This document shows, piece by piece, positions 1 through 64,000 of a stretch of DNA of 64,000 bases. How positions within the stretch are numbered: position 1 is the first letter of the stretch; each line of letters starts with the position of its first letter. The notes below the pieces were generated by a model. It did no database searches. It was not told where the DNA came from and saw only the letters and a list, made by a program, of their open reading frames with translations. Source of the DNA: a virus; the IMG/VR virus record IMGVR_UViG_3300033145_001136, positions 38,948 to 102,947 of that record; one strand, written 5' to 3'. The position numbers and the translations under genes are program-made.

Positions 1-458
1 TTTTTAGATATAGTAAATACAGCACACTTACGTTTCTGTGTCTTAAATATTCCAAGCGATTTGGCATCAATTATTTCCGTAATCTTCGGAGTAGGCTTTG
101 CATCATCCTGTAATTCAACTTTGGCAATCGTTCTGGCTGCTAAAGATTTGTCATGTTTGGTTTCGTTTTGTGCTTGTTTAAACGAATTTGGCACAACACC
201 CTTAGCAATTTGTTTAAGTGTGTCAAGCATTAAATTATATTTAGATTTAAACTCCGCCCCTGATTTTGTACCAACATCTGGTATGCTAAGTCTTATTTGC
301 AACGTTAAATCTATTGCAGACCCTTCCTCGGAAACCTCGATTTTTTTAATAATATCAGATTTTTCCATTGCTGGCTTCAGTGCTTTTTTCGCTGTTTTCT
401 TTATTCCTTTCTTATTATCGCTTGGCAAATGTCTTGCCTTACCCCCTGAAATTGGCAT
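1..458 (-). CDS. Hypothetical protein, runs off the left edge of the window
   Basis: ATG at 458 with GAGG RBS directly after the GT9 stop; frame MPISGGKARHLPSDNKKGIKK... stays open to the window edge (not in the ORF track). Confidence 0.7.
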   Translation of the reverse strand, partial: MPISGGKARHLPSDNKKGIKKTAKKALKPAMEKSDIIKKIEVSEEGSAIDLTLQIRLSIPDVGTKSGAEFKSKYNLMLDTLKQIAKGVVPNSFKQAQNETKHDKSLAARTIAKVELQDDAKPTPKITEIIDAKSLGIFKTQKRKCAVFTISK

Positions 459-460
459 TC

Positions 461-1393
461 TTATACCTCTCTATACATTATTTGGTTAAATATACTATGT
501 GGAGTTAGTTCATTCATACACACATATTCACTACAAGTATCCCACCTAGAAGTGTACTGACATGGCGCACAATCTAAGCTAACTCGCAAAATCTCTGCAT
601 TTGGTTCTAGTGGTCTATTTTTAACAAGTGATGTGGGCCCCCATATGAAAAAGGTTTTTATTCCCAATACTGATGCCATATGTCCTGGCCCACAATCATT
701 CGCTATAACATAGTCGCATTGTGACAGTACATGAGAAGTTTGAAACAAAGTATATTTTCCTATACGATTATGTATAACCGCAAAAGCATCCCCCTCTATG
801 GTGGCATTATAGGCATGGTAGTCGTCAAAATCCTCGTGTTCTCCCCCAATAATAATAACTTTGTGTCCATCGCGCTGCAATAGCTCTGCAAGTTCTGCAA
901 AATGGGGCCATTTCTTACGTCCCCACTGCCAATCTGAGCGACCACCAGGTATTAAGCCGACTATTTTCTTAAATGGTTCTTGTCCATCTTCATAATCGAA
1001 CGTTTCCCCACTATTCGATGTGAGTAGTGCCATGTTTCTTGGTGGCATTTCCCCTACATACCCCAACAATCTTACCGCATCTAGATTGGATTCTGTTTCA
1101 TGGATCTGTGTAACCCTATCTCTCGGTGCCCTTACTATGCGATCGTATTTGTATCCTTTTAATTCCTCATCAGCATGAAAAATGGATTGCACCACTAAGT
1201 CATACTGTGTATGTGATGGTTGCTCACCGGTTTTGTATGTATTATTACACAAACCGATCCATAATTCAGGAAATTCTGTGAGCACATCAATACTATTAGA
1301 TGGAGCAGGGAACACCATGTGTAGCGCAGCTACTGCTGGAGAAGCGTTAAGATTATTCCCTATGCCCGATACAGAATGGTATAATATCTTCAT
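461..1393 (-). CDS. Glycosyltransferase family 9 (heptosyltransferase-like)
   Basis: GIGN...P N-terminal motif, KKWPHFAELAE, ANDCGPGHMA, WGPTS and C-terminal LDCAPC...C...CM typical of GT9. Confidence 0.85.
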   Translation of the reverse strand: MKILYHSVSGIGNNLNASPAVAALHMVFPAPSNSIDVLTEFPELWIGLCNNTYKTGEQPSHTQYDLVVQSIFHADEELKGYKYDRIVRAPRDRVTQIHETESNLDAVRLLGYVGEMPPRNMALLTSNSGETFDYEDGQEPFKKIVGLIPGGRSDWQWGRKKWPHFAELAELLQRDGHKVIIIGGEHEDFDDYHAYNATIEGDAFAVIHNRIGKYTLFQTSHVLSQCDYVIANDCGPGHMASVLGIKTFFIWGPTSLVKNRPLEPNAEILRVSLDCAPCQYTSRWDTCSEYVCMNELTPHSIFNQIMYREV

Positions 1394-1438
1394 ATTTAAG
1401 TATCCCAGAAAGCCAGAGGATTCCCCAGAAATGGCCCC

Positions 1439-1684
1439 TTACCAAATGTTGGGAGCTGGCCTACTAGCTTTCTCCTCTTCTTTCTCATCCTCTTCATCAA
1501 CGAGAGGCGTAACCTCATGGATATCCATAGAAACCGGCTCGTCCTCGAGAATTGGTTCGCTATCCTTAAGAATCTTTTTTGCCTCCGCAATCAATAGTGC
1601 AAATGCATTTTTACACGTCTTGAATGCCATCGGCGTATTCATTCCAGCCACTTTTTTCACAAATACTTCGAACTTGTCTTCCAT
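1439..1684 (-). CDS. Small acidic hypothetical protein
   Basis: 81 aa ORF, start overlaps the upstream stop, GGAG RBS. Confidence 0.6.
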   Translation of the reverse strand: MEDKFEVFVKKVAGMNTPMAFKTCKNAFALLIAEAKKILKDSEPILEDEPVSMDIHEVTPLVDEEDEKEEEKASRPAPNIW

Positions 1685-4600
1685 TAGTTTGCTCCCTTTT
1701 TATCTATGTAACTTACCTTGTGTCGCATATTAACAACAGTTACTCGATCGAACATGTGATGGTACTCTGCAATGTCACAGTGAGTAATCAAATAAATAAA
1801 AATACCATACATTTCTTTTAACATGTGTAGTAGACTTACCAACTGCATTCTATCATGTTCATCGAGATTTCCCACTCCCTCGTCCATAAATAATATCGGT
1901 AGCGTGATGGCCTTACGATTTATTAACATAATCGATAAAGCCAATCTTATAGATATATCGATCCATAGCCCCTCTCCACCCGAGAATTCCTCCAACATTC
2001 TCTCTACACCATTTACTGATGCGATAATCTTGAATGTGTCCATCCATTTTAAATTACCAGCTTCATCCTTAACCGTTTTCGCCTGCTCTCGTACCACAAT
2101 GGAAACCTGCTCATCTCTTCCAACATAATCCAGGAAACCATTTGCAATCGTTTCTACCGCAACTGACGCGTTTTCTATAATATAAGACTGTATTCCATCT
2201 GGCCCAAATACGCCATAAAGTTCTTGGAATATATCCCGAAGGTATTCGGCCTCTTCAATAGCTGTTCTATGCCCCTCGATATCTTCACGTGTCTTCTCGA
2301 TAGTTTCTAGTCGTCCTTCGATATGTCCCTGTTCACGCTCCGCATCCCGTCTGGCAGCCACATATGTGCTATGTTTGGACTTTGCCGCAACAAGCTTGTT
2401 CTCTATAGTATGAAGCTTGTCAGCAAATTCTTCCATCATTTGTGTTTCATCAGCCATAGTGTCAGCCAAAGCATCAACCTTGACACCAATCTCTGCTTCT
2501 TCTGCTTCTACCGTAGCAAGCGATTCCTCTATGTCTACTTTGCGCTCTCGTGCCTGTTGTACCGCTATCTCAGATTTCCCCTTATCTCTACGCCAATTTT
2601 CAATGTCTACCACTCTCTTATCAAATGCATTTGTTGCAAACTGAACTTCGCGTAATTGGGTTTCAACTTCGGAAAGTTTATCGATAACTGATTGGAGTTC
2701 AACCTCAATATCTCCTTTTGTTTGTTCAGCTTCAGTTAAAATCTTCTGTCTCCCTGTCAATAGTTCGGTAAATACACTGTCATCCAACCCCTCTCTACCA
2801 CAAGTTGGGCATTCTTCTTCTTGTGCTTTTTCGGTATCTCGTAATCTAGCCTGTGCCTTGCCGATATCATTTTCTATTGTTACTAATCGTTTATTTATAT
2901 TGGACCGTTCACCCAATAGGCCATCATGCATCACTGTTAATTCTTGCCCTGTAGCCTTTAGATCATCTATATTTTCTTCCTGTTTATGCTCAAGTTCTAA
3001 CCTAGCCAATGTACTGGTTGCAGAATCTATAGCCTCCTGCCATTCTTGTATTTCTTTGCTAACATCCTGCCGTCTAACATTAAATCCGGCAATATCACTT
3101 ATTAAACATTCCCGTGTACTTTGTAACTCGTTAAAATCAGCTATCTTAGTCTTTATCTCTTGCATATCCTTTTTAGTATCAAGTAAATCTGCTTCTACTT
3201 CTTCTACTTCTTTCTCCGCCATCTCCACTGCCAAGCCAGTGTCTCGTAATTTTAAAACCATTTCTGCAAGTTCTTTGCGCAAATCTTCCTCTACCTCTTG
3301 CCCAAGTAGTGTCTCAAGGGCCTCTAGCTGCCCCATACGTACCTTCAGCTTGTCATTTACAACATCGCGTTGTCCCTTAGCTATGCTTCGATATATGGGC
3401 CAAACATTAGCGTCCGGGAGCATGTTCATGAACTTCTCTTTAGCAACCGCATTCTCCAACCCCGAGAACCGATCGAATTCATTCTGCTCCAGCCATAGCG
3501 AATGCCTTATGGTATCCGCCGACATACCCAAATATTGTATTATTTCCTGCTCTGTCTCGTCTATTTTATGACAAGTGGTGATCTTACCCGATACAGTTAA
3601 CTTAGTAGATTTATCTCTCGTTCTACGTCGTTTGATTGTTGTCCCATCCATAAACACAATTTCAACCTGCATATAGTCTTGAAAATCCCTAATAAGATGA
3701 TCACCAGCAGGATATTTCCTTGTACCTGGCCCCGTCCCGAACAAACACCACATAATCGAACCAATGATGGTAGATTTACCAGAACCAATGCTTTTAGTCG
3801 GGTCACCATTTATCATTCCAACTATTAAGTTTACCATTGGCCTACCTTCATTTTCCTCAAAGGTAAGTCGTTGATTTTCACCATACGATCTATAATTACT
3901 GATGATTATTTCTACAATCGGGCTAACATCGCGAACATCGGAATATAGGGTGGGAACATCTCCATGTTTCCCATCTATAATTTCGTGTCCAAGCATAAGT
4001 ACATCATCCGATGCGCCCATATGAATATGATCCATATATGATACAAATGCGTCTGTTGGCGACTCCGTAGCACTAATATCTACATCCCGTACTTCTTTTG
4101 TCCCAAGCTTCTTGATCTTATAATCTAGCTTACGTGATTTCTTTTGTGCATCTCGTATTAACTGATGTAATTCCAAACTTCGACTTTCCTGCTCAGTACA
4201 ATCCAACGTTAAATATGTATCTGGCATCCCTTCCATTGTCTCTACAAAAATGCGCGCATCAACAAGCGTACCATCAAAACGAGTCGCAGGGTGTAGTTTC
4301 AACGACTCCGATCCGATTACACCATCATCTATCGTCACAAATCGCTTAGATTGATCCCATTCAGACTTATTTGATCGTATCAATGAACCCGTATACAAAA
4401 TTGGTAAATGATCATCAATCGTCTGTGGCGTATGAATGTCTCCCAGAACCACACCGATACAGCTCTTTTGTTGTGAATTTTTAATCGCTTTAGTTACACG
4501 CAATATGTCTTTTGCCGATAAATCTGCCTCATCAACCTTTCGTACTCCTGCAGGCACAGACGCCTCTTGTAATGGCGGGTTAGGGTGCGAAATTATGATG

Positions 4601-5085
4601 TATTTCCCACCTTCTGGTACGTGCTGTACCTGTTCCTTAAGCATGGATAACCATGCATCTGCATAGGTTGTATTCTCATACCTCTGCATAATATCTTTAG
4701 GAATGTGTGGAATAGCAACAACGTGATAATTATCGCCAGGAATAGTGTCAGGGAATGCGCACACATTAATACCGTTTACATCAAGTATTGCAAATTCAGT
4801 TACCGCATGTTCTAGATGATCTTTAAAATCGTGATTACCCGGGATAATCCAAATTTCCGAATACACCTCTCGCATATCCATCAGTTTCTTGTGCAAGGCT
4901 ATTTCTACCGACTTCGCTGGACGATATGATTGATATATGTCACCAGCTATAAATAAGCGCAGGCGTATATCACTACCTGCTGGCCTACGTTTTTTGCCAT
5001 ATTCGATGATCTGGTCTACTGCAGCAAGTTGGTCACCCAATTTTGCCGCCATAAAATGCCAGTCAGCAGTTATAACGTCAATCAT
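1684..5085 (-). CDS. Fused SbcD/Mre11 nuclease - SbcC/Rad50 ATPase
   Basis: Metallophosphoesterase motifs ADWH, AGD, PGNHD, SH, GDIH; then Walker A GSGKST, Q-loop LEQ, coiled coil with CPTC zinc hook, FSGGE signature, FMDEG Walker B, ITH. Likely start MIDVIT at 5085 (GAAGGAG RBS). Confidence 0.9.
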   Translation of the reverse strand: MIDVITADWHFMAAKLGDQLAAVDQIIEYGKKRRPAGSDIRLRLFIAGDIYQSYRPAKSVEIALHKKLMDMREVYSEIWIIPGNHDFKDHLEHAVTEFAILDVNGINVCAFPDTIPGDNYHVVAIPHIPKDIMQRYENTTYADAWLSMLKEQVQHVPEGGKYIIISHPNPPLQEASVPAGVRKVDEADLSAKDILRVTKAIKNSQQKSCIGVVLGDIHTPQTIDDHLPILYTGSLIRSNKSEWDQSKRFVTIDDGVIGSESLKLHPATRFDGTLVDARIFVETMEGMPDTYLTLDCTEQESRSLELHQLIRDAQKKSRKLDYKIKKLGTKEVRDVDISATESPTDAFVSYMDHIHMGASDDVLMLGHEIIDGKHGDVPTLYSDVRDVSPIVEIIISNYRSYGENQRLTFEENEGRPMVNLIVGMINGDPTKSIGSGKSTIIGSIMWCLFGTGPGTRKYPAGDHLIRDFQDYMQVEIVFMDGTTIKRRRTRDKSTKLTVSGKITTCHKIDETEQEIIQYLGMSADTIRHSLWLEQNEFDRFSGLENAVAKEKFMNMLPDANVWPIYRSIAKGQRDVVNDKLKVRMGQLEALETLLGQEVEEDLRKELAEMVLKLRDTGLAVEMAEKEVEEVEADLLDTKKDMQEIKTKIADFNELQSTRECLISDIAGFNVRRQDVSKEIQEWQEAIDSATSTLARLELEHKQEENIDDLKATGQELTVMHDGLLGERSNINKRLVTIENDIGKAQARLRDTEKAQEEECPTCGREGLDDSVFTELLTGRQKILTEAEQTKGDIEVELQSVIDKLSEVETQLREVQFATNAFDKRVVDIENWRRDKGKSEIAVQQARERKVDIEESLATVEAEEAEIGVKVDALADTMADETQMMEEFADKLHTIENKLVAAKSKHSTYVAARRDAEREQGHIEGRLETIEKTREDIEGHRTAIEEAEYLRDIFQELYGVFGPDGIQSYIIENASVAVETIANGFLDYVGRDEQVSIVVREQAKTVKDEAGNLKWMDTFKIIASVNGVERMLEEFSGGEGLWIDISIRLALSIMLINRKAITLPILFMDEGVGNLDEHDRMQLVSLLHMLKEMYGIFIYLITHCDIAEYHHMFDRVTVVNMRHKVSYIDKKGAN

Positions 5086-8000
5086 AGCTCTCCTTCTTAT
5101 CGATAAGTGGTTTCCCGGCAAGCTCTGTACCATCCGTCAAGTCCCACGCTTCAAATCGGTCCCATGTAGAGAATGTTTTCGAACCTTTAAATTCCCCTAT
5201 TGTTCCTATTAGTAGGTATGGCTCCCCTGTTCTAAATTTTCCTGCGTATCTATCTTTTGTTTTTCCAAAGATTACTATTTCTAATGTATCCATGGAATCA
5301 CCGATATTAATACGCATACATGGGTTACCCTTTGCCGACACAAATTCGGTCGTTTTGTCCACAATACCCATGATCCCCACTGCCATGGCCAAATTTTGTT
5401 CCTCAATTTCGTGCATATCAATAATGTCCATGTCCTTTACTCTTATTATTTCTTCTGCGCGATCATCATATAGTGACAGTCTATCATCTTCCTTACCACA
5501 ATTTACCCCTAACATATCTACTTCGAATCGTAACAGTATCTCCGGTATGTATTCTGGCTCATCCTCATACTTCGAGAAAGCCTCCCCCATGTCCTCCCAC
5601 GCAAGTCCCCCTGTTCTGTATTTATCTTTTTTCGAATAATTAATGATTCTATCTAATACAGGTTGCGTTACTTTATCGGGCTTACCACTCTGTTGAATAA
5701 GTTCTTCCCTAAGTATTGAAAATAGTGTAATCGGCTTGCTCCTACCTCGCGGCAACCCACGGAAACACCCCGCTTTTAATAACGCCACTTTGACAGTCTT
5801 ATTACATAGTTTGGCCGAAATCCGTCGTGAAAAGTCTAGGAAATCTAGAAAATCTCCCCTGTCCTCGCGTTCTTCTATAATAGCGTTACAGGCTGCTTCC
5901 CCAACCCCCTTAATAGCGCGTAATCCAATAGTAACGCTATCTGCTTCAAATGTTGTATGTGCCTGTGCAGTATTAATTGCTGGCGGCAAAAGCTCACCCT
6001 GGTCTAGCGTTTTTATTAATCGTTTAATTTCCTTATAGGCCCGCAATTGTTCATCCGATTTACCTTCGTATGAATTTAGCTCTGCTACCATATATGCCAG
6101 TGGGTAGTGCGCCTTAAGATAGGCGGTGGCGTAAGTTATTAGAGAATATCCGACGGCATGGCTGAGATTCCAATTATAGGCGGCTGATGGCTTAATGTCT
6201 TCAAATACCTGTTTTGCCAATACCCCGTTTTTCCCCCTGGCTACAGCCCTCTTCAAGAAAATCTCTCCCTCTGCATCCATATCTGCTTTGACTTTTTTGC
6301 CAATAATTCTCCTTAAATTATCTGCCTCATCATCGGTATACCCAGCAATTACCTTGGCCGCTTCCATAATCTGCTCTTGGTATAACATAATCCCATATGT
6401 ATCTTTAAATATTTCTTCTAGCTCTGGGTGTATGTATTTGATCTTGGTTGAATCATGTCTACGTTCTATGTAATTGGCCGAAGCACCCGATTCTATCGCC
6501 CCCGTACGGTGTAGTGCATTTAAAGCCACAAGCAATTCAAATGTATCCGTATCCAATTGTTTTGCCATGTGTCTAAATCCAGGCGATGACAGTTGAAATA
6601 TATGCTTGGTCTCACCCGACTTAATCAAATCAAATGTTTTCTTGTCATCAAGTGGCATTCGCCACGGAGCACCAGTCGGCAAACCCCCGTATTGCTCAGC
6701 TATGATCCCCATTGCAGCATAGATTACGTCTATTGTGCGCAAGCCAAGCAAATCGAGCTTAACAAACCCCAAGTCCTCTATATCATGCATATCTACTTGC
6801 GTAACCTCGGTGGGATCTTTACTACTTGTTTTAGCCATCGAAACAAATTTGTCTAAATCTTCGTTAGTAATAACCACCGCAGCAGCATGCTTACCAAGTG
6901 ATTTTGGCGTCCCGGTTATTGCCTCGGCATACTCCACCCATCTAACTTTCGTTAATGGTTCGCGTCCTTGTACAAGCCGCCTATTTTCTGTCACCTCCTC
7001 TAAGAAAGTGACCTCTCGCTTTTCCATATCAGTAAGTACTGAATTGCCCTTGTCCCTCATTGATTGGATCGTTGTTCCCGGCTCTTCTGGAACTCGCTTG
7101 GTCATCTCGTTGGCATATGTAAATCCCAACTCATACCCCCGCGCTACCTCCTTAATCGCCAACTTTGCACCATAGGTATTGAATGTACCAATATGCGCCA
7201 CCATCGCACCTTTAAATAGCTCTTCTAAATACTTAAGGCATTTCCCTCTAACTTCACCCCCAACATCAATGTCAATGTCCGGGAGTGTTACTCTCGATTT
7301 GTTAAGAAATCTTTCAAACGAGAGTTTATATTCGATAGGGTCCACGACAGTAATATTGAGGAGGTACACAACAAGACTCCCCGAACAACTTCCCCGGCCA
7401 GGCCCAACAGGAATGTTGTTTTCACCTGCCCATTTGACGAAATCCCAGAACGTGAGGAAGTAGTCTGCGAATCCAAGCTCATTGATAACCCTCAATTCTT
7501 TCTCTAATCGCTCTCTGTATACATCCTGATCTTTAGTAGCGATATGATTAAATGTAATATCCCAGTTATCTTCACAAATCTTCCGCAAAAGATCCTGCGC
7601 TGTCAACCCAGTTGGCACCTTTGGGTATTGTGGCATATATTTACCCGGCACGCGCTCAACCTCATAGTCTTCTACCCTATCGGCAATATATGCAGTATTA
7701 GTTAGCCATTCCTCCGGTATATCTCCCTTCTCGAGTAGTTCATCAACAGTCTTCATCCAAAATTCATTATGTTCATACATCATTCGATTAGACTTGTCCG
7801 CCCAAATGTTTTTACCGGTCCGTACCGCCAACAAAAGATCCTGTCGCCAATAATCCTCTTCCGTCATATAGTGCACGTCATTAGTCAAAATAATCGGCAC
7901 ATTTTTTAATTCTGGCGTATTTAATACAAACTCTCTTATTACATCTTCCTCTGTTATGCCATGCTTCATAAGCTCTATAAATACGTTGTCCTCACCAAAA

Positions 8001-8518
8001 TACTCCTTATATATTGAAATTAACTCTATTGCCCTTGCCCCATCCCCATCAATGATAGCACGCGCAAATTCACCCTGTATACACCCCGTACCAATGGCTA
8101 TCCCTTCTCCATGCTCTGCCATTAACGCATGATCAATCCGTCCCTGCATCCTATAATATCCATCACGAAATCCAAGTGTACTCAGTTTCATCAGGTTGTG
8201 ATACCCAATCTTATTCATGGCCCACATAGTCAAATGCCACGAGAACCGCTCAAGTTTTCCATCCGGTCCCTTATGGTATGATTTCTTATCCTGCCCTCCG
8301 ACCGCTATATATGCCTCCATCCCGGCTATGGGTTTAATCTTTGCTTTCTCACACGCCCAAATAAAGGATGGCATCGCAAACATGTTGCCATGCTCGGTCA
8401 CACAACACGCCTGTGGGTCAAATTGTTTTGCAGCTTCTATATATTCTTCTCGCTTCGCGACACCATCAAGAAGGCTATATACACTATGGTTGTGTAGGTG
8501 TACGAATCTCACGCCCAA
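5078..8518 (-). CDS. dnaE: DNA polymerase III alpha subunit (family C, DnaE type)
   Basis: PHP domain HLHNHSVYSLLDG, GPGRGS, FERFLN, PDIDID, HAAAVVI, KLDLLGL, YQEQIM, HhH AIKGVG, C-terminal OB fold. Confidence 0.97.
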   Translation of the reverse strand: MGVRFVHLHNHSVYSLLDGVAKREEYIEAAKQFDPQACCVTEHGNMFAMPSFIWACEKAKIKPIAGMEAYIAVGGQDKKSYHKGPDGKLERFSWHLTMWAMNKIGYHNLMKLSTLGFRDGYYRMQGRIDHALMAEHGEGIAIGTGCIQGEFARAIIDGDGARAIELISIYKEYFGEDNVFIELMKHGITEEDVIREFVLNTPELKNVPIILTNDVHYMTEEDYWRQDLLLAVRTGKNIWADKSNRMMYEHNEFWMKTVDELLEKGDIPEEWLTNTAYIADRVEDYEVERVPGKYMPQYPKVPTGLTAQDLLRKICEDNWDITFNHIATKDQDVYRERLEKELRVINELGFADYFLTFWDFVKWAGENNIPVGPGRGSCSGSLVVYLLNITVVDPIEYKLSFERFLNKSRVTLPDIDIDVGGEVRGKCLKYLEELFKGAMVAHIGTFNTYGAKLAIKEVARGYELGFTYANEMTKRVPEEPGTTIQSMRDKGNSVLTDMEKREVTFLEEVTENRRLVQGREPLTKVRWVEYAEAITGTPKSLGKHAAAVVITNEDLDKFVSMAKTSSKDPTEVTQVDMHDIEDLGFVKLDLLGLRTIDVIYAAMGIIAEQYGGLPTGAPWRMPLDDKKTFDLIKSGETKHIFQLSSPGFRHMAKQLDTDTFELLVALNALHRTGAIESGASANYIERRHDSTKIKYIHPELEEIFKDTYGIMLYQEQIMEAAKVIAGYTDDEADNLRRIIGKKVKADMDAEGEIFLKRAVARGKNGVLAKQVFEDIKPSAAYNWNLSHAVGYSLITYATAYLKAHYPLAYMVAELNSYEGKSDEQLRAYKEIKRLIKTLDQGELLPPAINTAQAHTTFEADSVTIGLRAIKGVGEAACNAIIEEREDRGDFLDFLDFSRRISAKLCNKTVKVALLKAGCFRGLPRGRSKPITLFSILREELIQQSGKPDKVTQPVLDRIINYSKKDKYRTGGLAWEDMGEAFSKYEDEPEYIPEILLRFEVDMLGVNCGKEDDRLSLYDDRAEEIIRVKDMDIIDMHEIEEQNLAMAVGIMGIVDKTTEFVSAKGNPCMRINIGDSMDTLEIVIFGKTKDRYAGKFRTGEPYLLIGTIGEFKGSKTFSTWDRFEAWDLTDGTELAGKPLIDKKESYD

Positions 8519-9053
8519 GGTCCTCCATTAAATTTTTATAGGCCTTTTCCGAAAAATAACCCAGGCGCGGATTTGCGCCTGGTCTAGATTCAGACGTATC
8601 AACTAGCCTTACCTTACCCCTAATCACCGGCTGCCTGCCATGTCGCTGAAGCACCCTGGTTATCGTATCTCCAGTTACATCGTGTTTTCTAGCCAATTGT
8701 GCTCGCGTAGCCCCAATTTTATATTCGTAACAAATATCCTGCTCTTCTCTTGGTGTAAATCTATACCAATAATATCCAGCCTTACCATCACTTGTTATAA
8801 TGGCCCGCATATATCCCTTGACCTTTGCCTTAGTTTTTCTTGGACATGTGCCATGACGTTTAAGCACCCTAGAGATTGTACTTACCGACACTTCGTGTTT
8901 TTTAGCTAGCTGTAATCTCGTAATCCCCATCTTGTGTTCACAGCAAATATTCAGCTCTTCATTTGGCGTAAACCTATACCAGTAGCTCCCAAGCCTCCCA
9001 TTTTCCAGAGTAAGGACCCGCATATATCCTCTTACTTTAGTTTTGCCAGCCAT
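8484..9053 (-). CDS. Protein with two tandem helix-turn-helix repeats
   Basis: Two ~70 aa repeats KV.GYMR.....G..G.YWYRFTP.EE..IC.E.K.G.TR.QLA.KH.V...TI.RVL.RHG; likely start MAGKTK at 9053. Confidence 0.7.
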   Translation of the reverse strand: MAGKTKVRGYMRVLTLENGRLGSYWYRFTPNEELNICCEHKMGITRLQLAKKHEVSVSTISRVLKRHGTCPRKTKAKVKGYMRAIITSDGKAGYYWYRFTPREEQDICYEYKIGATRAQLARKHDVTGDTITRVLQRHGRQPVIRGKVRLVDTSESRPGANPRLGYFSEKAYKNLMEDLGREIRTPTQP

Positions 9054-9403
9054 TAGTTGATATACCACATCCCTTCGGGACGCTGTTCGGCCCAAGCCAG
9101 TAACGTTGCTATTGCGATACCGACATTCCCAGGTGTGGGTATCCAATAATCATCTGTCATTGGGTTTGTGCCTAGTTTCATCACTGCAGCCCGTAATTCT
9201 GGGATTGTGTCTTCTGCAAACCGCTCATGAAGTCCCCCAAAACTGAAACCTATCAAATGTGTAACTTCTGCATAATTATACGTTACATTAAGCCATGTTT
9301 CTGTGTATCCGCCGTCTACTGTTGTACCGCCACCTTCATGATGCGGTACATCTGTATATAGCCGCGCTTCTACTGGATCTCTAAGCTCAATATCCCAACT
9401 CAT
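9053..9403 (-). CDS. Hypothetical phage protein
   Basis: 116 aa, GGAGG RBS, NVTYNY and DDYW.PTPGN motifs. Confidence 0.7.
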   Translation of the reverse strand: MSWDIELRDPVEARLYTDVPHHEGGGTTVDGGYTETWLNVTYNYAEVTHLIGFSFGGLHERFAEDTIPELRAAVMKLGTNPMTDDYWIPTPGNVGIAIATLLAWAEQRPEGMWYIN

Positions 9404-9431
9404 TCAAATACCTCCCAAGCTTGATGACCAT

Positions 9432-9713
9432 TTAGACAGAATTAATAATGATCTCCGTTCCTTCTAAGTTATTCGCCATATTGCGCAATCCATTAATTAA
9501 GCGTTGTTTTTCTGCTTCTATTTCAGCATTAAGCCTGCCTAAGTACTTTTTCGCCCCTAGGCACACACGACACTCATCAAATAACATATCGTTTCCGGTT
9601 AGTCCAGAATCGCGCCTCTTAGCATGCACCTGGAAACCTTCGGCCCCTCGTACATCATCGATAATTGTAGAATCTTTTGTTAGGCCGCAATCCACACATG
9701 TTTTTGTACTCAT
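9432..9713 (-). CDS. Hypothetical protein with two CxxC pairs
   Basis: CVDC and CRVC; operon packing. Confidence 0.6.
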   Translation of the reverse strand: MSTKTCVDCGLTKDSTIIDDVRGAEGFQVHAKRRDSGLTGNDMLFDECRVCLGAKKYLGRLNAEIEAEKQRLINGLRNMANNLEGTEIIINSV

Positions 9714-9714
9714 T

Positions 9715-10038
9715 TTACTTCCCTTTCTTCATGTCAGTGAGTATTTTGGATATTTCTTTAAAAACTCCGTAATGAACTTTCCCACATTCCTGACATACCC
9801 ATCCCCCAGCTATAAATTCATGTAGTGTCGGGGCATGCTTATTAAGCGGAACCCTATTACAGTGGACACACGTAACGTGTTGCAGAATACCATCCAATAA
9901 ACTTCTCATTCGCTCTTGTACCCCCGGACATTGCTCCGCTATGGCTTCTTCAAGCTTATCAGCCATCTCGCGAAAATATTCGATGGCCTGCTCGCAAAGT
10001 TCTGCCGACATTCTTACAGTGTGATCTCCCTCAGGCAT
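9715..10038 (-). CDS. Hypothetical zinc-ribbon protein
   Basis: CVHC and CQEC; AAGGAGG RBS. Confidence 0.65.
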   Translation of the reverse strand: MPEGDHTVRMSAELCEQAIEYFREMADKLEEAIAEQCPGVQERMRSLLDGILQHVTCVHCNRVPLNKHAPTLHEFIAGGWVCQECGKVHYGVFKEISKILTDMKKGK

Positions 10039-10053
10039 TTTTGTTCATCCTCC

Positions 10054-10161
10054 TTACCAAACTTCTATTGATAATGTATCCATTTCTTTAATAATTTTCA
10101 CCACACCAAATGCTGTCAGTACCGCTATGCCCACAACAATTAACCACTTAAATATATTCAT
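10054..10161 (-). CDS. Small membrane protein (35 aa)
   Basis: MNIFKWLIVVGIAVLTAFGVVKIIKE...; ATG overlaps the UDG TGA. Confidence 0.5.
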   Translation of the reverse strand: MNIFKWLIVVGIAVLTAFGVVKIIKEMDTLSIEVW

Positions 10162-10769
10162 TTTATCATCCCCGCTATTTTCATTGCAGCCAAATAATCT
10201 GGTGACACCAGACTAACCTTGTTTGTAATTTCTTCTATCGAACCACGCATCAAATATGATGGATGATACGTCGGCACTATTGGCACCCCATTAAACATGC
10301 GCCAAATGTTTTTCTCGTGAAAATCTTCTCGGAAGTCTCTTACAGAATGATTTTGTTGGGTAAGTGCGCGCATAGGCCATTTCCCCAAACCCATAATCAC
10401 TTTAGGAACAACAATTCGGACTGCCTCAGTCCAACAAAACCGACACGCTTCCTGCTCTGCTATTGTAGGATCTCGATTTTCTGGTGGACGACATATGAGC
10501 GTGTTCATTATAAAAACATTCTCTCGACCTACCCCTATCGCAGCCAGCAAGTCATCCAGAAATTTACCCGCCCTGCCAACGAATGGGCGACATTGCTCAA
10601 CTTCATGCTTACCGGCAGCTTCTCCCAATAAGAAAATTTTCGCATCAGATGATCCATCAGAAAAAGCTATTTGATCTGGTTCAGGACGATGTTGTTGCAG
10701 ACTACACCTCTCGCACCCCTGTGCTTCTCCGAGAAGATCCTCAAGTGTGAGAAGTGCTTCCTGTTTCAT
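10158..10769 (-). CDS. Uracil-DNA glycosylase, family 4 (Fe-S type)
   Basis: CERC, GEAAG, PFVGRAG, CRPPENRDP, C, TYHPSY; likely start MKQEAL at 10769. Confidence 0.93.
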   Translation of the reverse strand: MKQEALLTLEDLLGEAQGCERCSLQQHRPEPDQIAFSDGSSDAKIFLLGEAAGKHEVEQCRPFVGRAGKFLDDLLAAIGVGRENVFIMNTLICRPPENRDPTIAEQEACRFCWTEAVRIVVPKVIMGLGKWPMRALTQQNHSVRDFREDFHEKNIWRMFNGVPIVPTYHPSYLMRGSIEEITNKVSLVSPDYLAAMKIAGMIK

Positions 10770-10839
10770 TGTGATATGTCTCCGACATATATAGTTTGAG
10801 GTTGGTGGCAGAATGCTTTTCTGCCAAATCCATCGTAAA

Positions 10840-11208
10840 TCACCGCTCAACTAGTGCCCAACCTTTAATCGCCATAGCCGCATCAGCCACAGTTAATGCA
10901 TTAATTTCTAAATCGTGCATAATTAGTTTCTCAGGGTATTTCTCCGGTAGGCCATATTCTGGATTACAAATGTGTATTGTGTGCCCCGTTGATAAATGTA
11001 GTGTTATTACTCCATTCAGTGTATTATTAATGCTCGCTATTGGAGCTTCGTCAAATACTCCCATCTCCCAGGAACGAATTAATTTGCGATGCACACCATT
11101 GGCAAGGGTTGCAAGCGCAGCACTAGTGAGGATTAGTAGCACTCCTCGCCTTTCTTTACTACCTATGATCCAATCAAGTACCGATGCATAAAATCCAAGA
11201 TTAATCAA
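10840..11208 (-). CDS. Hypothetical protein
   Basis: Fills the gap between neighbours; likely TTG start at 11208 after AGGGAG. Confidence 0.5.
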   Translation of the reverse strand: MINLGFYASVLDWIIGSKERRGVLLILTSAALATLANGVHRKLIRSWEMGVFDEAPIASINNTLNGVITLHLSTGHTIHICNPEYGLPEKYPEKLIMHDLEINALTVADAAMAIKGWALVER

Positions 11209-11650
11209 CGAACTCTCCCTTTGCATTGGTTTTCCATCGATAATCACAGATAAGGCATCGCCAAAAAGCACCACCCATCTTTAACCCCGCAGCATGCCTA
11301 ATTTTACCTGATCCACAACCAGGTCGCTGGCAACGTGGGTCAAGAATCGGATTCGGGAACGGTGGGCGCGTTTTATGAACCTCATTGGCTTCGTCTACAC
11401 CCCCAGGGGCAGCAGACAAATCTGGCAAAGCTCCATCAGTAACAGGCTCCGGGTTCCCGTCAAGATTTGTTAGGGAGCTTACTTCAGCTTCTTGATTCGG
11501 CAGAGTATTGAGATCTACCTGTTCGTCGACGCCCTCTTCTCCTTGTTTCACTTTACATGCAAAACATAATTTAATATTCGGAGCAAATTTCGTCACCGTT
11601 AACGAAATCCCACAATCAGCACATTTAATTATCTTAGTCTCTTTAGCCAT
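11201..11650 (-). CDS. Zinc-finger protein
   Basis: N-terminal CADC...CFAC finger, acidic linker, C-terminal CQRPGC...CLIC. Confidence 0.65.
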   Translation of the reverse strand: MAKETKIIKCADCGISLTVTKFAPNIKLCFACKVKQGEEGVDEQVDLNTLPNQEAEVSSLTNLDGNPEPVTDGALPDLSAAPGGVDEANEVHKTRPPFPNPILDPRCQRPGCGSGKIRHAAGLKMGGAFWRCLICDYRWKTNAKGEFVD

Positions 11651-12335
11651 CTGTCTCATCCAAGTTAAATAGTCCGCCAGCAATAATTAAGTCATCTAGA
11701 TCTATTCTTGCAGATGTGGGCATCTGTTTATAATATGCTTGTTCTTTATGTATAATATCTGTATCGTGATCATCAAACGCTACATGGAATCCATAAAAGA
11801 TGCCGAGCATAAATACCAACGATATTTGCACATCGGGATATTTTTTATACAATATCCCATTTTCAGTGATATCAAACCCTTTTTCACTAAGCAGATATAA
11901 ATAGATTTCACGCCTAGTAAAAACCTCTACCGATGCAATTTGTGTATCATCTAAAGCAAGTAAATCTTTTTTAATCTTATCTATTTTAAGTTGGATTAGC
12001 TCAGCAGTATTCCGTATAGACTTAGCAATATCCTCCGCCAATTCTGATTTATCGAGTTTGACTTTGGGAATAGCATTATCATCTGGTCTACGGGATTTGT
12101 CTCTATCGGGGACGCTTTTTACACGTTTCTTTTCTGGTTCGCACGCATTACAGTACTGAGTATTACTTGCATAGCGATGTATTTCGATCGATTCTCCACA
12201 CCCCACACACTCAACAGTCTTGGTAGCACTACTATCCGGCCCGGCGCAATCCGTACATTTTTGCTCATTCGGCGTAAACTTGCCAACTTCTATGTTTTTA
12301 CTACATGAAGAGCACTGAATAACTTTTGTACTCAT
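11643..12335 (-). CDS. Protein with two tandem zinc fingers
   Basis: CSSC...CTDC and CVGC...CNAC; likely start MSTKVI at 12335 (AGAGGA RBS). Confidence 0.65.
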   Translation of the reverse strand: MSTKVIQCSSCSKNIEVGKFTPNEQKCTDCAGPDSSATKTVECVGCGESIEIHRYASNTQYCNACEPEKKRVKSVPDRDKSRRPDDNAIPKVKLDKSELAEDIAKSIRNTAELIQLKIDKIKKDLLALDDTQIASVEVFTRREIYLYLLSEKGFDITENGILYKKYPDVQISLVFMLGIFYGFHVAFDDHDTDIIHKEQAYYKQMPTSARIDLDDLIIAGGLFNLDETDG

Positions 12336-12428
12336 GTTTAAATCCTCTGCTAAGACATACGCCCATCCACTCTGAGCGTTTATTGGCTTTGCAGAAATTT
12401 TAAATAAAGTATAGAATGATGCCATATA

Positions 12429-15400
12429 CTACGAGCAACCGGTACTCGTCCCACAATGTCTACATATGTAGCACGTTCCTTGCTTTTCCATTTCCATTCC
12501 ACAATCTGAACATATCTGCGTATCCTCCCATCCATCAACATTCTGTTCTAGCTCATTCACAGACATGTCCCCATTACCATTCGTTAAGTCCACGTCAAAC
12601 CATATGGCTAAACATTTAACAATATAGTCAACCAATGACTTAGCAATTGGGATGTCTTTATTCTTAGTAAATCCCGATGGCTCAAATCTGATGTTAGATA
12701 ATTTTCTGAGAGTGATATCTAATGGCACACCAAATTGTAGCCCTATTGACCACAATATACCAATTGTTTCCATTAATCCAGAAATTGTGGACCCCACTTT
12801 TGCCATTACAATAAAGATTTCTCCTGGCCTACCATCAGGGTATCTGCCTACCTTCAAATATCCTTTGTGATTTGCCACCACAAATTTATGTCGTATCATA
12901 TTATCTGATGTATCTGGTAATTTTTCTCTTGTTGGTTTAATCACACCTATCTTCGGTTCCATGTCTACATCCATTGCGTGCGGCACTGTCTTTATTGATT
13001 TTTTGCTTTCGACTGTCACTGGTTGTATCTTCTTACTCTGGTCTCGATATATAGCCAAGGATTTCAGCCCCAACTTCCATCCTTCCATATATAGGTTGTA
13101 AATGTCGTCCACTGTCGCAGTATTTGGTAAATTTACTGTGTTGTGGCTGATGATCCCATTTGCAGCATAGCTATGTGTCTCAGGCACAGACAAATCATAA
13201 ACAAGCTGTGCCTCTGACTGGCGTACGTCAACAACAGGAACGTAAATATACTCTACGATCTCCGGGTTAAACTCAAATTCAATACGAGTCGCCACGTCTA
13301 AAAACGTACTCATCCTAATCATCCTGGTCCTACTATCAAACATGTTTCTAAATTCTTGTGTCTTATGCAAAAACCTAATCTTATCCAACAACTCAAGACG
13401 AATATTGTGGAATGGGAACTTGTTTACATTTATCCCATTAGATAATTCCCGAGCACGGGTACGCTTATGTTCCTCAAACCAAGTTAAAAGTTTCCCGGCA
13501 TCCCTAGCCTGATGCCTAGACACATGTAATACCGGGTAGTTTACCTCTCTTACGACATTGTCAGTCATGTAGGTTTGTATCCCAAGATTTGTCCAAATCA
13601 TTTGAACATCACGTAAGAGTCCATCCCTCCTCTGACACAATCTAAGAGACGATCCGACATACGAATCTAGGTATAATCCAGAAAGGTAGGCTAAGCAAAC
13701 GCCTCTTGAAGAACCTAGTATAATAGAGGGGACACACTCTTTGGTAAACCCAATATGGTCTAAGAACTCAACAAGTCCCTTGGACCCAACTAATATACAG
13801 TGGACCCCAGTCCGTGCGTCCACCTTATCATAGGCCTGTAATCCAAACAAACTGGAGAACAGCTCCAAGGCCCTAGTACGAACCTCAGGGTTATTTTTCG
13901 TAATTCCGACCACGTAATTAGATCTGATAACATGCCCATCAGCCGTCAACATACCAAGAAATGTGGCAAGATCCTCCGTCATACGATCAGGAAAGATAAC
14001 CCCCTTGTGTTGAGTACCATATATAGAAGCCGGTACAAACTCAATTGTCTGATTACTCCCCCATACATCTTGGCCCAGGGAAACCGCTGCCATATCTCCA
14101 GGCTCAAGCTCATCAAGAGACTTCCAATAGAGGCTATCTTGCCCAGCAACCAAGATCTTGTGACCCCCAGTCCCAACGAGTCTGCGCCCATCGTTCAATG
14201 TAACAGCAACCGTCTCTCTAACTCCGTTATAATAAGTTTCCGCCGCTATGTTTAATCCCCCGCGCCCAGAGACTGGAAGATTAAGAGAATCAAACGAGTC
14301 CTCAACCATCTCCCCTCCGTAGATTTCCCCAATACGCTTCATACCATCCGCTGTATTGACGATTGTATCCCCCGAAACACATTTCGAAATACCACCGGAG
14401 AGATATGGTTGCACTGCCGCCATCATCTTAATGTGGCCCTCCGGAAATATTTGATTATCACCCAATGCCGTAGCAAAGATGGGGGCCTCATCCGGCAATA
14501 CCCAATTGGATATGTTATCACCCATAGTAAGCGCTTTCATAGTCTCACTGATCATAACATCGTCATATCCTAGATCGTCAAGAATATATGAGATGTCACG
14601 ATTAACCATACTTATAATCCCACCGCCTATTAATTTCTTTTTCTTTACTAGTGCAATATCCGGCTCAATGCCAGTAGTCTCACAGTCCATCATAAAAGAA
14701 ATTGTGCCTGCGGGCGCTAATACGGTTACTTGTGCATTGCGAAAGCCACCTATGTGCATGGGTAACATGTCATAATATGCGCTTAATTCCGACAATATTT
14801 CTGGGTCCACATATTTGCCATACTCAGGTACATTATGTTGGAAGGCACCTGCGTGTAACCCCATTACATTTGCGTATGATCGCTTGCACTGTTCATATGC
14901 TGGAAATGCGCCCAGTACCTTTGCCAACTCCATGGATTGCATTAGTGCATGTACGTGCATCGTCGCCGTTATTACCGCCGCTGTCGCGCGTGCTTCGGGC
15001 GAATCGTATGGCATCAATTTACGCATTAATAACGAACCGAGATTCGTATAGCCCAATCCAATTGGCCTATATTTCAAAGAATTATGTGCGATTTTGTCAG
15101 TAGGATATCCCGCGAGGTTAATAATGATATCCTGCGCGATTATCATAATCCGTACAGTATGTGCAAAATCATGCATTTCTAGCAATTTTTCCGGGTGCCA
15201 AAATTTCATTAGATTAAGTGAAGCCAGGTTACATGCAGAATCGTCTACAAAAGCGAACTCGGCACAATTATGTACCATATAGCCATTTGCATAGAAATGA
15301 TGAACATCGTCCACAACAAAATCATAAACATCTTCTTCTACACCAGTGTCAATAACTTCCTTTACTTTTATCTCCCATCTATCGTGCCCATAATTATCAA

Positions 15401-17396
15401 CAGGATGTGCCATTATTTTGGATAGCAGTTCAGCCTTATGCCTACTTAACATAAATGGGATCATATCCCTTGCAAGTCGTCTAAGACTGTCTCCATTTAT
15501 GATTAATTCCCAATATTTGTGGCTATTTTCAAACCCACCTTTTGGCCTTTTTCTATAGTATAGTTTACTTATAACATTCCTACCAAGTAGCGCAATATGT
15601 AAATCATTTAATAAATCAAATGATGCGGACCCAAACCTAATATTTACATCCTTCCCCACTCTAAAATTGCATGTACCGTCTGCGCTAAAATATCCCGCCA
15701 AAAACGCATAAAATTCGTCATTGGGTAGTCTCATTATCTCGGGACCAAGCCTCTTCGTTCTGGCCTTCCCAGAATATCCCAATCTCAAAAATCGCGCATG
15801 GTACGCCTTTCGTGCAACCCTTAGATTCCACGGTGGCTCACCCACACTACCACTACTTTGTTTAATGTCGTTGGTTGGCAACCCCTCTGTTTTTAAAAAT
15901 TTAACATATTGACCAAGCGCATATTTGTCGTCTTTACCGAAGCACATCCCGACCAGATAGCTTTTGAATAAGGGACTATTATGTTTTTTAGTTTGTGCCA
16001 CCCATCCATCGCCTAGAGCAAATCCATAGAATCTAAGAAAATCAATGGACTCCCCAGACCGCTCAGAATGTATCGTATCAACCAAGTTATGTGGTGATAG
16101 GTTATCAGATTCCATAAGGTTAGCAGCCTCAATCCATCCCCTATTTGTTTTTATTGGGTGATTGCCGGTCACCTTTATTACGCCGCCAATAGACGTTTTT
16201 ATATGGAATATTCGTTTGCGCCCAGTTTTGATCAACTTGGCTAATTTTGGCCCTTGTTCTGTAGTAAGCATAATCTCTGTGGAATCAAGTAACTCATCTA
16301 CTCGTACACATCCATCTGGCGTAAGAACCCACGTATCCCCAGTAACACAGGGGTTACAACTATTAATGCGCTCAATCTCTCGAACCGGGTTATATTCATT
16401 AATAGTTGTATCATATTGTATCCCAGGATCGCCACATTCCCATGCCGCCTCTGCCATTTGCCGCAATATATCTCTTGCCCGCACCATTTTCACTATCCAT
16501 GATGCATCTTGCTCTTTGCGCGACATCAAAGCCCATTCCCCGTCCGATATGGCAGCCTGCATAAACGCATCTGTTACACGTACCGAATGGTTAGCATTCT
16601 GGAAATATAGATTTTTGTATACCAGTCCTTCTAAATCACCGTCATGCCCCATTTCAATAAGATCATGTGCCTTGCGCTCTTCAAGCGGTTTGCACCAAAT
16701 AAATTCTTCTATATCAGGGTGATCTGCCTCTAAAATGCGCATACATGCGGCTTTTCTGCTCGTAGTCCCCGACTTTATTACACCCGCAAATGCGTCATAC
16801 CCTTTCATAAATGGGACCGGGCCAACAGCCAGACTTTTGTGTGAAATCATCTCATGGGATGATCGAATGGGTGATAGATTCGTCCCAGAACCCCCACCTT
16901 GCTTAAAAATCATTCCTTCTGTTTTTGCTAGCTCAAGGATAGACTCCATGGAATCTTCCACACTGTTGATAAAACACGCAGATAAAATTGACTTAGAATT
17001 GCTCTTTACACCAAGATTAAACCATACCGGACTATTAAAGGAGGCTCGTTGGTCTAGTAGGATATAGGTTAGTTCATCACGAAATGCAAAACTCTCTTGA
17101 TCGGTTGTGAAATAGCCATGTTTAACGCCACCTTGCACAATGGTATCCACTACCCGCTTTACCATCTGTGCCACAGAGATTTCTCGCTCTGGTGTATCTT
17201 GCGCACCACTGAAATATTTTTGTGCAACTATATTTACTGCGGTCTGCGACCAACTTTCTGGCACCCTTACATCGTCTTGCTCAAAAACGATTGTCCCATC
17301 TACTTTTGCAATCTCCGCCCGTACTTCTTTCCATGGGAATTGACTAACTACCGGTACATTTTCCTCCGTAAAGACACGCGTTACCTGCAGTCCCAT
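12429..17396 (-). CDS. nrdJ: Class II (adenosylcobalamin-dependent) ribonucleotide reductase with two inteins
   Basis: FNSPVWFN, SACFI, GGGSG, NPC/AE active site, CNLASLNL, RPIGLG, LAPAGTI, ISK/TVN, C-terminal TSCPD-type domain and terminal zinc ribbon ending GCS. Confidence 0.95.
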   Translation of the reverse strand: MGLQVTRVFTEENVPVVSQFPWKEVRAEIAKVDGTIVFEQDDVRVPESWSQTAVNIVAQKYFSGAQDTPEREISVAQMVKRVVDTIVQGGVKHGYFTTDQESFAFRDELTYILLDQRASFNSPVWFNLGVKSNSKSILSACFINSVEDSMESILELAKTEGMIFKQGGGSGTNLSPIRSSHEMISHKSLAVGPVPFMKGYDAFAGVIKSGTTSRKAACMRILEADHPDIEEFIWCKPLEERKAHDLIEMGHDGDLEGLVYKNLYFQNANHSVRVTDAFMQAAISDGEWALMSRKEQDASWIVKMVRARDILRQMAEAAWECGDPGIQYDTTINEYNPVREIERINSCNPCVTGDTWVLTPDGCVRVDELLDSTEIMLTTEQGPKLAKLIKTGRKRIFHIKTSIGGVIKVTGNHPIKTNRGWIEAANLMESDNLSPHNLVDTIHSERSGESIDFLRFYGFALGDGWVAQTKKHNSPLFKSYLVGMCFGKDDKYALGQYVKFLKTEGLPTNDIKQSSGSVGEPPWNLRVARKAYHARFLRLGYSGKARTKRLGPEIMRLPNDEFYAFLAGYFSADGTCNFRVGKDVNIRFGSASFDLLNDLHIALLGRNVISKLYYRKRPKGGFENSHKYWELIINGDSLRRLARDMIPFMLSRHKAELLSKIMAHPVDNYGHDRWEIKVKEVIDTGVEEDVYDFVVDDVHHFYANGYMVHNCAEFAFVDDSACNLASLNLMKFWHPEKLLEMHDFAHTVRIMIIAQDIIINLAGYPTDKIAHNSLKYRPIGLGYTNLGSLLMRKLMPYDSPEARATAAVITATMHVHALMQSMELAKVLGAFPAYEQCKRSYANVMGLHAGAFQHNVPEYGKYVDPEILSELSAYYDMLPMHIGGFRNAQVTVLAPAGTISFMMDCETTGIEPDIALVKKKKLIGGGIISMVNRDISYILDDLGYDDVMISETMKALTMGDNISNWVLPDEAPIFATALGDNQIFPEGHIKMMAAVQPYLSGGISKCVSGDTIVNTADGMKRIGEIYGGEMVEDSFDSLNLPVSGRGGLNIAAETYYNGVRETVAVTLNDGRRLVGTGGHKILVAGQDSLYWKSLDELEPGDMAAVSLGQDVWGSNQTIEFVPASIYGTQHKGVIFPDRMTEDLATFLGMLTADGHVIRSNYVVGITKNNPEVRTRALELFSSLFGLQAYDKVDARTGVHCILVGSKGLVEFLDHIGFTKECVPSIILGSSRGVCLAYLSGLYLDSYVGSSLRLCQRRDGLLRDVQMIWTNLGIQTYMTDNVVREVNYPVLHVSRHQARDAGKLLTWFEEHKRTRARELSNGINVNKFPFHNIRLELLDKIRFLHKTQEFRNMFDSRTRMIRMSTFLDVATRIEFEFNPEIVEYIYVPVVDVRQSEAQLVYDLSVPETHSYAANGIISHNTVNLPNTATVDDIYNLYMEGWKLGLKSLAIYRDQSKKIQPVTVESKKSIKTVPHAMDVDMEPKIGVIKPTREKLPDTSDNMIRHKFVVANHKGYLKVGRYPDGRPGEIFIVMAKVGSTISGLMETIGILWSIGLQFGVPLDITLRKLSNIRFEPSGFTKNKDIPIAKSLVDYIVKCLAIWFDVDLTNGNGDMSVNELEQNVDGWEDTQICSDCGMEMEKQGTCYICRHCGTSTGCS
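13140..14381 (-). mobile_element. Intein 2 in NrdJ (414 aa) with LAGLIDADG homing endonuclease
   Basis: Starts CVSGDT after GGISK, ends IISHN before T(VNLP); FLGMLTADG and YLSGLYLDS blocks. Confidence 0.92.
15267..16349 (-). mobile_element. Intein 1 in NrdJ (361 aa) with LAGLIDADG homing endonuclease
   Basis: Starts CVTGDT after NSCNP, TGNH block B, FYGFALGDG and FLAGYFSADG, ends YMVHN before catalytic C(AE). Confidence 0.93.
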
Positions 17397-17410
17397 AATA
17401 TAAAGCTCCT

Positions 17411-17935
17411 CTATTTGCCTGTACTACCAAATCCTTTATCACCACGATCTGTTTGTGGTAATGTATTAACAGCACGTACCTTTATCCCACGAACTCGACG
17501 CATCATTATTAGCTGAAACAGTCTGTCTCCATTACATATTTCTATGGCCTCATTTGTATGGTTGTGGAGATATGACATCAATTCGCCTGTGTAGCCTTCG
17601 TCAATGATCCCGGTCAAAACAGAAACCCCTCGCACACCAGTCGATGAACGACCAACAATTCTACCCCAGCAATTTCTAGGAAGTTTTATATGTACTCCTG
17701 TACTTACGTCGATTGTTCCACGTGGTGGGAGAATAATTCTACCTTCTGGAATCCAACATTTTAGATCTATTCCACAATCACCAGAATATTTAAATCCTAA
17801 TCCCCTGTGTGATTCTGGTAAGCCATAAGCATATTTGATTTTGAGACATACACCTGGAGCTCGAATAAGTAATCTTATGAGGAGTATACTATTCAGGCTC
17901 GTCAGGAAGTAAAGAACCAGCGTCAGCATATCCAT
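17411..17935 (-). CDS. dut: Trimeric dUTPase-family protein with hydrophobic N-terminal extension
   Basis: GDCGIDL, GRSS, GIIDEGYTGE, GDRLFQL, RGDKGFGSTG (motifs I-V); start uncertain (17929-17992). Confidence 0.9.
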   Translation of the reverse strand: MDMLTLVLYFLTSLNSILLIRLLIRAPGVCLKIKYAYGLPESHRGLGFKYSGDCGIDLKCWIPEGRIILPPRGTIDVSTGVHIKLPRNCWGRIVGRSSTGVRGVSVLTGIIDEGYTGELMSYLHNHTNEAIEICNGDRLFQLIMMRRVRGIKVRAVNTLPQTDRGDKGFGSTGK

Positions 17936-18434
17936 CATCTGCTCCATTGCTATTAATCGATGTTGCGTCACGTAACTGAGAAACCAATTCATACAAATAT
18001 TCCGGCAGGGTATCTGCTGTCGCCTTTATATCGGCATATACATTTGCATATACAGAAACCGACCCGGGCACAACCAACGCGATATTGCTAATAATTTTGT
18101 GTTCAAAATTCTGTAGATATTCGGCACTCGATATCAATAACTCTATTGGCGTCCCAATAGATAACCTTGATGGATTAGTGAAATTGAGAATAACTATGTC
18201 TGCTTCCAATACCGCTGCTCTATTTATTTCTGCTATATAATTACTAACTTGCACACTTGTTGGTGGGCCATTTAATTTATATGGACGATCTGGTAAAAAG
18301 ATACAATATCCAACTCCCAATTTCTCACACACCACTTCAATGAGTTCCATTACCTCACCCTGTGATATACCAGCATGAATCTCTGGTGGGCAGTCAATCG
18401 GCCCACCAAGATAAAAATTAATTGCCATATCCAT
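17889..18434 (-). CDS. Nucleoside 2-deoxyribosyltransferase / dNMP N-hydrolase family protein
   Basis: FYLGGPI, INRAAVLEADIVI, SIGTPIEL (catalytic Glu position). Confidence 0.7.
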   Translation of the reverse strand: MDMAINFYLGGPIDCPPEIHAGISQGEVMELIEVVCEKLGVGYCIFLPDRPYKLNGPPTSVQVSNYIAEINRAAVLEADIVILNFTNPSRLSIGTPIELLISSAEYLQNFEHKIISNIALVVPGSVSVYANVYADIKATADTLPEYLYELVSQLRDATSINSNGADDGYADAGSLLPDEPE

Positions 18435-18436
18435 AA

Positions 18437-19081
18437 TTATGTTCTCCTATGGCGGAATTTCTTAAGTTGCGCAGTCATTTCTTGTCTAATCATGGTGGCG
18501 ATTGGCTGAATACCACCAGCCGATAGTTCTTGCTTCGTACTGTGTATAAATTTACAATATGGTAAGGTATCTTGGATCGTTAGATAAATTGTACCCGTAC
18601 CTGTAAATGTAGTAGCTGTAGGATACTCTTCCCGTATCGCCGCAATAGTCTCAACACATCTAGCAGTATCTGCAACAATACGCTTATTAACGCTGTCCGT
18701 GGTCATATCATATATGTCACGACCACGTGCAAGACATCGCTTAAGTAAAATTTCTCTCTGACATTGAAAATCAACGCACACATCGATTTCAATGTCATTG
18801 TCTTTTAAGAATTGGACCTGTTCTGCTGTACGTGGAAATCCATCCAAGATGATCATTTTATTACTGTTCTCTTCCATCATTCGTAACACAGTATTTCTTA
18901 TAATCTCCTCTGCTGGATGCAATTCCCCCTCTGCAAGTGCTGCATCTGCTTCGTCTGACTCAATGGTTCTAGCTATATCGCCAGAAGAAATATGTGCAAA
19001 TTCATCAGTCTGCTTAACAATTTCTCTAGCATATGACGACGTACCGCTTCCTGTCGGACCTACAAATGTAATAACGATCAT
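18437..19081 (-). CDS. Adenylate kinase / NMP kinase family protein
   Basis: GPTGSGTS P-loop variant, HISSGDIAR, ILDGFPRTAEQ, short lid RGR..D. Confidence 0.85.
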   Translation of the reverse strand: MIVITFVGPTGSGTSSYAREIVKQTDEFAHISSGDIARTIESDEADAALAEGELHPAEEIIRNTVLRMMEENSNKMIILDGFPRTAEQVQFLKDNDIEIDVCVDFQCQREILLKRCLARGRDIYDMTTDSVNKRIVADTARCVETIAAIREEYPTATTFTGTGTIYLTIQDTLPYCKFIHSTKQELSAGGIQPIATMIRQEMTAQLKKFRHRRT

Positions 19082-19083
19082 TG

Positions 19084-20151
19084 TTATTCCTCTCTTGGCA
19101 TCGAAACTTTATTTCCTGGTTGAGCTTCGTTAGGGATTTCACCCCTATAATCAAATGCATGAACAAACCCACCACGAATAATATTGAGCATTTCAAAGTC
19201 AGCAACAAAATCACTTATCATACAAAGTTCATTGGTAAGGTTTGTATTTGATATTGTTAAGTTGTCAGAATTTATTGTTACCGGGATTCCAAAATCTAAC
19301 ATATATCTAAGTGGAAACGCGTGCTTGTATTTTACCGATCCCGTGTGAAAAGATGAAGACGGGCATAATTCAATTGGCGCGCCATAATCTCGCAATAATC
19401 GCATAATTCCTTTGTCATCCACTGCTCTATAACAATGTCCCAATCGATCCGGTTCAAGAGCTTCCACTGCTTCACCAATCATGTATGCCGGACAATTTTC
19501 TCCTATGTGAAAAGTCGCCTTCATCCCGCATCCCCTAGCCATAGAAAAGGCTTCATGAAATAATTTAGGAGAAATCGCTTCGTATCCTGCAGCATCAAAC
19601 CCAACTACAAACTTATCCATTAATTGTGTTCTGTGACTAAATACCTCGTCAAGCATATGTGTGGCTACTTTGGGCCCTTCCTGTCGCATAGCGATAACAA
19701 TAGCTCTACCGGTGATGTCGTCAAACATATCCCCTACCATCGCTAATCCCTCACATACCGCATTTACTGTATCTGCGACACCAAGTCCACGTCGCATATG
19801 TAGAGTTGGCGCAAATCTCAATTCAAAATATGTAACATTATCTTTTTTTAGTTGTTGACCTATGTTTATTACGCTATCCCGCAATAAATCGTATGTCTGA
19901 GTTATCCACAGTGGATAAAAGAAACAATCCAAATATTCTAATAACGTATTAGCATTTGCCGCAGATAGTTTTGCTCGTAATCGTCCAACATCTTGTAATT
20001 CTGGTGGCAGTATAACTCCTTCACCCATGTGCTCCACTTCTTTAGACAAGTGCACCATAAATTCCGGCTCTATTGATCCATCCAAGTGCAAATGTAATTC
20101 TGCTTTTGGAATTTGCCGTATTGTTTTATACCACTTATGATAATCCCTCAT
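19084..20151 (-). CDS. add: Adenosine/AMP deaminase family protein
   Basis: KAELHLHLDGS, YFELRFAP, FHIGE, RLGH, ELCPSS, TINSDN. Confidence 0.92.
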   Translation of the reverse strand: MRDYHKWYKTIRQIPKAELHLHLDGSIEPEFMVHLSKEVEHMGEGVILPPELQDVGRLRAKLSAANANTLLEYLDCFFYPLWITQTYDLLRDSVINIGQQLKKDNVTYFELRFAPTLHMRRGLGVADTVNAVCEGLAMVGDMFDDITGRAIVIAMRQEGPKVATHMLDEVFSHRTQLMDKFVVGFDAAGYEAISPKLFHEAFSMARGCGMKATFHIGENCPAYMIGEAVEALEPDRLGHCYRAVDDKGIMRLLRDYGAPIELCPSSSFHTGSVKYKHAFPLRYMLDFGIPVTINSDNLTISNTNLTNELCMISDFVADFEMLNIIRGGFVHAFDYRGEIPNEAQPGNKVSMPREE

Positions 20152-22916
20152 CCTCCCTCCTGACTACCTGGTATCATAGCGTCTATAATAAGTGGATCTG
20201 TCACTTCGTTTGTTATCTCGCTATCCGATGTCGATGTTTCCACAACAAGCGAATCTATCTCTTCAAATTGCAGAGTACCTGGCATGTCATATTCACCATT
20301 GTCGTATAACACCCGGAGTGTGTCCCCCATTTTCCCATATCTGTGCTTATCTATGGTAATTATAACATTGCCGAACTGCAAGCCTCGTTTTTTAACGATT
20401 GAATCTGGAATCTTCTTTAGTGCGATTTGTTTATCTGCATCTGCCCCCATCCCCTTTGCTCCAGCTAGTTTATATGTGGACTGTTTCATCGCATCTTGGT
20501 CATTTTCTGGTGGTTTTAACTGCTGTATCAATGTGATACTTATTTCACAATCTCGTTTCTCAGCCCTATTCTTTAAAATGGCTGTGGCTCGCTTTAGTAC
20601 CTCCCATCCCTGTGTGGTATCACGCAATCTCTCCGGGACCAATAACTGCATATAATCAATCCAGAAGTATTCGCAACCATTTTCATAGTATTCTTTATCT
20701 ATCAGCGACAACCACGATGTAATTGTCATCTCCCTTGGTCTTAAAATACGTAATTTGCCTTGTGCATATATATCTCGCACTGCCTTTACTTTGTCCATTT
20801 GTTCCACTGTTAATTGGCCAGACCTCAGTGGTGTTAGTGGAACGCCTGCGTGTTGTGCCCACATACGATATATTAGCTCTCTAGGAGGCATTTCTCCAGA
20901 GATAAACGACACCCCCACCTGTTCCTCTGCTGGGGCCAAAACCGCCATATTTTTACACACATCTACCGCAAAGGCTGTTTTGCCCACACCGAATGGGGCG
21001 GCCACATAAAATAATTGCCCCTTTTCAATCCCCTGTAATATGCGTGTTAATTTAGGCCAGTTTTCTCCCAAACTTACTCCAACTATGTCTTTACCCATAT
21101 GTTGTCGTTCTAACAATACCTCAAATGCCTCATCTGCCTGATCCAGTGGATTAGAACTTCCACTAAATCGATCTATCATACCAACATTAGTCATCTCAAG
21201 CTTGTGCTGTACCACTATATCTATAAGTTCTGTAGATAGATCTGTCGCTGCAGCAGTAAGCCGCTCTGATGATATTTTTGCTTTCCTCCTACTTGACAGA
21301 TCTATCAATTTCTCTATTGCAGACTCTATATCTACTTCATAATCATCTGCCAAACTGCGGACATAATCTGCAACCCCTGATTGTTCTATTCGATCAAAAT
21401 GTTCGCTAATAGCATCCTTAGCAATTGGAGATTCTGTGCGATATTTCTTTACTATTATGTTGAAAATTTCTATGTGCCTATTTAAATAAAAATCATCTTC
21501 TCGTAAATCAAGGATTGCTTTTGCTGCCGCTTTTTTGTCTATCATCATCGCAGTTATGACTTGTTTTTCTAGTCCAGTAGCCCGCAAATGTGCGTCGTCG
21601 CTTGTTACATTTTCCGATAACCAGTCCTTAATCAATAATGCCTCTATGTCGAGCTTTGTGGCAAGAAGGCCAATCGCGAGCTCTAGCTCCAGCCCACCGA
21701 AAACAGCTACTTGTTCACCAACTTTGGCCAAGAATTCTAATTTGTTCGTAATAGTTTCTATCGGTTCATCTGTTAGATATGCATCGATGAAAAATTCTAC
21801 CGGATGTGTCGCTGATTCAATAAGCCCCATAAATATGTCTGGGCCATTATCTTTAATAAAGCTGTCTGGATCGTCTTCCACCATGTGTGCAATCCGCACC
21901 AATGGTGGAAATGTCAATTTTCGCATAGACTCAACTAAATTAGCTGCCGACTCCAATCCTCCCTTATCACCATCTGGGCACCATATAAACTCCCTAACCT
22001 TTAATTTAGTCATTTCGTCCAAATGTTCTTGTCGTATACTTGTTCCTCGTAAGCCCACAACATTCTTAATCCCACGACTATGTGCCATCAGTACATCGTG
22101 CACTCCCTCCACACCAATAAGCTGATGTCCTGTTTTTAATAAGTTTCGCCTGGCAATATGTGACCCATATAAAAAGTTGTTATACTTTCGTAAAGGATGC
22201 TTGTTTGAGAATCCCTTGTATTTCCAATCGTCAACCCCTATGCGCGTTATTTGAAAATCAACAATGAAATCCCCGCTAATCCCTTGGGCCGTGGCGTAAT
22301 GTGGATACACCAATACTTCACGAAATCGCTCTGGTATGTTATCTTGTGTACTTCCTGGTATTACTAATTCTAGTTGTATGGCCTCATCATATGACACATC
22401 ATTATTCCGCAGGTGCTCCATTAGGCCTGCCTCGTTACTACACCAGCCAATACCAAAAGCATTTATTGTATCAAGGTCAATCCCCCGAACATCTATTAAA
22501 TGATTATATGCCGCTGCATTTTTTATTAGTTCGGCACTAAAATAATCACCCGCTAATTTCATAATTGTAAAATATCTAAACATCGCCAACTCTGCGGGCG
22601 TTGGCTCCCTATGGTATTTATCTACATCAATTGCAAATTCTGACGCCAAATGTTCTAGAGCTTCAACGTACGTCAATCCATGCATAAACTCTACCCAACT
22701 AATTATATCACCCTGTGCCTTACACCCAAAACAATAATATCCATTTGATTCGTGATATACTGTCAACGATGGAGTTTTCTTATCTTGATGAAATGGGCAC
22801 ATAAATTTTGTATATGACGAGGTCTCAAGACATGGGGCCAGGTCTTGTCCCATATACTCCACCAGCGGGATCGCGCTCTTTACAACATCTCTAAGTTGAT
22901 TTGTTTCAATAAGCAT
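20148..22916 (-). CDS. Fused DnaG primase - DnaB helicase
   Basis: CPFH...CFGC zinc finger, TOPRIM EGVHD and DGDKGG, DPD; DnaB N-domain (DFY..RH..IF) and helicase core AAPFGVGKT, SGEM, IDYMQL, KHRYG. Confidence 0.93.
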   Translation of the reverse strand: MLIETNQLRDVVKSAIPLVEYMGQDLAPCLETSSYTKFMCPFHQDKKTPSLTVYHESNGYYCFGCKAQGDIISWVEFMHGLTYVEALEHLASEFAIDVDKYHREPTPAELAMFRYFTIMKLAGDYFSAELIKNAAAYNHLIDVRGIDLDTINAFGIGWCSNEAGLMEHLRNNDVSYDEAIQLELVIPGSTQDNIPERFREVLVYPHYATAQGISGDFIVDFQITRIGVDDWKYKGFSNKHPLRKYNNFLYGSHIARRNLLKTGHQLIGVEGVHDVLMAHSRGIKNVVGLRGTSIRQEHLDEMTKLKVREFIWCPDGDKGGLESAANLVESMRKLTFPPLVRIAHMVEDDPDSFIKDNGPDIFMGLIESATHPVEFFIDAYLTDEPIETITNKLEFLAKVGEQVAVFGGLELELAIGLLATKLDIEALLIKDWLSENVTSDDAHLRATGLEKQVITAMMIDKKAAAKAILDLREDDFYLNRHIEIFNIIVKKYRTESPIAKDAISEHFDRIEQSGVADYVRSLADDYEVDIESAIEKLIDLSSRRKAKISSERLTAAATDLSTELIDIVVQHKLEMTNVGMIDRFSGSSNPLDQADEAFEVLLERQHMGKDIVGVSLGENWPKLTRILQGIEKGQLFYVAAPFGVGKTAFAVDVCKNMAVLAPAEEQVGVSFISGEMPPRELIYRMWAQHAGVPLTPLRSGQLTVEQMDKVKAVRDIYAQGKLRILRPREMTITSWLSLIDKEYYENGCEYFWIDYMQLLVPERLRDTTQGWEVLKRATAILKNRAEKRDCEISITLIQQLKPPENDQDAMKQSTYKLAGAKGMGADADKQIALKKIPDSIVKKRGLQFGNVIITIDKHRYGKMGDTLRVLYDNGEYDMPGTLQFEEIDSLVVETSTSDSEITNEVTDPLIIDAMIPGSQEGG

Positions 22917-23605
22917 TATATATCGCGCCTCAGTATTCTCAATTCATCTTTTTTGATTTTCCATTCATCCAGCTCGTCCTGTACTTGGTCCGGATCAAGT
23001 ATCAAAGTCTGCTCCTGCTTTATTTTCTTAACTGGCGCATCATAGATTTGTTGCATACGCCTGTCTTCAACTTTTTCTCGCTGTATAGCCCCATTTAGTA
23101 TGCTTCTCCAGTAACCATAGTGTCGTTTATCCATTGCGACTTTATCTAATGCCTCGAAAGAATCATTAAAGACTTCTTGAGGATGTGTTTGTGCAAGCTC
23201 AACCAAATCTTGTAATTGATCTCTAGAAATGTCCTGGGTAAGATATTCGGTTAGCCCTGAATATAGGTGTGTCGTACAAGCAGTCCACTTTGGGTCTGGG
23301 AATTGACGATAGTCAGGCCTCTTACCATATTTGTTTTTAAATATCTGATAATAATATTTATTAAAACTATGAAAAATTTTAGAGGTCTCTGATGCCCTAG
23401 GCGCAAATTCATCAACCACATTTAACATAGCCACCGGGTAGAAACTATAAGCCAGTTTCTCTACTTCTATGAGATCATATTCTGGCTGTTGATCTGGTAA
23501 AACCCATTCAAGCCACCTAGTCAGAACTCTCCTGGCCGGTGTGCTCATCACTAAGGGAAGTGCTGCGATTCTCTCTGTGATCAAGTCGTCGTCGTGCTTC
23601 TGCAA
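22916..23605 (-). CDS. Hypothetical protein (possible replication accessory factor)
   Basis: 229 aa, stop abuts the primase start; function inferred from position only. Confidence 0.6.
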   Translation of the reverse strand: MQKHDDDLITERIAALPLVMSTPARRVLTRWLEWVLPDQQPEYDLIEVEKLAYSFYPVAMLNVVDEFAPRASETSKIFHSFNKYYYQIFKNKYGKRPDYRQFPDPKWTACTTHLYSGLTEYLTQDISRDQLQDLVELAQTHPQEVFNDSFEALDKVAMDKRHYGYWRSILNGAIQREKVEDRRMQQIYDAPVKKIKQEQTLILDPDQVQDELDEWKIKKDELRILRRDI

Positions 23606-26600
23606 GTCTTTTCTTCTCCTCGTCTGTTTCTATCAATTCTTCAAACTTGTTAAGCCATTCCCTAGCTGCAGCAAACTTATCTAACTGCTGAAAGGCCAGT
23701 AAACCAAGGTTCCACAATACGGCTTTATCGTCCTTGGTGATGGTATTATAGAACCGCTCATACCATTCGTATGCTTCCTGATTCATTTCTTGTCTATGAA
23801 GAAAAGAAGCATAATCTTTAATATTGAGCGCCACCATTTCTGGTTCTGGAATATCGGTCATCTCAGCCGCCCGCAAAAAGCATCTCTTAGCCTCTTCTAT
23901 TTCGTATCGCTCTTCATGGATGAGCCCAAGATTATGCCACTCTGTATAATCAATACGATCTTCCGGGAAAGCATAGATCTGTTCTAGCAAATGGTCCACC
24001 TTGAAATTCACTTTTTGTTTTGTGTGCATTAGCGCCATCATGACCATGTTAGTAATCGATGATTCTCCATCGCGTCTTTCGTAATCTATCTCTGCCTCTA
24101 TGGCCCTAAGAAGCAAGGCCTGTAAATCATCCCCACGCTTATGCATTTTTTTATATTCTTTAATCCGACCCTCTGCAATGGCATAATTCTTATCCGCAAT
24201 GTCTACCTTAAGCTGCAATACAACCGCATCAAATTCATCAGTACTATTGTCTATCACATCCTGAATCAATGCACGTACTTCATCAACCCTGCCACATAAT
24301 AGGGCCGCTTCTACATATCGTCTTCGCAACATAGGATCATCTATCACATCTTCAATTGCCCTACCTAACAACTCAAATGCTCTCTCTAAATTACCCTGTC
24401 GCACCATTAGTGTTGACAAATTCACAAGCACAAGTGAATCATTTGGTGCAATGGCATAGGCCGTTTCAAGGTGGTGCAGTGCTTTTTCAGCATTGTTGTG
24501 ATGGTCCATATAGTACGCCGCTAAGTTAAGGTGCGGTTCTATAGCATCTGGCTCAAGCTCTAGAGTTTGTTCATAGTAACCTCTGGCCTTTTCCCAATCC
24601 TCTCGATGCATGGCAATTAGTCCAAGGTTATTATATATTTGTGGCATATATGGTAATAGTTCTGCGGCTTTCAGAAACAATTTTTCTGCTTTAGTTGGAT
24701 TACTATCAATTACGATATTCGCCAATGCTAAATATGCATCGCCCAGCTTAGGATTAAGTTCTATGGTAGTTTCTAATGCAACTATTGCTTCTTGTACCCT
24801 ATCCTGACGTATTAGGGTAATCCCATAATTATACCATGCATCCGCATAGTCCGGCTTTAATGCGATTGCCTTTTCTAACTGTTCTTGTGCACTACTAACA
24901 TCATTTTTAAATTCCATATATTGTAGAGCTAATTCAAAACATGCCTTTGCATTTTCTGGATCTCCTTCTACCTTCTTTTGGCCAACTCTAATAGATTGGT
25001 CTCCCTTTCCTTTCATACGTTCTGTGTCACGAATCTTACCATAGTGATGTACCAACACATCTACTACTTGAAGAACACGCATCCCCATCTCAAGGGCATG
25101 CGGATCAATTAGTTCGTGATATGGGAACCTCCACATTAATCCTTTTTGTGCTGGATATAGCCGAGTCTTTGTGGAGACGGCATAACCAGGACATCCCTTT
25201 GTATAAAATTCTGAATACTTCGGATCTGTCGGGAGCCACCGAGCCGCACCGCGCCCACGATAATAATTTGCCGTCTGTATCTGATACACCGATTCGTGCT
25301 CTAACACACGCGCACAAAGATGTCGCAGTGCCTGCATATCCTCGTTTGATATCGTCTCGTCCGCATCAACACACAGATGCCAGTCTACCATATCATCTAT
25401 TAAGGATTGAGCATAATTTCTGGCCTTTGCAAAGTCTTCGTCAAAATCTTCCACCATATCCTTCTGCGTCACTATTAACTTATCTCCAATTTCCGGATCA
25501 TTTTTAAGCCTTAAAAGAATATCCATAGTCTTATCGGTAGACCCCGTATCCACAACTACCATTCTATGTAAATGTGGAATGTGTTGTCGTACAAGTTGCT
25601 CTACATACTCTTCTTCATCCTTTACAATGGCAGCAACCCCAAGCCTAAGCCCAGATATATCTGTTGGACCCATGACATCTATTGCTCTAACGCTTTTACC
25701 TACTATAGTCGATTTACCACTTGCGCTATCTATTTCAGCCGCTTTATCAATATATTTCTGCGCTTCGATCTCCCTGTCTTGCGACCGTAAATGTACTGCA
25801 TAGTTAATTAAGTTTGTTACATTAGTGTCATCTACTTCTATTGCCTTAATGAACCATTCGTCTGCAGCCGTAAAGTCTTCATCAGCATGATACGCAACCG
25901 CCATCGCACCATAATATGTCGGCTTCTCCGGATTTCGTTCAATCAGTTCCGTAAGTTCAGCTATTATATCTTTACCTCGTAAGTTACCAGCAACAATAAT
26001 TTTATATCGTAGGTCATCTAGTGGGACATGCGCATATGCACAATTGTAATATTGCACAGCCATCGGGCCATTTCCTGAGATCGCGTATAAGTCACCATAA
26101 TCCTCAAATGCTTTCTCTTTAGTAGCTTCGTCCACCTCATCAATATATACACCTTCTGGCGCTGCGCCAATAACATATGCATCGTGCGCATCTGCAAACG
26201 TGTTACCAATAACAACTCTACACCATACTACGCGCACACCAGAATCCTCTTCATCCATGTCAAATCCGACAGATCGCAAAATAAGGTTTTCTGTAGCATC
26301 TAATTTTTCTACTGTCTGTGAAACATATTCCGGGATATTGGCGTAATCTGGCCATGCCAGATTAACAATTGTAAACGCTTCTGGACCGAATCGCTGCAAC
26401 CCCATTTGCATCATTGATTTATATTGCAAACCAATTGACACATTCTCGGTCATAAACGACACACCCGCAATTCCTTTTATCCTTTGTAAATATTCAATAT
26501 ATTCCCTATTATACACCCCGATGAGGATTGTCCCCTTGAGTTTACGTATAAATGTTTCCGCCTCTGCTATTTCAAAATCTTTTGGTATTAATATAAGATA

Positions 26601-26609
26601 CATCGTCAT
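23517..26609 (-). CDS. GT2 glycosyltransferase with multiple TPR repeats
   Basis: IVKDEE, VVVDTGSTD, DFAKARN, VDADE, HHYG; many TPR repeats (YADAWYNYG, IYNNLG, WHNLG). Confidence 0.9.
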   Translation of the reverse strand: MTMYLILIPKDFEIAEAETFIRKLKGTILIGVYNREYIEYLQRIKGIAGVSFMTENVSIGLQYKSMMQMGLQRFGPEAFTIVNLAWPDYANIPEYVSQTVEKLDATENLILRSVGFDMDEEDSGVRVVWCRVVIGNTFADAHDAYVIGAAPEGVYIDEVDEATKEKAFEDYGDLYAISGNGPMAVQYYNCAYAHVPLDDLRYKIIVAGNLRGKDIIAELTELIERNPEKPTYYGAMAVAYHADEDFTAADEWFIKAIEVDDTNVTNLINYAVHLRSQDREIEAQKYIDKAAEIDSASGKSTIVGKSVRAIDVMGPTDISGLRLGVAAIVKDEEEYVEQLVRQHIPHLHRMVVVDTGSTDKTMDILLRLKNDPEIGDKLIVTQKDMVEDFDEDFAKARNYAQSLIDDMVDWHLCVDADETISNEDMQALRHLCARVLEHESVYQIQTANYYRGRGAARWLPTDPKYSEFYTKGCPGYAVSTKTRLYPAQKGLMWRFPYHELIDPHALEMGMRVLQVVDVLVHHYGKIRDTERMKGKGDQSIRVGQKKVEGDPENAKACFELALQYMEFKNDVSSAQEQLEKAIALKPDYADAWYNYGITLIRQDRVQEAIVALETTIELNPKLGDAYLALANIVIDSNPTKAEKLFLKAAELLPYMPQIYNNLGLIAMHREDWEKARGYYEQTLELEPDAIEPHLNLAAYYMDHHNNAEKALHHLETAYAIAPNDSLVLVNLSTLMVRQGNLERAFELLGRAIEDVIDDPMLRRRYVEAALLCGRVDEVRALIQDVIDNSTDEFDAVVLQLKVDIADKNYAIAEGRIKEYKKMHKRGDDLQALLLRAIEAEIDYERRDGESSITNMVMMALMHTKQKVNFKVDHLLEQIYAFPEDRIDYTEWHNLGLIHEERYEIEEAKRCFLRAAEMTDIPEPEMVALNIKDYASFLHRQEMNQEAYEWYERFYNTITKDDKAVLWNLGLLAFQQLDKFAAAREWLNKFEELIETDEEKKRLAEARRRLDHRENRSTSLSDEHTGQESSD

Positions 26610-28351
26610 CGGTATTCACCCTTGCTAATTTTCGATTTCCAGTCTGTACCAAGTAAATAAGCTGCATCTTTAGTATACCACTGGTTCACTTGCTCAATAT
26701 CTGTGAATCCTCTATTCGCTTGTACCTGTTTCAAATAATCTAGATATTCGGTCGGTTCTAGACTATCTGGGTGTCTGGGGTCACCAAGATGCTCAACCCT
26801 CATTGACATTGGATCATAATATCCAACCAGCAACCCTGCTCTAGACATATCACGTTGATACGTAGTCCACCCACCAAGCTTGCCAGCTCCCTCTTCTGGC
26901 CCCAATAAGCCAAATCGTGCTAAAATAGCGGTTCTAGCGATATACGCGCACCCGCCCACATAAGGCTGTTGTAAAAATTTTACTATACCATAGTCTTTCA
27001 CCGTAAATTCCCCATATGCTTCATCCGGTATAAAGACTGTATCATCTTCTATGAAATGGAACCCCGCGATAACCCCAAATTCCTGAAAAGACGTATTATA
27101 TAAATCTATGGTTCGCCGTAAAAAGTCTTGGGGTACAATGGTATCTGAGTCCACTTTTGCAACAAATTCAGTTCTGGCTTCACGCCAAAATGTGTTTGTG
27201 ATCAAGTATAAATATTCCGATTCGTCAGACCTTATGAGATTAATCTTTATATCTCTACCCGAATCTTTTAACATCGTTTCCACTTTATTTTGTACATCAA
27301 ATTCATCTGTGGCATTATCCACTAATGTAATATTAAAATTTGGATAATCTAGGTCCAACACCGATTTAAACGACTTTTCAAAATATCGCTCTCTATTATA
27401 GGCCAGCATCAATAGTGACACAGCGGGGTCTGGATTAATCTCTGGCTGTACCTGCTCATTCAAAAATATCATAGGATGGTCTAGCTCAAGATGCCCAGAA
27501 GGCTGTGGCATCTTTGAATCACCAATTAACCCAGAATTTGGATCGACCAACCCTTCCCATTTTTCGATAAATTTCTGCTTATTTTCCTCCATTGTATTTC
27601 TGTGATCAATTTTATTTTCTCGGAACGTAGCAGATCCAAAGTGCCACATCCACACATTACCTATCGTACCCATCTGATATCCCGCTTCCAACATAGCGGC
27701 TGAGATATCGTTATCTTCAAAGTTCCCTATGGTATATCTTTCATCCCATCCTCCGATTCGATGAAACACATGCTTACGCATAATTAGGCAAAAACCAACC
27801 AATCGCGGCACCAATTTAAGCCCTTGATTATTAGCCAAAAACACCTTCGCTACTTCATCTACCTCTTCATCTGTATTAATTGAGTGTTGTGGCTTTACGT
27901 TTTGATAACCAGATACGTTGTTAGCCATTGGCCCTACCGCAGCTAATTTCTTTTTAATTATAAAATATCGCATCATAGAAGACAGCCATTTGGGCCCAAC
28001 AACAAGGTCATTATTCATAAAGCACAAAAATTGACCCTTTGCGTGTTCTGCCGCGTAGTTATTGCCACCAGAAAATCCCAAATTCTCGCCTGGGTCCAGT
28101 AATTTAATATCCTTACAATATAGTTTCGCCTCTCCATCTAATCTAGACATTTCAAAATGTATATATAATTCTTTTAGATATTCCTCTGTTTCATCTGTAG
28201 AACCATTATTAACGAGCACCAACTCATACGGATAACAAGTGTTTTTTAAGATCGATGAGACGCACCGTCTTGTGTGATCTACAGCATTATAACAAAGCAC
28301 AATGATGCTTACCATGCTTTGCTGTTTCGTTTTTTTATATTTCTTCGCCAT
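26606..28351 (-). CDS. Two-domain GT2 glycosyltransferase
   Basis: VSIIVLCYN, NNGSTD, NLGFSGGNN, FMNND, FEDND; second domain LAYNR, VDN, KVDSD. Confidence 0.88.
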   Translation of the reverse strand: MAKKYKKTKQQSMVSIIVLCYNAVDHTRRCVSSILKNTCYPYELVLVNNGSTDETEEYLKELYIHFEMSRLDGEAKLYCKDIKLLDPGENLGFSGGNNYAAEHAKGQFLCFMNNDLVVGPKWLSSMMRYFIIKKKLAAVGPMANNVSGYQNVKPQHSINTDEEVDEVAKVFLANNQGLKLVPRLVGFCLIMRKHVFHRIGGWDERYTIGNFEDNDISAAMLEAGYQMGTIGNVWMWHFGSATFRENKIDHRNTMEENKQKFIEKWEGLVDPNSGLIGDSKMPQPSGHLELDHPMIFLNEQVQPEINPDPAVSLLMLAYNRERYFEKSFKSVLDLDYPNFNITLVDNATDEFDVQNKVETMLKDSGRDIKINLIRSDESEYLYLITNTFWREARTEFVAKVDSDTIVPQDFLRRTIDLYNTSFQEFGVIAGFHFIEDDTVFIPDEAYGEFTVKDYGIVKFLQQPYVGGCAYIARTAILARFGLLGPEEGAGKLGGWTTYQRDMSRAGLLVGYYDPMSMRVEHLGDPRHPDSLEPTEYLDYLKQVQANRGFTDIEQVNQWYTKDAAYLLGTDWKSKISKGEYR

Positions 28352-28362
28352 TTGCCATTCCT

Positions 28363-29784
28363 CTAAGATAATAGGCCGAATTTTTCATATCGCCGTTTTC
28401 TTTCTCTAGCATGTTTATCAAGGTATTTTACCCCATCGCAAAGGTCATATACCACTGGCTGCTTACTGTCATCTGCCCAGTCCCTCCTCAACACTCGACC
28501 TACAGGCTGGATGGCGTCACGACCACCCGCAGCCAGAATTAGTACCGCTGCTTTAGGAGCATCAAACCCTCGGTGAACCAGGGTCGAGATTAAAACCGGT
28601 ATATCACCATTACGGTATCTCTTAATAATGTCTGTCCTATCGTGTGTCTTACTACACGCAAATTCCGCTTGAACCCCATATCCTCTAATTTGGCGCGTGA
28701 TTTCTTTCCCATGCTCAATCTGCTTAACACAAATCAGCACTATGTTCCCACTATCTACCTCGTTAACTACCATATCAGCAATCATGGCATTTCTACTTGA
28801 ATTATTTACCACCTGTGTTGAATAAATTTCATTATACGCAGTTAATTTATTTTCCCCAACTGCCCCCCATTCTTTCTTAAAATCCGCCTCCGGAACCTCG
28901 ATAAACTTGAATTCGGGTTTCAAGATTAACCCAGATTCAAATGCCATTTTATATCCAACATCATATATAATTGGGCCGATCGCGGCCTCCATCATTAGAT
29001 CTCTTTTGTCAAGCCTGTATGGGGTTGCGGTTGCCCCGAATACATGATCGGATTTCTTAAAATGTGATAGCAGATCAAATATTGAATTGGCGGGCACTAT
29101 ATGACACTCGTCAACCATTACTACTTCTGTATCCTCGATAAAAGCCAAAATCTCTCGTTTATATTCTATGTTGCCCTTAATCACACGTCCCTCATATTTA
29201 AGATCCAATGCAGCACACAAACTCTGATCTGAGCAAACCGTAATGTCTTGAATATCAAAATCCCTGCCAGATATCTCACCTATCGGTACTCCTAGGCATT
29301 CTCGCAGGGTTTCTCGAGCCTGATCTATAAGAATTAATTCATCACAAATAAAACACGTTTTACGTTGAAGTTCCGCAATCATGTTAGCCATAATTAACGT
29401 CTTGCCTGTGCCAGTTGGTAACGAAATCAATCCACGCATAGATTGAACTGCAGTATCAACACAACCACGTTGAAAATCTACAAGGGTCAAGCCCCCAACA
29501 TAGGATAAGTCTAGGCTCGGGTCTGAATATGTAGATTCGTCTTCTAGCTCATATTCTAAAGGCCATAGTTCTTTTATGATTTTCGGCAATAAGCCAATCC
29601 GGAATTTTAATCTTTTTTTAGTTAATAATCGTGTATATCCATCCCACCTGCCACTTTTATATAGTCTAGAAAATTGAAATCCATCCTGTCTAAAACTACA
29701 GCTTTTATATAATTTCCTAGCAATCTGCTCCTCAATGCCACCCATGATTTGCCCATGTGTGTTATTTATCTTAATTGTTATCAT
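28363..29784 (-). CDS. Superfamily 2 helicase (UvsW/Rad25-like)
   Basis: LPTGTGKT, DECH, GATATP, GFDAP, Q..GRVLR. Confidence 0.9.
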   Translation of the reverse strand: MITIKINNTHGQIMGGIEEQIARKLYKSCSFRQDGFQFSRLYKSGRWDGYTRLLTKKRLKFRIGLLPKIIKELWPLEYELEDESTYSDPSLDLSYVGGLTLVDFQRGCVDTAVQSMRGLISLPTGTGKTLIMANMIAELQRKTCFICDELILIDQARETLRECLGVPIGEISGRDFDIQDITVCSDQSLCAALDLKYEGRVIKGNIEYKREILAFIEDTEVVMVDECHIVPANSIFDLLSHFKKSDHVFGATATPYRLDKRDLMMEAAIGPIIYDVGYKMAFESGLILKPEFKFIEVPEADFKKEWGAVGENKLTAYNEIYSTQVVNNSSRNAMIADMVVNEVDSGNIVLICVKQIEHGKEITRQIRGYGVQAEFACSKTHDRTDIIKRYRNGDIPVLISTLVHRGFDAPKAAVLILAAGGRDAIQPVGRVLRRDWADDSKQPVVYDLCDGVKYLDKHARERKRRYEKFGLLS

Positions 29785-29954
29785 GTTTTAGTATTGTTAT
29801 GTTTTGGATGGACTATAAAAATATAAAAAGAAGGGTCTCGATATTGAATCTCTCTAGCAATTTTCCTATCTACCCAAAATCGGGCCAGTTCCCAAGCTAA
29901 GTGTCAAGATGACTATCGGTTCGAAAGATAGATTTACAAAATTACCATATAAAT

Positions 29955-29986
29955 AGAGGGGCAAGGAGTTTCCTCCTTGCCCCTCT
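29955..29986 (-). terminator. Strong hairpin, probable intrinsic terminator
   Basis: AGAGGGGCAAGGAG-GAAA-CTCCTTGCCCCTCT, 14 bp perfect stem followed by ATTTAT on the minus strand. Confidence 0.7.
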
Positions 29987-30034
29987 TACTACCTCCGCCA
30001 CTCTACCAGTATGGTAGATCGTATGTAAAATAAG

Positions 30035-30315
30035 TGGGAACGGAGTGGGATTGGGGAGTACCCACAAGTTCAGCGCCACGATCCATCCCTAGTAGGATTA
30101 ACGCCAAACTGCCTCCGGTTGGGCTATCGATAATCCCGGGTAGCGTAAAGCCCCTCTCAGGTTTAACGATGCTGCCGATGGGTTGCTCCAGTCCACCGAC
30201 GTGAGGCCGCTAAGCCTCTTCTTTGAAGGATCACCTTACCGGCTCGTAGAACACCAGTTAGGCCTCGGGCCAGATGCCTCTAGACAAAGGCCTGTTGTTC
30301 AGTCATCCGTTCCCA
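30035..30315 (-). ncRNA. Putative structured ncRNA (~280 nt), family unassigned
   Basis: 10 bp terminal stem TGGGAACGGA/TCCGTTCCCA enclosing at least six hairpins; G-U pairs form only on the minus strand; GC-rich, no credible ORF. Confidence 0.6.
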
Positions 30316-30330
30316 ACAGTCAAAGAACAA

Positions 30331-30410
30331 TGGGGATAAGCTTGCTTGGAGGGCAATTAGGAAGTGGTTTGCCTGGTGGTGCGGAACCAGACGATCCCTG
30401 CCTATCCCCA
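30331..30410 (-). ncRNA. Putative small structured RNA (80 nt)
   Basis: 11 bp closing stem TGGGGATAGGC/GCTTATCCCCA with two inner hairpins (CTGGT/ACCAG, GGCAA/TTGCC). Confidence 0.45.
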
Positions 30411-30596
30411 AAATCACATACCACAAAAAGCACATCGTCTTGCATATTCCATCTATTGGCACTAGAAGCAGTGCCGAAAAATTATCCACACTAAGCGTTT
30501 CTACTTAGTATCTATCTACAAAAAATGTGTTCCTTATTAATTACGCAAGTATCAATAACTAGTTTTAGAGTAGCATTATTGCCGATAAATTTTTTA

Positions 30597-30989
30597 TTAA
30601 GATTGTTCTATAGGTACCCAACCCATATCTCGTTCATCCCGAGATAGTGTGATATATCTATTTAACGTCTGATGTAATGTGGCGACCGTCTGATATTCAC
30701 GGTATATGTATTCTGCTTTTGCTTTCGCATCTTCGTATTCATCAGTCTGCTTGTTTACCCGAAATATCCTTGCCGATATTGCGCACTCTCCCCACAATGA
30801 TGACAAGAGACTTAGAAGATTATATGTATCACCATACATACGAACAATTTCATCCAAATTATTCTTAATCCAATCTAGACTATTCGGCGCATCACCTATT
30901 AATAATTTTTCTTGTTCTATGAATGGGACTAAGGTATCACTAGCTGAAATACTAAGGATGTTCACTGTTGTTACATTATATTGTCTCAT
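30597..30989 (-). CDS. Hypothetical helical protein (possible UvsY-like recombination mediator)
   Basis: 130 aa, helical, last gene of the RecA/resolvase run; UvsY idea rests on size and position. Confidence 0.5.
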   Translation of the reverse strand: MRQYNVTTVNILSISASDTLVPFIEQEKLLIGDAPNSLDWIKNNLDEIVRMYGDTYNLLSLLSSLWGECAISARIFRVNKQTDEYEDAKAKAEYIYREYQTVATLHQTLNRYITLSRDERDMGWVPIEQS

Positions 30990-31645
30990 ATCTTCTCATT
31001 AATTATGATGTTTGCTGCTTCTACGATTTCTTTGAACACACCGATTTTCATAATGGCAAACGCATCCATGTCCGAATCATACCGTCTGCGTAAGTGCGTG
31101 ATTCGCCCGTTCCTAACCATTCGCTCCCAATCGAGTCTAAATCCATTAGTGGGGGATCTGTCATCTCTTGAGCGTGTTGTTCTATCCACTTCATAATGGT
31201 CTGTCGAATAAGCTTCTGTACCTCTTCCCATTTGCTGTAAAAGACATAAGCTATCTGCATCAATGGCCACAAGTGTATTGTCACGTAGGTCGTACTTACG
31301 GCTGTAGGCAACAAAATGGAATCTGATCGACAATCTTTCTGCATCGCCTCTTGCCTCAAGCAACCACCCGTATTCAAACTTTGGGAAGGGATGCGGAGTT
31401 CTTGGCCCAAGAGATCGGCCAAGCTTGGTTTTTCGCTCACCATCACGTTGTTTACATTCTCCTAATAGATTTCCGGGTATTCGTACCGTTGTGCCCATCA
31501 CCTCAGTGGTAATTACATGCACCACATCACCAAGCATACCTTCTCGAGCCTCAGAATGCCCATGTGAGCCAGACCCGATTTGCCGTTCTAGTCCGAGCTG
31601 CTTAGCGACCCATCGTTCCATCCCCTTCCAGGCTGTAGATGCCAT
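30986..31645 (-). CDS. PD-(D/E)xK nuclease, Holliday junction resolvase-like
   Basis: WKGMERWVAK, GSG, GDVV and ECK pattern; adjacent to recA. Confidence 0.65.
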   Translation of the reverse strand: MASTAWKGMERWVAKQLGLERQIGSGSHGHSEAREGMLGDVVHVITTEVMGTTVRIPGNLLGECKQRDGERKTKLGRSLGPRTPHPFPKFEYGWLLEARGDAERLSIRFHFVAYSRKYDLRDNTLVAIDADSLCLLQQMGRGTEAYSTDHYEVDRTTRSRDDRSPTNGFRLDWERMVRNGRITHLRRRYDSDMDAFAIMKIGVFKEIVEAANIIINEKI

Positions 31646-32748
31646 TATTCCTCAGGTTCCTCCTCGGACACACTAGCCGGGCCACCCTGCAGAACAAGTT
31701 TCATCTTATTTAGGGTTTCTTGTCTGATGGTCTCTATAACATCTGGGTCTAAAGCTTCCTTAAACTTTACAACCCCATTGGCCCTAATATCACCGTAGCT
31801 GAGATATGAACTATCCGTCTTAATTACGGCCAGATGTCGTGCTGTCTTTACAAGATCATCGATCACATCCACACCAGTACCAAAATCCACGTGGAATTCA
31901 ATAGGTTCACTCTTCGCTGCCGTTTTATTTTTCTCAATTAATAATCGTATATCAACGGCTACTTCTTTTTCAATGGCCTTGCTGTCCTCATCTATAAAAT
32001 ATTTGGCCCAATATTGCTTAATACGCTTAACTCGAAACACGTATGTTCCATAAAACGATGGTGCGGTTCCACCCGAAGCTTGTTCCGACGGACCAAACAT
32101 AACCATTGGTTTCTGTCGACTCTGCGCTACTAAATTAAGGTAGCAACCTGGTTGTCGCTGGATTTCCGCGTTTGTGACTTGCAATTGTGCAGAAGTTAGT
32201 TGAGCCAATGCTGCTTTCTTTGCGGCTTGATCAACTGTTTTTGATTTCATAATCTGTGCTGGCACCAAAGCCGTGATAGAATCCTTCATAATATAAATAA
32301 TTTCGCCCGATCGAATTAGCTGATTTGTTATGTCAAACCATTCCTCGCCAGTAAGTGGACGCCCATCTAATTCCTTAATCCCGGACGTTAGATCCCTGCC
32401 AGATATCCATAATAGGTTTGGATCGTTTGGATCTACGCCGCACGCCCGCATAAAGTCTTCGTCCAGTGCTCCCTCCACATCTAATATGGCACATTTTTTA
32501 CCTATAAAATCCTCATATTGTCGGCGCTGTAATTCTTGGATCCTGGCTATCGTACATAACCCCAACATTGTTTTACCCGTGCCTTGATCACCCCACGTAA
32601 GCCCCATGCGCCCACCAACAAACCCACCAGTCCCAAGGGCCAAATCCAATGATAAAATCCCTGTTGGTATTATTAGCCGACCCTGCCTATGTTCAAACAT
32701 ACCTGGATATTGTCTCGATAAAATCGCTTCTAATGATTTATCTGCCAT
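31645..32748 (-). CDS. recA: RecA/UvsX recombinase
   Basis: IPTGILSLDLALGTGG, GDQGTGKT, DVEGALD, DSITALVP, VMFGP...GG, KNKTA. Confidence 0.95.
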   Translation of the reverse strand: MADKSLEAILSRQYPGMFEHRQGRLIIPTGILSLDLALGTGGFVGGRMGLTWGDQGTGKTMLGLCTIARIQELQRRQYEDFIGKKCAILDVEGALDEDFMRACGVDPNDPNLLWISGRDLTSGIKELDGRPLTGEEWFDITNQLIRSGEIIYIMKDSITALVPAQIMKSKTVDQAAKKAALAQLTSAQLQVTNAEIQRQPGCYLNLVAQSRQKPMVMFGPSEQASGGTAPSFYGTYVFRVKRIKQYWAKYFIDEDSKAIEKEVAVDIRLLIEKNKTAAKSEPIEFHVDFGTGVDVIDDLVKTARHLAVIKTDSSYLSYGDIRANGVVKFKEALDPDVIETIRQETLNKMKLVLQGGPASVSEEEPEE

Positions 32749-32753
32749 ATCAC

Positions 32754-33059
32754 CTATCCCACATAGTGTATTGGGTTGCCTGGATGCGACTCAAGGTCAG
32801 GATCACAATTTTGATCATACATGCCATTTACTAGGGCGGCATCATACCAGAATGCCACCCTATTAAACAGTGCCTCACCCCATGTCTTAACCCCATGATC
32901 AAACATCCATTCAAGATAGTGTGCTAATTCAGCATCATCTGCCATATCTGATAATCGCTTGCCATTTACTCTTTTATGATATATAATTGCATCTATCTCA
33001 CCCACTGGCTCCCAATTATCGGACTGTCCTTTGACAGATTCCCACCCCATTAGCCACAA
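32754..33059 (-). CDS. Hypothetical protein
   Basis: 101 aa, packed in the operon. Confidence 0.55.
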   Translation of the reverse strand: MWLMGWESVKGQSDNWEPVGEIDAIIYHKRVNGKRLSDMADDAELAHYLEWMFDHGVKTWGEALFNRVAFWYDAALVNGMYDQNCDPDLESHPGNPIHYVG

Positions 33060-34432
33060 ATCTTCGTATGCAGATCAATAATGGCATCATCTGTCCACGC
33101 ATTATAATTATAGACAGCATCGCCATCAATCTTGTGTTTAGCCGCTATCTCCTCGAGAATATCCGCAACCTCGGCAGCTTTGTCATCTGACATGGTACTT
33201 ACCTTCTCTCCAACCTCATTAATCATTGTATCGCAATCAATGATGCCAGTGCCATTTTCTTCTGCTTCAGGGGTACTCGGAGTTGCGGCTTCCAACGTAG
33301 CCCCAAGTGTCTTATCTGCTTCGCAGGCATCCCAGATCACTTTTGCTGCAGCCTTAGCCGCCAACGCCTCTGGACTTCCCTTCACATTGTTGTAAGTCCA
33401 TTTCATTCGGCCAATACCTTTGAGCGCAATGACCTCACCAAGCGTCAACCCCTTAACATCTTTACCACCTACTGGATAAATCGTAGCCAATGCGTCCTGT
33501 AACGACATTGATGGGATTGCATCTTTGGCTTCCCTAGCTGCCTTAGCTTTTGCAAAAATATCAACACCAGCCCCAGATGAAGTGGATTCTTCGGGTTTCG
33601 ACTCCTCCGCCGTCTCCTCCGGAACGGAAGATTTATCCACGACTTCTGTCACAGCAGGAGTACTGGCTTCAGGGGCAACTTTATCTGCGTTTTGCATATC
33701 GGGTGGTAAAGCCACACCAACACCAGCCACAATTGCCTTTTGTTCCTTACCAGTGATTTCACCACGCACATATTTGTGCACATAATCATGACTCTGTGGT
33801 AATTCTGCTTTTAATGCTAAAGCAAACAGCCCTTCTACGAATTCCCCAATTTCCATGCCATCGACATCTGCATCCATCACTGACCAATCGAATTCGGTCT
33901 CACCTTCTGCAAATGCACTATATTTTGTTCCGCGTCGACGTTCCATCCCCTTCTGTACCTTTTTCGTCACAATTATGTCTTGCTTGCCAAGGGACCCACG
34001 CTTCTCTTTAATCTCGTGAAGATCCTTGTAAAGCATATTACCACCCTTCAAAAATTCGACTTTCCCGGTGGTATGATTCCAAACAGGGAGCACGTGGACC
34101 ACAGTTCTTGCAAAATGAAGTGGCTGACCTTCCTTCGGTCCAGAATTGTAATATTTATCATCCTTTGCAAGCTGATCCCACATCGGATCTTCCATACCAT
34201 TCAAACCAGCATAATCGACCCCACGCTCATAATCTGGATTTGCTAAAAATGTACGGAATTGTCGCAGAATATTCTTCTTTCCTTCACCATCCACAGTAAA
34301 CACTTCCGGCACCCTATACATCCACATACTAAGTGGTTCATCACTAAGAATGCGAACTGTGTAATCTTTGTTATCATCAAATGCCACATATGGGGTACTC
34401 GATCCCTCACCTAGTACAGTTGGCCAACTCAT
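33050..34432 (-). CDS. Putative phage single-stranded DNA-binding protein (gp32-like) with C-terminal extension
   Basis: YTVRIL, VLPVWN, DIIVTKK...GTKYS pattern followed by an acidic Ala/Pro/Glu linker; upstream of recA; start MSWPTV overlaps the previous TGA. Confidence 0.55.
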   Translation of the reverse strand: MSWPTVLGEGSSTPYVAFDDNKDYTVRILSDEPLSMWMYRVPEVFTVDGEGKKNILRQFRTFLANPDYERGVDYAGLNGMEDPMWDQLAKDDKYYNSGPKEGQPLHFARTVVHVLPVWNHTTGKVEFLKGGNMLYKDLHEIKEKRGSLGKQDIIVTKKVQKGMERRRGTKYSAFAEGETEFDWSVMDADVDGMEIGEFVEGLFALALKAELPQSHDYVHKYVRGEITGKEQKAIVAGVGVALPPDMQNADKVAPEASTPAVTEVVDKSSVPEETAEESKPEESTSSGAGVDIFAKAKAAREAKDAIPSMSLQDALATIYPVGGKDVKGLTLGEVIALKGIGRMKWTYNNVKGSPEALAAKAAAKVIWDACEADKTLGATLEAATPSTPEAEENGTGIIDCDTMINEVGEKVSTMSDDKAAEVADILEEIAAKHKIDGDAVYNYNAWTDDAIIDLHTKICG

Positions 34433-34623
34433 TCCATTCCTCCTGTTTCCGTAATATTCGCCCAAAGATCTATTCTGATCCGCTTTTGCAGTTCTTTGGC
34501 TTCTTCTATCAATTCCTCTGGATCATCTGTGGATACCTCATGCTCTACCCACATACTAAAATCTTCTGATTGATAATTCCCTCTATTTATCTTTGCGCTT
34601 GCAGATGCACCGATCTTACCCAT
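34429..34623 (-). CDS. Small hypothetical phage protein
   Basis: MGKIGASASAKINRGNYQSE..., overlaps both neighbours. Confidence 0.6.
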   Translation of the reverse strand: MGKIGASASAKINRGNYQSEDFSMWVEHEVSTDDPEELIEEAKELQKRIRIDLWANITETGGME

Positions 34624-35701
34624 TAAAAATTCCCCTATCAATAAAGTGATCGTAAAACGGCCCTGTACCGACCCATCCAACCACACATTCGGGATACCGT
34701 GCTTCTATATCCTCGATAAATGATTGGACCTCAATCGTCAAGGCATCCCATTCCTGTATGCTATAATTGGCCCAATCAATATAATCTACAAAATTAAGAC
34801 ATATGGCCTGCGGCCTATTTATAGCCATAGCTTTGTCCATGTCTTCAATTGACCATGTAAATATGCGCCTAATCTTTTTAGTTACGGTCGTTTTCTCACT
34901 TAATGATTCAGGAGAGCCAGACATTTTTGTGATTTGCTTCCATGTTAGTTCTTTCCCACCTGTAGGCCCCGAATTTCCACCGACTCGAATCGGAAACGTT
35001 CTAGCAACCCCAAACACATTTCTCGCCACCCTTGGAGAAAGCCCCGCCTCCATTAACCAATTAGATGCGTTCGTGTCTCTGGAAGTACAGAATGGCCACC
35101 ACTGGGTATGATGTAGACTTAGTCCCATGCCCTGCGTCCCCTCCAACAAAATAGGCTTGTTATCATCAACCGCCTGGTTTAAAAAGGCTTCAGTATCTAT
35201 TAAATATGGCTCAAGCCAATCACAATCTTTGGCAAATTTTAGATCTTGTCTACGCCATACCTTATCAGACAATGCCGCACCACATCCCTCACGCGTACTA
35301 CCAATACGATCAGACATGTCTTGATCTTTATCGCCCTTAGCATGTTCTGCATTGATGTGTTTTTGTTCGATAATCATTGCATAGTGATCAATCCATAATC
35401 TATCTTCTACAGGCGTATTGGCCTCTGTAAGCCAATCAATCTCTTTGGAAAGCTGTGATTCAATAATCATAGCGGCTCGCCCAATAACCAACTCGCTTGT
35501 TGTTGCTTCCATCGCACCACATGGGATTGTTTGAAAAGCATGTTGTTGTGATCGATCTGGCGTCCACACCTTATGTCCAGCATTTGGGGCACCGGTTCTA
35601 ACGTGGATCGCATAATTCTTCGCAATCCTCTCAACCAGTCTACCCTTCCCCTCAGAACCATATTGTAATCCAACTACTATGTCTACACACTGATTGGGCA
35701 T
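34616..35701 (-). CDS. purZ: Adenylosuccinate synthetase superfamily, PurZ/PurZ0 type (putative 2-amino-2'-deoxyadenylosuccinate synthase)
   Basis: QYGSEGKG (Ser at the PurA catalytic Asp), NAGH, IGST..GCG, LEGTQG, RTFPIRVGGNSGP, TTVTKKIRR, NFVD; short ~360 aa archaeal/PurZ-like length. Confidence 0.8.
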   Translation of the reverse strand: MPNQCVDIVVGLQYGSEGKGRLVERIAKNYAIHVRTGAPNAGHKVWTPDRSQQHAFQTIPCGAMEATTSELVIGRAAMIIESQLSKEIDWLTEANTPVEDRLWIDHYAMIIEQKHINAEHAKGDKDQDMSDRIGSTREGCGAALSDKVWRRQDLKFAKDCDWLEPYLIDTEAFLNQAVDDNKPILLEGTQGMGLSLHHTQWWPFCTSRDTNASNWLMEAGLSPRVARNVFGVARTFPIRVGGNSGPTGGKELTWKQITKMSGSPESLSEKTTVTKKIRRIFTWSIEDMDKAMAINRPQAICLNFVDYIDWANYSIQEWDALTIEVQSFIEDIEARYPECVVGWVGTGPFYDHFIDRGIFNG

Positions 35702-35782
35702 TATAATACTCCCTCGCAAAGTCCAGCTATTTATGTTCGCTGAGAAAATATTGGTCGAAAATATGTCAGGAAGAAATTTTTA

Positions 35783-37183
35783 TTATTTCAACACCTCTAA
35801 AATTGCGGCTTCATCCCTGAACAACGCAGTATATTCCACCATATATTCCCGCATTTCCGCAACAAATTCGTTCAAATCTAACCCCTGCGTAGCAAATCTT
35901 TCGCGCAAATATGCTGAATCCACCATTGCAAGCCATAACCCGCCACACTTTTCTATATCAAGTGGAAAATCATTTTTTATAAATTCATAAACTTCTTCTC
36001 TACCAAACCCACGCTTAGTTAATAGATTCAGCATATAATATGACCAATGCCCTGCTTGTATGTGATATGTCTCTATATTATCTTGTATCCGCTCAGTATC
36101 GACGTCTATCGTTTTTATTACTTTGGTCATGCTTGTTAGCATATGTAGTATTGTATGATATGAATCTTCTATTATTACTCTTTCTGTAGACGAATGTGAA
36201 ATATCTCTCTCGTGCCAAAGCTGCGTATTATCGAGTGTGACCATTGTGTATGATTTCATTAGTCGATGCATACCACATATTCTTTCACACGTAATTGGAT
36301 TCTTTTTATGTGGCATGGCTGACGACCCAGATGATGCTGATGGCCTTGCCTCTAATATCTCTGCTACCTCTGTGCGATGTAGGTGCCTAATTTCCATCGC
36401 TAGTTGCGCCAATATAGAAGACAGACCTGCCAGCATTGTTGATCTGCCATATTGTATCATTCTTGGCAATATTTGATCGGTTGCTTGCCACACTTCAAAG
36501 GGATAGTGTATAGACACATCATATTTTCTCCCTAGGGCTAATTTCATAAATGTGTCTTTTGCTTGTTTTTCCATGTCTCTTGTAATAAACTCATGGCAAC
36601 CCATTGGGCCACTAGCCTTAAAATAAAATTCTTGACCGTCAAACGCACCAGCGATTTTCTTAAGTAGATAATAGTATTTAAACAATTTGTGTGTTAATGT
36701 AATATATGCTCCATGGACACCATGTGTACGTCCCGACATTGGCTGACCAGCATATTGTATTATTTTATTCTCCAATATATGTATTAAATTATCTAATTCG
36801 CAAGCAACCACCCACGTCGAGTACGCCGATTGTATTTCTTGTACAGAATCAACCACATCAGATGATGTGGCCCCCCAATGTAACAAATTTCTTATATGAT
36901 CAGGTAGTTTGCCCATTAGCGCCAAATCGAGTACATTTATAAATGCCATGACATCGTGCTCAGTACGCTGTTCCTCTATGTGAATTCGTTCCACTAATTT
37001 ATTAGTATAGTCTGAATTATCTAAAAGCCCATGGCATAATCCAATTATAGCGTGCTCATTTATGTGGTCGTCTGATTTTGTAATAGTAGCCAACATAGCC
37101 ATTTCGTATGTGGTAGCTAACTCCCATTTTATTTGGTCGCCCCATATTGTTTCTATCCTCGAATCCATGTATCTATCAATCAT
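35783..37183 (-). CDS. purB: Adenylosuccinate lyase
   Basis: MIDRY, TEHDVMAF, HWGATSSDVVD, GRTHG, GSSAMPHKKNP, WHERDISHSSTER. Confidence 0.95.
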   Translation of the reverse strand: MIDRYMDSRIETIWGDQIKWELATTYEMAMLATITKSDDHINEHAIIGLCHGLLDNSDYTNKLVERIHIEEQRTEHDVMAFINVLDLALMGKLPDHIRNLLHWGATSSDVVDSVQEIQSAYSTWVVACELDNLIHILENKIIQYAGQPMSGRTHGVHGAYITLTHKLFKYYYLLKKIAGAFDGQEFYFKASGPMGCHEFITRDMEKQAKDTFMKLALGRKYDVSIHYPFEVWQATDQILPRMIQYGRSTMLAGLSSILAQLAMEIRHLHRTEVAEILEARPSASSGSSAMPHKKNPITCERICGMHRLMKSYTMVTLDNTQLWHERDISHSSTERVIIEDSYHTILHMLTSMTKVIKTIDVDTERIQDNIETYHIQAGHWSYYMLNLLTKRGFGREEVYEFIKNDFPLDIEKCGGLWLAMVDSAYLRERFATQGLDLNEFVAEMREYMVEYTALFRDEAAILEVLK

Positions 37184-37709
37184 TGTCACCCTCCAAGACA
37201 TAGAATACCACATCCGATGGTGGTAGAAGTAATGCTTTAGCCGGATTTTCATCCGGATACCCAACTGGAATTATACTTATTGGTCGCAACCAAGTTGGTA
37301 ATCCAAGTATACCTTCCACCTGAATTTCATCGAATGCCCCAATCCAACACGCTCCTAATCCCATATCGTGGATTGCTAGTAACCCATTCTGTATTGCTGC
37401 CGCCGCATCAAGAAGCGCATAAAGAGAACTACCACGTACGCCATACTTTGCCGCACTACGCTGCAAATCGGCGCACACAACTATCACTAATGGTGCGTCT
37501 CCTATGAACATCTGTTTAAGGCTGGCCTCTGCCAGCTCTCTTTGTATGCGTTTGTTAGTTACAAAAACAAATCTACGACTTTGTAAATTCCCCGCACTAG
37601 GGGCAATCATCATAGCCTCTAAAATTTGTTCAACGTCTTCATCAGCGATTGGATTATTTGTGAATTTCCTAATACTTCTACGCGAATTTGCCAGTTCGAT
37701 AAAGCTCAT
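37176..37709 (-). CDS. Nitroreductase family flavoprotein
   Basis: RRSIRKF, APSAGNLQ, LGACWIGAF, IIPVGYP. Confidence 0.92.
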   Translation of the reverse strand: MSFIELANSRRSIRKFTNNPIADEDVEQILEAMMIAPSAGNLQSRRFVFVTNKRIQRELAEASLKQMFIGDAPLVIVVCADLQRSAAKYGVRGSSLYALLDAAAAIQNGLLAIHDMGLGACWIGAFDEIQVEGILGLPTWLRPISIIPVGYPDENPAKALLLPPSDVVFYVLEGDND

Positions 37710-37876
37710 TTAGTTTCACCCCTTACGTAAATATCGATATAGCATTTTTTACACAACTGTCCAACACCCTCTATATAAAAATTGCGACTTTTGATGTGTG
37801 TTGATGGGTGGTGTGGTGTGTCAGCACCACAACTAACACATTTATCGCGTTCTGGTCCCTCTTGTGTTTCGTTCAC
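37706..37876 (-). CDS. Small zinc-binding hypothetical protein
   Basis: CVSC...FYIEGVGQLCKKC; GTG start overlaps the upstream TGA. Confidence 0.6.
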   Translation of the reverse strand: MNETQEGPERDKCVSCGADTPHHPSTHIKSRNFYIEGVGQLCKKCYIDIYVRGETK

Positions 37877-38436
37877 TTTGGCTCCTCTATACCTACAATA
37901 ATTGAGCGACTGAGTATCGTTTTGATGCACTCTATAGCAGGAAATGATCCGAATGTATTGATTGCTTCCTGTATCTCTCTCTGTTCTTTCTCCATGCTGG
38001 CGCACCTGGCTTGCCACTTGTGCCATTCATTAACAGCCTCATCCTTTTCTTCTTCGGTAAGGATAAGTTTACTCCGCAATTCCGTACACTTGGCTGACAG
38101 TAATTCTTGTCGGTCAATGGCATCAAGAAACTCCCAGTCAGCCTGCTCACCAGACAAGCCATGCTTCTCCATTAGGTCGATGATTGCCCCTGCGAGCTTA
38201 TTGCGCTCTCTCGCCCCACTGAATCGTGCTTCTCGTACATCGTCTTGTAGTCCCTCCACCTGCTCACCGAGTGTGGAAGCTTTGGAGAGTGCCAATTCTG
38301 CGAGTTCAGAATCCACGATCATCCAGTTGCCCGTTGCTTCATCGAGATAGTGCCACGCCTTTGTCGGTGATTTCCTAAATCTGACGGCATGGTATCCATC
38401 GGTTTTCACTTCTATCTCCTGTTCTCTATCACTCAT
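37873..38436 (-). CDS. Hypothetical coiled-coil mosaic protein
   Basis: 187 aa; shares LGEQVE and QARCA segments with the 46411 ORF. Confidence 0.65.
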   Translation of the reverse strand: MSDREQEIEVKTDGYHAVRFRKSPTKAWHYLDEATGNWMIVDSELAELALSKASTLGEQVEGLQDDVREARFSGARERNKLAGAIIDLMEKHGLSGEQADWEFLDAIDRQELLSAKCTELRSKLILTEEEKDEAVNEWHKWQARCASMEKEQREIQEAINTFGSFPAIECIKTILSRSIIVGIEEPK

Positions 38437-38446
38437 GGCTCACCCC

Positions 38447-38638
38447 TTATCCTGTCGGCTCGACCGGCTCGACGAATGTTGTGTGGTAATCCTCGTATTT
38501 CTTCAGGGTCAGCAGCTTGCTCTGAAGTTCAGTCAGCGAGATCGTGACCCTTCTGAAATCAGGCCCGACGCCGGTGTGTACCAGTGCGCCATAATTACCT
38601 ATCACGACAGTCAACCTTCTCGGCTTTCTCTCACTCAT
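38447..38638 (-). CDS. Hypothetical protein
   Basis: MSERKP start overlaps the upstream TGA. Confidence 0.5.
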   Translation of the reverse strand: MSERKPRRLTVVIGNYGALVHTGVGPDFRRVTISLTELQSKLLTLKKYEDYHTTFVEPVEPTG

Positions 38639-39204
38639 GGCTTCATCCTCGGCGGCTTCGGGTAGTGCTTGCGTACGATGTCGGCACATCTTGCCAGCCA
38701 CTCCTTGCGCTTGTCGGCGGCATCGGCGGCATAGACGGCATCGGCGGCAGCATTGGCAGCATCGGCGGCATAGACGGCATCGGCGGCATAGACGGCGGCA
38801 TCGGCGGCATAGACGGCGACATAGGCGGCGGCATCGGCGACATAGACGGCGGCATCGGCGGCATAGACGGCGACATAGGCGGCATCGGCGGCATAGACGG
38901 CGACACGTACTTCATCCAGCGTAGCCTCGCCGGTTACCCACTTCTCTGCTACCTGAACGGCCTTCTTGTTTTCTTTCGGCATCCACTTCCATGCTGTCCT
39001 TGCACACTCACAGGCAGCAGATACCAGCACCTTGCGGCTCTTGCTCTCGGGCTTACCGCATACAGCACCTGCCAGCCAGAGCATCCAGTCGCCTCGTTTG
39101 CACTCTTGCCATGCTTCTGCCAAGGTTTTGTAATCTCTCGCCCATTCAACGGCTTCTGAGCAGGCGTGAAGTTTCTCCAGTTTACTACTCCAGTGGTCAC
39201 TCAT
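38635..39204 (-). CDS. Hypothetical protein with Ala/Asp/Tyr-rich repeats
   Basis: LHAC.EA..W, RGDWMLWL, then (A)ADAAVYA repeats; GGAGG RBS. Confidence 0.75.
   Translation of the reverse strand: MSDHWSSKLEKLHACSEAVEWARDYKTLAEAWQECKRGDWMLWLAGAVCGKPESKSRKVLVSAACECARTAWKWMPKENKKAVQVAEKWVTGEATLDEVRVAVYAADAAYVAVYAADAAVYVADAAAYVAVYAADAAVYAADAVYAADAANAAADAVYAADAADKRKEWLARCADIVRKHYPKPPRMKP
38713..38904. repeat. Imperfect coding tandem repeat (GCCGCCGATGCC / GTCTAT units)
   Basis: Reiterated ggcatcggc and ggcatagacggc units encoding AADAAVY. Confidence 0.9.
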
Positions 39205-39916
39205 GGCTACCTCCTGAGTCGTGGGCGGTGAGAAACAGCTTGGCCTTCGTTAGCCATTCCAGCCATTCACCGAAGTCGCCTTGCGGTCCGAGTTCTTCCC
39301 ATGTTGCCACTTCGCCGTTTAGGTGCAATCCATCGACTCCATGCGATTCAGCAATCAGGTCATCCATGCCTTCGATGCAATCACGTATGACCGCATCCTT
39401 GCGAGCGATGGTCTGGGCCTGTGAGTCAATGTGGGAGAGGAGGATGCGACAATAAGCCACCCATTGTCTTTCTGCTCCACTGAGAGATTTCTGCCATGAG
39501 GGGGTTTCTGCACGTTCGACATACTCCCGTATCTCCTCCACTCGGCCAGGCTCCTCAGCAGGGGCGGCGAGTGGTCCGTTATTCAGCGCTTCGTCGATTT
39601 TCACACGGTCAACATGAATACCGAGTAATACCTTTTCGCGTCCATCGTGTTCAGGCCCCCAAATTAGCATCCCATTGATAAAGATGCTGATTTCATTGTA
39701 TTCCAATACATCGATCCAGACTTTCTCTTGCTCCGCAGGACTATCGGGAGCAGGGGCGGGGGGCACTTGATTCCATGCCGCCACTTCTTCCGGGGTATTG
39801 CATGACGGACAACCTGGATCGACACAGTCCATAGAGTCAGGTGAATCATTGGTTTTACATGAACAATTACCGAGATATCTTTTCCCACAATCTTCACACC
39901 ATTTCCAATCAGTCAT
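39197..39916 (-). CDS. Hypothetical mosaic protein
   Basis: 239 aa; PAPAPDSP and EEPGRVEEIR linkers; C-terminal SHGVDGLHLNGEVATWEEL module. Confidence 0.7.
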   Translation of the reverse strand: MTDWKWCEDCGKRYLGNCSCKTNDSPDSMDCVDPGCPSCNTPEEVAAWNQVPPAPAPDSPAEQEKVWIDVLEYNEISIFINGMLIWGPEHDGREKVLLGIHVDRVKIDEALNNGPLAAPAEEPGRVEEIREYVERAETPSWQKSLSGAERQWVAYCRILLSHIDSQAQTIARKDAVIRDCIEGMDDLIAESHGVDGLHLNGEVATWEELGPQGDFGEWLEWLTKAKLFLTAHDSGGSHE

Positions 39917-40230
39917 TGGTCTACCTCCCGCTCAACAGGTAAGCTCCGATGGGGCATATCGGGTCCACCACCGTTCGTTACTTTCCGCCAGCCAGACCCG
40001 TCCTCGTTGTCGATGTAGAACGGTTCCTGTTCTGGATATCTGTCGCTCCATACCTTGACGGCCTCGCGCTCGGTTCCTTCGAGTCCGTTATGCCAGTAGG
40101 TAGATACCTCGCATGGACCAACAATCACTCTGACGCGGGTCGCCTCGCACGGCTCGTAGTTCCAGCAGGTTCGCAGCCCATCAACCGACTTTAGCGGAGT
40201 CAACGGCTTCATAGGGCGTAGGTTCATCAC
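39913..40230 (-). CDS. Hypothetical protein
   Basis: 105 aa, GGAGGGG RBS. Confidence 0.6.
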   Translation of the reverse strand: MMNLRPMKPLTPLKSVDGLRTCWNYEPCEATRVRVIVGPCEVSTYWHNGLEGTEREAVKVWSDRYPEQEPFYIDNEDGSGWRKVTNGGGPDMPHRSLPVEREVDQ

Positions 40231-40236
40231 CCCTCC

Positions 40237-40584
40237 TCAATTCCAAAGGTGAAAGTACCACTCGGCAAGCAGGTGGAGCCCCCTGTCAACCTCAACATAC
40301 TCGTCCTCTGTGAGTATATCGCCATCCCCTTCCATAATAGACAATTCAAAGGCTCTTATCATCTGTTCGATAATCTCTACCCATTTTTCTTGTGTAATGT
40401 CGAATGGATGACCACCAGTAAATTCTTTGAAGTGGCGCAGTCGCGGCAAAAGCCACTTTGCCTGCGCATAGAACAGGCACCATGTGTCGGCATAATCGAA
40501 TCCGTGTCGTAGTTGAAACATCTTTCGTCCGATCCATCGCCTAAATAATCTCGGCCAATGTTTGGCTTTATACCTAAGACTCAC
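40237..40584 (-). CDS. Hypothetical phage protein
   Basis: 115 aa, GTG overlaps the upstream stop; W...I..MI.AF...GL.L.AE.Y..LW pattern. Confidence 0.65.
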   Translation of the reverse strand: MSLRYKAKHWPRLFRRWIGRKMFQLRHGFDYADTWCLFYAQAKWLLPRLRHFKEFTGGHPFDITQEKWVEIIEQMIRAFELSIMEGDGDILTEDEYVEVDRGLHLLAEWYFHLWN

Positions 40585-40835
40585 TTCTCTCCTCCTCCCG
40601 GTGCGGCTGGCTGTTTGGGCTCCATAGTAAGCACGGTTGTATCACCGGAATTGCTGGTTTTGTTCGCTCCACCGATTATTGTTAATGCTCGGAAGAACGC
40701 ATCGCTGAGTCTATTCAGGTTACTCAATGCCTCATGTTGGGTGGCTCCTTCAGCGATACAGCCTGGGTACTCCTGGTAGTAAGCAGCATATTCTTCGGCT
40801 TCGGAGCCAACAATAATAATAGTTAAATTGTACAT
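40581..40835 (-). CDS. HicB-like antitoxin domain protein
   Basis: YAAYYQEYPGCIAEGATQHEALSNL matches the HicB N-terminal fold; start MYNLT with GAGGAG RBS. Confidence 0.7.
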   Translation of the reverse strand: MYNLTIIIVGSEAEEYAAYYQEYPGCIAEGATQHEALSNLNRLSDAFFRALTIIGGANKTSNSGDTTVLTMEPKQPAAPGGGEK

Positions 40836-40836
40836 C

Positions 40837-41208
40837 CTACTCTCCTCCTCTGTTCTCGGTGACTGGCTCATGGCTGGCGTACCATTCGGCCTTACCTTCT
40901 CGCTCAAGTTCCTCCATAATAGACCACGTGGGGTCTTCATGGCCATACCCAACCTCCATACGCTCCTCTTCTTTAAGACCATCAAGAGGTAATTCTTCCT
41001 GATCAGGTCTCTTCTCCAATACCTGAATACGATCTGCCCTGATCTCTATCTGTGTACGCTTCTCGCCCGTCTCTGTCTCCCATTCACTGCTGACCAGCCT
41101 GCCCATTACAAATACAAGTGAGCCTTTAGCAGTGCTTTCATACACTCTCTCAGCTAAACCTTCCCATGCAACTACATCGATAAAGCACGTCTCTGTCTTC
41201 CAGTCATC
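40837..41208 (-). pseudogene. ssb: 5'-truncated bacterial-type single-stranded DNA-binding protein
   Basis: ETCFIDVVAWEGLAE...KGSLVFVMGRL...W....GEKR...EIRADRIQVL is the C-terminal two thirds of an SSB OB fold; the N-terminal strands are absent and the frame begins right after the upstream TGA. Confidence 0.7.
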
Positions 41209-41742
41209 TCATTCTCCACTCGTGAGTCTGTAAATGATCTCCATTTTCTCATCTGGTTGTAACCCAGCAACTTTTATAGCGTCTATCATCTTGGCGGTAT
41301 CAACAGTCTCACTATTACCAGTGTATAAAAATTTGGCTTTATCCGCCCTATCTTTCATTAGTTTAATTACCGCCTTTTTAGTGATCATAACATCGCCTTC
41401 ATATTTTTCTATGCCGGTCTCCATAGCGGATATCAAATACTCAAATGCGTCTTTCCATGAGCTAGATGTATTTTTCTTTGTTGTAAGATACAATGCCCGT
41501 CCATCTTCTGCTTCTAATACGATAGATGTACCAAGTAATTTCAAAAGCGTAGTCGCCTGCTCGTTACGTAATTTTTCTTCTGTTTTTGCTTTTTCATTGG
41601 CCTGGATTCTAGCATCATTGTGCTTAAACCAATCGCCTACACGCGCTAACACAAACTCATGATCGCTATCCCTAAGCATTTCTTCACTATCAAGTAATTC
41701 TTGCTCATCATCTGGAAACAGCATCTCTGCTTTATATTTCAT
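41209..41742 (-). CDS. Hypothetical protein
   Basis: 177 aa, ATGA overlap, GAGG RBS. Confidence 0.7.
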   Translation of the reverse strand: MKYKAEMLFPDDEQELLDSEEMLRDSDHEFVLARVGDWFKHNDARIQANEKAKTEEKLRNEQATTLLKLLGTSIVLEAEDGRALYLTTKKNTSSSWKDAFEYLISAMETGIEKYEGDVMITKKAVIKLMKDRADKAKFLYTGNSETVDTAKMIDAIKVAGLQPDEKMEIIYRLTSGE

Positions 41743-41975
41743 TCCTCGTCTTCTCTCTTGTCTTTGATTAATATTCGATTATAAACCCTACGATGTTCCG
41801 CCTGACACGCTCTACATCTGCTAATCTTTGATTGATCTTGAACCCGAATTCGTCTATATGGCACATGTCCATGCGCAAACTGTATTTCACCTTCTTCATC
41901 TAGATACCCAAAACAAGAAATATCTATCGTTATCACCATAGTATATCTATCATAATCCTCTATCATATTTATCAT
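41739..41975 (-). CDS. Zinc-finger paralogue family member
   Basis: ISCFGYLDEEGEIQFAHGH...RCRACQ. Confidence 0.7.
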   Translation of the reverse strand: MINMIEDYDRYTMVITIDISCFGYLDEEGEIQFAHGHVPYRRIRVQDQSKISRCRACQAEHRRVYNRILIKDKREDEE

Positions 41976-42313
41976 AATGACATACAGGCTAATAGAATAC
42001 CCGCCTCCATTAGCAATATGCATTTAGTAATTATCGGGTGATCTATTGGAAAGTAGAATATTTCAAGCAATGATCCAACTATGAGTGATTTCCGTAATTT
42101 CACATCTTCGCGTACATCTATAATAATATTCTTGAGATTACTGGCATACTCGGCATCTGCACTCTGCATTGCTGCTTCATATGCCACTTCGCAAATTAAT
42201 TCCAAGTCTTCTTTATTTACTACAGCCCTACGTTCCGGACGACTAATGACCCCTTCTCTTCCATCTGTATTATACATGTTGTTATCCTTTATGGAAGTGT
42301 GCCAAGTAGCCAT
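41972..42313 (-). CDS. Hypothetical protein
   Basis: 113 aa, packed in the operon. Confidence 0.55.
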   Translation of the reverse strand: MATWHTSIKDNNMYNTDGREGVISRPERRAVVNKEDLELICEVAYEAAMQSADAEYASNLKNIIIDVREDVKLRKSLIVGSLLEIFYFPIDHPIITKCILLMEAGILLACMSL

Positions 42314-42483
42314 TTCTCAATTACCAATTCCCGTTCGACACTCTGTAAACTACGGCCAATTAGCGCTTCCACTAAATCGGCTAATTGTGGATGTGGTCCA
42401 TCTGGTGTTGTCTCTAATGTGACAGCCTTTATAAATTGGACTGCCTCATCAATGTTTGTCGGTTTTCGCATTAGGCCTGGCAT
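42289..42483 (-). CDS. Hypothetical protein
   Basis: 64 aa, GAGGAGG RBS. Confidence 0.55.
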   Translation of the reverse strand: MPGLMRKPTNIDEAVQFIKAVTLETTPDGPHPQLADLVEALIGRSLQSVERELVIEKWLLGTLP

Positions 42484-42806
42484 ATGATATCTACCTCCTC
42501 ATCCGTTACGTGAAGCGCAATATCCATTTCGTGTACAAACATTTCCATATCGTCTTGCTCAATACGATCCAATTTACTACCGCCAACAAATGGGTCTATC
42601 AATACTCGCATACCCTTCTTTATTTCTGGGTCCAACACCCCAACTCCAACTGCCAGAACTCTTGCAGTCCATCGTCTATGAAAGGCTATTGCTGAATCTG
42701 GGGCTATAAGCCCATGTGGTAGTGGTGGAGCTTTTTCCCTCCGAACAACCACTCTGCGACCCAATGGTTTGGCTCTTTCAAAATCTACTGGCTCAAGCTC
42801 CGCCAT
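42471..42806 (-). CDS. groES: GroES/Cpn10-like co-chaperonin
   Basis: KPLGRRVVV, GLIAPDSA mobile loop, VLAVG.G, IKKG.RVL, HE.DI. Confidence 0.75.
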   Translation of the reverse strand: MAELEPVDFERAKPLGRRVVVRREKAPPLPHGLIAPDSAIAFHRRWTARVLAVGVGVLDPEIKKGMRVLIDPFVGGSKLDRIEQDDMEMFVHEMDIALHVTDEEVDIICQA

Positions 42807-43116
42807 ATTGATCCTCCGTCTTTGGTATTGCGTTTACCTTCTCCTCCAAATATATCCCCAGCTTTGCAAACTCTTTTCCTGCATTATGTATTATTGGTGC
42901 TTGATTGTTCTCCTCTGAAAGCATACCCGTTAACCACTCAAGTTGGTCAGAAATTGCTTTATTTATGTTGTCCAATCCATTTGTAAGGTCTGTGTCGATT
43001 ACTTCAATTTCCGCAAGCCTATTTTGAATGAGGATCAGTGTACCAAGACTATAACGTATCCATGTCGAAACAACTCGTTCCATGTCTTCAATTGAAAACA
43101 CATTTAAGTCTGACAT
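42793..43116 (-). CDS. Hypothetical protein
   Basis: Start MSDLNV at 43116 after GGAGGTGG. Confidence 0.6.
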   Translation of the reverse strand: MSDLNVFSIEDMERVVSTWIRYSLGTLILIQNRLAEIEVIDTDLTNGLDNINKAISDQLEWLTGMLSEENNQAPIIHNAGKEFAKLGIYLEEKVNAIPKTEDQYGGA

Positions 43117-43134
43117 CGCCCACCTCCAACATGA

Positions 43135-43186
43135 TTGTGGGCATAGTGTGCCATTACTGTTTAGATATGGCACACTATGCCCACAA
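43135..43186. repeat. Perfect 20 bp inverted repeat (hairpin or operator)
   Basis: TTGTGGGCATAGTGTGCCAT-12 nt-ATGGCACACTATGCCCACAA in an intergenic gap. Confidence 0.85.
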
Positions 43187-43215
43187 ATGCGATCAAGCGT
43201 ATGTATATTAACCTA

Positions 43216-43584
43216 CTACTTGGTACCCATTTTAGCCAACTCAGCTTTCGATGTTTTAACAACGGCTTCGAGATTGCTCTTCTGCTCTTTCGTGAGATCG
43301 TCTCCCATATCCTTGAGAGTCTTTTCAGCGTTCGTTGTCTGCTCTTTGAGACGCTTAACAGTCTGTGCCTTGCGCCTATTGGCACCCCTACTACGATGCT
43401 GTATTTTCGCATGCATTTTCTGACATGCTTCACATCGCGTAACAGATGGGTTAGGCACGGCAAGAAGCCTAATATCCTCATGGCCCTCAGCAAATTGCTT
43501 TTTACCATTTTCATCGATGTATCCTTCACACCTAATCGGGATGGTGCCCGTTTTTGTGATTTTGGTTGCTGTTGATTCCGCCAC
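43216..43584 (-). CDS. Zinc-finger paralogue family member with C-terminal coiled coil
   Basis: IPIRCEGYIDENG..QFAEGH...RCEACQ; GGAGG RBS. Confidence 0.75.
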   Translation of the reverse strand: MAESTATKITKTGTIPIRCEGYIDENGKKQFAEGHEDIRLLAVPNPSVTRCEACQKMHAKIQHRSRGANRRKAQTVKRLKEQTTNAEKTLKDMGDDLTKEQKSNLEAVVKTSKAELAKMGTK

Positions 43585-43703
43585 TGGTAATAACCTCCGT
43601 GGTAAAGTATTGTGTCTATGAACAACGGCACGAGTGCCGCCCTATCTACTTCTAGTATTGGCTGATGTGAATATGCCGTAAAAAGAATTGGTGTTCGTTC
43701 TAT

Positions 43704-44060
43704 CTAAAATGGTGACATCTTGATGATTTTTGGCTGTATTCCTAGTTTAATTCGCTTTATTGCTTCATCAAACTCTGTCTTAGGTATGTTTTCTTTATGT
43801 TCCATTATTAATGCACTTGCGCGGTCTTGTGCCTCACGAGTCAACAGAAATCGCACCAGAGGGAATTGTTTAAGTGCATCGCGCTTTTTCTTACAATATT
43901 CTTTATGACATTTCGAACACACATGCCTTGCTCGATCTATAGATTGTCTGGGGACCATTAATCTACCCATACAATCTTCGGCATATGTTACATTATTTGT
44001 AATTGGGTCAATGTAGCCATCACACCTAACTTCTAATTTGGCTTCGACCTCTTCATACAC
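43704..44060 (-). CDS. Zinc-finger paralogue family member
   Basis: VRCDGYID...TYAEDC...VCSKCH; AGGAGG RBS. Confidence 0.7.
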   Translation of the reverse strand: MYEEVEAKLEVRCDGYIDPITNNVTYAEDCMGRLMVPRQSIDRARHVCSKCHKEYCKKKRDALKQFPLVRFLLTREAQDRASALIMEHKENIPKTEFDEAIKRIKLGIQPKIIKMSPF

Positions 44061-44072
44061 CTTGCTCCTCCT

Positions 44073-45122
44073 TTATGTGACAACTACCCTATCCAATGCT
44101 CGCGTAACTTCTGCCATTCTGTCCTGTAATGCTAATTCATCTGTGTATTGTTTAATCTTATCTCGCAAAATACGTAACCTAATACTTACATTGTTTTCTG
44201 ACGTATTCCAGTACTCCGCAATCTTCGCTATTTTGTTTTGACATTGATCGTATTGTATTGCCCCTTGACACAACATTCCGCATTGTTCACACATATTCTT
44301 ATCTTCACCCAACAAGAGATTTAATAGCCCTTCGTCCCTTGTTCCTTTCTTTAGTTTCTCTTGTCTAAATTTCTTTATTAAAAGTTCTGCAGATATTGGG
44401 TCCAATATCATGTCTGATATTTCTGTGCGCATAACTTCTACAATATGTGTTAAATCTGTAACGAGCCCTCCGTCCTCAGTCCTAGTTACAGTATCATTAA
44501 CTGAAAATTCTGATAATTCATCCATCCCCGCTGTTATTAATCTTGGATATGTCTCAACATCTATACCGCCACAATTTGGACACATCCATACGGTATTACC
44601 AGTTAGCTCATCATCCGCTGGAGTTTTTAAGTATGATTTAGTTGACAATGATTCGGGAAACGGTGTATCATTAATAACCGTTTTTCTCTGCTGTAACAAT
44701 TTAGATCGCACATTAAGCCCACATCTATAATCACAGGTGTGGCAGTGTTGCATTATTTCTTTGGCAAACCTTTTGCGCCTTTGTTCCATTATATGCCATG
44801 TCCCCGCTTTAATAATAATAAATCGGAGTGGCATTGGCGTTGGTTTGATTTTAGAAAGGTGTTTAGCAACGCCTTCCCAAAACCATGCTTCAATTTCTGT
44901 ATCTTGAATAACCGATCCCCACCTAAAATTCATCCGTTTCCATCTACGAATACAGGGATCTATATATTCGCGCATTACCCTATCATCAAACAACAATTCA
45001 ACAAAATCGTTCTCGCATCGCTGTCTTTTACCTTCATTATTCCGATAGGCAGATGCACTTCGTAACAATTCTGTACCTTGCCTATTGAGTCTGTAGAACC
45101 ATTCTGCATGGTTACGCGGCAT
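44073..45122 (-). CDS. Sigma70/ECF-like factor with zinc-binding insertions
   Basis: Region-2-like segment (DTEIEAWFWEGV...FII...HIMEQRRK), C-terminal HTH IAKIAEYWNTSENNVSIRLRILRDKIK; inserted CHTC/CPNC and CEQC..C..C. Confidence 0.5.
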   Translation of the reverse strand: MPRNHAEWFYRLNRQGTELLRSASAYRNNEGKRQRCENDFVELLFDDRVMREYIDPCIRRWKRMNFRWGSVIQDTEIEAWFWEGVAKHLSKIKPTPMPLRFIIIKAGTWHIMEQRRKRFAKEIMQHCHTCDYRCGLNVRSKLLQQRKTVINDTPFPESLSTKSYLKTPADDELTGNTVWMCPNCGGIDVETYPRLITAGMDELSEFSVNDTVTRTEDGGLVTDLTHIVEVMRTEISDMILDPISAELLIKKFRQEKLKKGTRDEGLLNLLLGEDKNMCEQCGMLCQGAIQYDQCQNKIAKIAEYWNTSENNVSIRLRILRDKIKQYTDELALQDRMAEVTRALDRVVVT

Positions 45123-45143
45123 TTAAATTCCTCCAAAATCAGC

Positions 45144-45455
45144 CTAAAAATCCGCCATGAATGTTGTAATTGTTCTTTTGTCTGTGCCCATAGCATATGG
45201 AGATAATTCTTCACACCTTTTTAATAGTTTTTGAATTTCTGGTGATTTATTTAAAGATGAATCCGCAACTCGTCGTTGTTGTCTGAGTCTGCGATATAAT
45301 TTTTGGCAGGCTTCACATCGTATAATTTGTGTTTTATTAAAGGGTTTAACCAACCGAATTGGAATATGCCCCTGCGCATATTTAATCGACCCATCTTCTA
45401 ATTCCACCCCACTACACCTAATTGGTATTGTGTTCTCCATTAATCGCCCCCTCAC
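45144..45455 (-). CDS. Zinc-finger paralogue family member
   Basis: IPIRCSG...GSIKYAQGH...RCEACQ; start probably MENTIP. Confidence 0.7.
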   Translation of the reverse strand: MRGRLMENTIPIRCSGVELEDGSIKYAQGHIPIRLVKPFNKTQIIRCEACQKLYRRLRQQRRVADSSLNKSPEIQKLLKRCEELSPYAMGTDKRTITTFMADF

Positions 45456-45831
45456 TATTTAATTTTATGCAGTCTTGCACATTTTTTGTATCCATGTCAC
45501 AAATATTAAATTCTATGTCCACCCATATACCATCCTGTAAAACCTTGGTTGTAATTCTGCCATCTTCGCGAAGTTTGAATGAACCAGCGGGCTTAAGTGG
45601 ACGAAGGAAATCAGCAATGCGGATAATAGATGGGTCTAATACCTCTTCATTAGTCTTGCGAACGATAACACCTTTAGCGGTGTATTTGTATCTAACAGCA
45701 TGTTGCATGAGCTGTCTCCTATGAAGAATCGCACCCGACAGCACATCGAGTAAATATATGTGGATATTGTCCCAATGCACCCCTGTAAAAAATGTGCCAG
45801 AACACCTTTTAGCAATGCTGAATCGGTTCAC
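45418..45831 (-). CDS. Hypothetical protein
   Basis: 137 aa, GTGA overlap. Confidence 0.55.
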   Translation of the reverse strand: MNRFSIAKRCSGTFFTGVHWDNIHIYLLDVLSGAILHRRQLMQHAVRYKYTAKGVIVRKTNEEVLDPSIIRIADFLRPLKPAGSFKLREDGRITTKVLQDGIWVDIEFNICDMDTKNVQDCIKLNSEGAINGEHNTN

Positions 45832-46424
45832 TGGCTAAACCTCGCTATCGCAGCAACACGGCTATAATACCCATTGGTTGGATCATTGCCACGTCGTATG
45901 GCTAAATCAACAGAGCCTGGTCCCCTATTGTAGGCTGTGGCCGCAAGCCTGTAGTCTCCATTGTATCGATCTAATAGCATACGAAAATAATTGCACCCTA
46001 TCATAATATTTGTATCTATTTCCCACAATTCTCCCTCTGTGATGTCTGATATAATGTCTTGAGCCGCTATTAATTTAACTTGCATTATACCAACTTCTTT
46101 ATTCCTTCCTTGCTTCCATTGATAAAAATTTGATTCATGTTTGCCCAATGCTAACATGAAGTCTAGATCAAGATTAAATGCTCGTGACCACCGCGAAATT
46201 GATTCATAAGCTTGGCCTGGGGCATTAAATTTAATCGACTTATTAACAATTTGTAATAGCGATGAAATTGTTAATATTTGTTCTGTAACCAAAATTTGTT
46301 GTTCGTTAATTATATTCTGTAATTGGTGATTAATTTTCTGGGTGTGATTTAATATTAGCGATAAGCCTAGTATCAATACCACATTCCCTATTAATAATAT
46401 ACGTTTATATTTATATTTCTTCAT
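45828..46424 (-). CDS. Lytic transglycosylase (SLT domain) with N-terminal membrane anchor
   Basis: HESNF, GIMQV, NI..G..Y, AYNRG; start MKKYKYKRILLIGNVVLILGLSLIL. Confidence 0.88.
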   Translation of the reverse strand: MKKYKYKRILLIGNVVLILGLSLILNHTQKINHQLQNIINEQQILVTEQILTISSLLQIVNKSIKFNAPGQAYESISRWSRAFNLDLDFMLALGKHESNFYQWKQGRNKEVGIMQVKLIAAQDIISDITEGELWEIDTNIMIGCNYFRMLLDRYNGDYRLAATAYNRGPGSVDLAIRRGNDPTNGYYSRVAAIARFSQ

Positions 46425-47214
46425 TCTCCACCTCCTCTGTACCTGCAAGGGCTGAGATATAATCCCCGACCGCATTACTGAGTTTCTGTTCCTGCTTCTC
46501 TGCGTGGTAGTCGTGTGTCTCTGCCGCATGTTCACGCTTCCAGACATCCCACTCGATCGCCGTCTCTACCACTCTCTCCGTGTTGGCGCATCTGGCCTGG
46601 AGTTTCTTAGAGTGGGCCGCTTCCAATGTCAGCATTTCATCTAATTCCTCCACCTGCTCACCGAGTGCGGTGATCTTGGAGAGGAGATCGCCAATAGCAA
46701 CATCTGACGGTCCGAGATAATTACTACTATTTCCATTCTTTGCCCCCTCTTCAGCGATTCTAACGTCACTCTCATAACGCTTCCGTATCTCCTCCACTCG
46801 GTCAGGCTCCTCAGGGGCGGGATAATGCCTTTCGTTGACTATCTTGGTGTGTTGCTCTGCCGCCTCAAGTTCACCCTCAAGCCTCTGAATCTTTGTCTCG
46901 TGGTGCAGAAACCAGTCAAGACAATCAGAGGCGTCATCTTCGGTCAGGCGGTTGCGACCATCGTTCAGGATATCCGTCATTTTCTGGCGCCATTCCATCC
47001 GCTCCTCCACTCTAGATGGCTCCACGGCAGGGGCATCTGGGATGACAGGTCTGCCTGTTACTGATTCACTGAAGCAATCAATACAGTAGTCCATCAGTCG
47101 CTGGTGGTCGTAGTCGAGAGTCCGGTCATGCTTCAGGCATCGCCCGTCTCTCCATTTCGGTACTTGCTCTCCCTCAGGACTATCGGGAGCAGGGGCGGGG
47201 GATTTATTGGTCAT
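46411..47214 (-). CDS. Hypothetical mosaic protein
   Basis: Carries PAPAPDSP, APAVEPSRVEE, APEEPDRVEEIR, LGEQVE and QARCA segments. Confidence 0.7.
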   Translation of the reverse strand: MTNKSPAPAPDSPEGEQVPKWRDGRCLKHDRTLDYDHQRLMDYCIDCFSESVTGRPVIPDAPAVEPSRVEERMEWRQKMTDILNDGRNRLTEDDASDCLDWFLHHETKIQRLEGELEAAEQHTKIVNERHYPAPEEPDRVEEIRKRYESDVRIAEEGAKNGNSSNYLGPSDVAIGDLLSKITALGEQVEELDEMLTLEAAHSKKLQARCANTERVVETAIEWDVWKREHAAETHDYHAEKQEQKLSNAVGDYISALAGTEEVENEEI

Positions 47215-47812
47215 CAGTTTGCTCTTTTCGTGGTGCATCAAGTATCAAGGTTCGTGCGTCCCGTAGGTGTCGGGTGATGTCTTTAATTCTGGTATTTGCG
47301 AGATATCGAGTATCACTCTCGATCACCTTGATTGCTCTGGGTATCTTCCGTATCTCATCGGCCAGCCCTTGAATCAAATGCTTCCGATCTTTGGCCTTGT
47401 CTTCGATTACTCGGTCAGGCTCCACAGTAGGGGCGTGGGCTTCACAGCAGTGCTCACAGTAATATTCCGGTGTCTCACCGCTTCGTTCAAGGTCCAAGTA
47501 GACGATACCGCCGCACTTTGAGCAATTTCCTACTGGCTCCTGTTCAACCGGTGGTGGAGGGGCTAATAAGTAATATGCACACTCACCATTATTGTCTGTG
47601 TGCTTCCCCTTTGAGCATATAAGATCTAAATGGCAACATGTTTTACACTTCTCTCCTCCTTCCGGTGTGGCTATTGGCCTTACGTCTTTCCACCAATCAA
47701 TTTCTGATGCACTCCCGAAACAGCAGACTCCGCATAGTCCGGTATCGCTGACGGTTGGAGTCTGTTCACAAACCTGACATGACACTTTCCAGTTTACGTA
47801 GATATCTGCCAT
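47204..47812 (-). CDS. Hypothetical cysteine-rich mosaic protein
   Basis: Three Cys clusters separated by PEGGEK, APPPPVEQEP and APTVEPDRV linkers. Confidence 0.65.
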   Translation of the reverse strand: MADIYVNWKVSCQVCEQTPTVSDTGLCGVCCFGSASEIDWWKDVRPIATPEGGEKCKTCCHLDLICSKGKHTDNNGECAYYLLAPPPPVEQEPVGNCSKCGGIVYLDLERSGETPEYYCEHCCEAHAPTVEPDRVIEDKAKDRKHLIQGLADEIRKIPRAIKVIESDTRYLANTRIKDITRHLRDARTLILDAPRKEQTDDQ

Positions 47813-47813
47813 C

Positions 47814-48017
47814 TCATTCCCATTCCGGTGCTGGAGTAGTGGGTGGGCCAATTGAATATCTGTCGCTCTTTGCAATCTCTATCATTCGGTGAGCCTTTGC
47901 TCCTTTTGTGTGTGCCGATGTAATCCACAGCAAGTCCTTATTTCTCATTCCATCCACAGCCTTGAGCGCAAGTTCGACGCGCCGTAAAACTTCCTCGGTT
48001 TTTAATGGCTGAGCCAT
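47814..48017 (-). CDS. Hypothetical protein
   Basis: 67 aa, AGGAGG RBS. Confidence 0.55.
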   Translation of the reverse strand: MAQPLKTEEVLRRVELALKAVDGMRNKDLLWITSAHTKGAKAHRMIEIAKSDRYSIGPPTTPAPEWE

Positions 48018-48018
48018 C

Positions 48019-48393
48019 CTACTCCTCCTTGCGTAGAGCGGTGCGGGCGATAGTCTTGGCCTCTTCGAGATATTTCCGATAGTAGAGTGGTCTTATTTTA
48101 AGTATCTTTCGCAGCGCATCGGCGTAGCAGTCACGCTCAATCTTGAGTCTATCGTGATACTTCGCAAATATTCGAAGTCTATCAGCAATGTTCAGGTTTG
48201 CTTTCTTTATTTTATCACGCTCAGTGGTTAGGTCGAGAAAGGCGCACATGGCAACCTCATCGGCTACTTCAATTTCATTCCCATTGAGGTCGTATGTCAT
48301 CCATTCATCACTATCATTTTTCCAGTACGGCCAATTAGATATAAATAGCTGCCCCTTGCGATGTCTCCCCTGCTTCGCTTGCTGATCAGTCAT
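48019..48393 (-). CDS. Hypothetical protein
   Basis: 124 aa, ends ...IARTAL as in many phage accessory genes. Confidence 0.6.
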   Translation of the reverse strand: MTDQQAKQGRHRKGQLFISNWPYWKNDSDEWMTYDLNGNEIEVADEVAMCAFLDLTTERDKIKKANLNIADRLRIFAKYHDRLKIERDCYADALRKILKIRPLYYRKYLEEAKTIARTALRKEE

Positions 48394-48580
48394 TATTATT
48401 ATTCCTACTCATTAGTTTTGCGTGCCGATCTCTGCGACGAGCCTGCATCTTTTCAATGCGTCGCCTATTTCTGGCTTTCTTTTTCTGTTTGTTTGAAACC
48501 CATCGCATTTCAGCCGTGTATCTTTGATTACATGGCTTCCGCTTGTTTCTACCGTGTTTCGCATTTCCATCCTTACCCAT
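48386..48580 (-). CDS. Small highly basic protein
   Basis: 64 aa Lys/Arg-rich, overlapping junctions. Confidence 0.55.
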   Translation of the reverse strand: MGKDGNAKHGRNKRKPCNQRYTAEMRWVSNKQKKKARNRRRIEKMQARRRDRHAKLMSRNNNND

Positions 48581-48864
48581 TATTCGCCACCTTTGTTATT
48601 TGTTGTTTTATCTAATTCACTTATAATTATTTTTGCTCTCTCTTCTAATTCAGTTATTAATGACTCGCCTGTAAGCCATGTGGTTAATCTAAACCCGACC
48701 CCAAGTATTATAAATACGAATTCCCATTCTCCTCTTCGATGATACTTTGTGTATTCAAACCCAATGTGACAAAAATCAAAATTCAACCAATTATAACGAC
48801 TAATTAGTGGCCACTCCATCCATTGGAAATACCAATCAATAGCCAATCGTCTCTCACGTCGCAT
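48580..48864 (-). CDS. Hypothetical protein
   Basis: 94 aa aromatic-rich. Confidence 0.55.
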   Translation of the reverse strand: MRRERRLAIDWYFQWMEWPLISRYNWLNFDFCHIGFEYTKYHRRGEWEFVFIILGVGFRLTTWLTGESLITELEERAKIIISELDKTTNNKGGE

Positions 48865-49032
48865 TCTTTTTACCCTTCTTTTTCACTCTCTACCTCCGCT
48901 GTTCCCGGTGACTTTCCCCGTATTTATGTTTAGCTGCACATCCCCATTTCATTACGTTCGATGACAATGGATCATCAAATTTTACTGAAATCGTCAACCG
49001 CAACAGCCAAATAGCCCCAACGATCTCCATTA

Positions 49033-49518
49033 TTATTCGTAGCTCCATGTTGTAAGTAGGCCTATAATATTATCTACTTCCCAATCGTCGCCAAATCTAC
49101 GCACTATCTGATTCGCAACGATTTTGTTAACAATTGGCACATATTTTATTGGTAATAATGTTTCTATGTCTTTGTTTGTGATTAAATTAATGTGTGTTCC
49201 TTTGTGTGGTATAATTGTGTGGAATGGAACTTTTTGAGGTTTAATTACTTCCCTGTCTACAACCCGTAAGTAATTGCAGAATGCCTGGGTAGCTCGACCA
49301 AGTGCCTTGATTCTGCCAATACGCTTCACAAATTGATCGCTTATGCTACATCTGGAAACACCAAGTGAAACAACAATACGGGGTGGCTCACCATAATCTA
49401 AGAATAATTTCGTTCCGATCGCGATCGTGTACCTCACCCCGGCCTCGCCTTTTAGGTGCGAAAACCTGGTTGAATCGAACGGGAGATAAGATTGCATTAT
49501 TTTCATCCTTTCGCGCAT
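49033..49518 (-). CDS. Hypothetical phage protein
   Basis: TIA...GVSRCSISDQFVKRIGRIKALGRA motif. Confidence 0.65.
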   Translation of the reverse strand: MRERMKIMQSYLPFDSTRFSHLKGEAGVRYTIAIGTKLFLDYGEPPRIVVSLGVSRCSISDQFVKRIGRIKALGRATQAFCNYLRVVDREVIKPQKVPFHTIIPHKGTHINLITNKDIETLLPIKYVPIVNKIVANQIVRRFGDDWEVDNIIGLLTTWSYE

Positions 49519-49639
49519 ACGCGCGCGTGTTTTTACTATGTTCTCTATCTTCTATTTCCTTTTGTATTGGAAAAAGAACTCCCATTCGGCAGTTTCACTG
49601 CCTCAGGCAGTATCGAGAGTAATTAATATGCAACAAAAA

Positions 49640-49945
49640 TTACACCCCGTTCTCTTGTTGTGATTCTCGGCCAAGTTTGGACCAAGCCATATCATACACC
49701 CAGTCCATGTCGTACTCGTCTCGTACCTGTTCGCTAGCTGGGACCCTTACAATGAGGCCAAATTCTTCCGCCTTGTCTTGGAAACAACCACTATCGATAT
49801 TATACCCTTCCCACACTTGTTCACAACACCATTCAACCATTGCACGTAAAATTATGACCTCCCGAATTAATTTATCTTGCAGATAATAACCACTATTCTC
49901 ATATTCTGTCAATACTGCGTCGGGGAGCCAGCGTTCTTTACTCAT
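49640..49945 (-). CDS. Hypothetical protein
   Basis: 101 aa, GGAGG RBS. Confidence 0.6.
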   Translation of the reverse strand: MSKERWLPDAVLTEYENSGYYLQDKLIREVIILRAMVEWCCEQVWEGYNIDSGCFQDKAEEFGLIVRVPASEQVRDEYDMDWVYDMAWSKLGRESQQENGV

Positions 49946-49957
49946 TGTTTTCCTCCC

Positions 49958-50263
49958 TTAGGGAATTATTGAATTTAGGTACACACATTCATCCTCGGTA
50001 AATAATTCTGGATGCGTTAACGCTCGTGTAGCACGTACACGTATTTCTTCAAGTATGTCAATACGTAAATGATCAGGATCTAGTGTACCACCGTGCATTG
50101 CCAAAATGCGTTCTTCTGCTTCACATGCGTAACATAATTTTATTCTTTGTTGATCTTTTTTAACAACAAGTCTAATTAATGTATGTCCTTTTGCATAGCG
50201 TTGTTTGCCATGATATCTATATCCAATACACTTAATTGGGTATATTATTGGTGATTCGGTCAT
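49958..50263 (-). CDS. Zinc-finger paralogue family member
   Basis: YPIKCIGY...RYAKGH...LCYACE. Confidence 0.7.
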   Translation of the reverse strand: MTESPIIYPIKCIGYRYHGKQRYAKGHTLIRLVVKKDQQRIKLCYACEAEERILAMHGGTLDPDHLRIDILEEIRVRATRALTHPELFTEDECVYLNSIIP

Positions 50264-50273
50264 GTCTGCCCCC

Positions 50274-52106
50274 TTAATCTTCGTGTGTAAACCAAATTCC
50301 CGGCATACGTTTGAAGATTACTAGCGGATTTGTCTTTGGTATTTCCGGTGTAACTATCCACAATCGTTTCTCATCGCCAAGATCGGACCCTTTCATAATC
50401 GTTTCTGCTGTACGAGCTATCTCCTGTGTCTCATTTACATAGTGTGGATCAATCACAATCCCGCCCCGTAGGTGTCGTAATAACCACACATGTGCCGCTA
50501 CGGAGAAAAGATCTTCGTGCACTGACAGATTGTATAGCATTCCGGTATGTGGTATACGCTCTTCTTCATATGGTACTTGTTTGGTAAAGTCTAGTATTGG
50601 TCGTAACTTACCATCTTTTAATTTATGTGGATAAAACACAATTTTCACAGGCGAATCTGTTTGTATTTGTGATGTGCCCTGAAATGCACGATATCTAGTA
50701 AAGATCTTTTTCATTACTGGGGCTATAGCGTCGTAATATTGTTCTATATGCGGTGCGATTCGTTTAAGCAAATCACCTTTTGTACCAGATACCGCCTCAT
50801 GTAATCCCCTGGCTATACTCTTGAGTTTTGGTTTATCGACACATTCATTTAGCGATGTCTTACTAAAAAACATTGCCCGGAAATGCTTTCGCACATATTG
50901 TGTTTCATGCATATTAAGTAGGTCTGATGGTGACAGCGTACACGAATACTTGGCTTTATCCGCGAACATGGAAATCTTTAAATCTTCCCATTGTGTCTCA
51001 ATTAGGCCCATAACAGACATAAGTGGTGCAACAAATACCCTTGTATCACTCGCTGCAACGTGTTCATTAAGAAAATACCGGAGCTGATCGTCCGATTTGT
51101 ATTCATTTGCGGGTTTACCAAGCGCAATCCTGGTGCGTGTTTCGCTAACTCGTTTAACCAGGATGGGTGAAGCCATGTTGCGACCACTTATTTGTATCTG
51201 ATCTCCTTTTTCCTCGCTTACCCACCTAAGAAGGTGGCCAGAATCTGATATGTCTTTATGTTTTGGTAATCCTTGCAGTGCGACTAATGATTTAAATACA
51301 ATCGGTCCATCGGGCAATGGAATCGGTGGTTGTATTTGATTATTAATACGATCAGTATTAAGTGTCCATTTAAATTCATTATGGATTTCTTCTTGTGTGA
51401 ATTGTAAAATTGGCAAATCACCTATGGCATATAATATAACCATAGAGGGCCATCTTGCATAAATTTCCTCTACTGGAATTAATGTATTGAGTGGATATTT
51501 TACCCAATCATCCCACTTTAACATTTTGATGCTAGGAGCAATCTCCTGCATCATAGTCCTGCGCTCAATGAATTTTGGGACCGCCTTTTCAAATATCGAT
51601 GCCACTAGTGGGGCTGTCCACACTCGTTGTAGTCGATATTTAAGCAGGTCCCACACGTGCTCTGCTTTTAGTTTATCCGGATCAAATAGAAGTACTTTAT
51701 CAAACATGGCCGTGAGTGAGTCTATGTTATGTAATCTAGATGATATGTGTGTAGAATACATATTACGCACATATTTTAGTGCATCTATGTCTTTTTCGGT
51801 AAGCGTGTTATACTCGTAACGCCTACTGCTACTTGCGATCTCTTTTAATATAATCCCCAAATGTGAGAATATTGATTGGTCACTGGAAAAACCCCTTTCG
51901 CCCTGAATTAGATATTTGTCATCGTTTTCCTGCGTATCTAGTTCTCCTGGTGGTAAATCTTCAAACAGAGCAATTATCTTATCAAAGATAATGTGATCCA
52001 TCCCTATCTCTGGGAATGTTATTATTGGCTTAAACAATGCGGGATGTTTAGTCCCATCTGCCATTTCCAGAGGTTTATAATCTATGCAGACTGTTCTGTA
52101 CTTCAT
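50274..52106 (-). CDS. Large hypothetical protein (610 aa)
   Basis: AGGAGG RBS, directly downstream of the AAA gene; no recognisable motif. Confidence 0.75.
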   Translation of the reverse strand: MKYRTVCIDYKPLEMADGTKHPALFKPIITFPEIGMDHIIFDKIIALFEDLPPGELDTQENDDKYLIQGERGFSSDQSIFSHLGIILKEIASSSRRYEYNTLTEKDIDALKYVRNMYSTHISSRLHNIDSLTAMFDKVLLFDPDKLKAEHVWDLLKYRLQRVWTAPLVASIFEKAVPKFIERRTMMQEIAPSIKMLKWDDWVKYPLNTLIPVEEIYARWPSMVILYAIGDLPILQFTQEEIHNEFKWTLNTDRINNQIQPPIPLPDGPIVFKSLVALQGLPKHKDISDSGHLLRWVSEEKGDQIQISGRNMASPILVKRVSETRTRIALGKPANEYKSDDQLRYFLNEHVAASDTRVFVAPLMSVMGLIETQWEDLKISMFADKAKYSCTLSPSDLLNMHETQYVRKHFRAMFFSKTSLNECVDKPKLKSIARGLHEAVSGTKGDLLKRIAPHIEQYYDAIAPVMKKIFTRYRAFQGTSQIQTDSPVKIVFYPHKLKDGKLRPILDFTKQVPYEEERIPHTGMLYNLSVHEDLFSVAAHVWLLRHLRGGIVIDPHYVNETQEIARTAETIMKGSDLGDEKRLWIVTPEIPKTNPLVIFKRMPGIWFTHED

Positions 52107-52117
52107 CTTCTCCTCCT

Positions 52118-53581
52118 TTACGCGCTAATTACCTTTCGCACATGAGCCAGCTCTGCACTAACTTTCTCATGTAGCTTCTTGAACCCCTCTTCAGATTTGT
52201 CAGTGTGACCATTTATGATATGATATGCCGCCACCAACTCGAACTCATTTTTAACCAATTTAATAATTGATTCGGCAATTGGTTGGCGATTTAGCTCTTC
52301 CATTTCCAATGAAAACCAAGTATCTGTTGGCAAATCTACCGCAATGGCATTTTCCACTGTTTTTAGTAACTCTGGTGGAATTGTTCCGGGTTTCTCAACT
52401 TCACATTTCATGGCAAACAAGGCAAATGGACCGATGTAGTCAGTCTTAGCTAATCTATTCCAAGCCCGAGATTTTATCATGTCCGTTAATTTATCTGAAT
52501 AATTAATGAGAATATCGAGTTTCCTGGTTGGGCTAGATGTGGTAAACAATTCATAGATTTTGTTTATCATGTCTAGGTCTGACCCCTGTTGAAAAACATC
52601 AGACAACGTATTAATTACCCCCTCAGCTTTGTCTATCATTTCTTCAGCATTTTCTTCGGCATTTAACCCAATAGGCAAAGAACTCTTCACAACGTATGTA
52701 ACGATGTCACCAATCGAATTGGGTGTTTCACCCCACATCGTGTCCCTGGCTTGTTCAATCGCAATACCTGCTAGAATATTGCGGAATATAAATCCCAATC
52801 TACGTCCGTCAAGCTTTACCTCATTCCTGGTTTCTGATTTTAATAAGTCAGCCAATTTACTAACGAAATCCATTATTATCTCGTGATCGTCTGATTTTGC
52901 AAGAAACAATTCGGTTGCAGTTCGCATCAAAGGTGGCAATGCCTCACGAGCTTCTTCAAGTCCACCATTAGATACACGATGCGCCCATTCTTCTTTTTGC
53001 TCCTCATTAAGCCAGAATTTTACTGCAGGCGCGTCATCAAAGTCTACATTTTGTAGCACTCGCAATCGGTCCTTTTCTTCCATTTCCATTACATCGGGTG
53101 GGAAAATGAAAGAGGCGAATCTACCGATAAATGCCTCATCTAACTGCTGTGCACCAATATATGTAACGGGGTTCATGGCTCCCCAAACCCATCTTACATC
53201 GGTTTGAAATCCCATAACTCGCCGTGACCTGATTACCTCTAGCCATTTATTCTGCATCGCCGGTTTGGCACGTCCAACCTCATCAATGAAAACAAAATCT
53301 TTATCCCAGATTGTCTGCGGTGACGGTAGATATTTAATTATGCCTTTCTTATACTCTTCTGCATCTGGGAATCCAATCACATCCTCAAATTGTGCCTTCG
53401 ATGCGTCGTACGCAATATGTGGCACATCAAGTGCCATTGCCATTTTTATTGCAACTGCGGTTTTGGCCGTACCGTGTTGAGCTAACATCAACAGAGGATC
53501 ACCAGTGAGAAGTGAATATAACATCACATTCTCGTCGTTACGGTGCCATCCGAAAATATTAAGTGCTTCCAAAAATTTCAC
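52118..53581 (-). CDS. MoxR/dynein-related AAA+ ATPase
   Basis: AQHGTAKT, VFIDEVGRA, AMNP, LDEAFIGRF. Confidence 0.88.
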   Translation of the reverse strand: MKFLEALNIFGWHRNDENVMLYSLLTGDPLLMLAQHGTAKTAVAIKMAMALDVPHIAYDASKAQFEDVIGFPDAEEYKKGIIKYLPSPQTIWDKDFVFIDEVGRAKPAMQNKWLEVIRSRRVMGFQTDVRWVWGAMNPVTYIGAQQLDEAFIGRFASFIFPPDVMEMEEKDRLRVLQNVDFDDAPAVKFWLNEEQKEEWAHRVSNGGLEEAREALPPLMRTATELFLAKSDDHEIIMDFVSKLADLLKSETRNEVKLDGRRLGFIFRNILAGIAIEQARDTMWGETPNSIGDIVTYVVKSSLPIGLNAEENAEEMIDKAEGVINTLSDVFQQGSDLDMINKIYELFTTSSPTRKLDILINYSDKLTDMIKSRAWNRLAKTDYIGPFALFAMKCEVEKPGTIPPELLKTVENAIAVDLPTDTWFSLEMEELNRQPIAESIIKLVKNEFELVAAYHIINGHTDKSEEGFKKLHEKVSAELAHVRKVISA

Positions 53582-53593
53582 ATTATCCTCCCT

Positions 53594-54907
53594 TTAGGCA
53601 AATTTGTAAGTGTCCACAGCATCTTCAATGGCCATGCTTGGTCCCCATCTATTTAACACGTGGTCTTCTTTTCTGGATTCTGTGTACATAATTGTGAGCA
53701 TTTCTAATCCAAGTGTATCCAGCGCATTCTGGTTATCGGATGTCATCGATGCCCAACCATCTGTAAATACCACACATTTTTTGTATCCATTTTCAAGTAT
53801 TGATCCCGCCACGCAATCAAAATCAGTGCCACCTGTGGTACGTACTTTTGTTAAGTCTCGCACATTGGCTTCTACTACTTGATTGCTAAACCAGTATACA
53901 GCACTAAGTTGGGATTTGGCCCTGTTTAATATTGCGATAATGTCTGGTAAATGTGCGGTCACTGACCCAGATGCATCGATATATACCGCCGTACCATACT
54001 GCTCCTCAAAATCCACAACCTCTTCTCGATTATGAAATATCCACACCTGGTGTAAATTTATTAAATTAATGAGATCTCTACTTGATGGATCAAGCATCAG
54101 TGGTGAAGCCTGTCTTTCTAACTCTTCTGTGGGAGCAAGGTATTTGCTCAAGACCGCAGATGTTGCATATTGTGCCAATAATTGTCGTTTAAGTGCTAGG
54201 TTAGAATTGATCATGTTAACCAATTCATCAACAAGGTGTTCGGCAAACCCCGCCTGTGAATTATCCTGCATGTTACGTTTTAATTCTCGCAGGAATCGCT
54301 CAGCCATCTCGCGATCAAAACCAGTTAAGTCACCAACTACTTTACCGTCACCATGATTCCCAAGCAACAATACTCGTGAAATTATCTGGTGCGGGATGAG
54401 TGTTTTCATTACATTGATGATTTCAAGGGTGGTTAACCTATTATCTACTGCCCCACCCCAAATGGCTCGATAAAGTTTTGATACTATCGAACCACGATAC
54501 TGCGATCCTGGGCGTAGTAGCATATTCGGGATTTTGTTTCCGTTGTATAGTTTTGTGAACCATTCACCATTACCACTAGCATCGGGCCAAAGATTAGTAA
54601 TCATGGAATTACACACTGCATCAACCGCAATGTGTTCAATACTATCTGGTAACACGTCATGGATAAAATGGTTAAGTGCTAAATGAAGAAATTCGTGCGT
54701 CACTAAGCAGAATAGGTCTTGATCGGTTTCTATGTTCTCCCGTATGAATTTTGGATCATATTCCATCCACCCATCTTTGCACATACACATTGTAGGGTAT
54801 GCCATGTTCTTGTTTTCACGTACACCTCTAATCATATTCACAGCAAATGAATCAATTCCAAACGCAGGACTAAGTACCTGCCTTACTCGCAACAGGGTTA
54901 TGTCCAT
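53594..54907 (-). CDS. Metallopeptidase-like (HExxH) plus VWA domain protein
   Basis: HEFLH...H; C-terminal MIDAS DASGS, GGTDF, FTDG. Confidence 0.85.
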   Translation of the reverse strand: MDITLLRVRQVLSPAFGIDSFAVNMIRGVRENKNMAYPTMCMCKDGWMEYDPKFIRENIETDQDLFCLVTHEFLHLALNHFIHDVLPDSIEHIAVDAVCNSMITNLWPDASGNGEWFTKLYNGNKIPNMLLRPGSQYRGSIVSKLYRAIWGGAVDNRLTTLEIINVMKTLIPHQIISRVLLLGNHGDGKVVGDLTGFDREMAERFLRELKRNMQDNSQAGFAEHLVDELVNMINSNLALKRQLLAQYATSAVLSKYLAPTEELERQASPLMLDPSSRDLINLINLHQVWIFHNREEVVDFEEQYGTAVYIDASGSVTAHLPDIIAILNRAKSQLSAVYWFSNQVVEANVRDLTKVRTTGGTDFDCVAGSILENGYKKCVVFTDGWASMTSDNQNALDTLGLEMLTIMYTESRKEDHVLNRWGPSMAIEDAVDTYKFA

Positions 54908-55091
54908 TATTTCTTTCCCCTTGGTAAAGGGCAATATGTGACATACAATAAGATCATGCCGAATGCTACGTAGTGAATCTGTACATGTGAAGTAAGTCCC
55001 CTTAAGCGTGGACGCGGCTCTGCCTACTGGGAGTCTATTGGCCTATGGCCGGGTAAGTCTAAAATACGAGATTTGTGTTTTAGATTGCTAC

Positions 55092-55319
55092 TCAAAAATA
55101 GTCTAAGATATCTAATGCATAGTTGGTTATCGCGGTAAAATTGGGTTCCTCTTTAATTAACATCTCTTTTATGCCTTCAACATCTTGTGCATTAATCATG
55201 GTAGATAGCTCAAGACATTTTATGTTTGCTTCAACACTAGTGGCATACCGAAAACACAGTACTAACCCATCAAGCATAGTTAAAATAAATATTTTGCTAG
55301 TAATCAATTTCATCTGCAT
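55092..55319 (-). CDS. Hypothetical protein
   Basis: 75 aa minus-strand ORF. Confidence 0.45.
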   Translation of the reverse strand: MQMKLITSKIFILTMLDGLVLCFRYATSVEANIKCLELSTMINAQDVEGIKEMLIKEEPNFTAITNYALDILDYF

Positions 55320-55497
55320 TTCTGTGTTTGTGCTTTCGTGTATATCTAGATTTGTCTCTATGTACCTTGGTTGGCATATGTCTAGATCGATATTTAGGAT
55401 ATCTAGCAGATTTCCTATATACTATTTCCTCATGTCGTCGATTTTTTCGTCCCATTGTTCTATGTTTAGTAACGACGATAGGTAAGACGTGGAGCAT
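55297..55497 (-). CDS. Small basic protein
   Basis: PTKVHRDKSRYTRKHKH motif. Confidence 0.55.
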   Translation of the reverse strand: MLHVLPIVVTKHRTMGRKNRRHEEIVYRKSARYPKYRSRHMPTKVHRDKSRYTRKHKHRNADEIDY

Positions 55498-55678
55498 TAC
55501 CTATTATGTTTACTTGTCATCTATTGCTTTAGCATAAAAGCCTATAGATAAAAGTATGCTAAATGTTATTAATATGATGCGTAACCACATAGGATCTGGT
55601 GCAACCATAGCAATCCATGCAGCTATTACTAGTGTAGTCAGCGAACCAATAACGTAACGCATGTTTGTTCTCCTTAAA

Positions 55679-56188
55679 CTAAGTGCGCAGTTCAATCCTT
55701 CTGTCAACCTCGGCATATAGTTGGCATAATACCGGAAAACAATATTGTGGACTAACGTGATAGCTACGTTGCGCTCTGGTCTTCCGCACCAGGTAATCTA
55801 TTGCAGTTTCCAAATGGATATCACTCATGCTCACAATTGGTGTGCATTTACCGGACGCCTCAACCCATATTCCGCACATATTTTTCCAACTACGCCACTC
55901 GTCATATGCCTGTGTTCCACGTGGTGGCCTTGGTGGTTCATAATGGGGCGAAATGGCCCTACAAGGAGACTGTGGTGACATCTCCATCATATCACCAATT
56001 GTGTCATTCGCGAGAGCCAGGTCACCTTTTAATTGTTCAATTTGGCTCTTAAGTTCGCGTCGATTTGCTTGTATGTTGTCGATATAGTCGAGGACTATGT
56101 CGGCTTCCGACCTAGCTAATGTAACCCATGGCGTTGTTTCCCTGTTCCGTCTTAAATACCTTATGATTCTATCACTATGCTCACACAT
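55679..56188 (-). CDS. Hypothetical protein
   Basis: 169 aa, GGAGG RBS; W...G...I..MSD.HL..AI.YL motif. Confidence 0.6.
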   Translation of the reverse strand: MCEHSDRIIRYLRRNRETTPWVTLARSEADIVLDYIDNIQANRRELKSQIEQLKGDLALANDTIGDMMEMSPQSPCRAISPHYEPPRPPRGTQAYDEWRSWKNMCGIWVEASGKCTPIVSMSDIHLETAIDYLVRKTRAQRSYHVSPQYCFPVLCQLYAEVDRRIELRT

Positions 56189-56207
56189 AGTATTCCTCCA
56201 GTAGTTA

Positions 56208-56672
56208 TTACTTGTCTTGATCGTGTAACCAAATTAATGCCGCACGACATATGGCGAGTCTCCACGCCTTATCTCTTTTTGGATGATCCCCTAGACGACG
56301 CGGCGATGCTGACCCAAAGGCTTCTTGGAAAATGGCCCCACATTCGAATCCGATCGTATTATCCCCATCTTTTACTTCACGCATACCTAGCGTAAGGAAC
56401 AATTTGTATGTTTCGCACATATGATTAATTAACCACAAGGTTGCGTCCGAATCCCATACAAATCGCGGAATTATGCGCTTAAATGCATTTCTGGCATCAA
56501 GCACCTGCATATCCGGTGGTTGCCAGTCCCCGCGCTCAGGTGGAATAATTTTTTCATCAATCCAAACTACATCACCTTGTTCTACATTGGCAAGCCCCAA
56601 TGCCTCAGTTAGTGACTTTATGAGAAGTATCTCTTCCTCATATACTAAAATTTGCAGATCAAGTTCCGACAT
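56208..56672 (-). CDS. Hypothetical protein (phage ABA-sandwich-like C-terminus)
   Basis: Ends LAICRAAL; GAGGAGG RBS. Confidence 0.55.
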   Translation of the reverse strand: MSELDLQILVYEEEILLIKSLTEALGLANVEQGDVVWIDEKIIPPERGDWQPPDMQVLDARNAFKRIIPRFVWDSDATLWLINHMCETYKLFLTLGMREVKDGDNTIGFECGAIFQEAFGSASPRRLGDHPKRDKAWRLAICRAALIWLHDQDK

Positions 56673-57051
56673 CTTCTTCTTCCTCCTCTACTTTTCCTAT
56701 GCCCCACACTGTTTTAATTAATTCGACATTTTCGAATGATCCAAATTCTGCATCTATCGCTTCATATATTTTATCAATGAAATAATTCTCGTGTGGGAAC
56801 GGACCTGCATCATACATCTGCATTGTTTCTTCTAGTTCAGATAAGATTTGGCCACACGCATTCAGTAACACTATTTTCCATAAATACTGCGCACGTTCCT
56901 GATCTAGAATACGCCAATCAGCGGATTCACATATCTTATTAGCAAACTTGGTTATTTGTCGCAAATCAATTTGTAATACATGGTCTAATCCCTGTATTAC
57001 ATCTTCTCTACATCGCGACACTTCTGTTTGTTGCATAAAAAGATCGTCCAT
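56659..57051 (-). CDS. Hypothetical protein
   Basis: 130 aa, AGGAG RBS. Confidence 0.6.
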   Translation of the reverse strand: MDDLFMQQTEVSRCREDVIQGLDHVLQIDLRQITKFANKICESADWRILDQERAQYLWKIVLLNACGQILSELEETMQMYDAGPFPHENYFIDKIYEAIDAEFGSFENVELIKTVWGIGKVEEEEEDVGT

Positions 57052-57059
57052 GCTTTCTC

Positions 57060-57437
57060 CTATAATGTATAAATTATTGCAAACACAATCCGCACATCAG
57101 CAGTTATGATGTTAGCTGTGATTGGTTTCCAATATTCAACCGGCAGCCCGGCGTAGCTTTCTTCCGCATCGAAGTTATCATCCACTGCTACACAAATCTC
57201 CCACTTTGGGGTTTCACAATCCTCACACTCGGTTATTTTAAACCATCCACTAGAACCGTGTGGATTTCGTTTCGCACCATCGTACCAAGAATCATGTAGT
57301 ATAAACTCGTATTTATGTGTATCATTTGGGTCTGTGTGAATTATTATTGCTATGCTACATGCTATCTCTGCGTATTGAACTAGTTGTGCTATTAAATCGG
57401 ATACTTGAGCATCAAAACTAGTATCTTTATTATCCAT
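57060..57437 (-). CDS. Hypothetical protein
   Basis: 125 aa, GAGG RBS. Confidence 0.6.
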   Translation of the reverse strand: MDNKDTSFDAQVSDLIAQLVQYAEIACSIAIIIHTDPNDTHKYEFILHDSWYDGAKRNPHGSSGWFKITECEDCETPKWEICVAVDDNFDAEESYAGLPVEYWKPITANIITADVRIVFAIIYTL

Positions 57438-57449
57438 TATGTCCTCGTT

Positions 57450-58811
57450 CTAGCTCTTGTCCCCCCGCAATTTTAAAAATGTTGCAAATCGCAAAGCCCC
57501 ATCTGGCGAGAAATCTGATGTCAGGCTCCAAGGTTGAAACTTGACCTCTGCCCATTTGCCAATCAGTTGCCCATTGTTATGCAACTCAAGGAGTTCCGCT
57601 CTCTGTTTATCAGTAAAACTTGGTATATTCGATGTATATCCTCCAATAGTGTTAACAACAAGGGCACCGATCGTGTGCTCAAATTTCTTCCCTGGTTCAC
57701 CATACTCCATATCTACGATCTCAAAATCGCTTGTGTCGAACCATTTATATTTAAGCCAATTGTATGATCGTTTCCATTCGTACAAAGATCTATGCTTCTT
57801 TAAGACCAATCCCTCAAATCCAGCTTGTATGGCATCGTCGTGTGCCTTAAGCATAGATTCGATAAAGGCCTCGTAGCCACTATTGTCAAGGGTGGTCCCC
57901 TCGACTACTTCTATATTACGCTTTTCACTCGGGATGGGACATGCTTCATAATGAGTCGCGAAATTGAACAACATCTGCTTACGCGCTTCATATACCAAGC
58001 CGCAATCCTGTGCATCCCAGTCCTTTCTCGGAACAATATCGAAGAGGTAGAAGATGATCTCTTCGGGGTTCGAATCTTTGGTTGATTTAACCGCATGTAT
58101 TGATCCGGAGATATCTTTTGAGAAAATTTCTCCGTCCAGTACCCACCCAGGACCAAAGTAACTAGCCAAATGGTCAACCACCAGGTGCATATTTTGACCT
58201 ATGTCCAACCCATTACGGGAAAGTACCTCCCATTGTACTCCACCGCTTCCATCATCATCAAGAAATATTACACCTCGTAGGCCATCAAGTTTTGGCTCAG
58301 CATCCCATTTCAAATCACCAACTCGTTTTCTCGGTTTTTCTTTTTCTATGAGTTTAAGAGACTTGCATATCATTACTTCAAATGAAGGAAGGAAGCTTTT
58401 CCCATATACTGCCTTAATTGTGCCTGTCCCCATTCCCGCTCTGAGATCTTTGTTAAGTATGCGACCAAACCACATCTGTTCCCATGGGTCAGCCATTGAG
58501 GACAGCATATTACACATTTCTACCCTTGCCGCATCGCCGGTTACTTCCCGTTGTGTCAGTCTATCAAGCAAAACAAAGAAATCGACGATTATGTCGTCTG
58601 CGACTGGGCCACCTGGGGTAGTAGGCAATGTTGTATCTGCGTATTGGTGGTATCGCTTGAATGGATCGAACGTATACAGAAGCATGTTGCGCAAGAATAC
58701 ATCATGCTCTGGGCTACGTTGTGACAATTCCTTAAGTAGCGCTATTTTTTCATTTTTTTTGGTTGTATTCGCTACCGCATCTAGTGTCTCGAATACATCG
58801 CGTACTATCAC
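57450..58811 (-). CDS. ATP-dependent DNA ligase
   Basis: EPKLDGLR, SRNG, LDGEI, FDI, FEGLVLK, WLKYK, LRFATF..LRGDK. Confidence 0.95.
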   Translation of the reverse strand: MIVRDVFETLDAVANTTKKNEKIALLKELSQRSPEHDVFLRNMLLYTFDPFKRYHQYADTTLPTTPGGPVADDIIVDFFVLLDRLTQREVTGDAARVEMCNMLSSMADPWEQMWFGRILNKDLRAGMGTGTIKAVYGKSFLPSFEVMICKSLKLIEKEKPRKRVGDLKWDAEPKLDGLRGVIFLDDDGSGGVQWEVLSRNGLDIGQNMHLVVDHLASYFGPGWVLDGEIFSKDISGSIHAVKSTKDSNPEEIIFYLFDIVPRKDWDAQDCGLVYEARKQMLFNFATHYEACPIPSEKRNIEVVEGTTLDNSGYEAFIESMLKAHDDAIQAGFEGLVLKKHRSLYEWKRSYNWLKYKWFDTSDFEIVDMEYGEPGKKFEHTIGALVVNTIGGYTSNIPSFTDKQRAELLELHNNGQLIGKWAEVKFQPWSLTSDFSPDGALRFATFLKLRGDKS

Positions 58812-58827
58812 ACTGTTCCTCCTTGTG

Positions 58828-59208
58828 TTATCCTTTAATCCACGTAAATAAGGCTACCATCAACTCCATAACGGTTGCCTCTTCCGTAAACTTACTTTCT
58901 GTGATATTATTAACCATTGTGTGATGCCACATTTTGCCATAGTGATCACGTGGCAATCCGTCAGGACCATTATCGCCCCATTCCTCCACAAACGCATCAT
59001 CCCTAACCCATTCGTTAGCATAATCAAGAATCTCGTCCTCTCCCACGAGAACCTCGTTGCCATCACAAAATCTTAACGATATTCTCGGCGGGTCTGCGTC
59101 AATGTCCGCTGTTGCCCCGCCGTCACAATATGTCATCATTATACAGAGGAAATCGAGTGCCTTCTCAAGGTCTGTGAACTTAATTTGTTGCATTTCTTCT
59201 AACGTCAT
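58828..59208 (-). CDS. Hypothetical protein
   Basis: 126 aa, GAGGAG RBS. Confidence 0.6.
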   Translation of the reverse strand: MTLEEMQQIKFTDLEKALDFLCIMMTYCDGGATADIDADPPRISLRFCDGNEVLVGEDEILDYANEWVRDDAFVEEWGDNGPDGLPRDHYGKMWHHTMVNNITESKFTEEATVMELMVALFTWIKG

Positions 59209-59679
59209 TTACTCCTCCTCTATTGGTTCAAGGTTTCCACCTGATCGGGTGTACACACCACCACCATCAATAAATGATTTTCCGCACTCACATTTCACAA
59301 AATCATGTTGAGACATCGATTGTATTGTGTCGTTACAGTGTGTACATCGCATCTTTGGACCTGGGCCAAGCTCACGTACTATTATGAATGCCGCGTCACT
59401 AGTCTCATCCATAAAAGTGTTACTGCCACTTGGCACAAATCCAGTTGTAAAATCTAATAATTCGAAATCTCTCTCACCAGCCTGAAAATCGGCAAGTGAT
59501 GCCACAAATTCACTATTGAGCATTATCATAGGGATTGCCACACCGCCATATGTTGCAAAGACATTGTTATGATATCGTCCCCATGATAACCCACACATAC
59601 AAGAACATGGTGACATATGCGGTGCTCTTTCACGTAATCGCGTTATGTCCCCGCACGCTGGGCAGTAAATTAATTTCAC
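59209..59679 (-). CDS. Two-domain zinc-ribbon protein
   Basis: CPAC...CMCG and CTHCNDTIQS...HDFVKCECG...IDGG; GTG start. Confidence 0.65.
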   Translation of the reverse strand: MKLIYCPACGDITRLRERAPHMSPCSCMCGLSWGRYHNNVFATYGGVAIPMIMLNSEFVASLADFQAGERDFELLDFTTGFVPSGSNTFMDETSDAAFIIVRELGPGPKMRCTHCNDTIQSMSQHDFVKCECGKSFIDGGGVYTRSGGNLEPIEEE

Positions 59680-59793
59680 AGATAATCTTCTTTCCAATCT
59701 ATGACATATTCAAGTGGGATAGTAAATGTCTTACCATCCATTGTTGGTATATCAATAGTCTGCTCTGGAAGATACCCGACAGCGTATCGTAAT

Positions 59794-60021
59794 TCATCCA
59801 TTTCTTCCCACGTCATAGGAGGCGGGATAGAAAGTATAATCCTGTTCATCTCCCTCCCCTTCTCCCTCATCATATTCCTCCGGGACTATGACCATTGGGC
59901 CACCAGTGATCTCTCCTGTAACAGGATTAATCGGCACTACTACTATTGGTTGAACAGCATCCTCAGTAACTTCGGGTTCGACTGGCACATCTTCTTGTTT
60001 TTCTTCGTCAGGTGTAACCAT
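59794..60021 (-). CDS. Small acidic protein
   Basis: 75 aa, GGAGG RBS. Confidence 0.5.
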   Translation of the reverse strand: MVTPDEEKQEDVPVEPEVTEDAVQPIVVVPINPVTGEITGGPMVIVPEEYDEGEGEGDEQDYTFYPASYDVGRNG

Positions 60022-60023
60022 TA

Positions 60024-60191
60024 TTATCCTCCAAGAGTTTTATGACCCGGACGCCCAGGGCCATATCCGTATAACCATTTACAATCACACACACAACATG
60101 CCTCTATAAGTACCCCACGACTATTTGTATAAATCGTAACGCCCTCGGGGTGTTTACATTTTGGTTTTCTTTTGATGTTACCATATTTCAT
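60024..60191 (-). CDS. Small Cys-containing protein (55 aa)
   Basis: MKYGNIKRKPKCKHPE...CCVCDCKW; GGAG RBS; below ORF-track cutoff. Confidence 0.45.
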   Translation of the reverse strand: MKYGNIKRKPKCKHPEGVTIYTNSRGVLIEACCVCDCKWLYGYGPGRPGHKTLGG

Positions 60192-60287
60192 GTTGTTTCT
60201 CCAAACGAATAGGGTGGTGGATTGGCTATCGGGTACGTGAAGCTTGCCAACGTCATGGGTTGACTATCCACCACCCCGTAGTTTAGT

Positions 60288-60491
60288 TTATTCGATTTCG
60301 TCTACCTTCTTGTTGACATTCAATCCCAAAATAACCCCTGGCACGCCGGGAATTTTCTGCGACCCGCCAGTAGATGCTATTTTGTGTGTTTTTCCAGATT
60401 TACTGAATCCAAACTTCTTACTCATATCAACTGTGATCGTCAAAACATCCTTATCTACTTCGATGTGTACATTTTCACCCATATCAGGCAT
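60288..60491 (-). CDS. Small conserved-looking beta protein
   Basis: LTITVDMSK.FG.SKSGKT..IASTGG. Confidence 0.7.
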   Translation of the reverse strand: MPDMGENVHIEVDKDVLTITVDMSKKFGFSKSGKTHKIASTGGSQKIPGVPGVILGLNVNKKVDEIE

Positions 60492-60786
60492 CGTGCTCTC
60501 CTTGTTTTAGTTGATCAATTAAATTGTACGTTTCACGCCACGACCAATCCATAGACAATCGTGCAACTATCCACATACCTGGGCCAATTGCACACCAGCT
60601 TATTAACCCGTACAGCGATACCTCCCACTCTCCTATTATTGCCGCCCAGATTGTTACAATACACCCAAGAATCAATGTAAGCATCCCCATTATTCCTAAT
60701 ATCATAGCCCAAAATCTAACAGAACTCATTAGCCATAGTTGAATGGTTGTTAATTTTCGTTCGAATTTATGCATCGTCTTCTCCAC
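60484..60786 (-). CDS. Membrane protein (two TM helices)
   Basis: Two long hydrophobic segments. Confidence 0.6.
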   Translation of the reverse strand: MEKTMHKFERKLTTIQLWLMSSVRFWAMILGIMGMLTLILGCIVTIWAAIIGEWEVSLYGLISWCAIGPGMWIVARLSMDWSWRETYNLIDQLKQGEHDA

Positions 60787-61000
60787 GAAGGTCGATTACT
60801 TCATCATAGATCATGGCAACCACTATGTCCGTGCTTTTTGATAATTCAGATGCTTTTAGTACATTTTCGGTAGCCCCTCTAGAGGTCGGGCTATTAGTAC
60901 TTAGCATAATCTTTGCTCGCTCTGACACTTCTTCATAAGTGTGGTCTGGCATCTCGTGAACACTAAAACTATGGTCACTTAGTAGAAGCACTCTTTTCAT
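60767..61000 (-). CDS. Hypothetical protein
   Basis: 77 aa, GGAGG RBS. Confidence 0.55.
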   Translation of the reverse strand: MKRVLLLSDHSFSVHEMPDHTYEEVSERAKIMLSTNSPTSRGATENVLKASELSKSTDIVVAMIYDEVIDLRGEDDA

Positions 61001-61229
61001 GTTTATCCTCCGTTATCCATGAGATCCATTGATCATTAACACCGATATTACCATGTATATCGGGTGATGACATTAATTTTCCACGATCTTCCATGTGTAC
61101 GCTAAAATCCCCCTTGCAATCTAATTTAACACGTAATTGCCCAGAATCAAGTTGTAAAAGAATCATACACTCCTGCGCGGATTCAATAGTGTGTTTTTCT
61201 AAATCCGTAATCACTATACATTCGATCAT
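60975..61229 (-). CDS. Hypothetical protein
   Basis: 84 aa minus-strand ORF. Confidence 0.5.
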   Translation of the reverse strand: MIECIVITDLEKHTIESAQECMILLQLDSGQLRVKLDCKGDFSVHMEDRGKLMSSPDIHGNIGVNDQWISWITEDKHEKSASTK

Positions 61230-61346
61230 TGACCTACCCTACATTAATCCCATATGGCTAATTTATCAAAATAGTATCCACTCCACGTAAAGCCATTATT
61301 GGCACGGGGAAAGCCGACGAAAAACTTATAATATAATCGTTGTTGA

Positions 61347-61721
61347 TCATTCATCTTCCTTTATTATTTTTTCAAACGTGTCCCATATCTTTTTAGGTAT
61401 CTTATGTCCAAGTTTCGCATGCATTTTTAAATGAATCCAGGCCCCTTTTACATCGTCACCCACACAAACGTGATCATTTTTGGTCTTGCCAGCACCAGCA
61501 TCTCTGCATTTAATACACCAAAATGTATGATCGGAATTTATTCTGAAGCATATGTCTGAATATCGTCCGAATCCACACAACAATCCCATAGCCTGCGCAC
61601 GAATTCGAAATTCAAGATCCTTCGTTGTTCGACGTCTAGTAGAATGTATTGGAACCGTCCGTACGTTATGGTCTATCCCCGTCCAACTACCTTTTTGAGG
61701 GTGGCGTATCTTATTATTCAT
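61347..61721 (-). CDS. Hypothetical protein with CxxC...H...H site
   Basis: WCIKC...HLKMHAKLGH. Confidence 0.55.
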   Translation of the reverse strand: MNNKIRHPQKGSWTGIDHNVRTVPIHSTRRRTTKDLEFRIRAQAMGLLCGFGRYSDICFRINSDHTFWCIKCRDAGAGKTKNDHVCVGDDVKGAWIHLKMHAKLGHKIPKKIWDTFEKIIKEDE

Positions 61722-62064
61722 CGCGCATTAATAAATATTGAATCGAGTCAAGTGTAATTTCGGGTAATCCGATTATCAAGCGTTTAGTTGATGCCGCATA
61801 TGCTATTTCATATGCAGAGATTCTGGCCATTAGTTGATTGGTTTGATCCATAATGGCCGAATTTAATTTACGCGCTACGAGTTGACGAGCATCTTGTAGA
61901 GCAAGCAATTCTTTCTCAGCCTGTTTTACTAATGAATACGCTTCTTCAAGCTTGTCTCGTAAGATTGTCTCGTCTGGGCTTAAATTATTTACCATGAATG
62001 CTACATCGTCCGCCTCATGCGCTTCTTTATCTAGCGCAATCGCTTTTTCTTCCCAGTTAATCAT
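61714..62064 (-). CDS. Hypothetical coiled-coil protein
   Basis: 116 aa, GAGGAG RBS. Confidence 0.6.
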   Translation of the reverse strand: MINWEEKAIALDKEAHEADDVAFMVNNLSPDETILRDKLEEAYSLVKQAEKELLALQDARQLVARKLNSAIMDQTNQLMARISAYEIAYAASTKRLIIGLPEITLDSIQYLLMRDE

Positions 62065-62558
62065 TATCGTTTCTCCTCGACGTATATCATCGTACCTAGT
62101 GCAATGGCCAAATCGGTAGCTATCCTAGCCTTTTCTTTTGGTCCCACATTATCATCCTGTAGGGCTTCTAAGATGTCTTTGTCAGCTAGTTCTGTGGCCT
62201 CCTCCATAGTTAATCGCAAATCTTCGCAGTCGGCAAACAAGCCATTCATGCAAAGCATGCCTTTGTCATCTACGTACACATCATGGTGTGCCCAAGTAAT
62301 TTTGAACCACATTACAGCCTGTGCGTATAGTGCAACTATCATATTACTCTTCTCCATTTCTGCGATTTGTCGTTTCTTGAGATAAAGATAATCTTCGACT
62401 TCTTCTCGGGTCACCAGATAGCTTTTAGCAGTGTCTTCAAGCATCCCTTCAAGCATCTTGACCACTGCCTTTTCGTCTTCCAGCTTTCCTGGTACTTCGC
62501 CTCTGCCATGTTGGAATGGAGACATCATGCTTCCTCCTTTGTCCTTTCGGCCAGCCAC
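62064..62558 (-). CDS. Hypothetical protein
   Basis: Likely start MMSPFQ after AGGAGG. Confidence 0.6.
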   Translation of the reverse strand: MAGRKDKGGSMMSPFQHGRGEVPGKLEDEKAVVKMLEGMLEDTAKSYLVTREEVEDYLYLKKRQIAEMEKSNMIVALYAQAVMWFKITWAHHDVYVDDKGMLCMNGLFADCEDLRLTMEEATELADKDILEALQDDNVGPKEKARIATDLAIALGTMIYVEEKR

Positions 62559-62818
62559 TCTGACAGCCTTCGTCCATCCGCTTTGGTTATTAGGATGCTA
62601 TGAAGCCAATGATCCTTTTTACGAAGCATTCTCCATGCTTGCGTAAATCGTTCCCTGAATGGTGCATCGTCACGTAGTGTTACAAACCACTCGAGCCAGA
62701 ATTGAGGATGCTTGTTATCGCGCTCATATTCAAAGTAGGTGATAAGTGCGAGTTCGCATTGCGCCGCGCATGAACATCCGATTATGCACTGGTCGCGCCC
62801 ATCGTGAGTGTCTGACAC
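62525..62818 (-). CDS. Hypothetical protein
   Basis: 97 aa, AGGAG RBS. Confidence 0.55.
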   Translation of the reverse strand: MSDTHDGRDQCIIGCSCAAQCELALITYFEYERDNKHPQFWLEWFVTLRDDAPFRERFTQAWRMLRKKDHWLHSILITKADGRRLSEWLAERTKEEA

Positions 62819-62819
62819 T

Positions 62820-63287
62820 TTATTCTCCTAGTTTATGTTTTCTTTGATATTCACTCCATAAATCGTTTATCCTACACCACGATTCTGTACAAGCTATGTC
62901 ATCATGACCCCTTCCGGGTACCATTTCGCATTCAGCCCGCATTAAATCCATAGTCTCTTCGGCGTCTTTAAGCGTATTTTTAAGGTCTTTGTTCTCTTGC
63001 CTAATCTCATCAAGTCTCTCCATGCCGAGTTCCGATGCTTCTCGGATATAATCCTCTCCATTAGGGCATTCGGCAATATATCCGAGTATTTGCAAATAGT
63101 TTTGCTCTTGCATTTCGGCAATGCGCTCAATCTGCCTGCAGTGCTGACAAGTGATCGGACCTCGCTCAGGCATGAATCCGTCATCAAGTTTTATACCAAG
63201 CTCAATCTTACCTACTACGGGCGGACTTGGCGGTGGATCAGGTCGTTGCGTATTTTCTGGTCGATGTCTTGGTGCGTTAGTAGTCAT
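62820..63287 (-). CDS. Hypothetical protein
   Basis: 155 aa, GAGGAG RBS. Confidence 0.6.
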   Translation of the reverse strand: MTTNAPRHRPENTQRPDPPPSPPVVGKIELGIKLDDGFMPERGPITCQHCRQIERIAEMQEQNYLQILGYIAECPNGEDYIREASELGMERLDEIRQENKDLKNTLKDAEETMDLMRAECEMVPGRGHDDIACTESWCRINDLWSEYQRKHKLGE

Positions 63288-63400
63288 TTATTACTCCTCT
63301 CTTATTACATTTTCGGCCCAACACCACAACCAATGTGGAACATAGTGGTGTACTGCGTAAATGAGTAACCACCACTTAAATCGTTTCATTGTTATCTCTC

Positions 63401-63667
63401 CTAGAAATGTTCTGATTTTGCGAGTTCCATCTCATTACGAATCCCCTCACACACGGTCCGGATTCTTTCAAGCCCAGCCGCAAATGATGCTGACCGTGGA
63501 GCACTTGTCAGGTGCCCATGCACATTATCTATCACAGTAAACACCTCTTCAAGAATAGCCATTTGGTCTTCGGGTTTGATGTTGCCCCATTCATTGAAAG
63601 CCCACTCAAGTACATCATCTATGTCCATGTGTTCATCGTCGTTTAGATGGTCCATCATATTCTTCAC
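63401..63667 (-). CDS. Hypothetical protein
   Basis: Acidic helical ORF. Confidence 0.55.
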   Translation of the reverse strand: MKNMMDHLNDDEHMDIDDVLEWAFNEWGNIKPEDQMAILEEVFTVIDNVHGHLTSAPRSASFAAGLERIRTVCEGIRNEMELAKSEHF

Positions 63668-63869
63668 CTAATCCTTCCACCTTTATGGCGTGTTCTGCGA
63701 ACTCCTTAACTTCTGTCGCTAGCTTTGCAGTTTGCCCAAGCCAATAATTTTGATTTTGTCTGGACGAGTTGTGATAATCAGCAAGTTTATCACCCAATGC
63801 CCTAATAGCGTGTGTTAACTCGAACAGTTTCGCTATCTGTAGTACTGTTAGTCGGTTTTTATTCATCAA
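63633..63869 (-). CDS. Hypothetical protein
   Basis: 78 aa minus-strand ORF. Confidence 0.5.
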   Translation of the reverse strand: MMNKNRLTVLQIAKLFELTHAIRALGDKLADYHNSSRQNQNYWLGQTAKLATEVKEFAEHAIKVEGLGEEYDGPSKRR

Positions 63870-64000
63870 TATGCCCTTTTATACATCATGTCCATTAGTT
63901 GCGATGCATCATCGGAATGTCCCTGTATGATCATCTCATTGAAAACACATAGCGCTACGTATGCACACTTAAGTGGGTCAGCTACTCGAGCTATCCGATC

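Follow-up and report, generated by a model that had tools for sequence, protein, structure and literature searches.

A four-gene cluster with DutZ- and DmtZ-like members as a putative adenine-exclusion and dZ-supply module in a large uncultured phage

Introduction

Which enzymes could keep adenine out of the DNA of a phage that encodes a PurZ/PurZ0-like synthetase, when neither DatZ nor MazZ can be recognised beside it? Many restriction and other DNA-targeting defences fail against phages with a 2-aminoadenine (Z) genome, whose enzymes are also employed to produce Z-DNA, both in vitro and in cells. The question arises here from a window of 64,000 nucleotides, the whole stretch of DNA analysed, which covers positions 38,948 to 102,947 of the IMG/VR record IMGVR_UViG_3300033145_001136 (102,947 bp in full; CheckV completeness ~66%). 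A cluster of four genes in this window had been predicted to replace DatZ and MazZ by an undescribed route to adenine exclusion.

The chemistry of such a route has in fact been published. In PurZ0 phages, DatZ and MazZ are replaced by DutZ, which has a dUTPase fold and acts as a dATP/dGTP diphosphatase, and by DmtZ, an N-hydrolase/transferase of NDT fold that acts on dAMP, as shown biochemically by Poubanne et al. (NAR 2026, PMC12884076); both are confined to PurZ0 genomes, and DutZ enzymes retain dUTP hydrolysis (PMC12884076). The same two enzymes were independently flagged by Yang et al. (bioRxiv 10.1101/2025.10.22.683976).

Results

Four coupled genes between a primase-helicase and NrdJ

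Examination of the open reading frames of the window showed that the four predicted genes are real, with Pfam matches for three of them and the flanking genes as described. The relevant features are as follows.

20148..22916, minus strand: DnaG-DnaB primase-helicase fusion (DnaB_C, Zn_ribbon_DnaG, Toprim)
19084..20151, minus strand: adenosine deaminase (ADA), bacterial Add type (355 aa; PF00962, E = 2.6e-56)
18437..19081, minus strand: short-LID NMP kinase of the adenylate-kinase/UMP-CMP-kinase family (214 aa; PF00406 ADK, E = 1.5e-15; AAA_17, E = 6e-16)
17889..18434, minus strand: NDT-fold, DmtZ-like putative dAMP N-glycosidase / dR5P transferase, a sequence orphan (181 aa; ESM Atlas)
17411..17992, minus strand (open reading frame; gene 17411-~17938): dUTPase-fold, DutZ-like putative dATP/dGTP/dUTP diphosphatase (PF00692, E = 1.7e-26)
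12429..17396, minus strand: class II NrdJ with inteins, last gene of the run (PF02867, E = 5.7e-112; PF08471; Intein_splicing in two stretches; LAGLIDADG_3; TSCPD)
34616..35719, minus strand: Ser-type PurA homologue, a PurZ/PurZ0-like synthetase (likely start Met7, 35701)
35783..37264, minus strand: PurB (adenylosuccinate lyase) homologue (TIGR00928, E = 2.4e-70; PF00206)

The four genes are tightly packed between the primase-helicase and the intein-bearing NrdJ. The primase-helicase stop and the ADA start overlap by 4 nt; only 2 nt lie between ADA and the kinase, and another 2 nt between the kinase and the NDT-like gene, which overlaps the dUTPase frame from directly upstream. NrdJ follows the dUTPase gene after 14 nt. 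This spacing is operon-like, and the genes are translationally coupled within an operon for replication and NrdJ. L006, a diverged 2-kb phage contig (56-62% identical) found by metagenome scan, has the same helicase-ADA junction and keeps the helicase-ADA-kinase order. A blastn search of the phage collection with window DNA 17000-23000 gave no match, ADA and primase-helicase scans of IMG/VR gave no relatives, and the loci found by a DnaE scan, all at <=32% identity, carried none of the cluster genes.

The phage carrying the cluster is large and uncultured (>103 kb, ~42% GC). DnaE is the sole polymerase found in the record, which has no PolA and no DpoZ gene, and a family-4 UDG is also encoded in the window. 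As the original prediction stated for the window, and now for the 103-kb record (66% complete), no DatZ or MazZ is recognisable: the record contains no match to PF01966 HD, PF12917 YfbR-like, PF13023 HD_3 or PF03819 MazG, nor to PF04447 DUF550 or PF18909 DUF5664, both searches having been run without a positive control. A datZ or mazZ gene could lie in the missing third of the genome.

The dUTPase-fold gene is closest to DutZ

PF00692 covers the dUTPase at profile positions 9-129 of 129, with the domain beginning at residue 68 of the frame. No canonical start codon occurs between the stop of the NDT-like gene and this domain, and the gene probably either starts at ATG 17938 or 17929, inside the upstream gene, or forms a +1 fusion to it. 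Its translation and an alignment with DutZ of Gordonia phage Ghobes (34% identity, E = 2e-17) show all five conserved dUTPase motifs intact.

Among 1180 phage records ranked by tblastn, ranks 1 to ~120 are all PurZ0 actinophages at 38-45% identity and the first others follow at <=37%, a modest margin over ordinary phage dUTPases (44% vs 37%). A 15-row maximum-likelihood tree, a small sample with a long branch, places the window dUTPase with DutZ by a 99/99 split; 7 of the 8 members on the DutZ side come from phages with a PurA-family gene, the exception being a PurA-less Moorella phage. By sequence, DutZ is the closest relative of the window enzyme among the 1180 phage dUTPases, and a dATP/dGTP diphosphatase is its putative activity.

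The upstream orphan aligns with the functional residues of DmtZ

The 181-aa ORF has no Pfam, NCBIfam or PHROG match (Pfam is empty even at E = 10). Searches of 1.84e9 representatives with phmmer and a k-mer search each returned only the protein itself, and tblastn against phages gave nothing at E <= 1. In the ESM Atlas, it falls into NDT clusters with a feature score of 0.93 and 203 shared features, including a viral dUTPase + NDT fusion cluster. The Atlas model (pTM 0.72) gives TM scores of 0.58-0.65 by query and 0.44-0.77 by target, reaching 0.69-0.77 by target for stand-alone NDT-family clusters; single-sequence AF2 gave a pLDDT of 40.

The functional residues of DmtZ are, in Ghobes numbering, the catalytic triad Tyr6/Asn77/Glu103 together with Asp12 and Pro57. 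A weak hhalign alignment pairs Y8/P12/D14, P48, N71 and G94-P96-E98 of the orphan with Y6/P10/D12, P57, N77 and G99-P101-E103 of Ghobes DmtZ, and thus aligns all five functional residues without significant sequence similarity (BLASTP E = 0.23; hhalign E = 0.015, probability 2.9%). Three DmtZ sequences went into hhalign, because a DmtZ family search seeded with Ghobes gp53 recovered nothing beyond Ghobes. An alignment by MAFFT agrees except at the Asn, where it selects N65 instead of N71. The common residues may reflect shared descent or convergence. Together, language-model features, the Atlas model and the short-motif alignment point to an NDT fold, and we treat the orphan as a putative DmtZ-like protein.

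The PurA homologue and a likely Z genome

Sequence alignments of the PurA homologue show GSEGKG in place of GDEGKG, and Y, S, P, W, T, D and Y at VpPurZ positions 12, 14, 233, 252, 262, 297 and 298. Ser14, Tyr12, Thr262, Trp252 and Pro233 are residues that accommodate the 2-amino group or separate PurZ from PurA; the accommodating residues of VpPurZ are F12, S14 and T262, which are Y, S and T here. VpPurZ position 297 falls on the Asp of the NFVD-Y stretch; PurZ0 and PurA share this Asp, whereas all five PurZ proteins have Asn. The nucleotide pocket is of the guanine type, with the G4 Asp kept that is Asn in the ATP-using PurZ.

The label purZ0 given to this gene in the original prediction is functionally apt, in that Ser13, Thr262 and NFVD are of the PurZ0 type, but is not borne out by phylogeny. 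The PurZ0 and PurZ clades (100 each) both leave the homologue out; it sits inside a 99%-supported Ser/Gly-type clade, on a branch of its own amid cellular Ser-type sequences of the CPR/DPANN type. It scores 222 bits against NF038379 PurZ and 242 bits against NF003295 archaeal PurA, both under the cut-offs, and a PurZ scan of IMG/VR returned one unrelated PolA-UDG phage at 38% identity. Because at least 80 cellular homologues share its signature, Ser13 is no proof of Z synthesis. Since the homologue stands apart from the PurZ0 and PurZ clades and groups with cellular Ser-type homologues, we call a Z genome likely from the sequence, and no more than that.

Cellular genomes commonly encode Ser-type PurA homologues that bear the PurZ0 signature; these genes occur beside dUTPase-fold and kinase genes and lie in chromosomes alongside canonical PurA.

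The strongest competing explanation is that the phage has canonical DNA and uses these genes for ordinary nucleotide housekeeping. A true dUTPase would then act with the family-4 UDG, the NDT-like enzyme and the deaminase would salvage host deoxynucleosides or bases, the kinase would be an adenylate or UMP-CMP kinase, and the Ser-type PurA and PurB would serve as in their cellular relatives and not in Z synthesis. The cellular affinity of the synthetase, the canonical PurA beside the cellular genes and the presence of the UDG fit this explanation, as do the intact dUTPase motifs, DutZ enzymes hydrolysing dUTP as well, and Vibrio phage 1.093.O, which carries an NDT-clan gene beside a dUTPase and has no PurA gene. 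We nevertheless regard it as unlikely, given that the nearest ~120 of the 1180 phage dUTPases all belong to PurZ0 phages, that the orphan has the DmtZ-specific Asp and Asn instead of the Arg and Asp usual for NDT hydrolases, and that the synthetase has every residue tied to dGMP recognition. Moreover, a Ser-type synthetase, PurB, a dUTPase-like and an NDT-like protein make up the gene set of Ghobes, which also encodes PurB.

A nucleoside-type deaminase

The window ADA scores 195 bits against TIGR01430, under its cut-off of 216.55 bits. In an alignment with 16 homologues, H20, H22, D24, H215, E218, H239 and D296 are invariant, completing the zinc ligands and catalytic residues. Its HLHLDGS motif has an Asp that is found in 118 of the 120 nearest homologues, and the deaminase looks, from these residues, intact and of the nucleoside type. 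In the adenine deaminases 3ou8 and 3rys the motif reads HLH[LI]EG, with Glu at the D24 position; we take Pa0148 and AAur1117 to be adenine deaminases. One relative is 62% identical and the remainder are bacterial, at <=38%.

Two other assignments were considered and rejected. Asp instead of Glu after HxHL speaks against an adenine deaminase, although the two adenine deaminases are the best PDB sequence matches by a small margin. The zinc-ligand motif reads DN rather than DD; this is no defect, since the variant is frequent among bacterial members of the subfamily (39 of 99 homologues in which the motif was found). By tblastn of the phage collection, isolated phages all but lack ADA; the matches obtained come from bacterial or contaminated records and were discarded as evidence of phage ADAs. 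The literature searched yielded no link between adenosine deaminase and PurZ phages.

Near-absence from isolated phages would also suit a deaminase that, with or without the kinase, serves counter-defence or host takeover, and that may deaminate ATP/dATP or adenosine-containing immune signals, as defence ADA-domain enzymes act on ATP. The PADLOC model for CARF-ADA (Cad1-type) hits the window ADA through its ADA domain (E = 1e-42), several Cad1-type PDB chains match as well, and therefore ADA folds acting on nucleotides exist. However, the match reflects general ADA homology (housekeeping ADA models reach 195 and 191 bits vs 145), the protein carries no sensor domain, CARF or otherwise, and its gene is translationally coupled to replication and nucleotide-metabolism genes, an arrangement kept in L006. 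Such a role appears distinctly improbable. The purine nucleotide cycle offered as an alternative in the original prediction, in which the PurA-like enzyme, PurB and the deaminase, three families in one replication region, balance AMP/IMP pools, deserves hardly any credence: it needs an AMP deaminase, whereas this one is of the short Add type with the nucleoside-type Asp; the synthetase has lost the catalytic Asp13, 99% conserved in true PurA; and the deaminase gene lies 14 kb from PurA and PurB, its coupling being with the genes for the kinase, the NDT-like protein and the dUTPase.

A kinase with an altered P-loop

The kinase has an ADK fold (TM 0.71-0.73) and keeps GFPRTxxQ. Its P-loop reads GPTGSGTSS, with an ACG codon that replaces the catalytic lysine of the Walker-A motif GxxGxGK[ST] by Thr. 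The L006 kinase, 56% identical, has GPTGCGKSS with the Lys present. Neither the deaminase nor the kinase appears in Poubanne et al. (PMC12884076) or Yang et al. (10.1101/2025.10.22.683976).

Discussion

Taken together, we think it fairly probable that the cluster is an adenine-exclusion and dZ-supply module of a probable Z-genome phage. We infer the substrates and the Z genome from gene identities, residue conservation, nearest relatives and synteny. With a dUTPase nearest the DutZ clade and an orphan whose predicted NDT fold comes with aligned DmtZ residues, the idea that the cluster may replace DatZ and MazZ has gained ground; judged by sequence and model, the dUTPase-fold and NDT-fold genes most likely fill that role as counterparts of DutZ and DmtZ.

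In the proposed pathway, the Ser-type PurA homologue and phage PurB would be fed by dGMP. From dAMP, the NDT-fold enzyme would release adenine and deoxyribose-5-phosphate, and it may move the deoxyribose-5-phosphate onto free Z base. The deaminase would irreversibly convert (deoxy)adenosine, re-formed from adenine by host phosphorylases or from dAMP by nucleotidases, to (deoxy)inosine; this would block the return of released adenine to dATP through salvage and the phage NrdJ, and divert it via hypoxanthine, IMP, GMP and dGMP to Z. The kinase would turn dZMP, or some other purine dNMP, into the diphosphate; known Z phages depend on host GMP kinase for this reaction. The deaminase could work against Z as well, since ADA-family enzymes commonly deaminate 2,6-diaminopurine compounds too, and adenine deaminase also acts on these. 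Within the literature searched, the deaminase and kinase would be additions without precedent for Z phages; the DutZ/DmtZ-like pair corresponds to what is already published.

By analogy with S-2L, a polymerase that does not favour Z would depend on depletion of the pool. A more ambitious version of the pathway, to which we give tentative and limited credit, is a nearly host-independent conversion of adenine to Z: DutZ/DmtZ-like stripping and irreversible deamination would lead to guanine nucleotides; from these, dZTP would be made by NrdJ, the Ser-type synthetase, PurB and a dZMP kinase, and DnaE, which has no known Z preference, would copy a Z genome purely as dATP is absent.

If the adenine-exclusion reading is true, the DutZ/DmtZ solution would not be limited to small actinobacteriophages and would extend to a large, unrelated, uncultured phage with Pol III-type replication. 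Its two new parts would be the deaminase, which could close the adenine salvage loop, and a phage NMP kinase, which could replace host GMP kinase. On the more ambitious, host-independent version, the phage lineage would have assembled a Z-genome toolkit of its own, the third such set and the first to use a deaminase in adenine exclusion. The cellular Ser-type PurA homologues bear on the origin of the Z pathway and counsel caution in calling Z genomes from Ser13 alone.

Comparison with known systems

The proposed outcome, dATP removal and dGMP supply, is that of DatZ and MazZ/DUF550 in the PurZ phages S-2L, phiVC8 and SH-Ab 15497. The folds and chemistry differ, DatZ being an HD triphosphohydrolase that yields dA, and neither protein was detected in the 103-kb record.

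Like DutZ (Ghobes gp55; the C-terminal domain of Arthrobacter phage Wayne gp53), the window dUTPase has a trimeric dUTPase fold with GRSS, GxIDxGYxGE, RLxQ and RGxxGFGSTG motifs; its gene adjoins one for an NDT-fold protein, and the same genome encodes a Ser-type PurA and PurB. The DutZ phages are ~43-kb actinophages with DpoZ, whereas the window phage is large and has DnaE. Like DmtZ (Ghobes gp53; the N-terminal domain of Wayne gp53; NDT/DNPH1 superfamily), the orphan has a predicted NDT fold, lies immediately upstream of a dUTPase-fold gene, and has Tyr, Asp, Pro, Asn and Glu matching Y6, D12, P57, N77 and E103 with matching spacing; its C-terminal tail is linker-like, as in the fused forms. 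It differs in lacking significant similarity to DmtZ or to any other protein among the 1.84e9 representatives.

The window ADA shares with bacterial Add (TIGR01430 / PF00962) the full zinc-ligand and catalytic set, the nucleoside-type HxHLDG and 30-38% identity. Unlike Add, it is phage-encoded within a replication operon, stays under the equivalog cut-off (195 vs 216.55 bits), has GHCY following the catalytic His where Add has GHG, and has only one close relative known. The kinase resembles the adenylate kinase / UMP-CMP kinase family (PF00406) in its short-LID ADK fold and in the NMP-binding GDIAR and GFPRTxxQ, and departs from it in this copy by the change of the P-loop lysine to Thr. Host GMP kinase, the known dZMP kinase, and the window kinase would both cover the step needed after dZMP, the latter from a family other than guanylate kinase.

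Gene layout of the nucleotide cluster

The record is 102,947 bp long with a completeness of 66% (CheckV); the window forms its final 64 kb, and the minus strand carries nearly all genes of the window. The original prediction of four coupled genes between the primase-helicase and nrdJ is borne out, with each gene at its predicted position. From the primase-helicase to NrdJ, the spacings are a 4-nt overlap, two 2-nt gaps, overlapping frames and a 14-nt gap, making the cluster operon-like.

Cluster genes, flanking genes and replicative polymerase (window positions)
20148-22916, minus strand: DnaG-DnaB primase-helicase, upstream flank of the cluster
19084-20151, minus strand: putative adenosine deaminase (PF00962, E=2.6e-56)
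18437-19081, minus strand: adenylate-kinase-family kinase (PF00406, E=1.5e-15)
17889-18434, minus strand: NDT-like 181-aa ORF, without a hit in Pfam, NCBIfam or PHROG at thresholds up to E=10
17411-17992 (ORF), minus strand: dUTPase-fold gene (PF00692, E=1.7e-26)
12429-17396, minus strand: class II ribonucleotide reductase NrdJ with inteins, downstream flank
5078-8518: DNA polymerase III alpha subunit (DnaE), with PHP, NTPase, finger and HHH domains

No DNA polymerase other than the DnaE homologue was found in the 103-kb record. NrdJ is a 1655-aa ORF whose intein elements are two Intein_splicing stretches, a LAGLIDADG homing endonuclease domain and a HINT domain. A family-4 uracil-DNA glycosylase (10158-10850; TIGR00758, E=8e-40) lies within the replication block; in L002, the only PurZ relative found in IMG/VR, a uracil-DNA glycosylase domain is fused to PolA.

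The remainder of the record consists of structural genes and a glycan/phosphonate cluster, and no further nucleotide enzymes were seen there outside the window. The latter cluster (whole-record coordinates G000:C1:25500-39400, comprising L005 and window 1-1393) encodes, among others, a fusion of cytidylyltransferase and PEP mutase, a phosphonopyruvate decarboxylase that is split, an Fe-ADH, a TagF-like transferase, a DegT aminotransferase, methyltransferases and glycosyltransferases of GT2 and GT9. A single 4766-aa ORF adjoins the portal gene (G000:C1:4874-19174). The G+C content is 0.54 at window 38001-40000, where the ORFs have no Pfam match, vs. about 0.42 elsewhere.

Candidate counterparts of DutZ and DmtZ

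Three HD families, MazG, DUF550, DUF5664 and family-A polymerase gave no match in the whole 102,947-bp record at its 66% completeness. The proposal of replacing DatZ and MazZ, the known enzymes of dATP removal and dGMP supply, by an N-hydrolase and a dUTPase of altered specificity finds support in part: it corresponds to a route now shown experimentally in phages with the PurA-family synthetase PurZ0, but its claim to novelty is superseded by the 2025-2026 literature. In these phages DutZ, with a dUTPase fold, converts dATP, dGTP and dUTP to monophosphates, and DmtZ, with an NDT fold, cleaves dAMP to release adenine; dutZ occurs in 98 of 98 PurZ0 genomes and dmtZ in 85, the two being fused in 77 (Poubanne et al. 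2026, PMC12884076). A similar suggestion was made through metagenomic association by Yang et al. (bioRxiv 10.1101/2025.10.22.683976).

A tblastn search with the window dUTPase matched 1180 phage records, roughly the first 120 ranks of which are filled by PurZ0 actinophages (38-45% identity; Microbacterium, Arthrobacter and Micrococcus phages), with ordinary phage dUTPases first appearing below them at ≤37% identity. In a maximum-likelihood tree, which is a small sample of 15 rows with the window protein on a long branch, a 99/99 split places this protein with five DutZ and the dUTPases of a Curtobacterium phage, in which a PurA-family gene is present, and a Moorella phage, in which it is absent, while seven ordinary dUTPases lie on the opposite side. 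Support for the window dUTPase belonging with DutZ is thus good but not conclusive.

No ATG, GTG or TTG occurs from the stop of the NDT-like ORF (TAG, 17891-17889) to the start of the dUTPase domain, and the dUTPase frame stays open for 100 nt across the end of the NDT-like gene (17889-17992). The dUTPase start must therefore fall inside the NDT-like gene, at ATG 17938 or 17929, which would add a hydrophobic 30-aa leader. Alternatively, a +1 shift at GAA-TAG could carry translation from the acidic, linker-like end of the NDT-like protein into the dUTPase, giving a putative fusion that resembles the DmtZ-DutZ fusions of Wayne-type phages. A sequencing indel is also a possible cause of the missing start codon.

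The 181-aa ORF is a sequence orphan, with phmmer on 1.84 billion representatives returning only itself. In the ESM Atlas it falls within clusters of viral nucleoside 2-deoxyribosyltransferases (feature score 0.93, 203 shared features), and its matches there include a 377-member viral dUTPase+NDT fusion cluster; the Atlas model (pTM 0.72) reaches a TM of up to 0.77 against NDT models. For residue comparison, the DmtZ of the PurZ0 phage Ghobes was taken as gp53, recognised by Tyr6, Val11, Asp12 and Gln13. Both MAFFT and hhalign align window Y8/P12/D14 and P48 with Ghobes Y6/P10/D12 and P57, and G94-x-P96-x-E98 with G99-x-P101-x-E103; hhalign places N71 on Ghobes N77, where MAFFT picks N65. The aligned DmtZ residues are the catalytic triad together with the Asp and Pro singled out by Poubanne et al. 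(PMC12884076), according to whom DmtZ differs from typical NDT hydrolases in having Asp and Asn where those have Arg and Asp. No significant similarity of the ORF to DmtZ was found by BLASTP (E=0.23) or hhalign (E=0.015), so common descent is unproven. The order of an NDT-like followed by a dUTPase-like gene is common to the window and the published pair. Such adjacency is not exclusive to PurZ phages, since Vibrio phage 1.093.O (L116, MG592467.1 39252-39946), without a PurA-family gene, has a DUF4406 (NDT-clan) gene directly upstream of its dUTPase.

The synthetase and the likelihood of a Z genome

The PurA homologue at 34616-35719 contains GSEGKG, vs. GDEGKG in PurA, and adjoins a PurB homologue, as in Ghobes. 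A nitroreductase-family (FMN) gene (37176-37709) overlaps the purB start by ~90 nt. Comparison at the residue positions reported for Vibrio phage PurZ showed that the synthetase has Trp252 and Pro233 (Vibrio phage PurZ numbering), and Asp at position 297, as in GTP-using PurZ0 and PurA, whereas ATP-using PurZ has Asn. By these residues the enzyme looks PurZ0-like in function. A 95-row tree places it inside a 99%-supported Ser/Gly-type clade apart from canonical PurA, outside the PurZ0 and PurZ clades (support of 100 each), as its own long branch among sequences of CPR bacteria and DPANN archaea. By descent, according to this tree, it belongs to neither PurZ0 nor PurZ.

GTDB species genomes yielded 408 confirmed matches to Ser/Gly-type PurA homologues, in CPR, DPANN, Dehalococcoidia, Acidobacteriota and others. 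All but 4 of the 80 cellular homologues kept have the motif G[S/G]E[G/A]KG, and 80 of 80 have the residue pattern of PurZ0 type at the positions compared; three bacteria checked with such a gene also encode canonical PurA. Because cellular homologues share the PurZ0-type signature, Ser13 (replacing Asp13 of PurA) alone is no proof of a genome containing Z (2-aminoadenine). A phage with canonical DNA, in which the cluster is ordinary housekeeping, is unlikely. The combination of the Ser-type synthetase, PurB, and the DutZ-like and DmtZ-like genes makes a Z genome probable.

Phage PurZ and PurZ0 fall together with the cellular Ser/Gly-type PurA homologues in a single clade. At the four cellular loci examined (L084:3956-8801, L037:3429-8790, L080:5257-7760 and L023:6004-7634), the gene lies beside nucleotide-metabolism genes, encoding DCD/dUTPase-fold proteins (L084, L037), P-loop kinases, fused in Methylorubrum (L084, L080), a deoxynucleoside kinase (L084) and a Ham1 ITPase (L023). 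The kinase neighbour at one locus gives a weak match to the PADLOC 'dCTPase' defence model. These neighbourhoods may represent an uncharacterised cellular cassette with a link to the Z pathway's origin.

Deaminase and kinase

The deaminase retains all zinc ligands and catalytic residues (H20, H22, H215, D296, E218 and H239). At its HLHLDGS motif, Pa0148 (PDB 3ou8) and AAur1117 (PDB 3rys), the two adenine deaminases of the ADA family, have HLH[LI]EG; Asp occupies this position in the Salmonella, Plasmodium and bovine adenosine deaminases and in 118 of the 120 nearest homologues. Because this Asp matches known adenosine deaminases, unlike the adenine deaminases, the enzyme is read as an adenosine/deoxyadenosine deaminase, apparently of bacterial origin, with ≤38% identity to bacterial Add. 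No deaminase gene of ADA type was found in genuine isolated phages of the phage collection, and the literature, as far as searchable, yielded no publication linking a deaminase to PurZ phages. A counter-defence function is suggested by a match to the PADLOC CARF-ADA model (E=1e-42) but is quite improbable, the match being one of family homology with a score below those of housekeeping models. A purine nucleotide cycle is very unlikely, as the deaminase does not belong to the AMP type and Asp13 is absent from the synthetase.

The gene following this presumed adenosine/deoxyadenosine deaminase encodes a kinase of short-LID ADK/UMP-CMP-kinase fold that carries GDIAR and GFPRTxxQ at its NMP site. 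Thr stands in for the Walker-A Lys of this kinase (GPTGSGTSS; the codon at 19041-19043, minus strand, is ACG), whereas the P-loop is intact (GPTGCGKSS) in the 56%-identical kinase of the relative L006. The ACG codon may reflect a mutation that abolishes activity, variation within the population or a mistake in assembly. L006 (metagenome contig Ga0114919_10108886) covers, in 2,010 bp, the helicase end, a deaminase of 62% identity and the kinase up to residue 99, genes beyond the kinase lying outside it. The order and spacing of helicase, deaminase and kinase equal those in the window, and the deaminase-kinase pair has thus kept its place behind the helicase over substantial divergence.

Proposed mechanism and comparison with known systems

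The analysis establishes gene identities, residue conservation, nearest relatives and synteny, and every substrate in the following scheme is an inference. The DmtZ-like enzyme would convert dAMP to adenine and deoxyribose-5-phosphate, and host phosphorylases, mutases or nucleotidases could interconvert adenine, deoxyribose phosphate and dA. The deaminase would draw this adenine/dA pool irreversibly to deoxyinosine and hypoxanthine, blocking the return of adenine via APRT, ADP and NrdJ to dATP and feeding IMP, GMP and dGMP. dZMP would be made by the Ser-type synthetase and PurB, and the kinase may then form dZDP. Should the DnaE-type polymerase lack a preference for Z, dATP would have to be eliminated thoroughly and irreversibly; dATP removal by DatZ is reportedly the established logic in S-2L. 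The mechanism is most at risk from the frequent acceptance of 2,6-diaminopurine compounds by ADA-family enzymes, so the deaminase must spare Z nucleotides.

The literature examined contained no description of a probable Z-genome phage replicating with DnaE. New relative to the published systems are the setting and two accessory genes, the deaminase and the kinase: the phage is large and unrelated and uses DnaE, and its synthetase belongs by descent to neither PurZ0 nor PurZ.

What the first reader, a model, noticed from the sequence alone, without database searches (positions are those of the whole stretch)
30035..30315. Unassigned ~280 nt multibranched RNA in the largest intergenic gap
Seen: in a gene-dense window, an ~810 bp gap holds a GC-rich segment closed by a perfect 10 bp stem. 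Internal minus-strand hairpins include AGGCCTT/GAGGCCT with inner CTAGA/TCTGG, GAGGC/GCCTC, GTCGGTGG/CCATCGGC, GGG-TTAT/ATAG-CCC, ATCC/GGAT and GTGGG/CCCAC. G-U pairs work only on the minus strand. CTGAAC occurs near both ends, and a 14 bp terminator follows. I could not find tmRNA, RNase P, SRP helix 8, or group I/II intron signatures. Inference: a possibly new phage ncRNA class.
Basis: partly seen in the sequence, partly recalled or inferred. Interest (0 to 1): 0.72.

Follow-up and report, generated by a model that had tools for sequence, protein, structure and literature searches.

The report
Enlarged manA-type phage RNA gene
The flagged 281-base stretch is very probably a real folded non-coding RNA. 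It is not a new class but an enlarged, uncatalogued relative of the orphan phage "manA" RNA, which a 2026 preprint reports to build RNA-only cages, and here it sits unusually outside any tRNA array.

Summary
In detail: an 812-nt gap, a GC-rich core, a 10-bp closing stem, mostly real inner hairpins, minus-strand G·U pairs and a 14-bp terminator.

The "new class" reading does not hold. Rfam finds nothing at gathering score. When only the element is scanned, the sole hit is manA (RF01745): full model, 28.2 bits (cut-off 55.2), E 1.2e-5.

Every core landmark of manA is in order:
- an end-clamping helix;
- UGACUGAACAA followed by UAAGGU (P2);
- a 5-bp P3 enclosing three hairpins;
- a long P7;
- the UUGUGGGUA-N6-AAUCCCAC hairpin abutting the clamp.

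The peripheral helices are enlarged, giving 281 nt against about 190. The P1 hairpin is missing.

A boxA-like GUUCUUUGAC and a separate 80-nt three-way junction precede the element. The 103-kb record holds no tRNA gene, whereas most manA-like RNAs I collected lie in phage tRNA arrays.

No close relative of this variant was found, so its interior lacks covariation support.

Most likely it is a free-standing RNA that self-associates like other manA RNAs (Ren et al. 2026 preprint). Its biological role is unknown.

This scan has already reported enlarged manA-like RNAs on other DNA, all in tRNA arrays.

Class: new variant of a known kind.

The parts
30035..30315 (-). Enlarged manA-type RNA, 281 nt, whole element
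   Evidence: Restricted cmscan: manA RF01745 over 30035-30319(-), model 1-192, 28.2 bits, E 1.2e-5. The homology-guided fold is -104.0 kcal/mol, against an unconstrained minimum of -109.1.
30306..30315 (-). 5' strand of the end-clamping helix (UGGGAACGGA), equivalent to the manA 'pseudoknot' 5' strand
   Evidence: It pairs perfectly with 30035-30044. In other manA-type RNAs the strand just before UGACUGAAUAA covaries with the strand just after the 3' hairpin.
30295..30305 (-). Conserved 5' motif UGACUGAACAA
   Evidence: This is the only minus-strand copy in the 103-kb record. It matches the invariant TG.C.GAA.A columns of 22 other manA-type RNAs. It is the top window hit of the 5'-module model R1.
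30231..30293 (-). P2 domain: two hairpins (30260-30293 and 30238-30258) followed by UAAGGU, whose GGU pairs with ACU of the 5' motif
   Evidence: R1 and the Rfam alignments both place UAAGGU on the consensus UAAgGU. Other family members have a single hairpin here.
30112..30229 (-). P3 (CCUUC 30225-30229 / GGAGG 30112-30116) enclosing three hairpins: 30203-30218, 30174-30200 and 30123-30172
   Evidence: The Rfam alignment places three insertions of 37, 25 and 49 nt where manA has hairpins of 12, 16 and 18 nt. The loop of the middle hairpin carries a second, degenerate copy of the 5' motif (ACUGGAGCAAC). This part has no covariation support.
30067..30110 (-). P7, a long hairpin with several G·U pairs, directly before the 3' hairpin
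   Evidence: Aligned with high posterior probability to manA P7.
30045..30065 (-). P8, the 3' hairpin GUGGGUA-cucccc-AAUCCCAC (preceded by UU)
   Evidence: This is the only copy in the 103-kb record. It is the hallmark of manA (Rfam consensus) and invariant in the canonical and long variants.
30035..30044 (-). 3' strand of the clamping helix (UCCGUUCCCA), abutting P8 with no spacer
30315..30330 (-). boxA-like leader UUGUUCUUUGACUGUU
   Evidence: GUUCUUUGA at 30320-30328 is the only strict copy on the minus strand of the record. The same CAUUGUUCUUUGAC precedes the long manA-like RNA of L043, and a near-identical stretch precedes that of L014. For comparison, the E. coli rrn boxA is ugcucuuuaacaa (PMC2724277). 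Function is inferred only.
30331..30410 (-). Separate 80-nt three-way-junction RNA-like element, upstream in the same non-coding unit
   Evidence: Folds with a 10-11-bp closing stem, z -2.98, 0 of 200 shuffles as stable. No tRNA or Rfam match. It is the subject of another first-reader note (e1-6045037).
29955..29986 (-). Intrinsic terminator: 14-bp stem, GAAA loop, U-rich tail
   Evidence: It stays intact when the 3' region is folded without the 5' clamp strand, so no anti-terminator is evident.
30003..30019 (-). Small 7-bp hairpin in the spacer between the RNA and the terminator
   Evidence: third fold.

Best explanation
The stretch is a gene for a free-standing, enlarged manA-type RNA read from the minus strand.

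Fold. Its two ends are clamped by a 10-bp helix, the counterpart of the manA 'pseudoknot'. The conserved UGACUGAACAA strand and a downstream UAAGGU form the P2 junction. A short P3 encloses three hairpins. A long P7 and the UUGUGGGUA-N6-AAUCCCAC hairpin P8 follow, and P8 stacks directly on the clamp. The core topology is that of manA. The extra ~90 nt sit in peripheral helices: a doubled P2 arm and longer P5 and P6.

Transcription unit. It lies in a non-coding unit made of an 80-nt three-way junction, a boxA-like leader, the manA-type RNA, a small hairpin and a strong terminator. This unit is most likely the untranslated tail of the UvsX/recombination operon. In that case the boxA-like element would keep RNA polymerase from terminating early (inferred).

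Action. By analogy with manA RNAs studied in vitro (Ren et al. 2026 preprint), the folded monomers probably join through loop-loop contacts into closed homo-oligomers (inferred, not tested). The biological role is unknown. The RNA probably acts in trans and is not a switch for the helicase gene.
For: - Rfam: a restricted scan gives manA as the only hit, over the full model and the whole element, 28.2 bits, E 1.2e-5. An independently collected ~280-nt long variant scores alike (30.8 bits).
- Uniqueness: the 5' motif and the P8 hairpin each occur once on the minus strand of the 103-kb record, exactly at the two ends.
- Clamp register: the 9 nt before the 5' motif are perfectly complementary to the 9 nt after P8. 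This is the same register in which the strands covary in other manA-type RNAs. By my own arithmetic (not a tool result), a chance co-occurrence of motif, UAAGGU and clamp next to a given P8 is about 4e-10.
- 5' module: the model R1, built without this sequence, puts its best window hit on the 5' end and finds UAAGGU.
- Fold energy: the homology-guided fold is within 5 kcal/mol of the unconstrained minimum.
- Strand: 12 G·U pairs, all genes on the minus strand, and a terminator on the minus strand.
- Not coding: the gap ORFs have no Pfam or PHROG match.
- Self-assembly of manA RNAs into 8-, 10- and 60-mers through kissing loops: bioRxiv 10.64898/2026.07.01.735769.
- Free-standing nature of the family: 48 of 71 manA-like RNAs lie in loci with tRNA genes, and 18 have a tRNA starting within 60 nt downstream.
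Against: - The score is far below Rfam's gathering score (28.2 against 55.2), and the standard window scan finds nothing.
- The significant E-value holds only for a 306-nt search. Scaled to the whole window it is about 2.5e-3 (my scaling).
- The wider scans give a different 19.7-bit alignment.
- R1's hit is weak (10.4 bits, E 0.68).
- The P1 hairpin with its UCGACGG loop is absent. No GNRA loop or ACCA loop is recognisable in the inner hairpins.
- No homologue of this particular variant was found, so P3 and the inner hairpins have no covariation support.
- Folding energy of the element alone is not significant.
- No promoter was found, and transcription is not shown.
- The cage-forming property comes from a preprint on shorter RNAs in vitro.
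Confidence: 0.72

Rival explanations
1. It is a cis-acting riboswitch or attenuator, which is the original proposal for manA. Ligand binding to the folded RNA would decide whether transcription stops at the 14-bp terminator or reads through into the UvsW-like helicase gene.
For: - Rfam and Weinberg et al. 2010 class manA as a cis-regulatory riboswitch candidate (PMC2864571).
- A terminator follows the RNA by about 48 nt, and the helicase gene lies about 170 nt further on.
- The terminator's 5' arm (GGGGCAAGGAG) could pair imperfectly, at 8 of 10 positions, with the RNA's 3' clamp strand. This is my reading of the sequence.
Against: - Folding the 3' part without the 5' clamp strand leaves the 14-bp terminator intact, and no anti-terminator appears.
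- The clamp (10 perfect bp) is much stronger than the putative alternative pairing.
- A promoter-like site lies between the terminator and the helicase gene (29841-29812).
- Across phages, manA-type RNAs are flanked by tRNA genes rather than mRNAs, which does not fit a riboswitch.
Confidence: 0.1
2. It is a structured RNA of a class of its own. It would share only two short motifs and a clamp with manA by convergence or module exchange, and it would have a different fold and function.
For: - The interior cannot be aligned with canonical manA or with the ~280-nt long variants.
- It fails Rfam's gathering score.
- P1 is missing.
- The context (replication/recombination genes, no tRNA genes) differs from other members.
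Against: - The covariance model aligns the whole manA consensus in order: clamp, P2, P3 with three hairpins, P7, P8.
- The shared parts are the ones that are invariant across the family.
- The preprint states that manA variants keep one core fold and differ in peripheral helices.
Confidence: 0.08
3. It is not an RNA gene. It would be a DNA-level element, such as a replication origin or recombination site between the uvsX-like and uvsW-like genes, or the remnant of a decayed gene or a small unannotated protein gene.
For: - Position between recombination and helicase genes.
- ORFs of 103 aa (plus strand) and 69 aa (minus strand) overlap the region.
- Folding energy of the element alone is not significant.
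Against: - The ORFs have no Pfam or PHROG match.
- G·U pairs favour one strand.
- The manA landmarks and their register are far beyond chance.
- No repeats link the region to other parts of the window.
Confidence: 0.04

Closest known systems
manA RNA motif (Rfam RF01745; Weinberg et al. 2010, PMC2864571; cage structures in Ren et al. 2026 preprint, bioRxiv 10.64898/2026.07.01.735769)
   Same: - An end-clamping helix (the 'pseudoknot').
- The UGACUGAAnAA strand and UAAGGU forming P2.
- P3 enclosing three hairpins.
- A long P7.
- The UUGUGGGUA-N6-AAUCCCAC hairpin abutting the clamp.
- Phage origin.
- The only Rfam match, over the full model.
   Different: - 281 nt against about 170-210.
- 28.2 bits against a gathering score of 55.2.
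- No P1 hairpin with a UCGACGG loop.
- Two hairpins instead of one in the P2 arm.
- Inner hairpins two to three times longer, without a recognisable GNRA or ACCA loop.
- A 10-bp clamp instead of 5-7 bp.
- A second degenerate copy of the 5' motif in a hairpin loop.
- A boxA-like leader.
- No tRNA genes anywhere in the 103-kb record.
Uncatalogued ~280-nt 'long' manA-like RNAs of phage tRNA arrays
   Same: - Similar size.
- The same terminal modules and clamp.
- The same sub-threshold Rfam score (30.8 bits for L030).
- A boxA-like GUUCUUUGAC leader in some members (L014, L043, L098).
- Two copies of the UGACUGAAUAA-like motif.
   Different: Their conserved interior blocks are absent here, and the interiors do not align. 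These blocks are a CUGAAAAG loop, GUAAGAAC..GACAAAUCG, a second GGUA..AAUCC hairpin, and the second motif about 30 nt before P8. Those RNAs sit beside tRNA genes; this one does not. Their structure is backed by 47 covarying pairs out of 59; this one has no relatives to test.
ROOL and GOLLD, large ornate phage-associated RNAs that form RNA-only multimers (background knowledge; named in the Ren et al. preprint)
   Same: Phage-borne, ornate, function unknown, and probably self-assembling.
   Different: They are much longer (about 500-800 nt) and are unrelated in sequence. No Rfam match to either was found at any threshold used.
tRNA acceptor/T-arm minihelix (resemblance only)
   Same: P8 is a 5-bp GUGGG/CCCAC stem whose loop starts with U and ends with AAU. 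It abuts the 3' strand of the end helix without a spacer. The 5' strand is followed by UG. This is the same layout as T arm plus acceptor stem plus U8/N9. It is read directly from the sequence.
   Different: The loop is 11 nt rather than 7. The end helix is 10 bp here and 5-13 bp in relatives, not 7. ARAGORN and the Rfam tRNA model find nothing. Whether tRNA-processing enzymes cut it is untested.

Membership tests
manA RNA (RF01745) | Score at or above Rfam's gathering score (55.2 bits) | tested here: not met
   No hit at gathering score. 19.7 bits in the 1-kb and whole-genome scans. 28.2 bits, E 1.2e-5, when only the element is scanned.
manA RNA (RF01745) | Conserved strand UGaCUGAAUAA directly after the 5' strand of the pseudoknot/clamp | tested here: met
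   UGACUGAACAA at 30295-30305, directly after GGGAACGGA.
manA RNA (RF01745) | P2: ACU of the motif pairs with GGU of a downstream UAAgGU that follows a hairpin | tested here: met
   UAAGGU at 30233-30238 is aligned to the consensus by R1 and by the Rfam model. There are two hairpins in between instead of one.
manA RNA (RF01745) | 3' hairpin UG-ugGGUA-N6-AAUCCca | tested here: met
   UUGUGGGUACUCCCCAAUCCCAC at 30045-30067, the only copy in the record.
manA RNA (RF01745) | Helix between the strand before the 5' motif and the strand directly after the 3' hairpin | tested here: met
   9 Watson-Crick pairs plus U-A, in the same register as the covarying helix of other members.
manA RNA (RF01745) | P3 enclosing three hairpins (one with a GNRA loop, one with an ACCA loop), then a long P7 | tested here: inconclusive
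   A 5-bp CCUUC/GGAGG helix enclosing three hairpins, followed by P7, fits the model alignment and costs about 5 kcal/mol. The loops are not GNRA or ACCA, and no covariation is available.
manA RNA (RF01745) | P1 hairpin with UCGACGG-type loop upstream of the clamp | tested here: not met
   The model's P1 is aligned to gaps. The leader holds a boxA-like stretch instead.
manA RNA (RF01745) | Homo-oligomerisation into closed assemblies (preprint) | not testable with these tools
   Known only from cryo-EM of other members. By my count, about 1.8 loop-loop complements of 5 nt are expected by chance, so counting them is uninformative.
Long manA-like RNAs of phage tRNA arrays (uncatalogued) | Conserved interior blocks and a second GGUA..AAUCC hairpin | tested here: not met
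   The alignment with 11 long variants matches only at the 5' motif and P8.
Long manA-like RNAs of phage tRNA arrays (uncatalogued) | Location inside or at the head of a tRNA gene array | tested here: not met
   ARAGORN finds no tRNA or tmRNA in the window or the whole 103-kb record. The record is estimated to be only 66% complete.
tRNA / tmRNA / RNase P / introns | Match to the respective models | tested here: not met

The most novel reading that the evidence does not exclude
This is a third, previously unseen architecture of the manA superfamily. It would be a 281-nt form with doubled and lengthened peripheral arms, led by a boxA-like signal and paired with an 80-nt junction RNA, in a phage lineage with no close relatives and no tRNA genes. 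If peripheral helices set assembly geometry, as the preprint suggests, it would build an RNA-only assembly of a different size or symmetry. Its placement in the replication/recombination module would point to a role independent of tRNA biology.
Probability: 0.25. Interest if true: 0.65.

Novelty: new variant of a known kind. Interest (0 to 1): 0.45.

Why it matters
manA RNAs have been orphans since 2010, and a 2026 preprint reports that they form RNA-only cages. Their biology is unknown.

This case adds three things:
- The family reaches well beyond what Rfam's model detects. Enlarged forms score about half the cut-off.
- The conserved core (clamp, P2, P7, P8) can carry very different peripheral arms, which are the parts said to set assembly geometry.
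- A member exists outside tRNA arrays, inside a replication/recombination module and behind a boxA-like signal. This argues for a self-contained RNA gene rather than either a riboswitch or a mere passenger of tRNA operons.

It is a natural test construct for how arm length changes RNA cage size.

Tried and rejected
- Rfam at gathering score on the whole window: nothing.
- ARAGORN on the window and on the whole genome: no tRNA or tmRNA.
- blastn of the gap against 50,697 phage records: no match.
- Related phages by helicase, by the 219-aa neighbour and by UvsX in IMG/VR: only relatives at 29% identity or less, or none. In phage records the best helicase match is 29%.
- Helicase search in the 5.8-billion-protein set: one relative at 60% identity (P0002) on a 2165-bp JGI contig.
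- Motif-pair pattern with this element's spacing:
  - IMG/VR gave only other long variants and chance hits.
  - Metagenomes gave only two L018-type RNAs.
  - Prokaryote genomes gave nothing.
- boxA-plus-motif pattern in IMG/VR: more than 115 hits, mostly chance or other elements. L180 looked like a relative but is coding sequence. L154 is a further manA-like variant with a boxA-like leader.
- The 5'-module model R1: top hit at the right place but weak.
- DGR or other repeat link: none.
- Coding reading of the gap ORFs: no family match.
- Anti-terminator for a riboswitch reading: not found.
- Sigma-70 promoter upstream of the unit: none found on the minus strand.
- Loop-loop complementarity as a sign of self-assembly: about as much as chance would give (my count), so not used.
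- The genome search with RF01745 on the own genome returned only the 19.7-bit alignment. Four control genomes also gave weak hits, so that E-value is not used.

Full report
**Setting.** The window is part of a 102,947-base IMG/VR virus record, estimated 66% complete. All long ORFs lie on the minus strand. The flagged stretch sits in an 812-nt gap (29785-30596). On one side is a UvsW-like helicase (28363-29784). On the other is a 130-aa ORF of unknown family, followed upstream by a 219-aa ORF and a UvsX/RecA-like recombinase. In a simple minus-strand ORF map this is the largest gap of the whole record.

**Observation.**
- The GC content rises to 0.51-0.58 across the element, against about 0.3-0.45 around it.
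The GGG-UUAU/AUAG-CCC pairing would leave a 2-nt loop and is not formed.
- The minus strand folds better than the plus strand (-109.6 against -99.9 kcal/mol) and uses 12 G·U pairs out of 88.
- A 14-bp terminator follows at 29955-29986.
- Stability alone is weak evidence. The element's z-score is -1.63, and a 9-bp stem spanning 200-300 nt appears in 16% of shuffles of the gap.

**What it is.** The standard Rfam scan of the window finds nothing, and ARAGORN finds no tRNA or tmRNA. A permissive scan of 1 kb gave a weak manA (RF01745) hit over part of the element (19.7 bits).

Reading that alignment, I noticed that the element's two ends carry the two most conserved manA features:
- UGACUGAACAA directly after the 5' strand of the closing stem;
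- UUGUGGGUA-N6-AAUCCCAC directly before the 3' strand.

I fetched 85 IMG/VR loci with the 3' hairpin pattern. Many reach the manA gathering score. In these, the strand just before UGACUGAAUAA is complementary to the strand just after the hairpin, and the two covary (for example UAUAG/CUAUA, GUGUAG/CUACAC, GGACGG/CCGUCC). The flagged element has exactly this register, with 9 perfect pairs.

In the whole 103-kb record each motif occurs once on the minus strand, at the element's ends. A model of the 5' module built from 22 other RNAs puts its best window hit on the element's 5' end. It also reveals the conserved UAAGGU at 30233-30238, although a 52-nt insertion makes the score weak (10.4 bits).

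Finally, scanning only 30030-30335 against all of Rfam returns a single hit: manA, model positions 1-192, spanning 30035-30319 on the minus strand, 28.2 bits, E 1.2e-5. The alignment runs in this order:
- clamp;
- 5' motif;
- UAAGGU;
- a short P3 around three hairpins, with insertions of 37, 25 and 49 nt where manA has 12, 16 and 18;
- P7;
- P8;
- clamp.

A fold constrained to P2 and P3 costs only about 5 kcal/mol more than the free minimum.

So the core topology is that of manA, and the extra length lies in the peripheral arms. This matches the preprint's remark that manA variants share a core fold and differ in peripheral helices.

**What it is not.**
- It fails Rfam's gathering score by a wide margin.
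- It lacks the P1 hairpin.
- Its inner loops are not the GNRA or ACCA loops of the consensus.
- It is not one of the ~280-nt long manA-like RNAs that I found in phage tRNA arrays. Those form a coherent family with 47 covarying pairs out of 59 and score 30.8 bits against the manA model. Their conserved interior blocks are absent here.

It is therefore a further architecture within the same superfamily.

**Surroundings.**
- Four bases upstream of the clamp lies UUGUUCUUUGACUGUU. GUUCUUUGA is the only strict copy on the minus strand of the record. The same CAUUGUUCUUUGAC precedes the long manA-like RNA of L043, and close variants precede those of L014, L098 and L154. It resembles the rrn boxA, ugcucuuuaacaa (PMC2724277). 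Any antitermination role is inference.
- Upstream of it is a separate 80-nt three-way junction (30331-30410; z -2.98) with no tRNA or Rfam match.
- Downstream come a small hairpin and the terminator. The terminator stays intact when the 3' region is folded without the 5' clamp strand.
- No sigma-70-like promoter is seen upstream on the minus strand. The unit may therefore be the untranslated tail of the recombination operon.

**Mechanism.** Rfam labels manA cis-regulatory. In my sample, however, 48 of 71 manA-like RNAs lie in loci with tRNA genes, 18 have a same-strand tRNA starting within 60 nt downstream, and several are bracketed by tRNAs with spacers of a few bases. That fits a stable RNA cut out of a precursor, not a riboswitch.

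A 2026 preprint (Ren et al., bioRxiv 10.64898/2026.07.01.735769) reports cryo-EM structures in which manA RNAs form octamers, decamers and a 60-mer icosahedral cage through kissing loops and a GNRA-receptor contact.

I therefore take the element to be a free-standing RNA that probably self-associates. The steps that are shown are sequence and topology homology, strand and terminator. The steps that are inferred are transcription, processing, assembly and any role of the boxA-like stretch. Biological function remains unknown.

**Limits.** No close relative of this phage or of this RNA variant was found in phage records, IMG/VR, JGI metagenomes or prokaryote genomes. The interior helices therefore rest on one sequence.

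**Earlier work in this scan.** After reaching the manA reading, I found that other agents had already reported enlarged manA-like RNAs in phage tRNA arrays on other DNA, and had cited the preprint. I read the preprint myself and reproduced the tRNA association on my own loci. None of those reports shares sequence with this element.

**Verdict.** Class: new variant of a known kind. Interest is moderate.

Noticed in passing
loci L011-L103 (IMG/VR and JGI contigs): manA-type RNAs, which Rfam labels cis-regulatory, are mostly embedded in phage tRNA gene arrays. 48 of 71 lie in loci with tRNAs. 18 have a same-strand tRNA starting within 60 nt after the 3' hairpin. Some are bracketed by tRNAs with spacers of 1-10 nt (for example L072 and L011).
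   Followed up: partly
L014:2815-3117, L018:2010-2316, L030:39-351, L079:1810-2122, L080:1316-1628, L045:841-1177, L096:3772-4094, L097:2779-3087, L098:2196-2501, L043:9291-9593(-): A coherent ~280-nt 'long' manA-like family. It has two UGACUGAAUAA motifs and two GGUA..AAUCC hairpins. 47 of 59 predicted pairs show compensatory changes. It is below Rfam's manA cut-off (30.8 bits for L030).
   Followed up: partly
window 30320-30328 and 30220-30227 (minus strand): The boxA-like leader UUCUUUGA is perfectly complementary (8 bp) to the single-stranded linker UCAAAGAA between P2 and P4 inside the RNA. By my estimate the chance of this is about 0.004. The pairing is not conserved in L014 or L098, so it may be coincidence or an alternative fold.
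   Followed up: partly
window 30045-30065 with 30035-30044 and 30306-30315: The 3' hairpin plus clamp is laid out like a tRNA T arm stacked on an acceptor stem. It has a 5-bp GUGGG/CCCAC stem, a loop that begins with U and ends with AAU, no spacer to the 3' strand, and UG after the 5' strand. Together with the tRNA-array context of relatives, this suggests processing by tRNA enzymes.
   Followed up: no
window 30331-30410 (minus strand): An 80-nt three-way junction with a 10-11-bp closing stem (z -2.98). It is not a tRNA by ARAGORN or Rfam. It lies 5 nt before the boxA-like stretch.
   Followed up: partly
window 30411-30540 (minus strand): The AT-rich leader of the gap also folds better than shuffles (z -3.32), with two clean hairpins (ACUAAGU..GCUUAGU and GGCACU..AGUGCC). 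No promoter was recognised there.
   Followed up: no
L084, L057, L046, L034, L063, L047, L076, L088, L044: Phage contigs carrying manA-like RNAs often also carry alpha-type or permuted tmRNA genes (Rfam RF01849/RF04321, 55-127 bits) near the tRNA array. Cyanophage-like loci carry wcaG and abiF RNAs nearby (L058, L011).
   Followed up: no
window 38694-38926: A GC-rich tandem array of 9- and 12-nt units (GGCGGCATAGAC-like, 15 overlapping copies) inside an ORF. It probably encodes a short-period repeat protein.
   Followed up: no
window 43135-43186: A perfect 20-bp inverted repeat with a 12-nt spacer (TTGTGGGCATAGTGTGCCAT / ATGGCACACTATGCCCACAA). It is the strongest in the window.
   Followed up: no
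L154:2547-2800 (+): Another manA-like variant. A boxA-like GUUCUUUGAC abuts the clamp strand UAUAGUG. The 3' hairpin reads AUAGGUAAUGCAAUAAAUCCUAU, so exact-pattern searches for GUGGGUA..AAUCCCAC miss part of the family.
   Followed up: no

Follow-up and report, generated by a model that had tools for sequence, protein, structure and literature searches.

Two programmes for 2-aminoadenine (Z) DNA have been described in phages, one built around ATP-type PurZ and the other around PurZ0. Phages with ATP-type PurZ (phiVC8, S-2L, Acinetobacter phage SH-Ab 15497-type phages and PMBT28) depend on host PurB (PMC8342488). The step from N6-succino-2-amino-2'-deoxyadenylate (dSMP) to dZMP is presented as host-supplied (PMC8342488; PMC12783734; bioRxiv 2025.10.22.683976), although several PurZ0 phages have annotated PurB-like genes. 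PurZ0 systems occur in actinophages such as Arthrobacter phage Wayne, Streptomyces phage Hiyaa and the Gordonia phages Ghobes and Archimedes, the last of which provided the PurZ0 structure (PDB 7VF6). In the PurZ0 clade the synthetase is always accompanied by dutZ and mostly by dmtZ.

The locus described here belongs to an uncultured phage represented by a ~103-kb IMG/VR record (completeness ~66% by CheckV), in which a purZ-like gene adjoins an adenylosuccinate lyase gene. Coordinates refer to the window, a 64,000-nucleotide stretch of this record. Megablast found no match for the locus among cultured phages, and all PurZ matches in cultured phages are below 40% identity.

Organisation of the purB-purZ locus

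The two genes and their neighbours are all transcribed from the same strand:

31645..32748 (-): RecA/UvsX recombinase (Pfam RecA 3e-29; PHROG 97 3e-42)
33050..34465 (-): SSB-like protein, 471 aa, directly downstream of purZ (weak match, PHROG 14578, 2e-5)
34616..35701 (-): purZ-like gene, 361 aa; Ser-type, GTP-type PurA-family synthetase, predicted dSMP synthase
35783..37183 (-): purB-like gene, 466 aa; divergent adenylosuccinate lyase, predicted to convert dSMP to dZMP and fumarate
37176..37709 (-): nitroreductase-family flavoenzyme (Pfam Nitroreductase 7e-36), in the same operon as purB

ORF translation and start codon choice show that the interval 34616-37183, assigned to the pair by the first-pass annotation, gives the exact outer limits of the two genes. 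The synthetase ORF extends over 34616-35719 (-), its likely start being the ATG at 35701 with GAGGGAG before it. In the lyase ORF (35783-37264, -) the real start is the ATG at 37183, since it is preceded by GGAGGG and the alignment with Thermotoga adenylosuccinate lyase begins at residue 1. Both start codons are thus preceded by Shine-Dalgarno-type sequences. The end of purB and the start of purZ, which follows in the same orientation, are separated by 81 nt with no predicted terminator. The nitroreductase gene runs 8 nt into the start of purB before reaching its stop codon (ATGATTGA), and the two genes are translationally coupled. The tight nitroreductase-purB-purZ operon is one unusual point of this phage, the other being a DnaE replicase where DpoZ would be expected. 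A nitroreductase gene was found beside PurZ in none of the 80 viral loci.

The pair had also been described as lying beside SSB and RecA genes, and the downstream neighbours agree with this, the SSB-like assignment being weak. RecA and UvsW homologues follow PurZ in the same order in two other records (G007 and G008). SSB-like homologues come after PurZ in L002 and L046, and in contig L192 such a homologue, 48% identical, is located downstream of a 71%-identical PurZ.

The lyase directly upstream of the synthetase is intact, as had been claimed, and retains all catalytic motifs (HDV, TSSD, GRTHGVH, SSAMPHKKNP..ER and WHERDISHSS). It matches Pfam Lyase_1 (5e-22), and its fumarate-lyase fold includes both the catalytic His residues and the signature loop SSxMPxKxN. 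Its best PDB match is the Thermotoga enzyme 1c3u (8.5e-50). The TIGR00928 purB model matches with 2e-70 and 237.8 bits, under the trusted cut-off of 326.2, and identity to any cellular PurB does not exceed 36%. The only close PurB relative is P0124 (42% identity). The ADSL_C domain (PF10397), present in cellular relatives, was detected in neither of the two. P0124 and the 71%-identical synthetase P0004 are both singletons, and for each the ENA contig of origin measures exactly 2869 nt; this is indirect evidence that a single contig carries both genes. Contig L192 (JGI) begins only 121 nt upstream of its PurZ gene, and the 31-aa fragment encoded there matches neither PurB C-terminus.

In a FastTree phylogeny a second viral sequence joins the lyase on a long branch. 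The PurBs of phages are polyphyletic there, so a single phage PurB clade co-inherited with PurZ was rejected. At least one of them, that of L012, nests among cellular PurBs, indicating that capture of PurB does happen. Among 50 PurZ-bearing IMG/VR records, purB is present in four (~8%) and directly adjacent to purZ in none of these.

Motifs and phylogeny of the synthetase

The synthetase is a PurA-family homologue of the short type (Pfam Adenylsucc_synt PF00709, 4.7e-48; PHROG 1211, 3e-71) which aligns over its full length with both short PurA and PurZ. By sequence, its top match in both PDB and NCBIfam is archaeal PurA, with 242.6 bits against the archaeal PurA model (under the cut-off of 368). 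Against the NCBIfam PurZ model NF038379 it scores 222 bits, under the cut-off of 300; as this model was built on ATP-type PurZ, the shortfall reflects divergence.

The first-pass annotation had reported a protein of ~360 aa with the motifs QYGSEGKG, FPIRV, TTVTKKIRR and NFVD. The translation bears this out: it is 361 aa long from the likely start and reads VGLQYGSEGKG, RTFPIRVGG, EKTTVTKKIRR and CLNFVDY at the respective places. Ser occupies the position of PurA Asp13 (E. coli PurA numbering; GSEGKG versus GDEGKG in four Asp-type PurAs). In FPIRV, Ile replaces the Thr before RV, giving PIRV in place of PurA T(T/S)RV. The Gly-Arg303 of PurA (TVTGRxRR) is lost: the TVTKKIRR of the synthetase follows the PurZ/PurZ0 form TVTK/N/Q-K/R/L-xRR and has the same pattern as TVTKKVRR of phiVC8 PurZ. 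The Ser, PIRV and TVTKK positions were tied to selection of the guanine 2-amino group and deoxyribose, and Gly-Arg303 contacts ribose O2' (PMC8342488). Ten signature columns are invariant in the four Asp-type PurAs and different in all nine PurZ/PurZ0 references; in nine of them the synthetase has a non-PurA state. Such a combination of motifs is not due to chance, since it recurs in nearly all of the best 120 database relatives and in the characterised PurZ/PurZ0 enzymes.

The NFVD motif had been read as a mixture of two types, and alignment to the references agrees: the guanine-reading Asp is kept as in PurZ0 (TMLD, SMAD, TMVD), while N-F is characteristic of ATP-type PurZ (NFCN or NFAQ). 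The ATP-type state is found in six of the 14 columns discriminating PurZ from PurZ0.

In the main tree (IQ-TREE, LG+G4, 57 sequences), built with PurA, PurZ and PurZ0, the synthetase nests in the Ser-type (PurZ/PurZ0) clade and outside Asp-type PurA (UFBoot 100), and not within canonical PurA. FastTree gives the same Ser-type placement with 295 sequences. Together with the signature residues, this supports the PurZ/PurZ0-type identity proposed earlier. Within the Ser-type clade the synthetase belongs to an uncharacterised group of 22 sequences from environmental viruses (UFBoot 96). The four PurZ0 references form a clade of their own which does not include it, so its lineage is distinct from both actinophage PurZ0 and the ATP-type PurZ of phiVC8 and S-2L. 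The suggestion that the enzyme may be an evolutionary intermediate is favoured at the level of motifs only, by its mosaic of PurZ and PurZ0 states; the deep tree nodes on which such a placement depends reach no more than 57-79% support.

Many cellular chromosomes, too, carry a Ser-type PurA paralogue in addition to canonical PurA, so Ser alone may not always be a sign of Z-DNA. Since these genomes usually have canonical PurA too, the cellular Ser-type copies imply a different function.

Predicted pathway and alternative readings

We consider it probable that the pair carries out two consecutive reactions: the PurZ-like enzyme would join dGMP and aspartate into dSMP, and the co-transcribed divergent PurB would then take fumarate off dSMP to yield dZMP. 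GTP is the most likely phosphate donor, since the guanine-reading Asp is kept. Signature residues, phylogeny and a lyase with intact catalytic motifs support the candidate host-independent route from dGMP to dZMP that was put forward in the first-pass annotation. Also in its favour are the operon layout, the two 2869-nt contigs, the PurB-like genes of cultured PurZ0 phages, the neighbouring NDT-like and dUTPase-family genes and the gene order shared with G007 and G008. Against it stand the score under the NCBIfam PurZ cut-off, the archaeal PurA matches, the grouping of the dUTPase-family gene with cellular dUTPases, the Ser-type paralogues of cellular chromosomes and the lack of DatZ, MazZ, DUF550 and DpoZ matches in the ~66% complete record. 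Further on, dZMP would be converted to dZTP by a kinase (possibly the adenylate-kinase-like enzyme of the phage) and host NDK, and the phage DnaE-type replicase would place dZTP opposite T, leading to Z in virion DNA. The genes which may take part in these and related steps are the replicase gene and a separate nucleotide-metabolism cluster (17411-20151):

5078..8518 (-): DnaE-type (Pol III alpha) replicative polymerase (Pfam DNA_pol3_alpha 4.5e-76, PHP, finger, HHH_6)
17411..17992 (-): dUTPase-family gene (Pfam dUTPase 1.7e-26; domain at aa 68-193)
17889..18434 (-): NDT-superfamily (DmtZ-like) protein, 181 aa (ESM Atlas and motifs)
18437..19081 (-): adenylate-kinase-like NMP kinase, 214 aa (Pfam ADK 1.5e-15; TIGR01351 2e-20, under cut-off)
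19084..20151 (-): adenosine/adenine-deaminase-family protein, 355 aa (Pfam A_deaminase 2.6e-56; best PDB match 3ou8, 4.5e-26)

The Adk-like and Ada-family genes share one replication module with a class II RNR gene. The NMP kinase is a candidate dZMP kinase, and the deaminase-family gene a candidate adenine-pool sink. The deaminase-family protein keeps HxH, HxGE and GH, and its SDD motif is changed to SDN/TDN both here and in the two homologues (G007 and G008). The Ada-family gene was rejected as a general partner of PurZ, being present in two of 50 records, both of them syntenic relatives.

The NDT-like ORF adjoins the dUTPase-family gene. It has no relatives in Pfam, in PHROG or, by HMMER, among 1.84 billion representatives. 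In ESM Atlas it has a feature score of 0.93 to NDT clusters, with a structure TM of 0.62-0.65. Its Y8, D14, P57 and E98 fit the DmtZ pattern Tyr6/Asp12/Pro57/Glu103, and pairwise comparison with the DmtZ domain of Hiyaa gp69 gives a weak match (E 0.006). As the single-sequence AlphaFold model (pLDDT 40) was too poor to serve as a search query, the assignment rests on ESM Atlas and the motifs. The true start of the dUTPase-family gene is probably internal. Its product scores 102.4 bits against TIGR00576, at the cut-off. A small tree lent no support to a DutZ identity of this gene, grouping it with cellular dUTPases and not with the PurZ-linked Dut clade.

PolA/DpoZ was not found: phiVC8 DpoZ has no tblastn match in the ~103-kb, ~66% complete record, and the same is true of phiVC8 DatZ, MazZ and p26. 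Searches of all six frames of this record gave no match to the HD, MazG, DUF550 and NDT Pfam families, the DUF550 search having no positive control. None of the ATP-type Z-cluster features (GSTGKG, Asn/Gln as the donor-base residue, DatZ, MazZ/DUF550, DpoZ) was found in the phage record.

Taken together, these genes could make up a largely host-independent Z-DNA programme with parts differing from both described ones: a third-clade, GTP-type PurZ co-transcribed with a phage PurB, Ada/DmtZ-like adenine disposal, a phage NMP kinase acting on dZMP, and a DnaE-type replicase copying Z-DNA in place of DpoZ or PrimPol. In the disposal branch, the DmtZ-like NDT would release adenine from dAMP, and the Ada-family enzyme with its clade-specific change from SDD to SDN would turn adenine into hypoxanthine. 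We propose this whole assembly only tentatively and regard it as doubtful in all its parts at once.

Other readings of the pair were considered. The Ser-type enzyme could have a different job, acting on another (deoxy)purine monophosphate or producing a nucleotide-pool metabolite, with PurB completing the reaction, and Z might then be absent from the DNA or only partial. Such a role would suit an uncharacterised lineage standing apart from both studied groups (UFBoot 96), a PurB as divergent as this one (at most 36% identity to cellular PurB, no ADSL_C), the nitroreductase-family gene coupled to purB, a kind of gene that the known Z pathway does not include, and the Ser-type paralogues of cellular chromosomes. 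We nevertheless find it unlikely, as the synthetase has every substrate-contact motif that sets PurZ/PurZ0 apart from PurA, in a form identical or nearly identical to that in phiVC8 PurZ, and no data here point to another substrate.

It is also quite improbable that the genes are auxiliary ones for adenylate supply, converting IMP via adenylosuccinate to AMP and, with the Adk-like, Ada and class II RNR enzymes, shifting the (d)ATP supply of a phage with normal adenine DNA. PurA and PurB are exactly the two enzymes of the AMP branch, and the Adk-like, Ada-family and RNR genes belong to the same replication module. The archaeal PurA matches of the synthetase, the canonical look of the dUTPase and the failure to find DatZ, MazZ and DpoZ in the ~103-kb record (~66% complete) point the same way. 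Against this, Ser stands in place of the catalytic PurA residue Asp13 and KK in place of the GR that binds ribose-2'-OH/Asp, and nine of the ten PurA-invariant signature columns are lost. The synthetase is nested in a clade whose characterised members all use dGMP (PMC8342488; PMC12884076), and cellular genomes with a Ser-type copy usually have canonical PurA too. Finally, a pair of passenger or decaying genes recently captured from a cell or virus, with no role in phage DNA chemistry, is very hard to credit: the PurBs of phages fall into more than one clade and at least one of them (L012) is found among cellular ones, but here both ORFs are intact, with Shine-Dalgarno-type sequences and all catalytic motifs, PurB shares its long branch with a second viral sequence, and the PurZ-SSB-like synteny is conserved in L192 (71% and 48% identity).

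Returning to the dGMP to dZMP route, finding purB and purZ tightly coupled in an unrelated environmental phage that is large and has a DnaE replicase suggests carriage of the lyase to be a recurrent solution. A phage lyase may matter in hosts whose own PurB is missing, limiting or acts poorly on dSMP. The synthetase represents a large branch of Ser-type PurA homologues that is uncharacterised and mixes PurZ and PurZ0 states, which makes the protein useful for mapping the evolution of donor (GTP vs ATP) and substrate specificity. If the phage does have Z-DNA, a Pol III alpha-type replicase would be able to support a Z genome, and the deaminase and the kinase would be new candidate enzymes for the Z toolkit of synthetic biology.

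Comparison with known systems

The short archaeal PurA of Pyrococcus horikoshii (PDB 5K7X/2D7U) is the best overall match of the synthetase (1e-46) and has the same architecture of ~340-360 aa. Unlike this enzyme (GDEGKG, PTRV, TVTGRRRR), the synthetase has PurZ states and is placed outside Asp-type PurA (UFBoot 100). The lyase resembles Thermotoga maritima PurB (1C3U) in the Lyase_1 fold, which aligns from residue 1, and in the conserved catalytic His, Ser, Lys and Glu motifs; it differs in its low identity (at most 36% to any cellular PurB), its score under the TIGR00928 cut-off and the lack of a recognisable ADSL_C.

With ATP-type PurZ the synthetase shares Ser at the Asp13 position, PIRV, TVTKKxRR, CTSRD and the 'NF' before the base-reading residue. 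It differs in having GSEGKG and not GSTGKG. The donor-base position holds Asp where ATP-type PurZ has Asn/Gln, and the predicted donor is therefore GTP and not ATP/dATP. Unlike in ATP-type PurZ phages, DatZ, MazZ, DUF550 and DpoZ were not found in the ~103-kb record.

The likeness to actinophage PurZ0 includes the Ser-type GSE(G/A)KG, EGTQG, PIRV(A/G)GNSG, the retained guanine-reading Asp and a PurB-like lyase encoded by the phage itself. The NDT-like (DmtZ-type) gene next to a dUTPase-family gene may correspond to the adjoining dmtZ and dutZ of PurZ0 phages (PMC12884076). At the same time, identity to actinophage PurZ0 is only 32-36% and the clades are separate. purB is immediately adjacent to the synthetase gene and co-oriented with it here, whereas in Archimedes it is ~6.4 kb away on the opposite strand and in Hiyaa ~4.4 kb away. 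DnaE takes the place of PolA/DpoZ-1 as replicase, the genome exceeds 100 kb as compared to 40-80 kb, the Dut-like gene falls outside the DutZ-type clade, and the Ada-family gene and the NMP kinase are extra. Since PurB-like lyases are already annotated in the PurZ0 phages Archimedes, Ghobes, Sapo, Frizzle, Hiyaa, Spocter, Keanu and Galactica, the pairing of purZ with a phage purB is not new, and this phage is a new lineage of a known system.

The purB-purZ locus

The window covers the right-hand 64 kb of one linear IMG/VR virus record of 102,947 bp (completeness of ~66% by CheckV estimate), and its minus strand carries nearly all of its genes. The first-pass annotation had placed a PurA-family synthetase with an intact purB upstream of it at 34616-37183, beside SSB and RecA. 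Both genes were found there:

34616-35701 (-), PurA-family synthetase (purZ), 361 aa; Pfam Adenylsucc_synt 4.7e-48, PHROG 1211 3e-71
35783-37183 (-), PurB-like lyase (purB), 466 aa; TIGR00928 and structure matches
37176-37709 (-), nitroreductase-family flavoenzyme, upstream of purB

The ATG of purB is preceded by GGAGGG and that of purZ by GAGGGAG. As the 81-nt gap between purB and purZ holds no predicted terminator on the coding strand, while the nitroreductase stop and the purB start overlap by 8 nt (ATGATTGA) and are translationally coupled, the three genes look like one operon. To our knowledge, the nitroreductase family has no known role in Z (2-aminoadenine) biosynthesis, and no gene of this family was found near PurZ among 80 viral loci. 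Downstream of purZ are the genes for a 471-aa SSB-like protein and RecA/UvsX, as had been noted, followed by a UvsW-type helicase, two glycosyltransferases and a primase-helicase. A separate segment, 38001-40000, has a G+C content of 0.54 versus ~0.42 elsewhere and contains ORFs without family assignment (one weak PHROG 38757 match); it may be a recent acquisition.

The lyase matches TIGR00928 (purB) at 2e-70, under the trusted cut-off, and its best structural matches are adenylosuccinate lyases from bacteria (Thermotoga 1c3u, 8.5e-50, with the alignment starting at residue 1). All catalytic motifs are intact (HDV, TSSD, GRTHGVH, SSAMPHKKNP..ER, WHERDISHSS), and an ADSL_C domain is not recognisable in the protein. 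Identity to cellular PurBs is at most 36%. The sole closer relative, P0124 (42% identity), is a singleton from a 2869-nt ENA contig. P0004, a PurZ relative 71% identical to the synthetase, is a singleton from an ENA contig likewise of 2869 nt; since the two contigs have the same length, of a size suiting both genes, this fits their location on one contig. Phage PurBs are not monophyletic in a FastTree phylogeny; failure to form one clade would be explained by several acquisitions of the lyase or by its fast divergence.

Sequence and phylogeny of the synthetase

The best solved relative of the synthetase by sequence is the short PurA of Pyrococcus horikoshii (E 1e-46), followed by phiVC8 PurZ (3e-36), PurZ0 of Gordonia phage Archimedes (7VF6, 5e-36) and S-2L PurZ (3.5e-25); the protein scores under the curated NCBIfam cut-offs of both the archaeal PurA and the PurZ models. 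Every motif quoted in the first-pass annotation is present in the translation. The PurZ state is found at all residues separating PurZ from PurA: GSEGKG has Ser in place of PurA Asp13, PIRV stands where PurA has T(T/S)RV, and TVTKKIRR where PurA has TVTGRxRR. These positions are associated with the guanine 2-amino group and with exclusion of the ribose 2'-OH (PMC8342488). At ten signature columns, four Asp-type PurAs agree on one residue from which all nine PurZ/PurZ0 references depart; the synthetase has a PurZ/PurZ0 residue in seven of them, another non-PurA residue in two and the PurA residue in one. GS[ETC][GA]KG, PIRV and TVTK[KR]xRR are common to nearly all of its best 120 matches in a collection of 5.8 billion proteins.

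At the motif level the synthetase is a genuine mosaic: GSEGKG, EGTQG, GNSGP and the retained Asp of NFVD are PurZ0-like, whereas "NF" and CTSRD are PurZ-like. Fourteen columns discriminate PurZ from PurZ0, and here it matches PurZ in six, PurZ0 in three and neither in five. Since the Asp of NFVD is retained, GTP is the predicted phosphate donor.

Phylogenies were built with FastTree (295 sequences) and IQ-TREE (57 sequences, LG+G4, 1000 UFBoot). In the latter all Ser-type sequences form one clade (UFBoot 100), leaving outside one short Asp-type archaeal PurA and three canonical long PurAs, so the synthetase is not nested within canonical PurA. It belongs to a clade of 22 environmental-virus sequences (UFBoot 96), separate both from actinophage PurZ0 (Archimedes, Wayne, TurboVicky, Hiyaa) and from ATP-type PurZ (phiVC8, ZP6, S-2L, Bhz9, PMBT28). 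The enzyme described earlier as PurZ0-like is thus outside the actinophage PurZ0 clade. The nodes that set the branching order of the three groups have only 57-79% support, and the proposed evolutionary intermediate is supported at the motif level only.

Short Ser-type (GSEGKG) PurA paralogues are also widespread in cellular genomes and MAGs (loci L086-L165 and L166-L177), including Sorangium, Dehalococcoidia, Cenarchaeum, Loki- and DPANN archaea and Saccharibacteria. They usually accompany a canonical PurA, as in the complete chromosomes of the first three; a 1.0-Mb Nanoarchaeota MAG has the Ser-type copy only. The most basal ones lack PIRV and TVTKK, and a PurB-like gene lies within 6 kb at three of 80 cellular loci (L126, L086, L106). 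These paralogues may reside in prophages or serve a different function, and their occurrence in many cellular genomes makes it slightly less certain that a Ser-type enzyme always means a Z genome.

Overall, the motifs, the Ser-type clade and the intact lyase motifs support the central first-pass reading of a PurZ/PurZ0-type synthetase with its own lyase as a Z-pathway candidate. Judging from sequence, the pair probably provides a phage-encoded route from dGMP through dSMP (N6-succino-2-amino-2'-deoxyadenylate) to dZMP, in which the GTP-type PurZ represents a viral clade not yet characterised; we consider this its most likely function.

Replication genes and the deaminase-kinase-NDT-dUTPase cluster

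Genes of interest between 1684 and 28351 are as follows:

1684-5133, SbcC/SbcD-like fusion, 1149 aa
5078-8518 (-), DnaE-type Pol III alpha replicase, at most 35% identical to any cultured-phage DnaE
10158-10850, family-4 uracil-DNA glycosylase
12429-17396 (-), class II (B12) ribonucleotide reductase, 1655 aa, two inteins (Intein_splicing domain, LAGLIDADG homing-endonuclease domain)
17889-18434 (-), nucleoside 2-deoxyribosyltransferase (NDT)-like ORF, 181 aa; ESM Atlas and motifs
19084-20151 (-), adenosine/adenine-deaminase-family (Ada) protein, 2.6e-56; best structure 3ou8
within 17411-20151, adenylate-kinase-like NMP kinase
within 17411-20151, dUTPase-family gene, at the canonical dut cut-off
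23517-28351, two large genes for glycosyltransferases within the replication module, one of them containing TPR repeats

No DatZ, MazZ, DUF550, HD family or PolA/DpoZ genes were found in the 102,947-bp, ~66% complete record. Of 80 IMG/VR viral loci, 7 have DnaE no farther than 10 kb from PurZ, and the literature examined held no mention of the PurZ and DnaE combination.

The Ada, NMP kinase, NDT-like and dUTPase-family genes form a cluster of four coupled genes (17411-20151) ~15 kb from purZ, between the primase-helicase and the intein-bearing reductase. 3ou8 is presumably the Pseudomonas adenine deaminase PA0148. The Ada-family protein retains its Zn/metal and catalytic motifs, with the "SDD" of the family changed to "SDN/TDN", as in both homologues (L188, L189) from the syntenic large PurZ phages G007 and G008. 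Cultured-phage records are otherwise almost devoid of Ada-family genes. Among PurZ-bearing records the gene recurs only in these two syntenic relatives; it is a lineage trait and gives no independent evidence for a Z role.

The 181-aa ORF has no HMMER (1.84 billion representatives), Pfam or PHROG relatives; ESM Atlas assigns it to the NDT superfamily (feature score 0.93, structure TM 0.62-0.65), one matching cluster consisting of NDT-dUTPase fusions, 99% viral. Its Y8, D14, P57 and E98 correspond to Tyr6/Asp12/Pro57/Glu103 described for DmtZ, and its alignment with the DmtZ domain of Hiyaa gp69 is weak and in register. The dUTPase-family gene groups in a small tree with cellular dUTPases, not with the PurZ-linked Dut clade, whose members are found no more than 200 nt from PurZ at 27 of 43 viral loci. 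The product of Archimedes gene 53 (L081:177-614), annotated as "deoxyuridine triphosphatase", opens with IYYAHPID and also contains PTIGTWLE; both motifs are of the NDT/DmtZ type, not of the dUTPase type, and the public label may belong to the other half of the DmtZ/DutZ pair.

Comparison with other PurZ-bearing viruses

Pairing of phage purB and purZ is already known: Archimedes (gene 38), Ghobes, Sapo and Frizzle, all cultured PurZ0 phages, have annotated PurB-like lyases alongside their PurA-like genes, as do Streptomyces phages Hiyaa (gene 76), Spocter, Keanu and Galactica. The dSMP to dZMP step has been described as host-supplied (PMC8342488, PMC12783734, bioRxiv 2025.10.22.683976). purB is a minority trait of PurZ-bearing viruses, lying within 10 kb of PurZ in 2 of 80 IMG/VR loci and anywhere in 4 of 50 whole records (2 of 29 among those at least 90% complete). 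The purB of one 178-kb PurZ-bearing virus (L186, G010:C1:173359-174630) has two in-frame TGA codons and still scores 402 bits, which suggests that this phage recodes TGA or that the gene is broken. Unlike in the present phage, purB directly adjoined purZ in none of the purB-bearing cases among these 80 loci and 50 records. What is new here is the lineage, the close coupling of purB and purZ (and of the nitroreductase gene) in an operon, the absence of known dATP-exclusion genes from the record, the DnaE context and the deaminase/kinase/NDT cluster.
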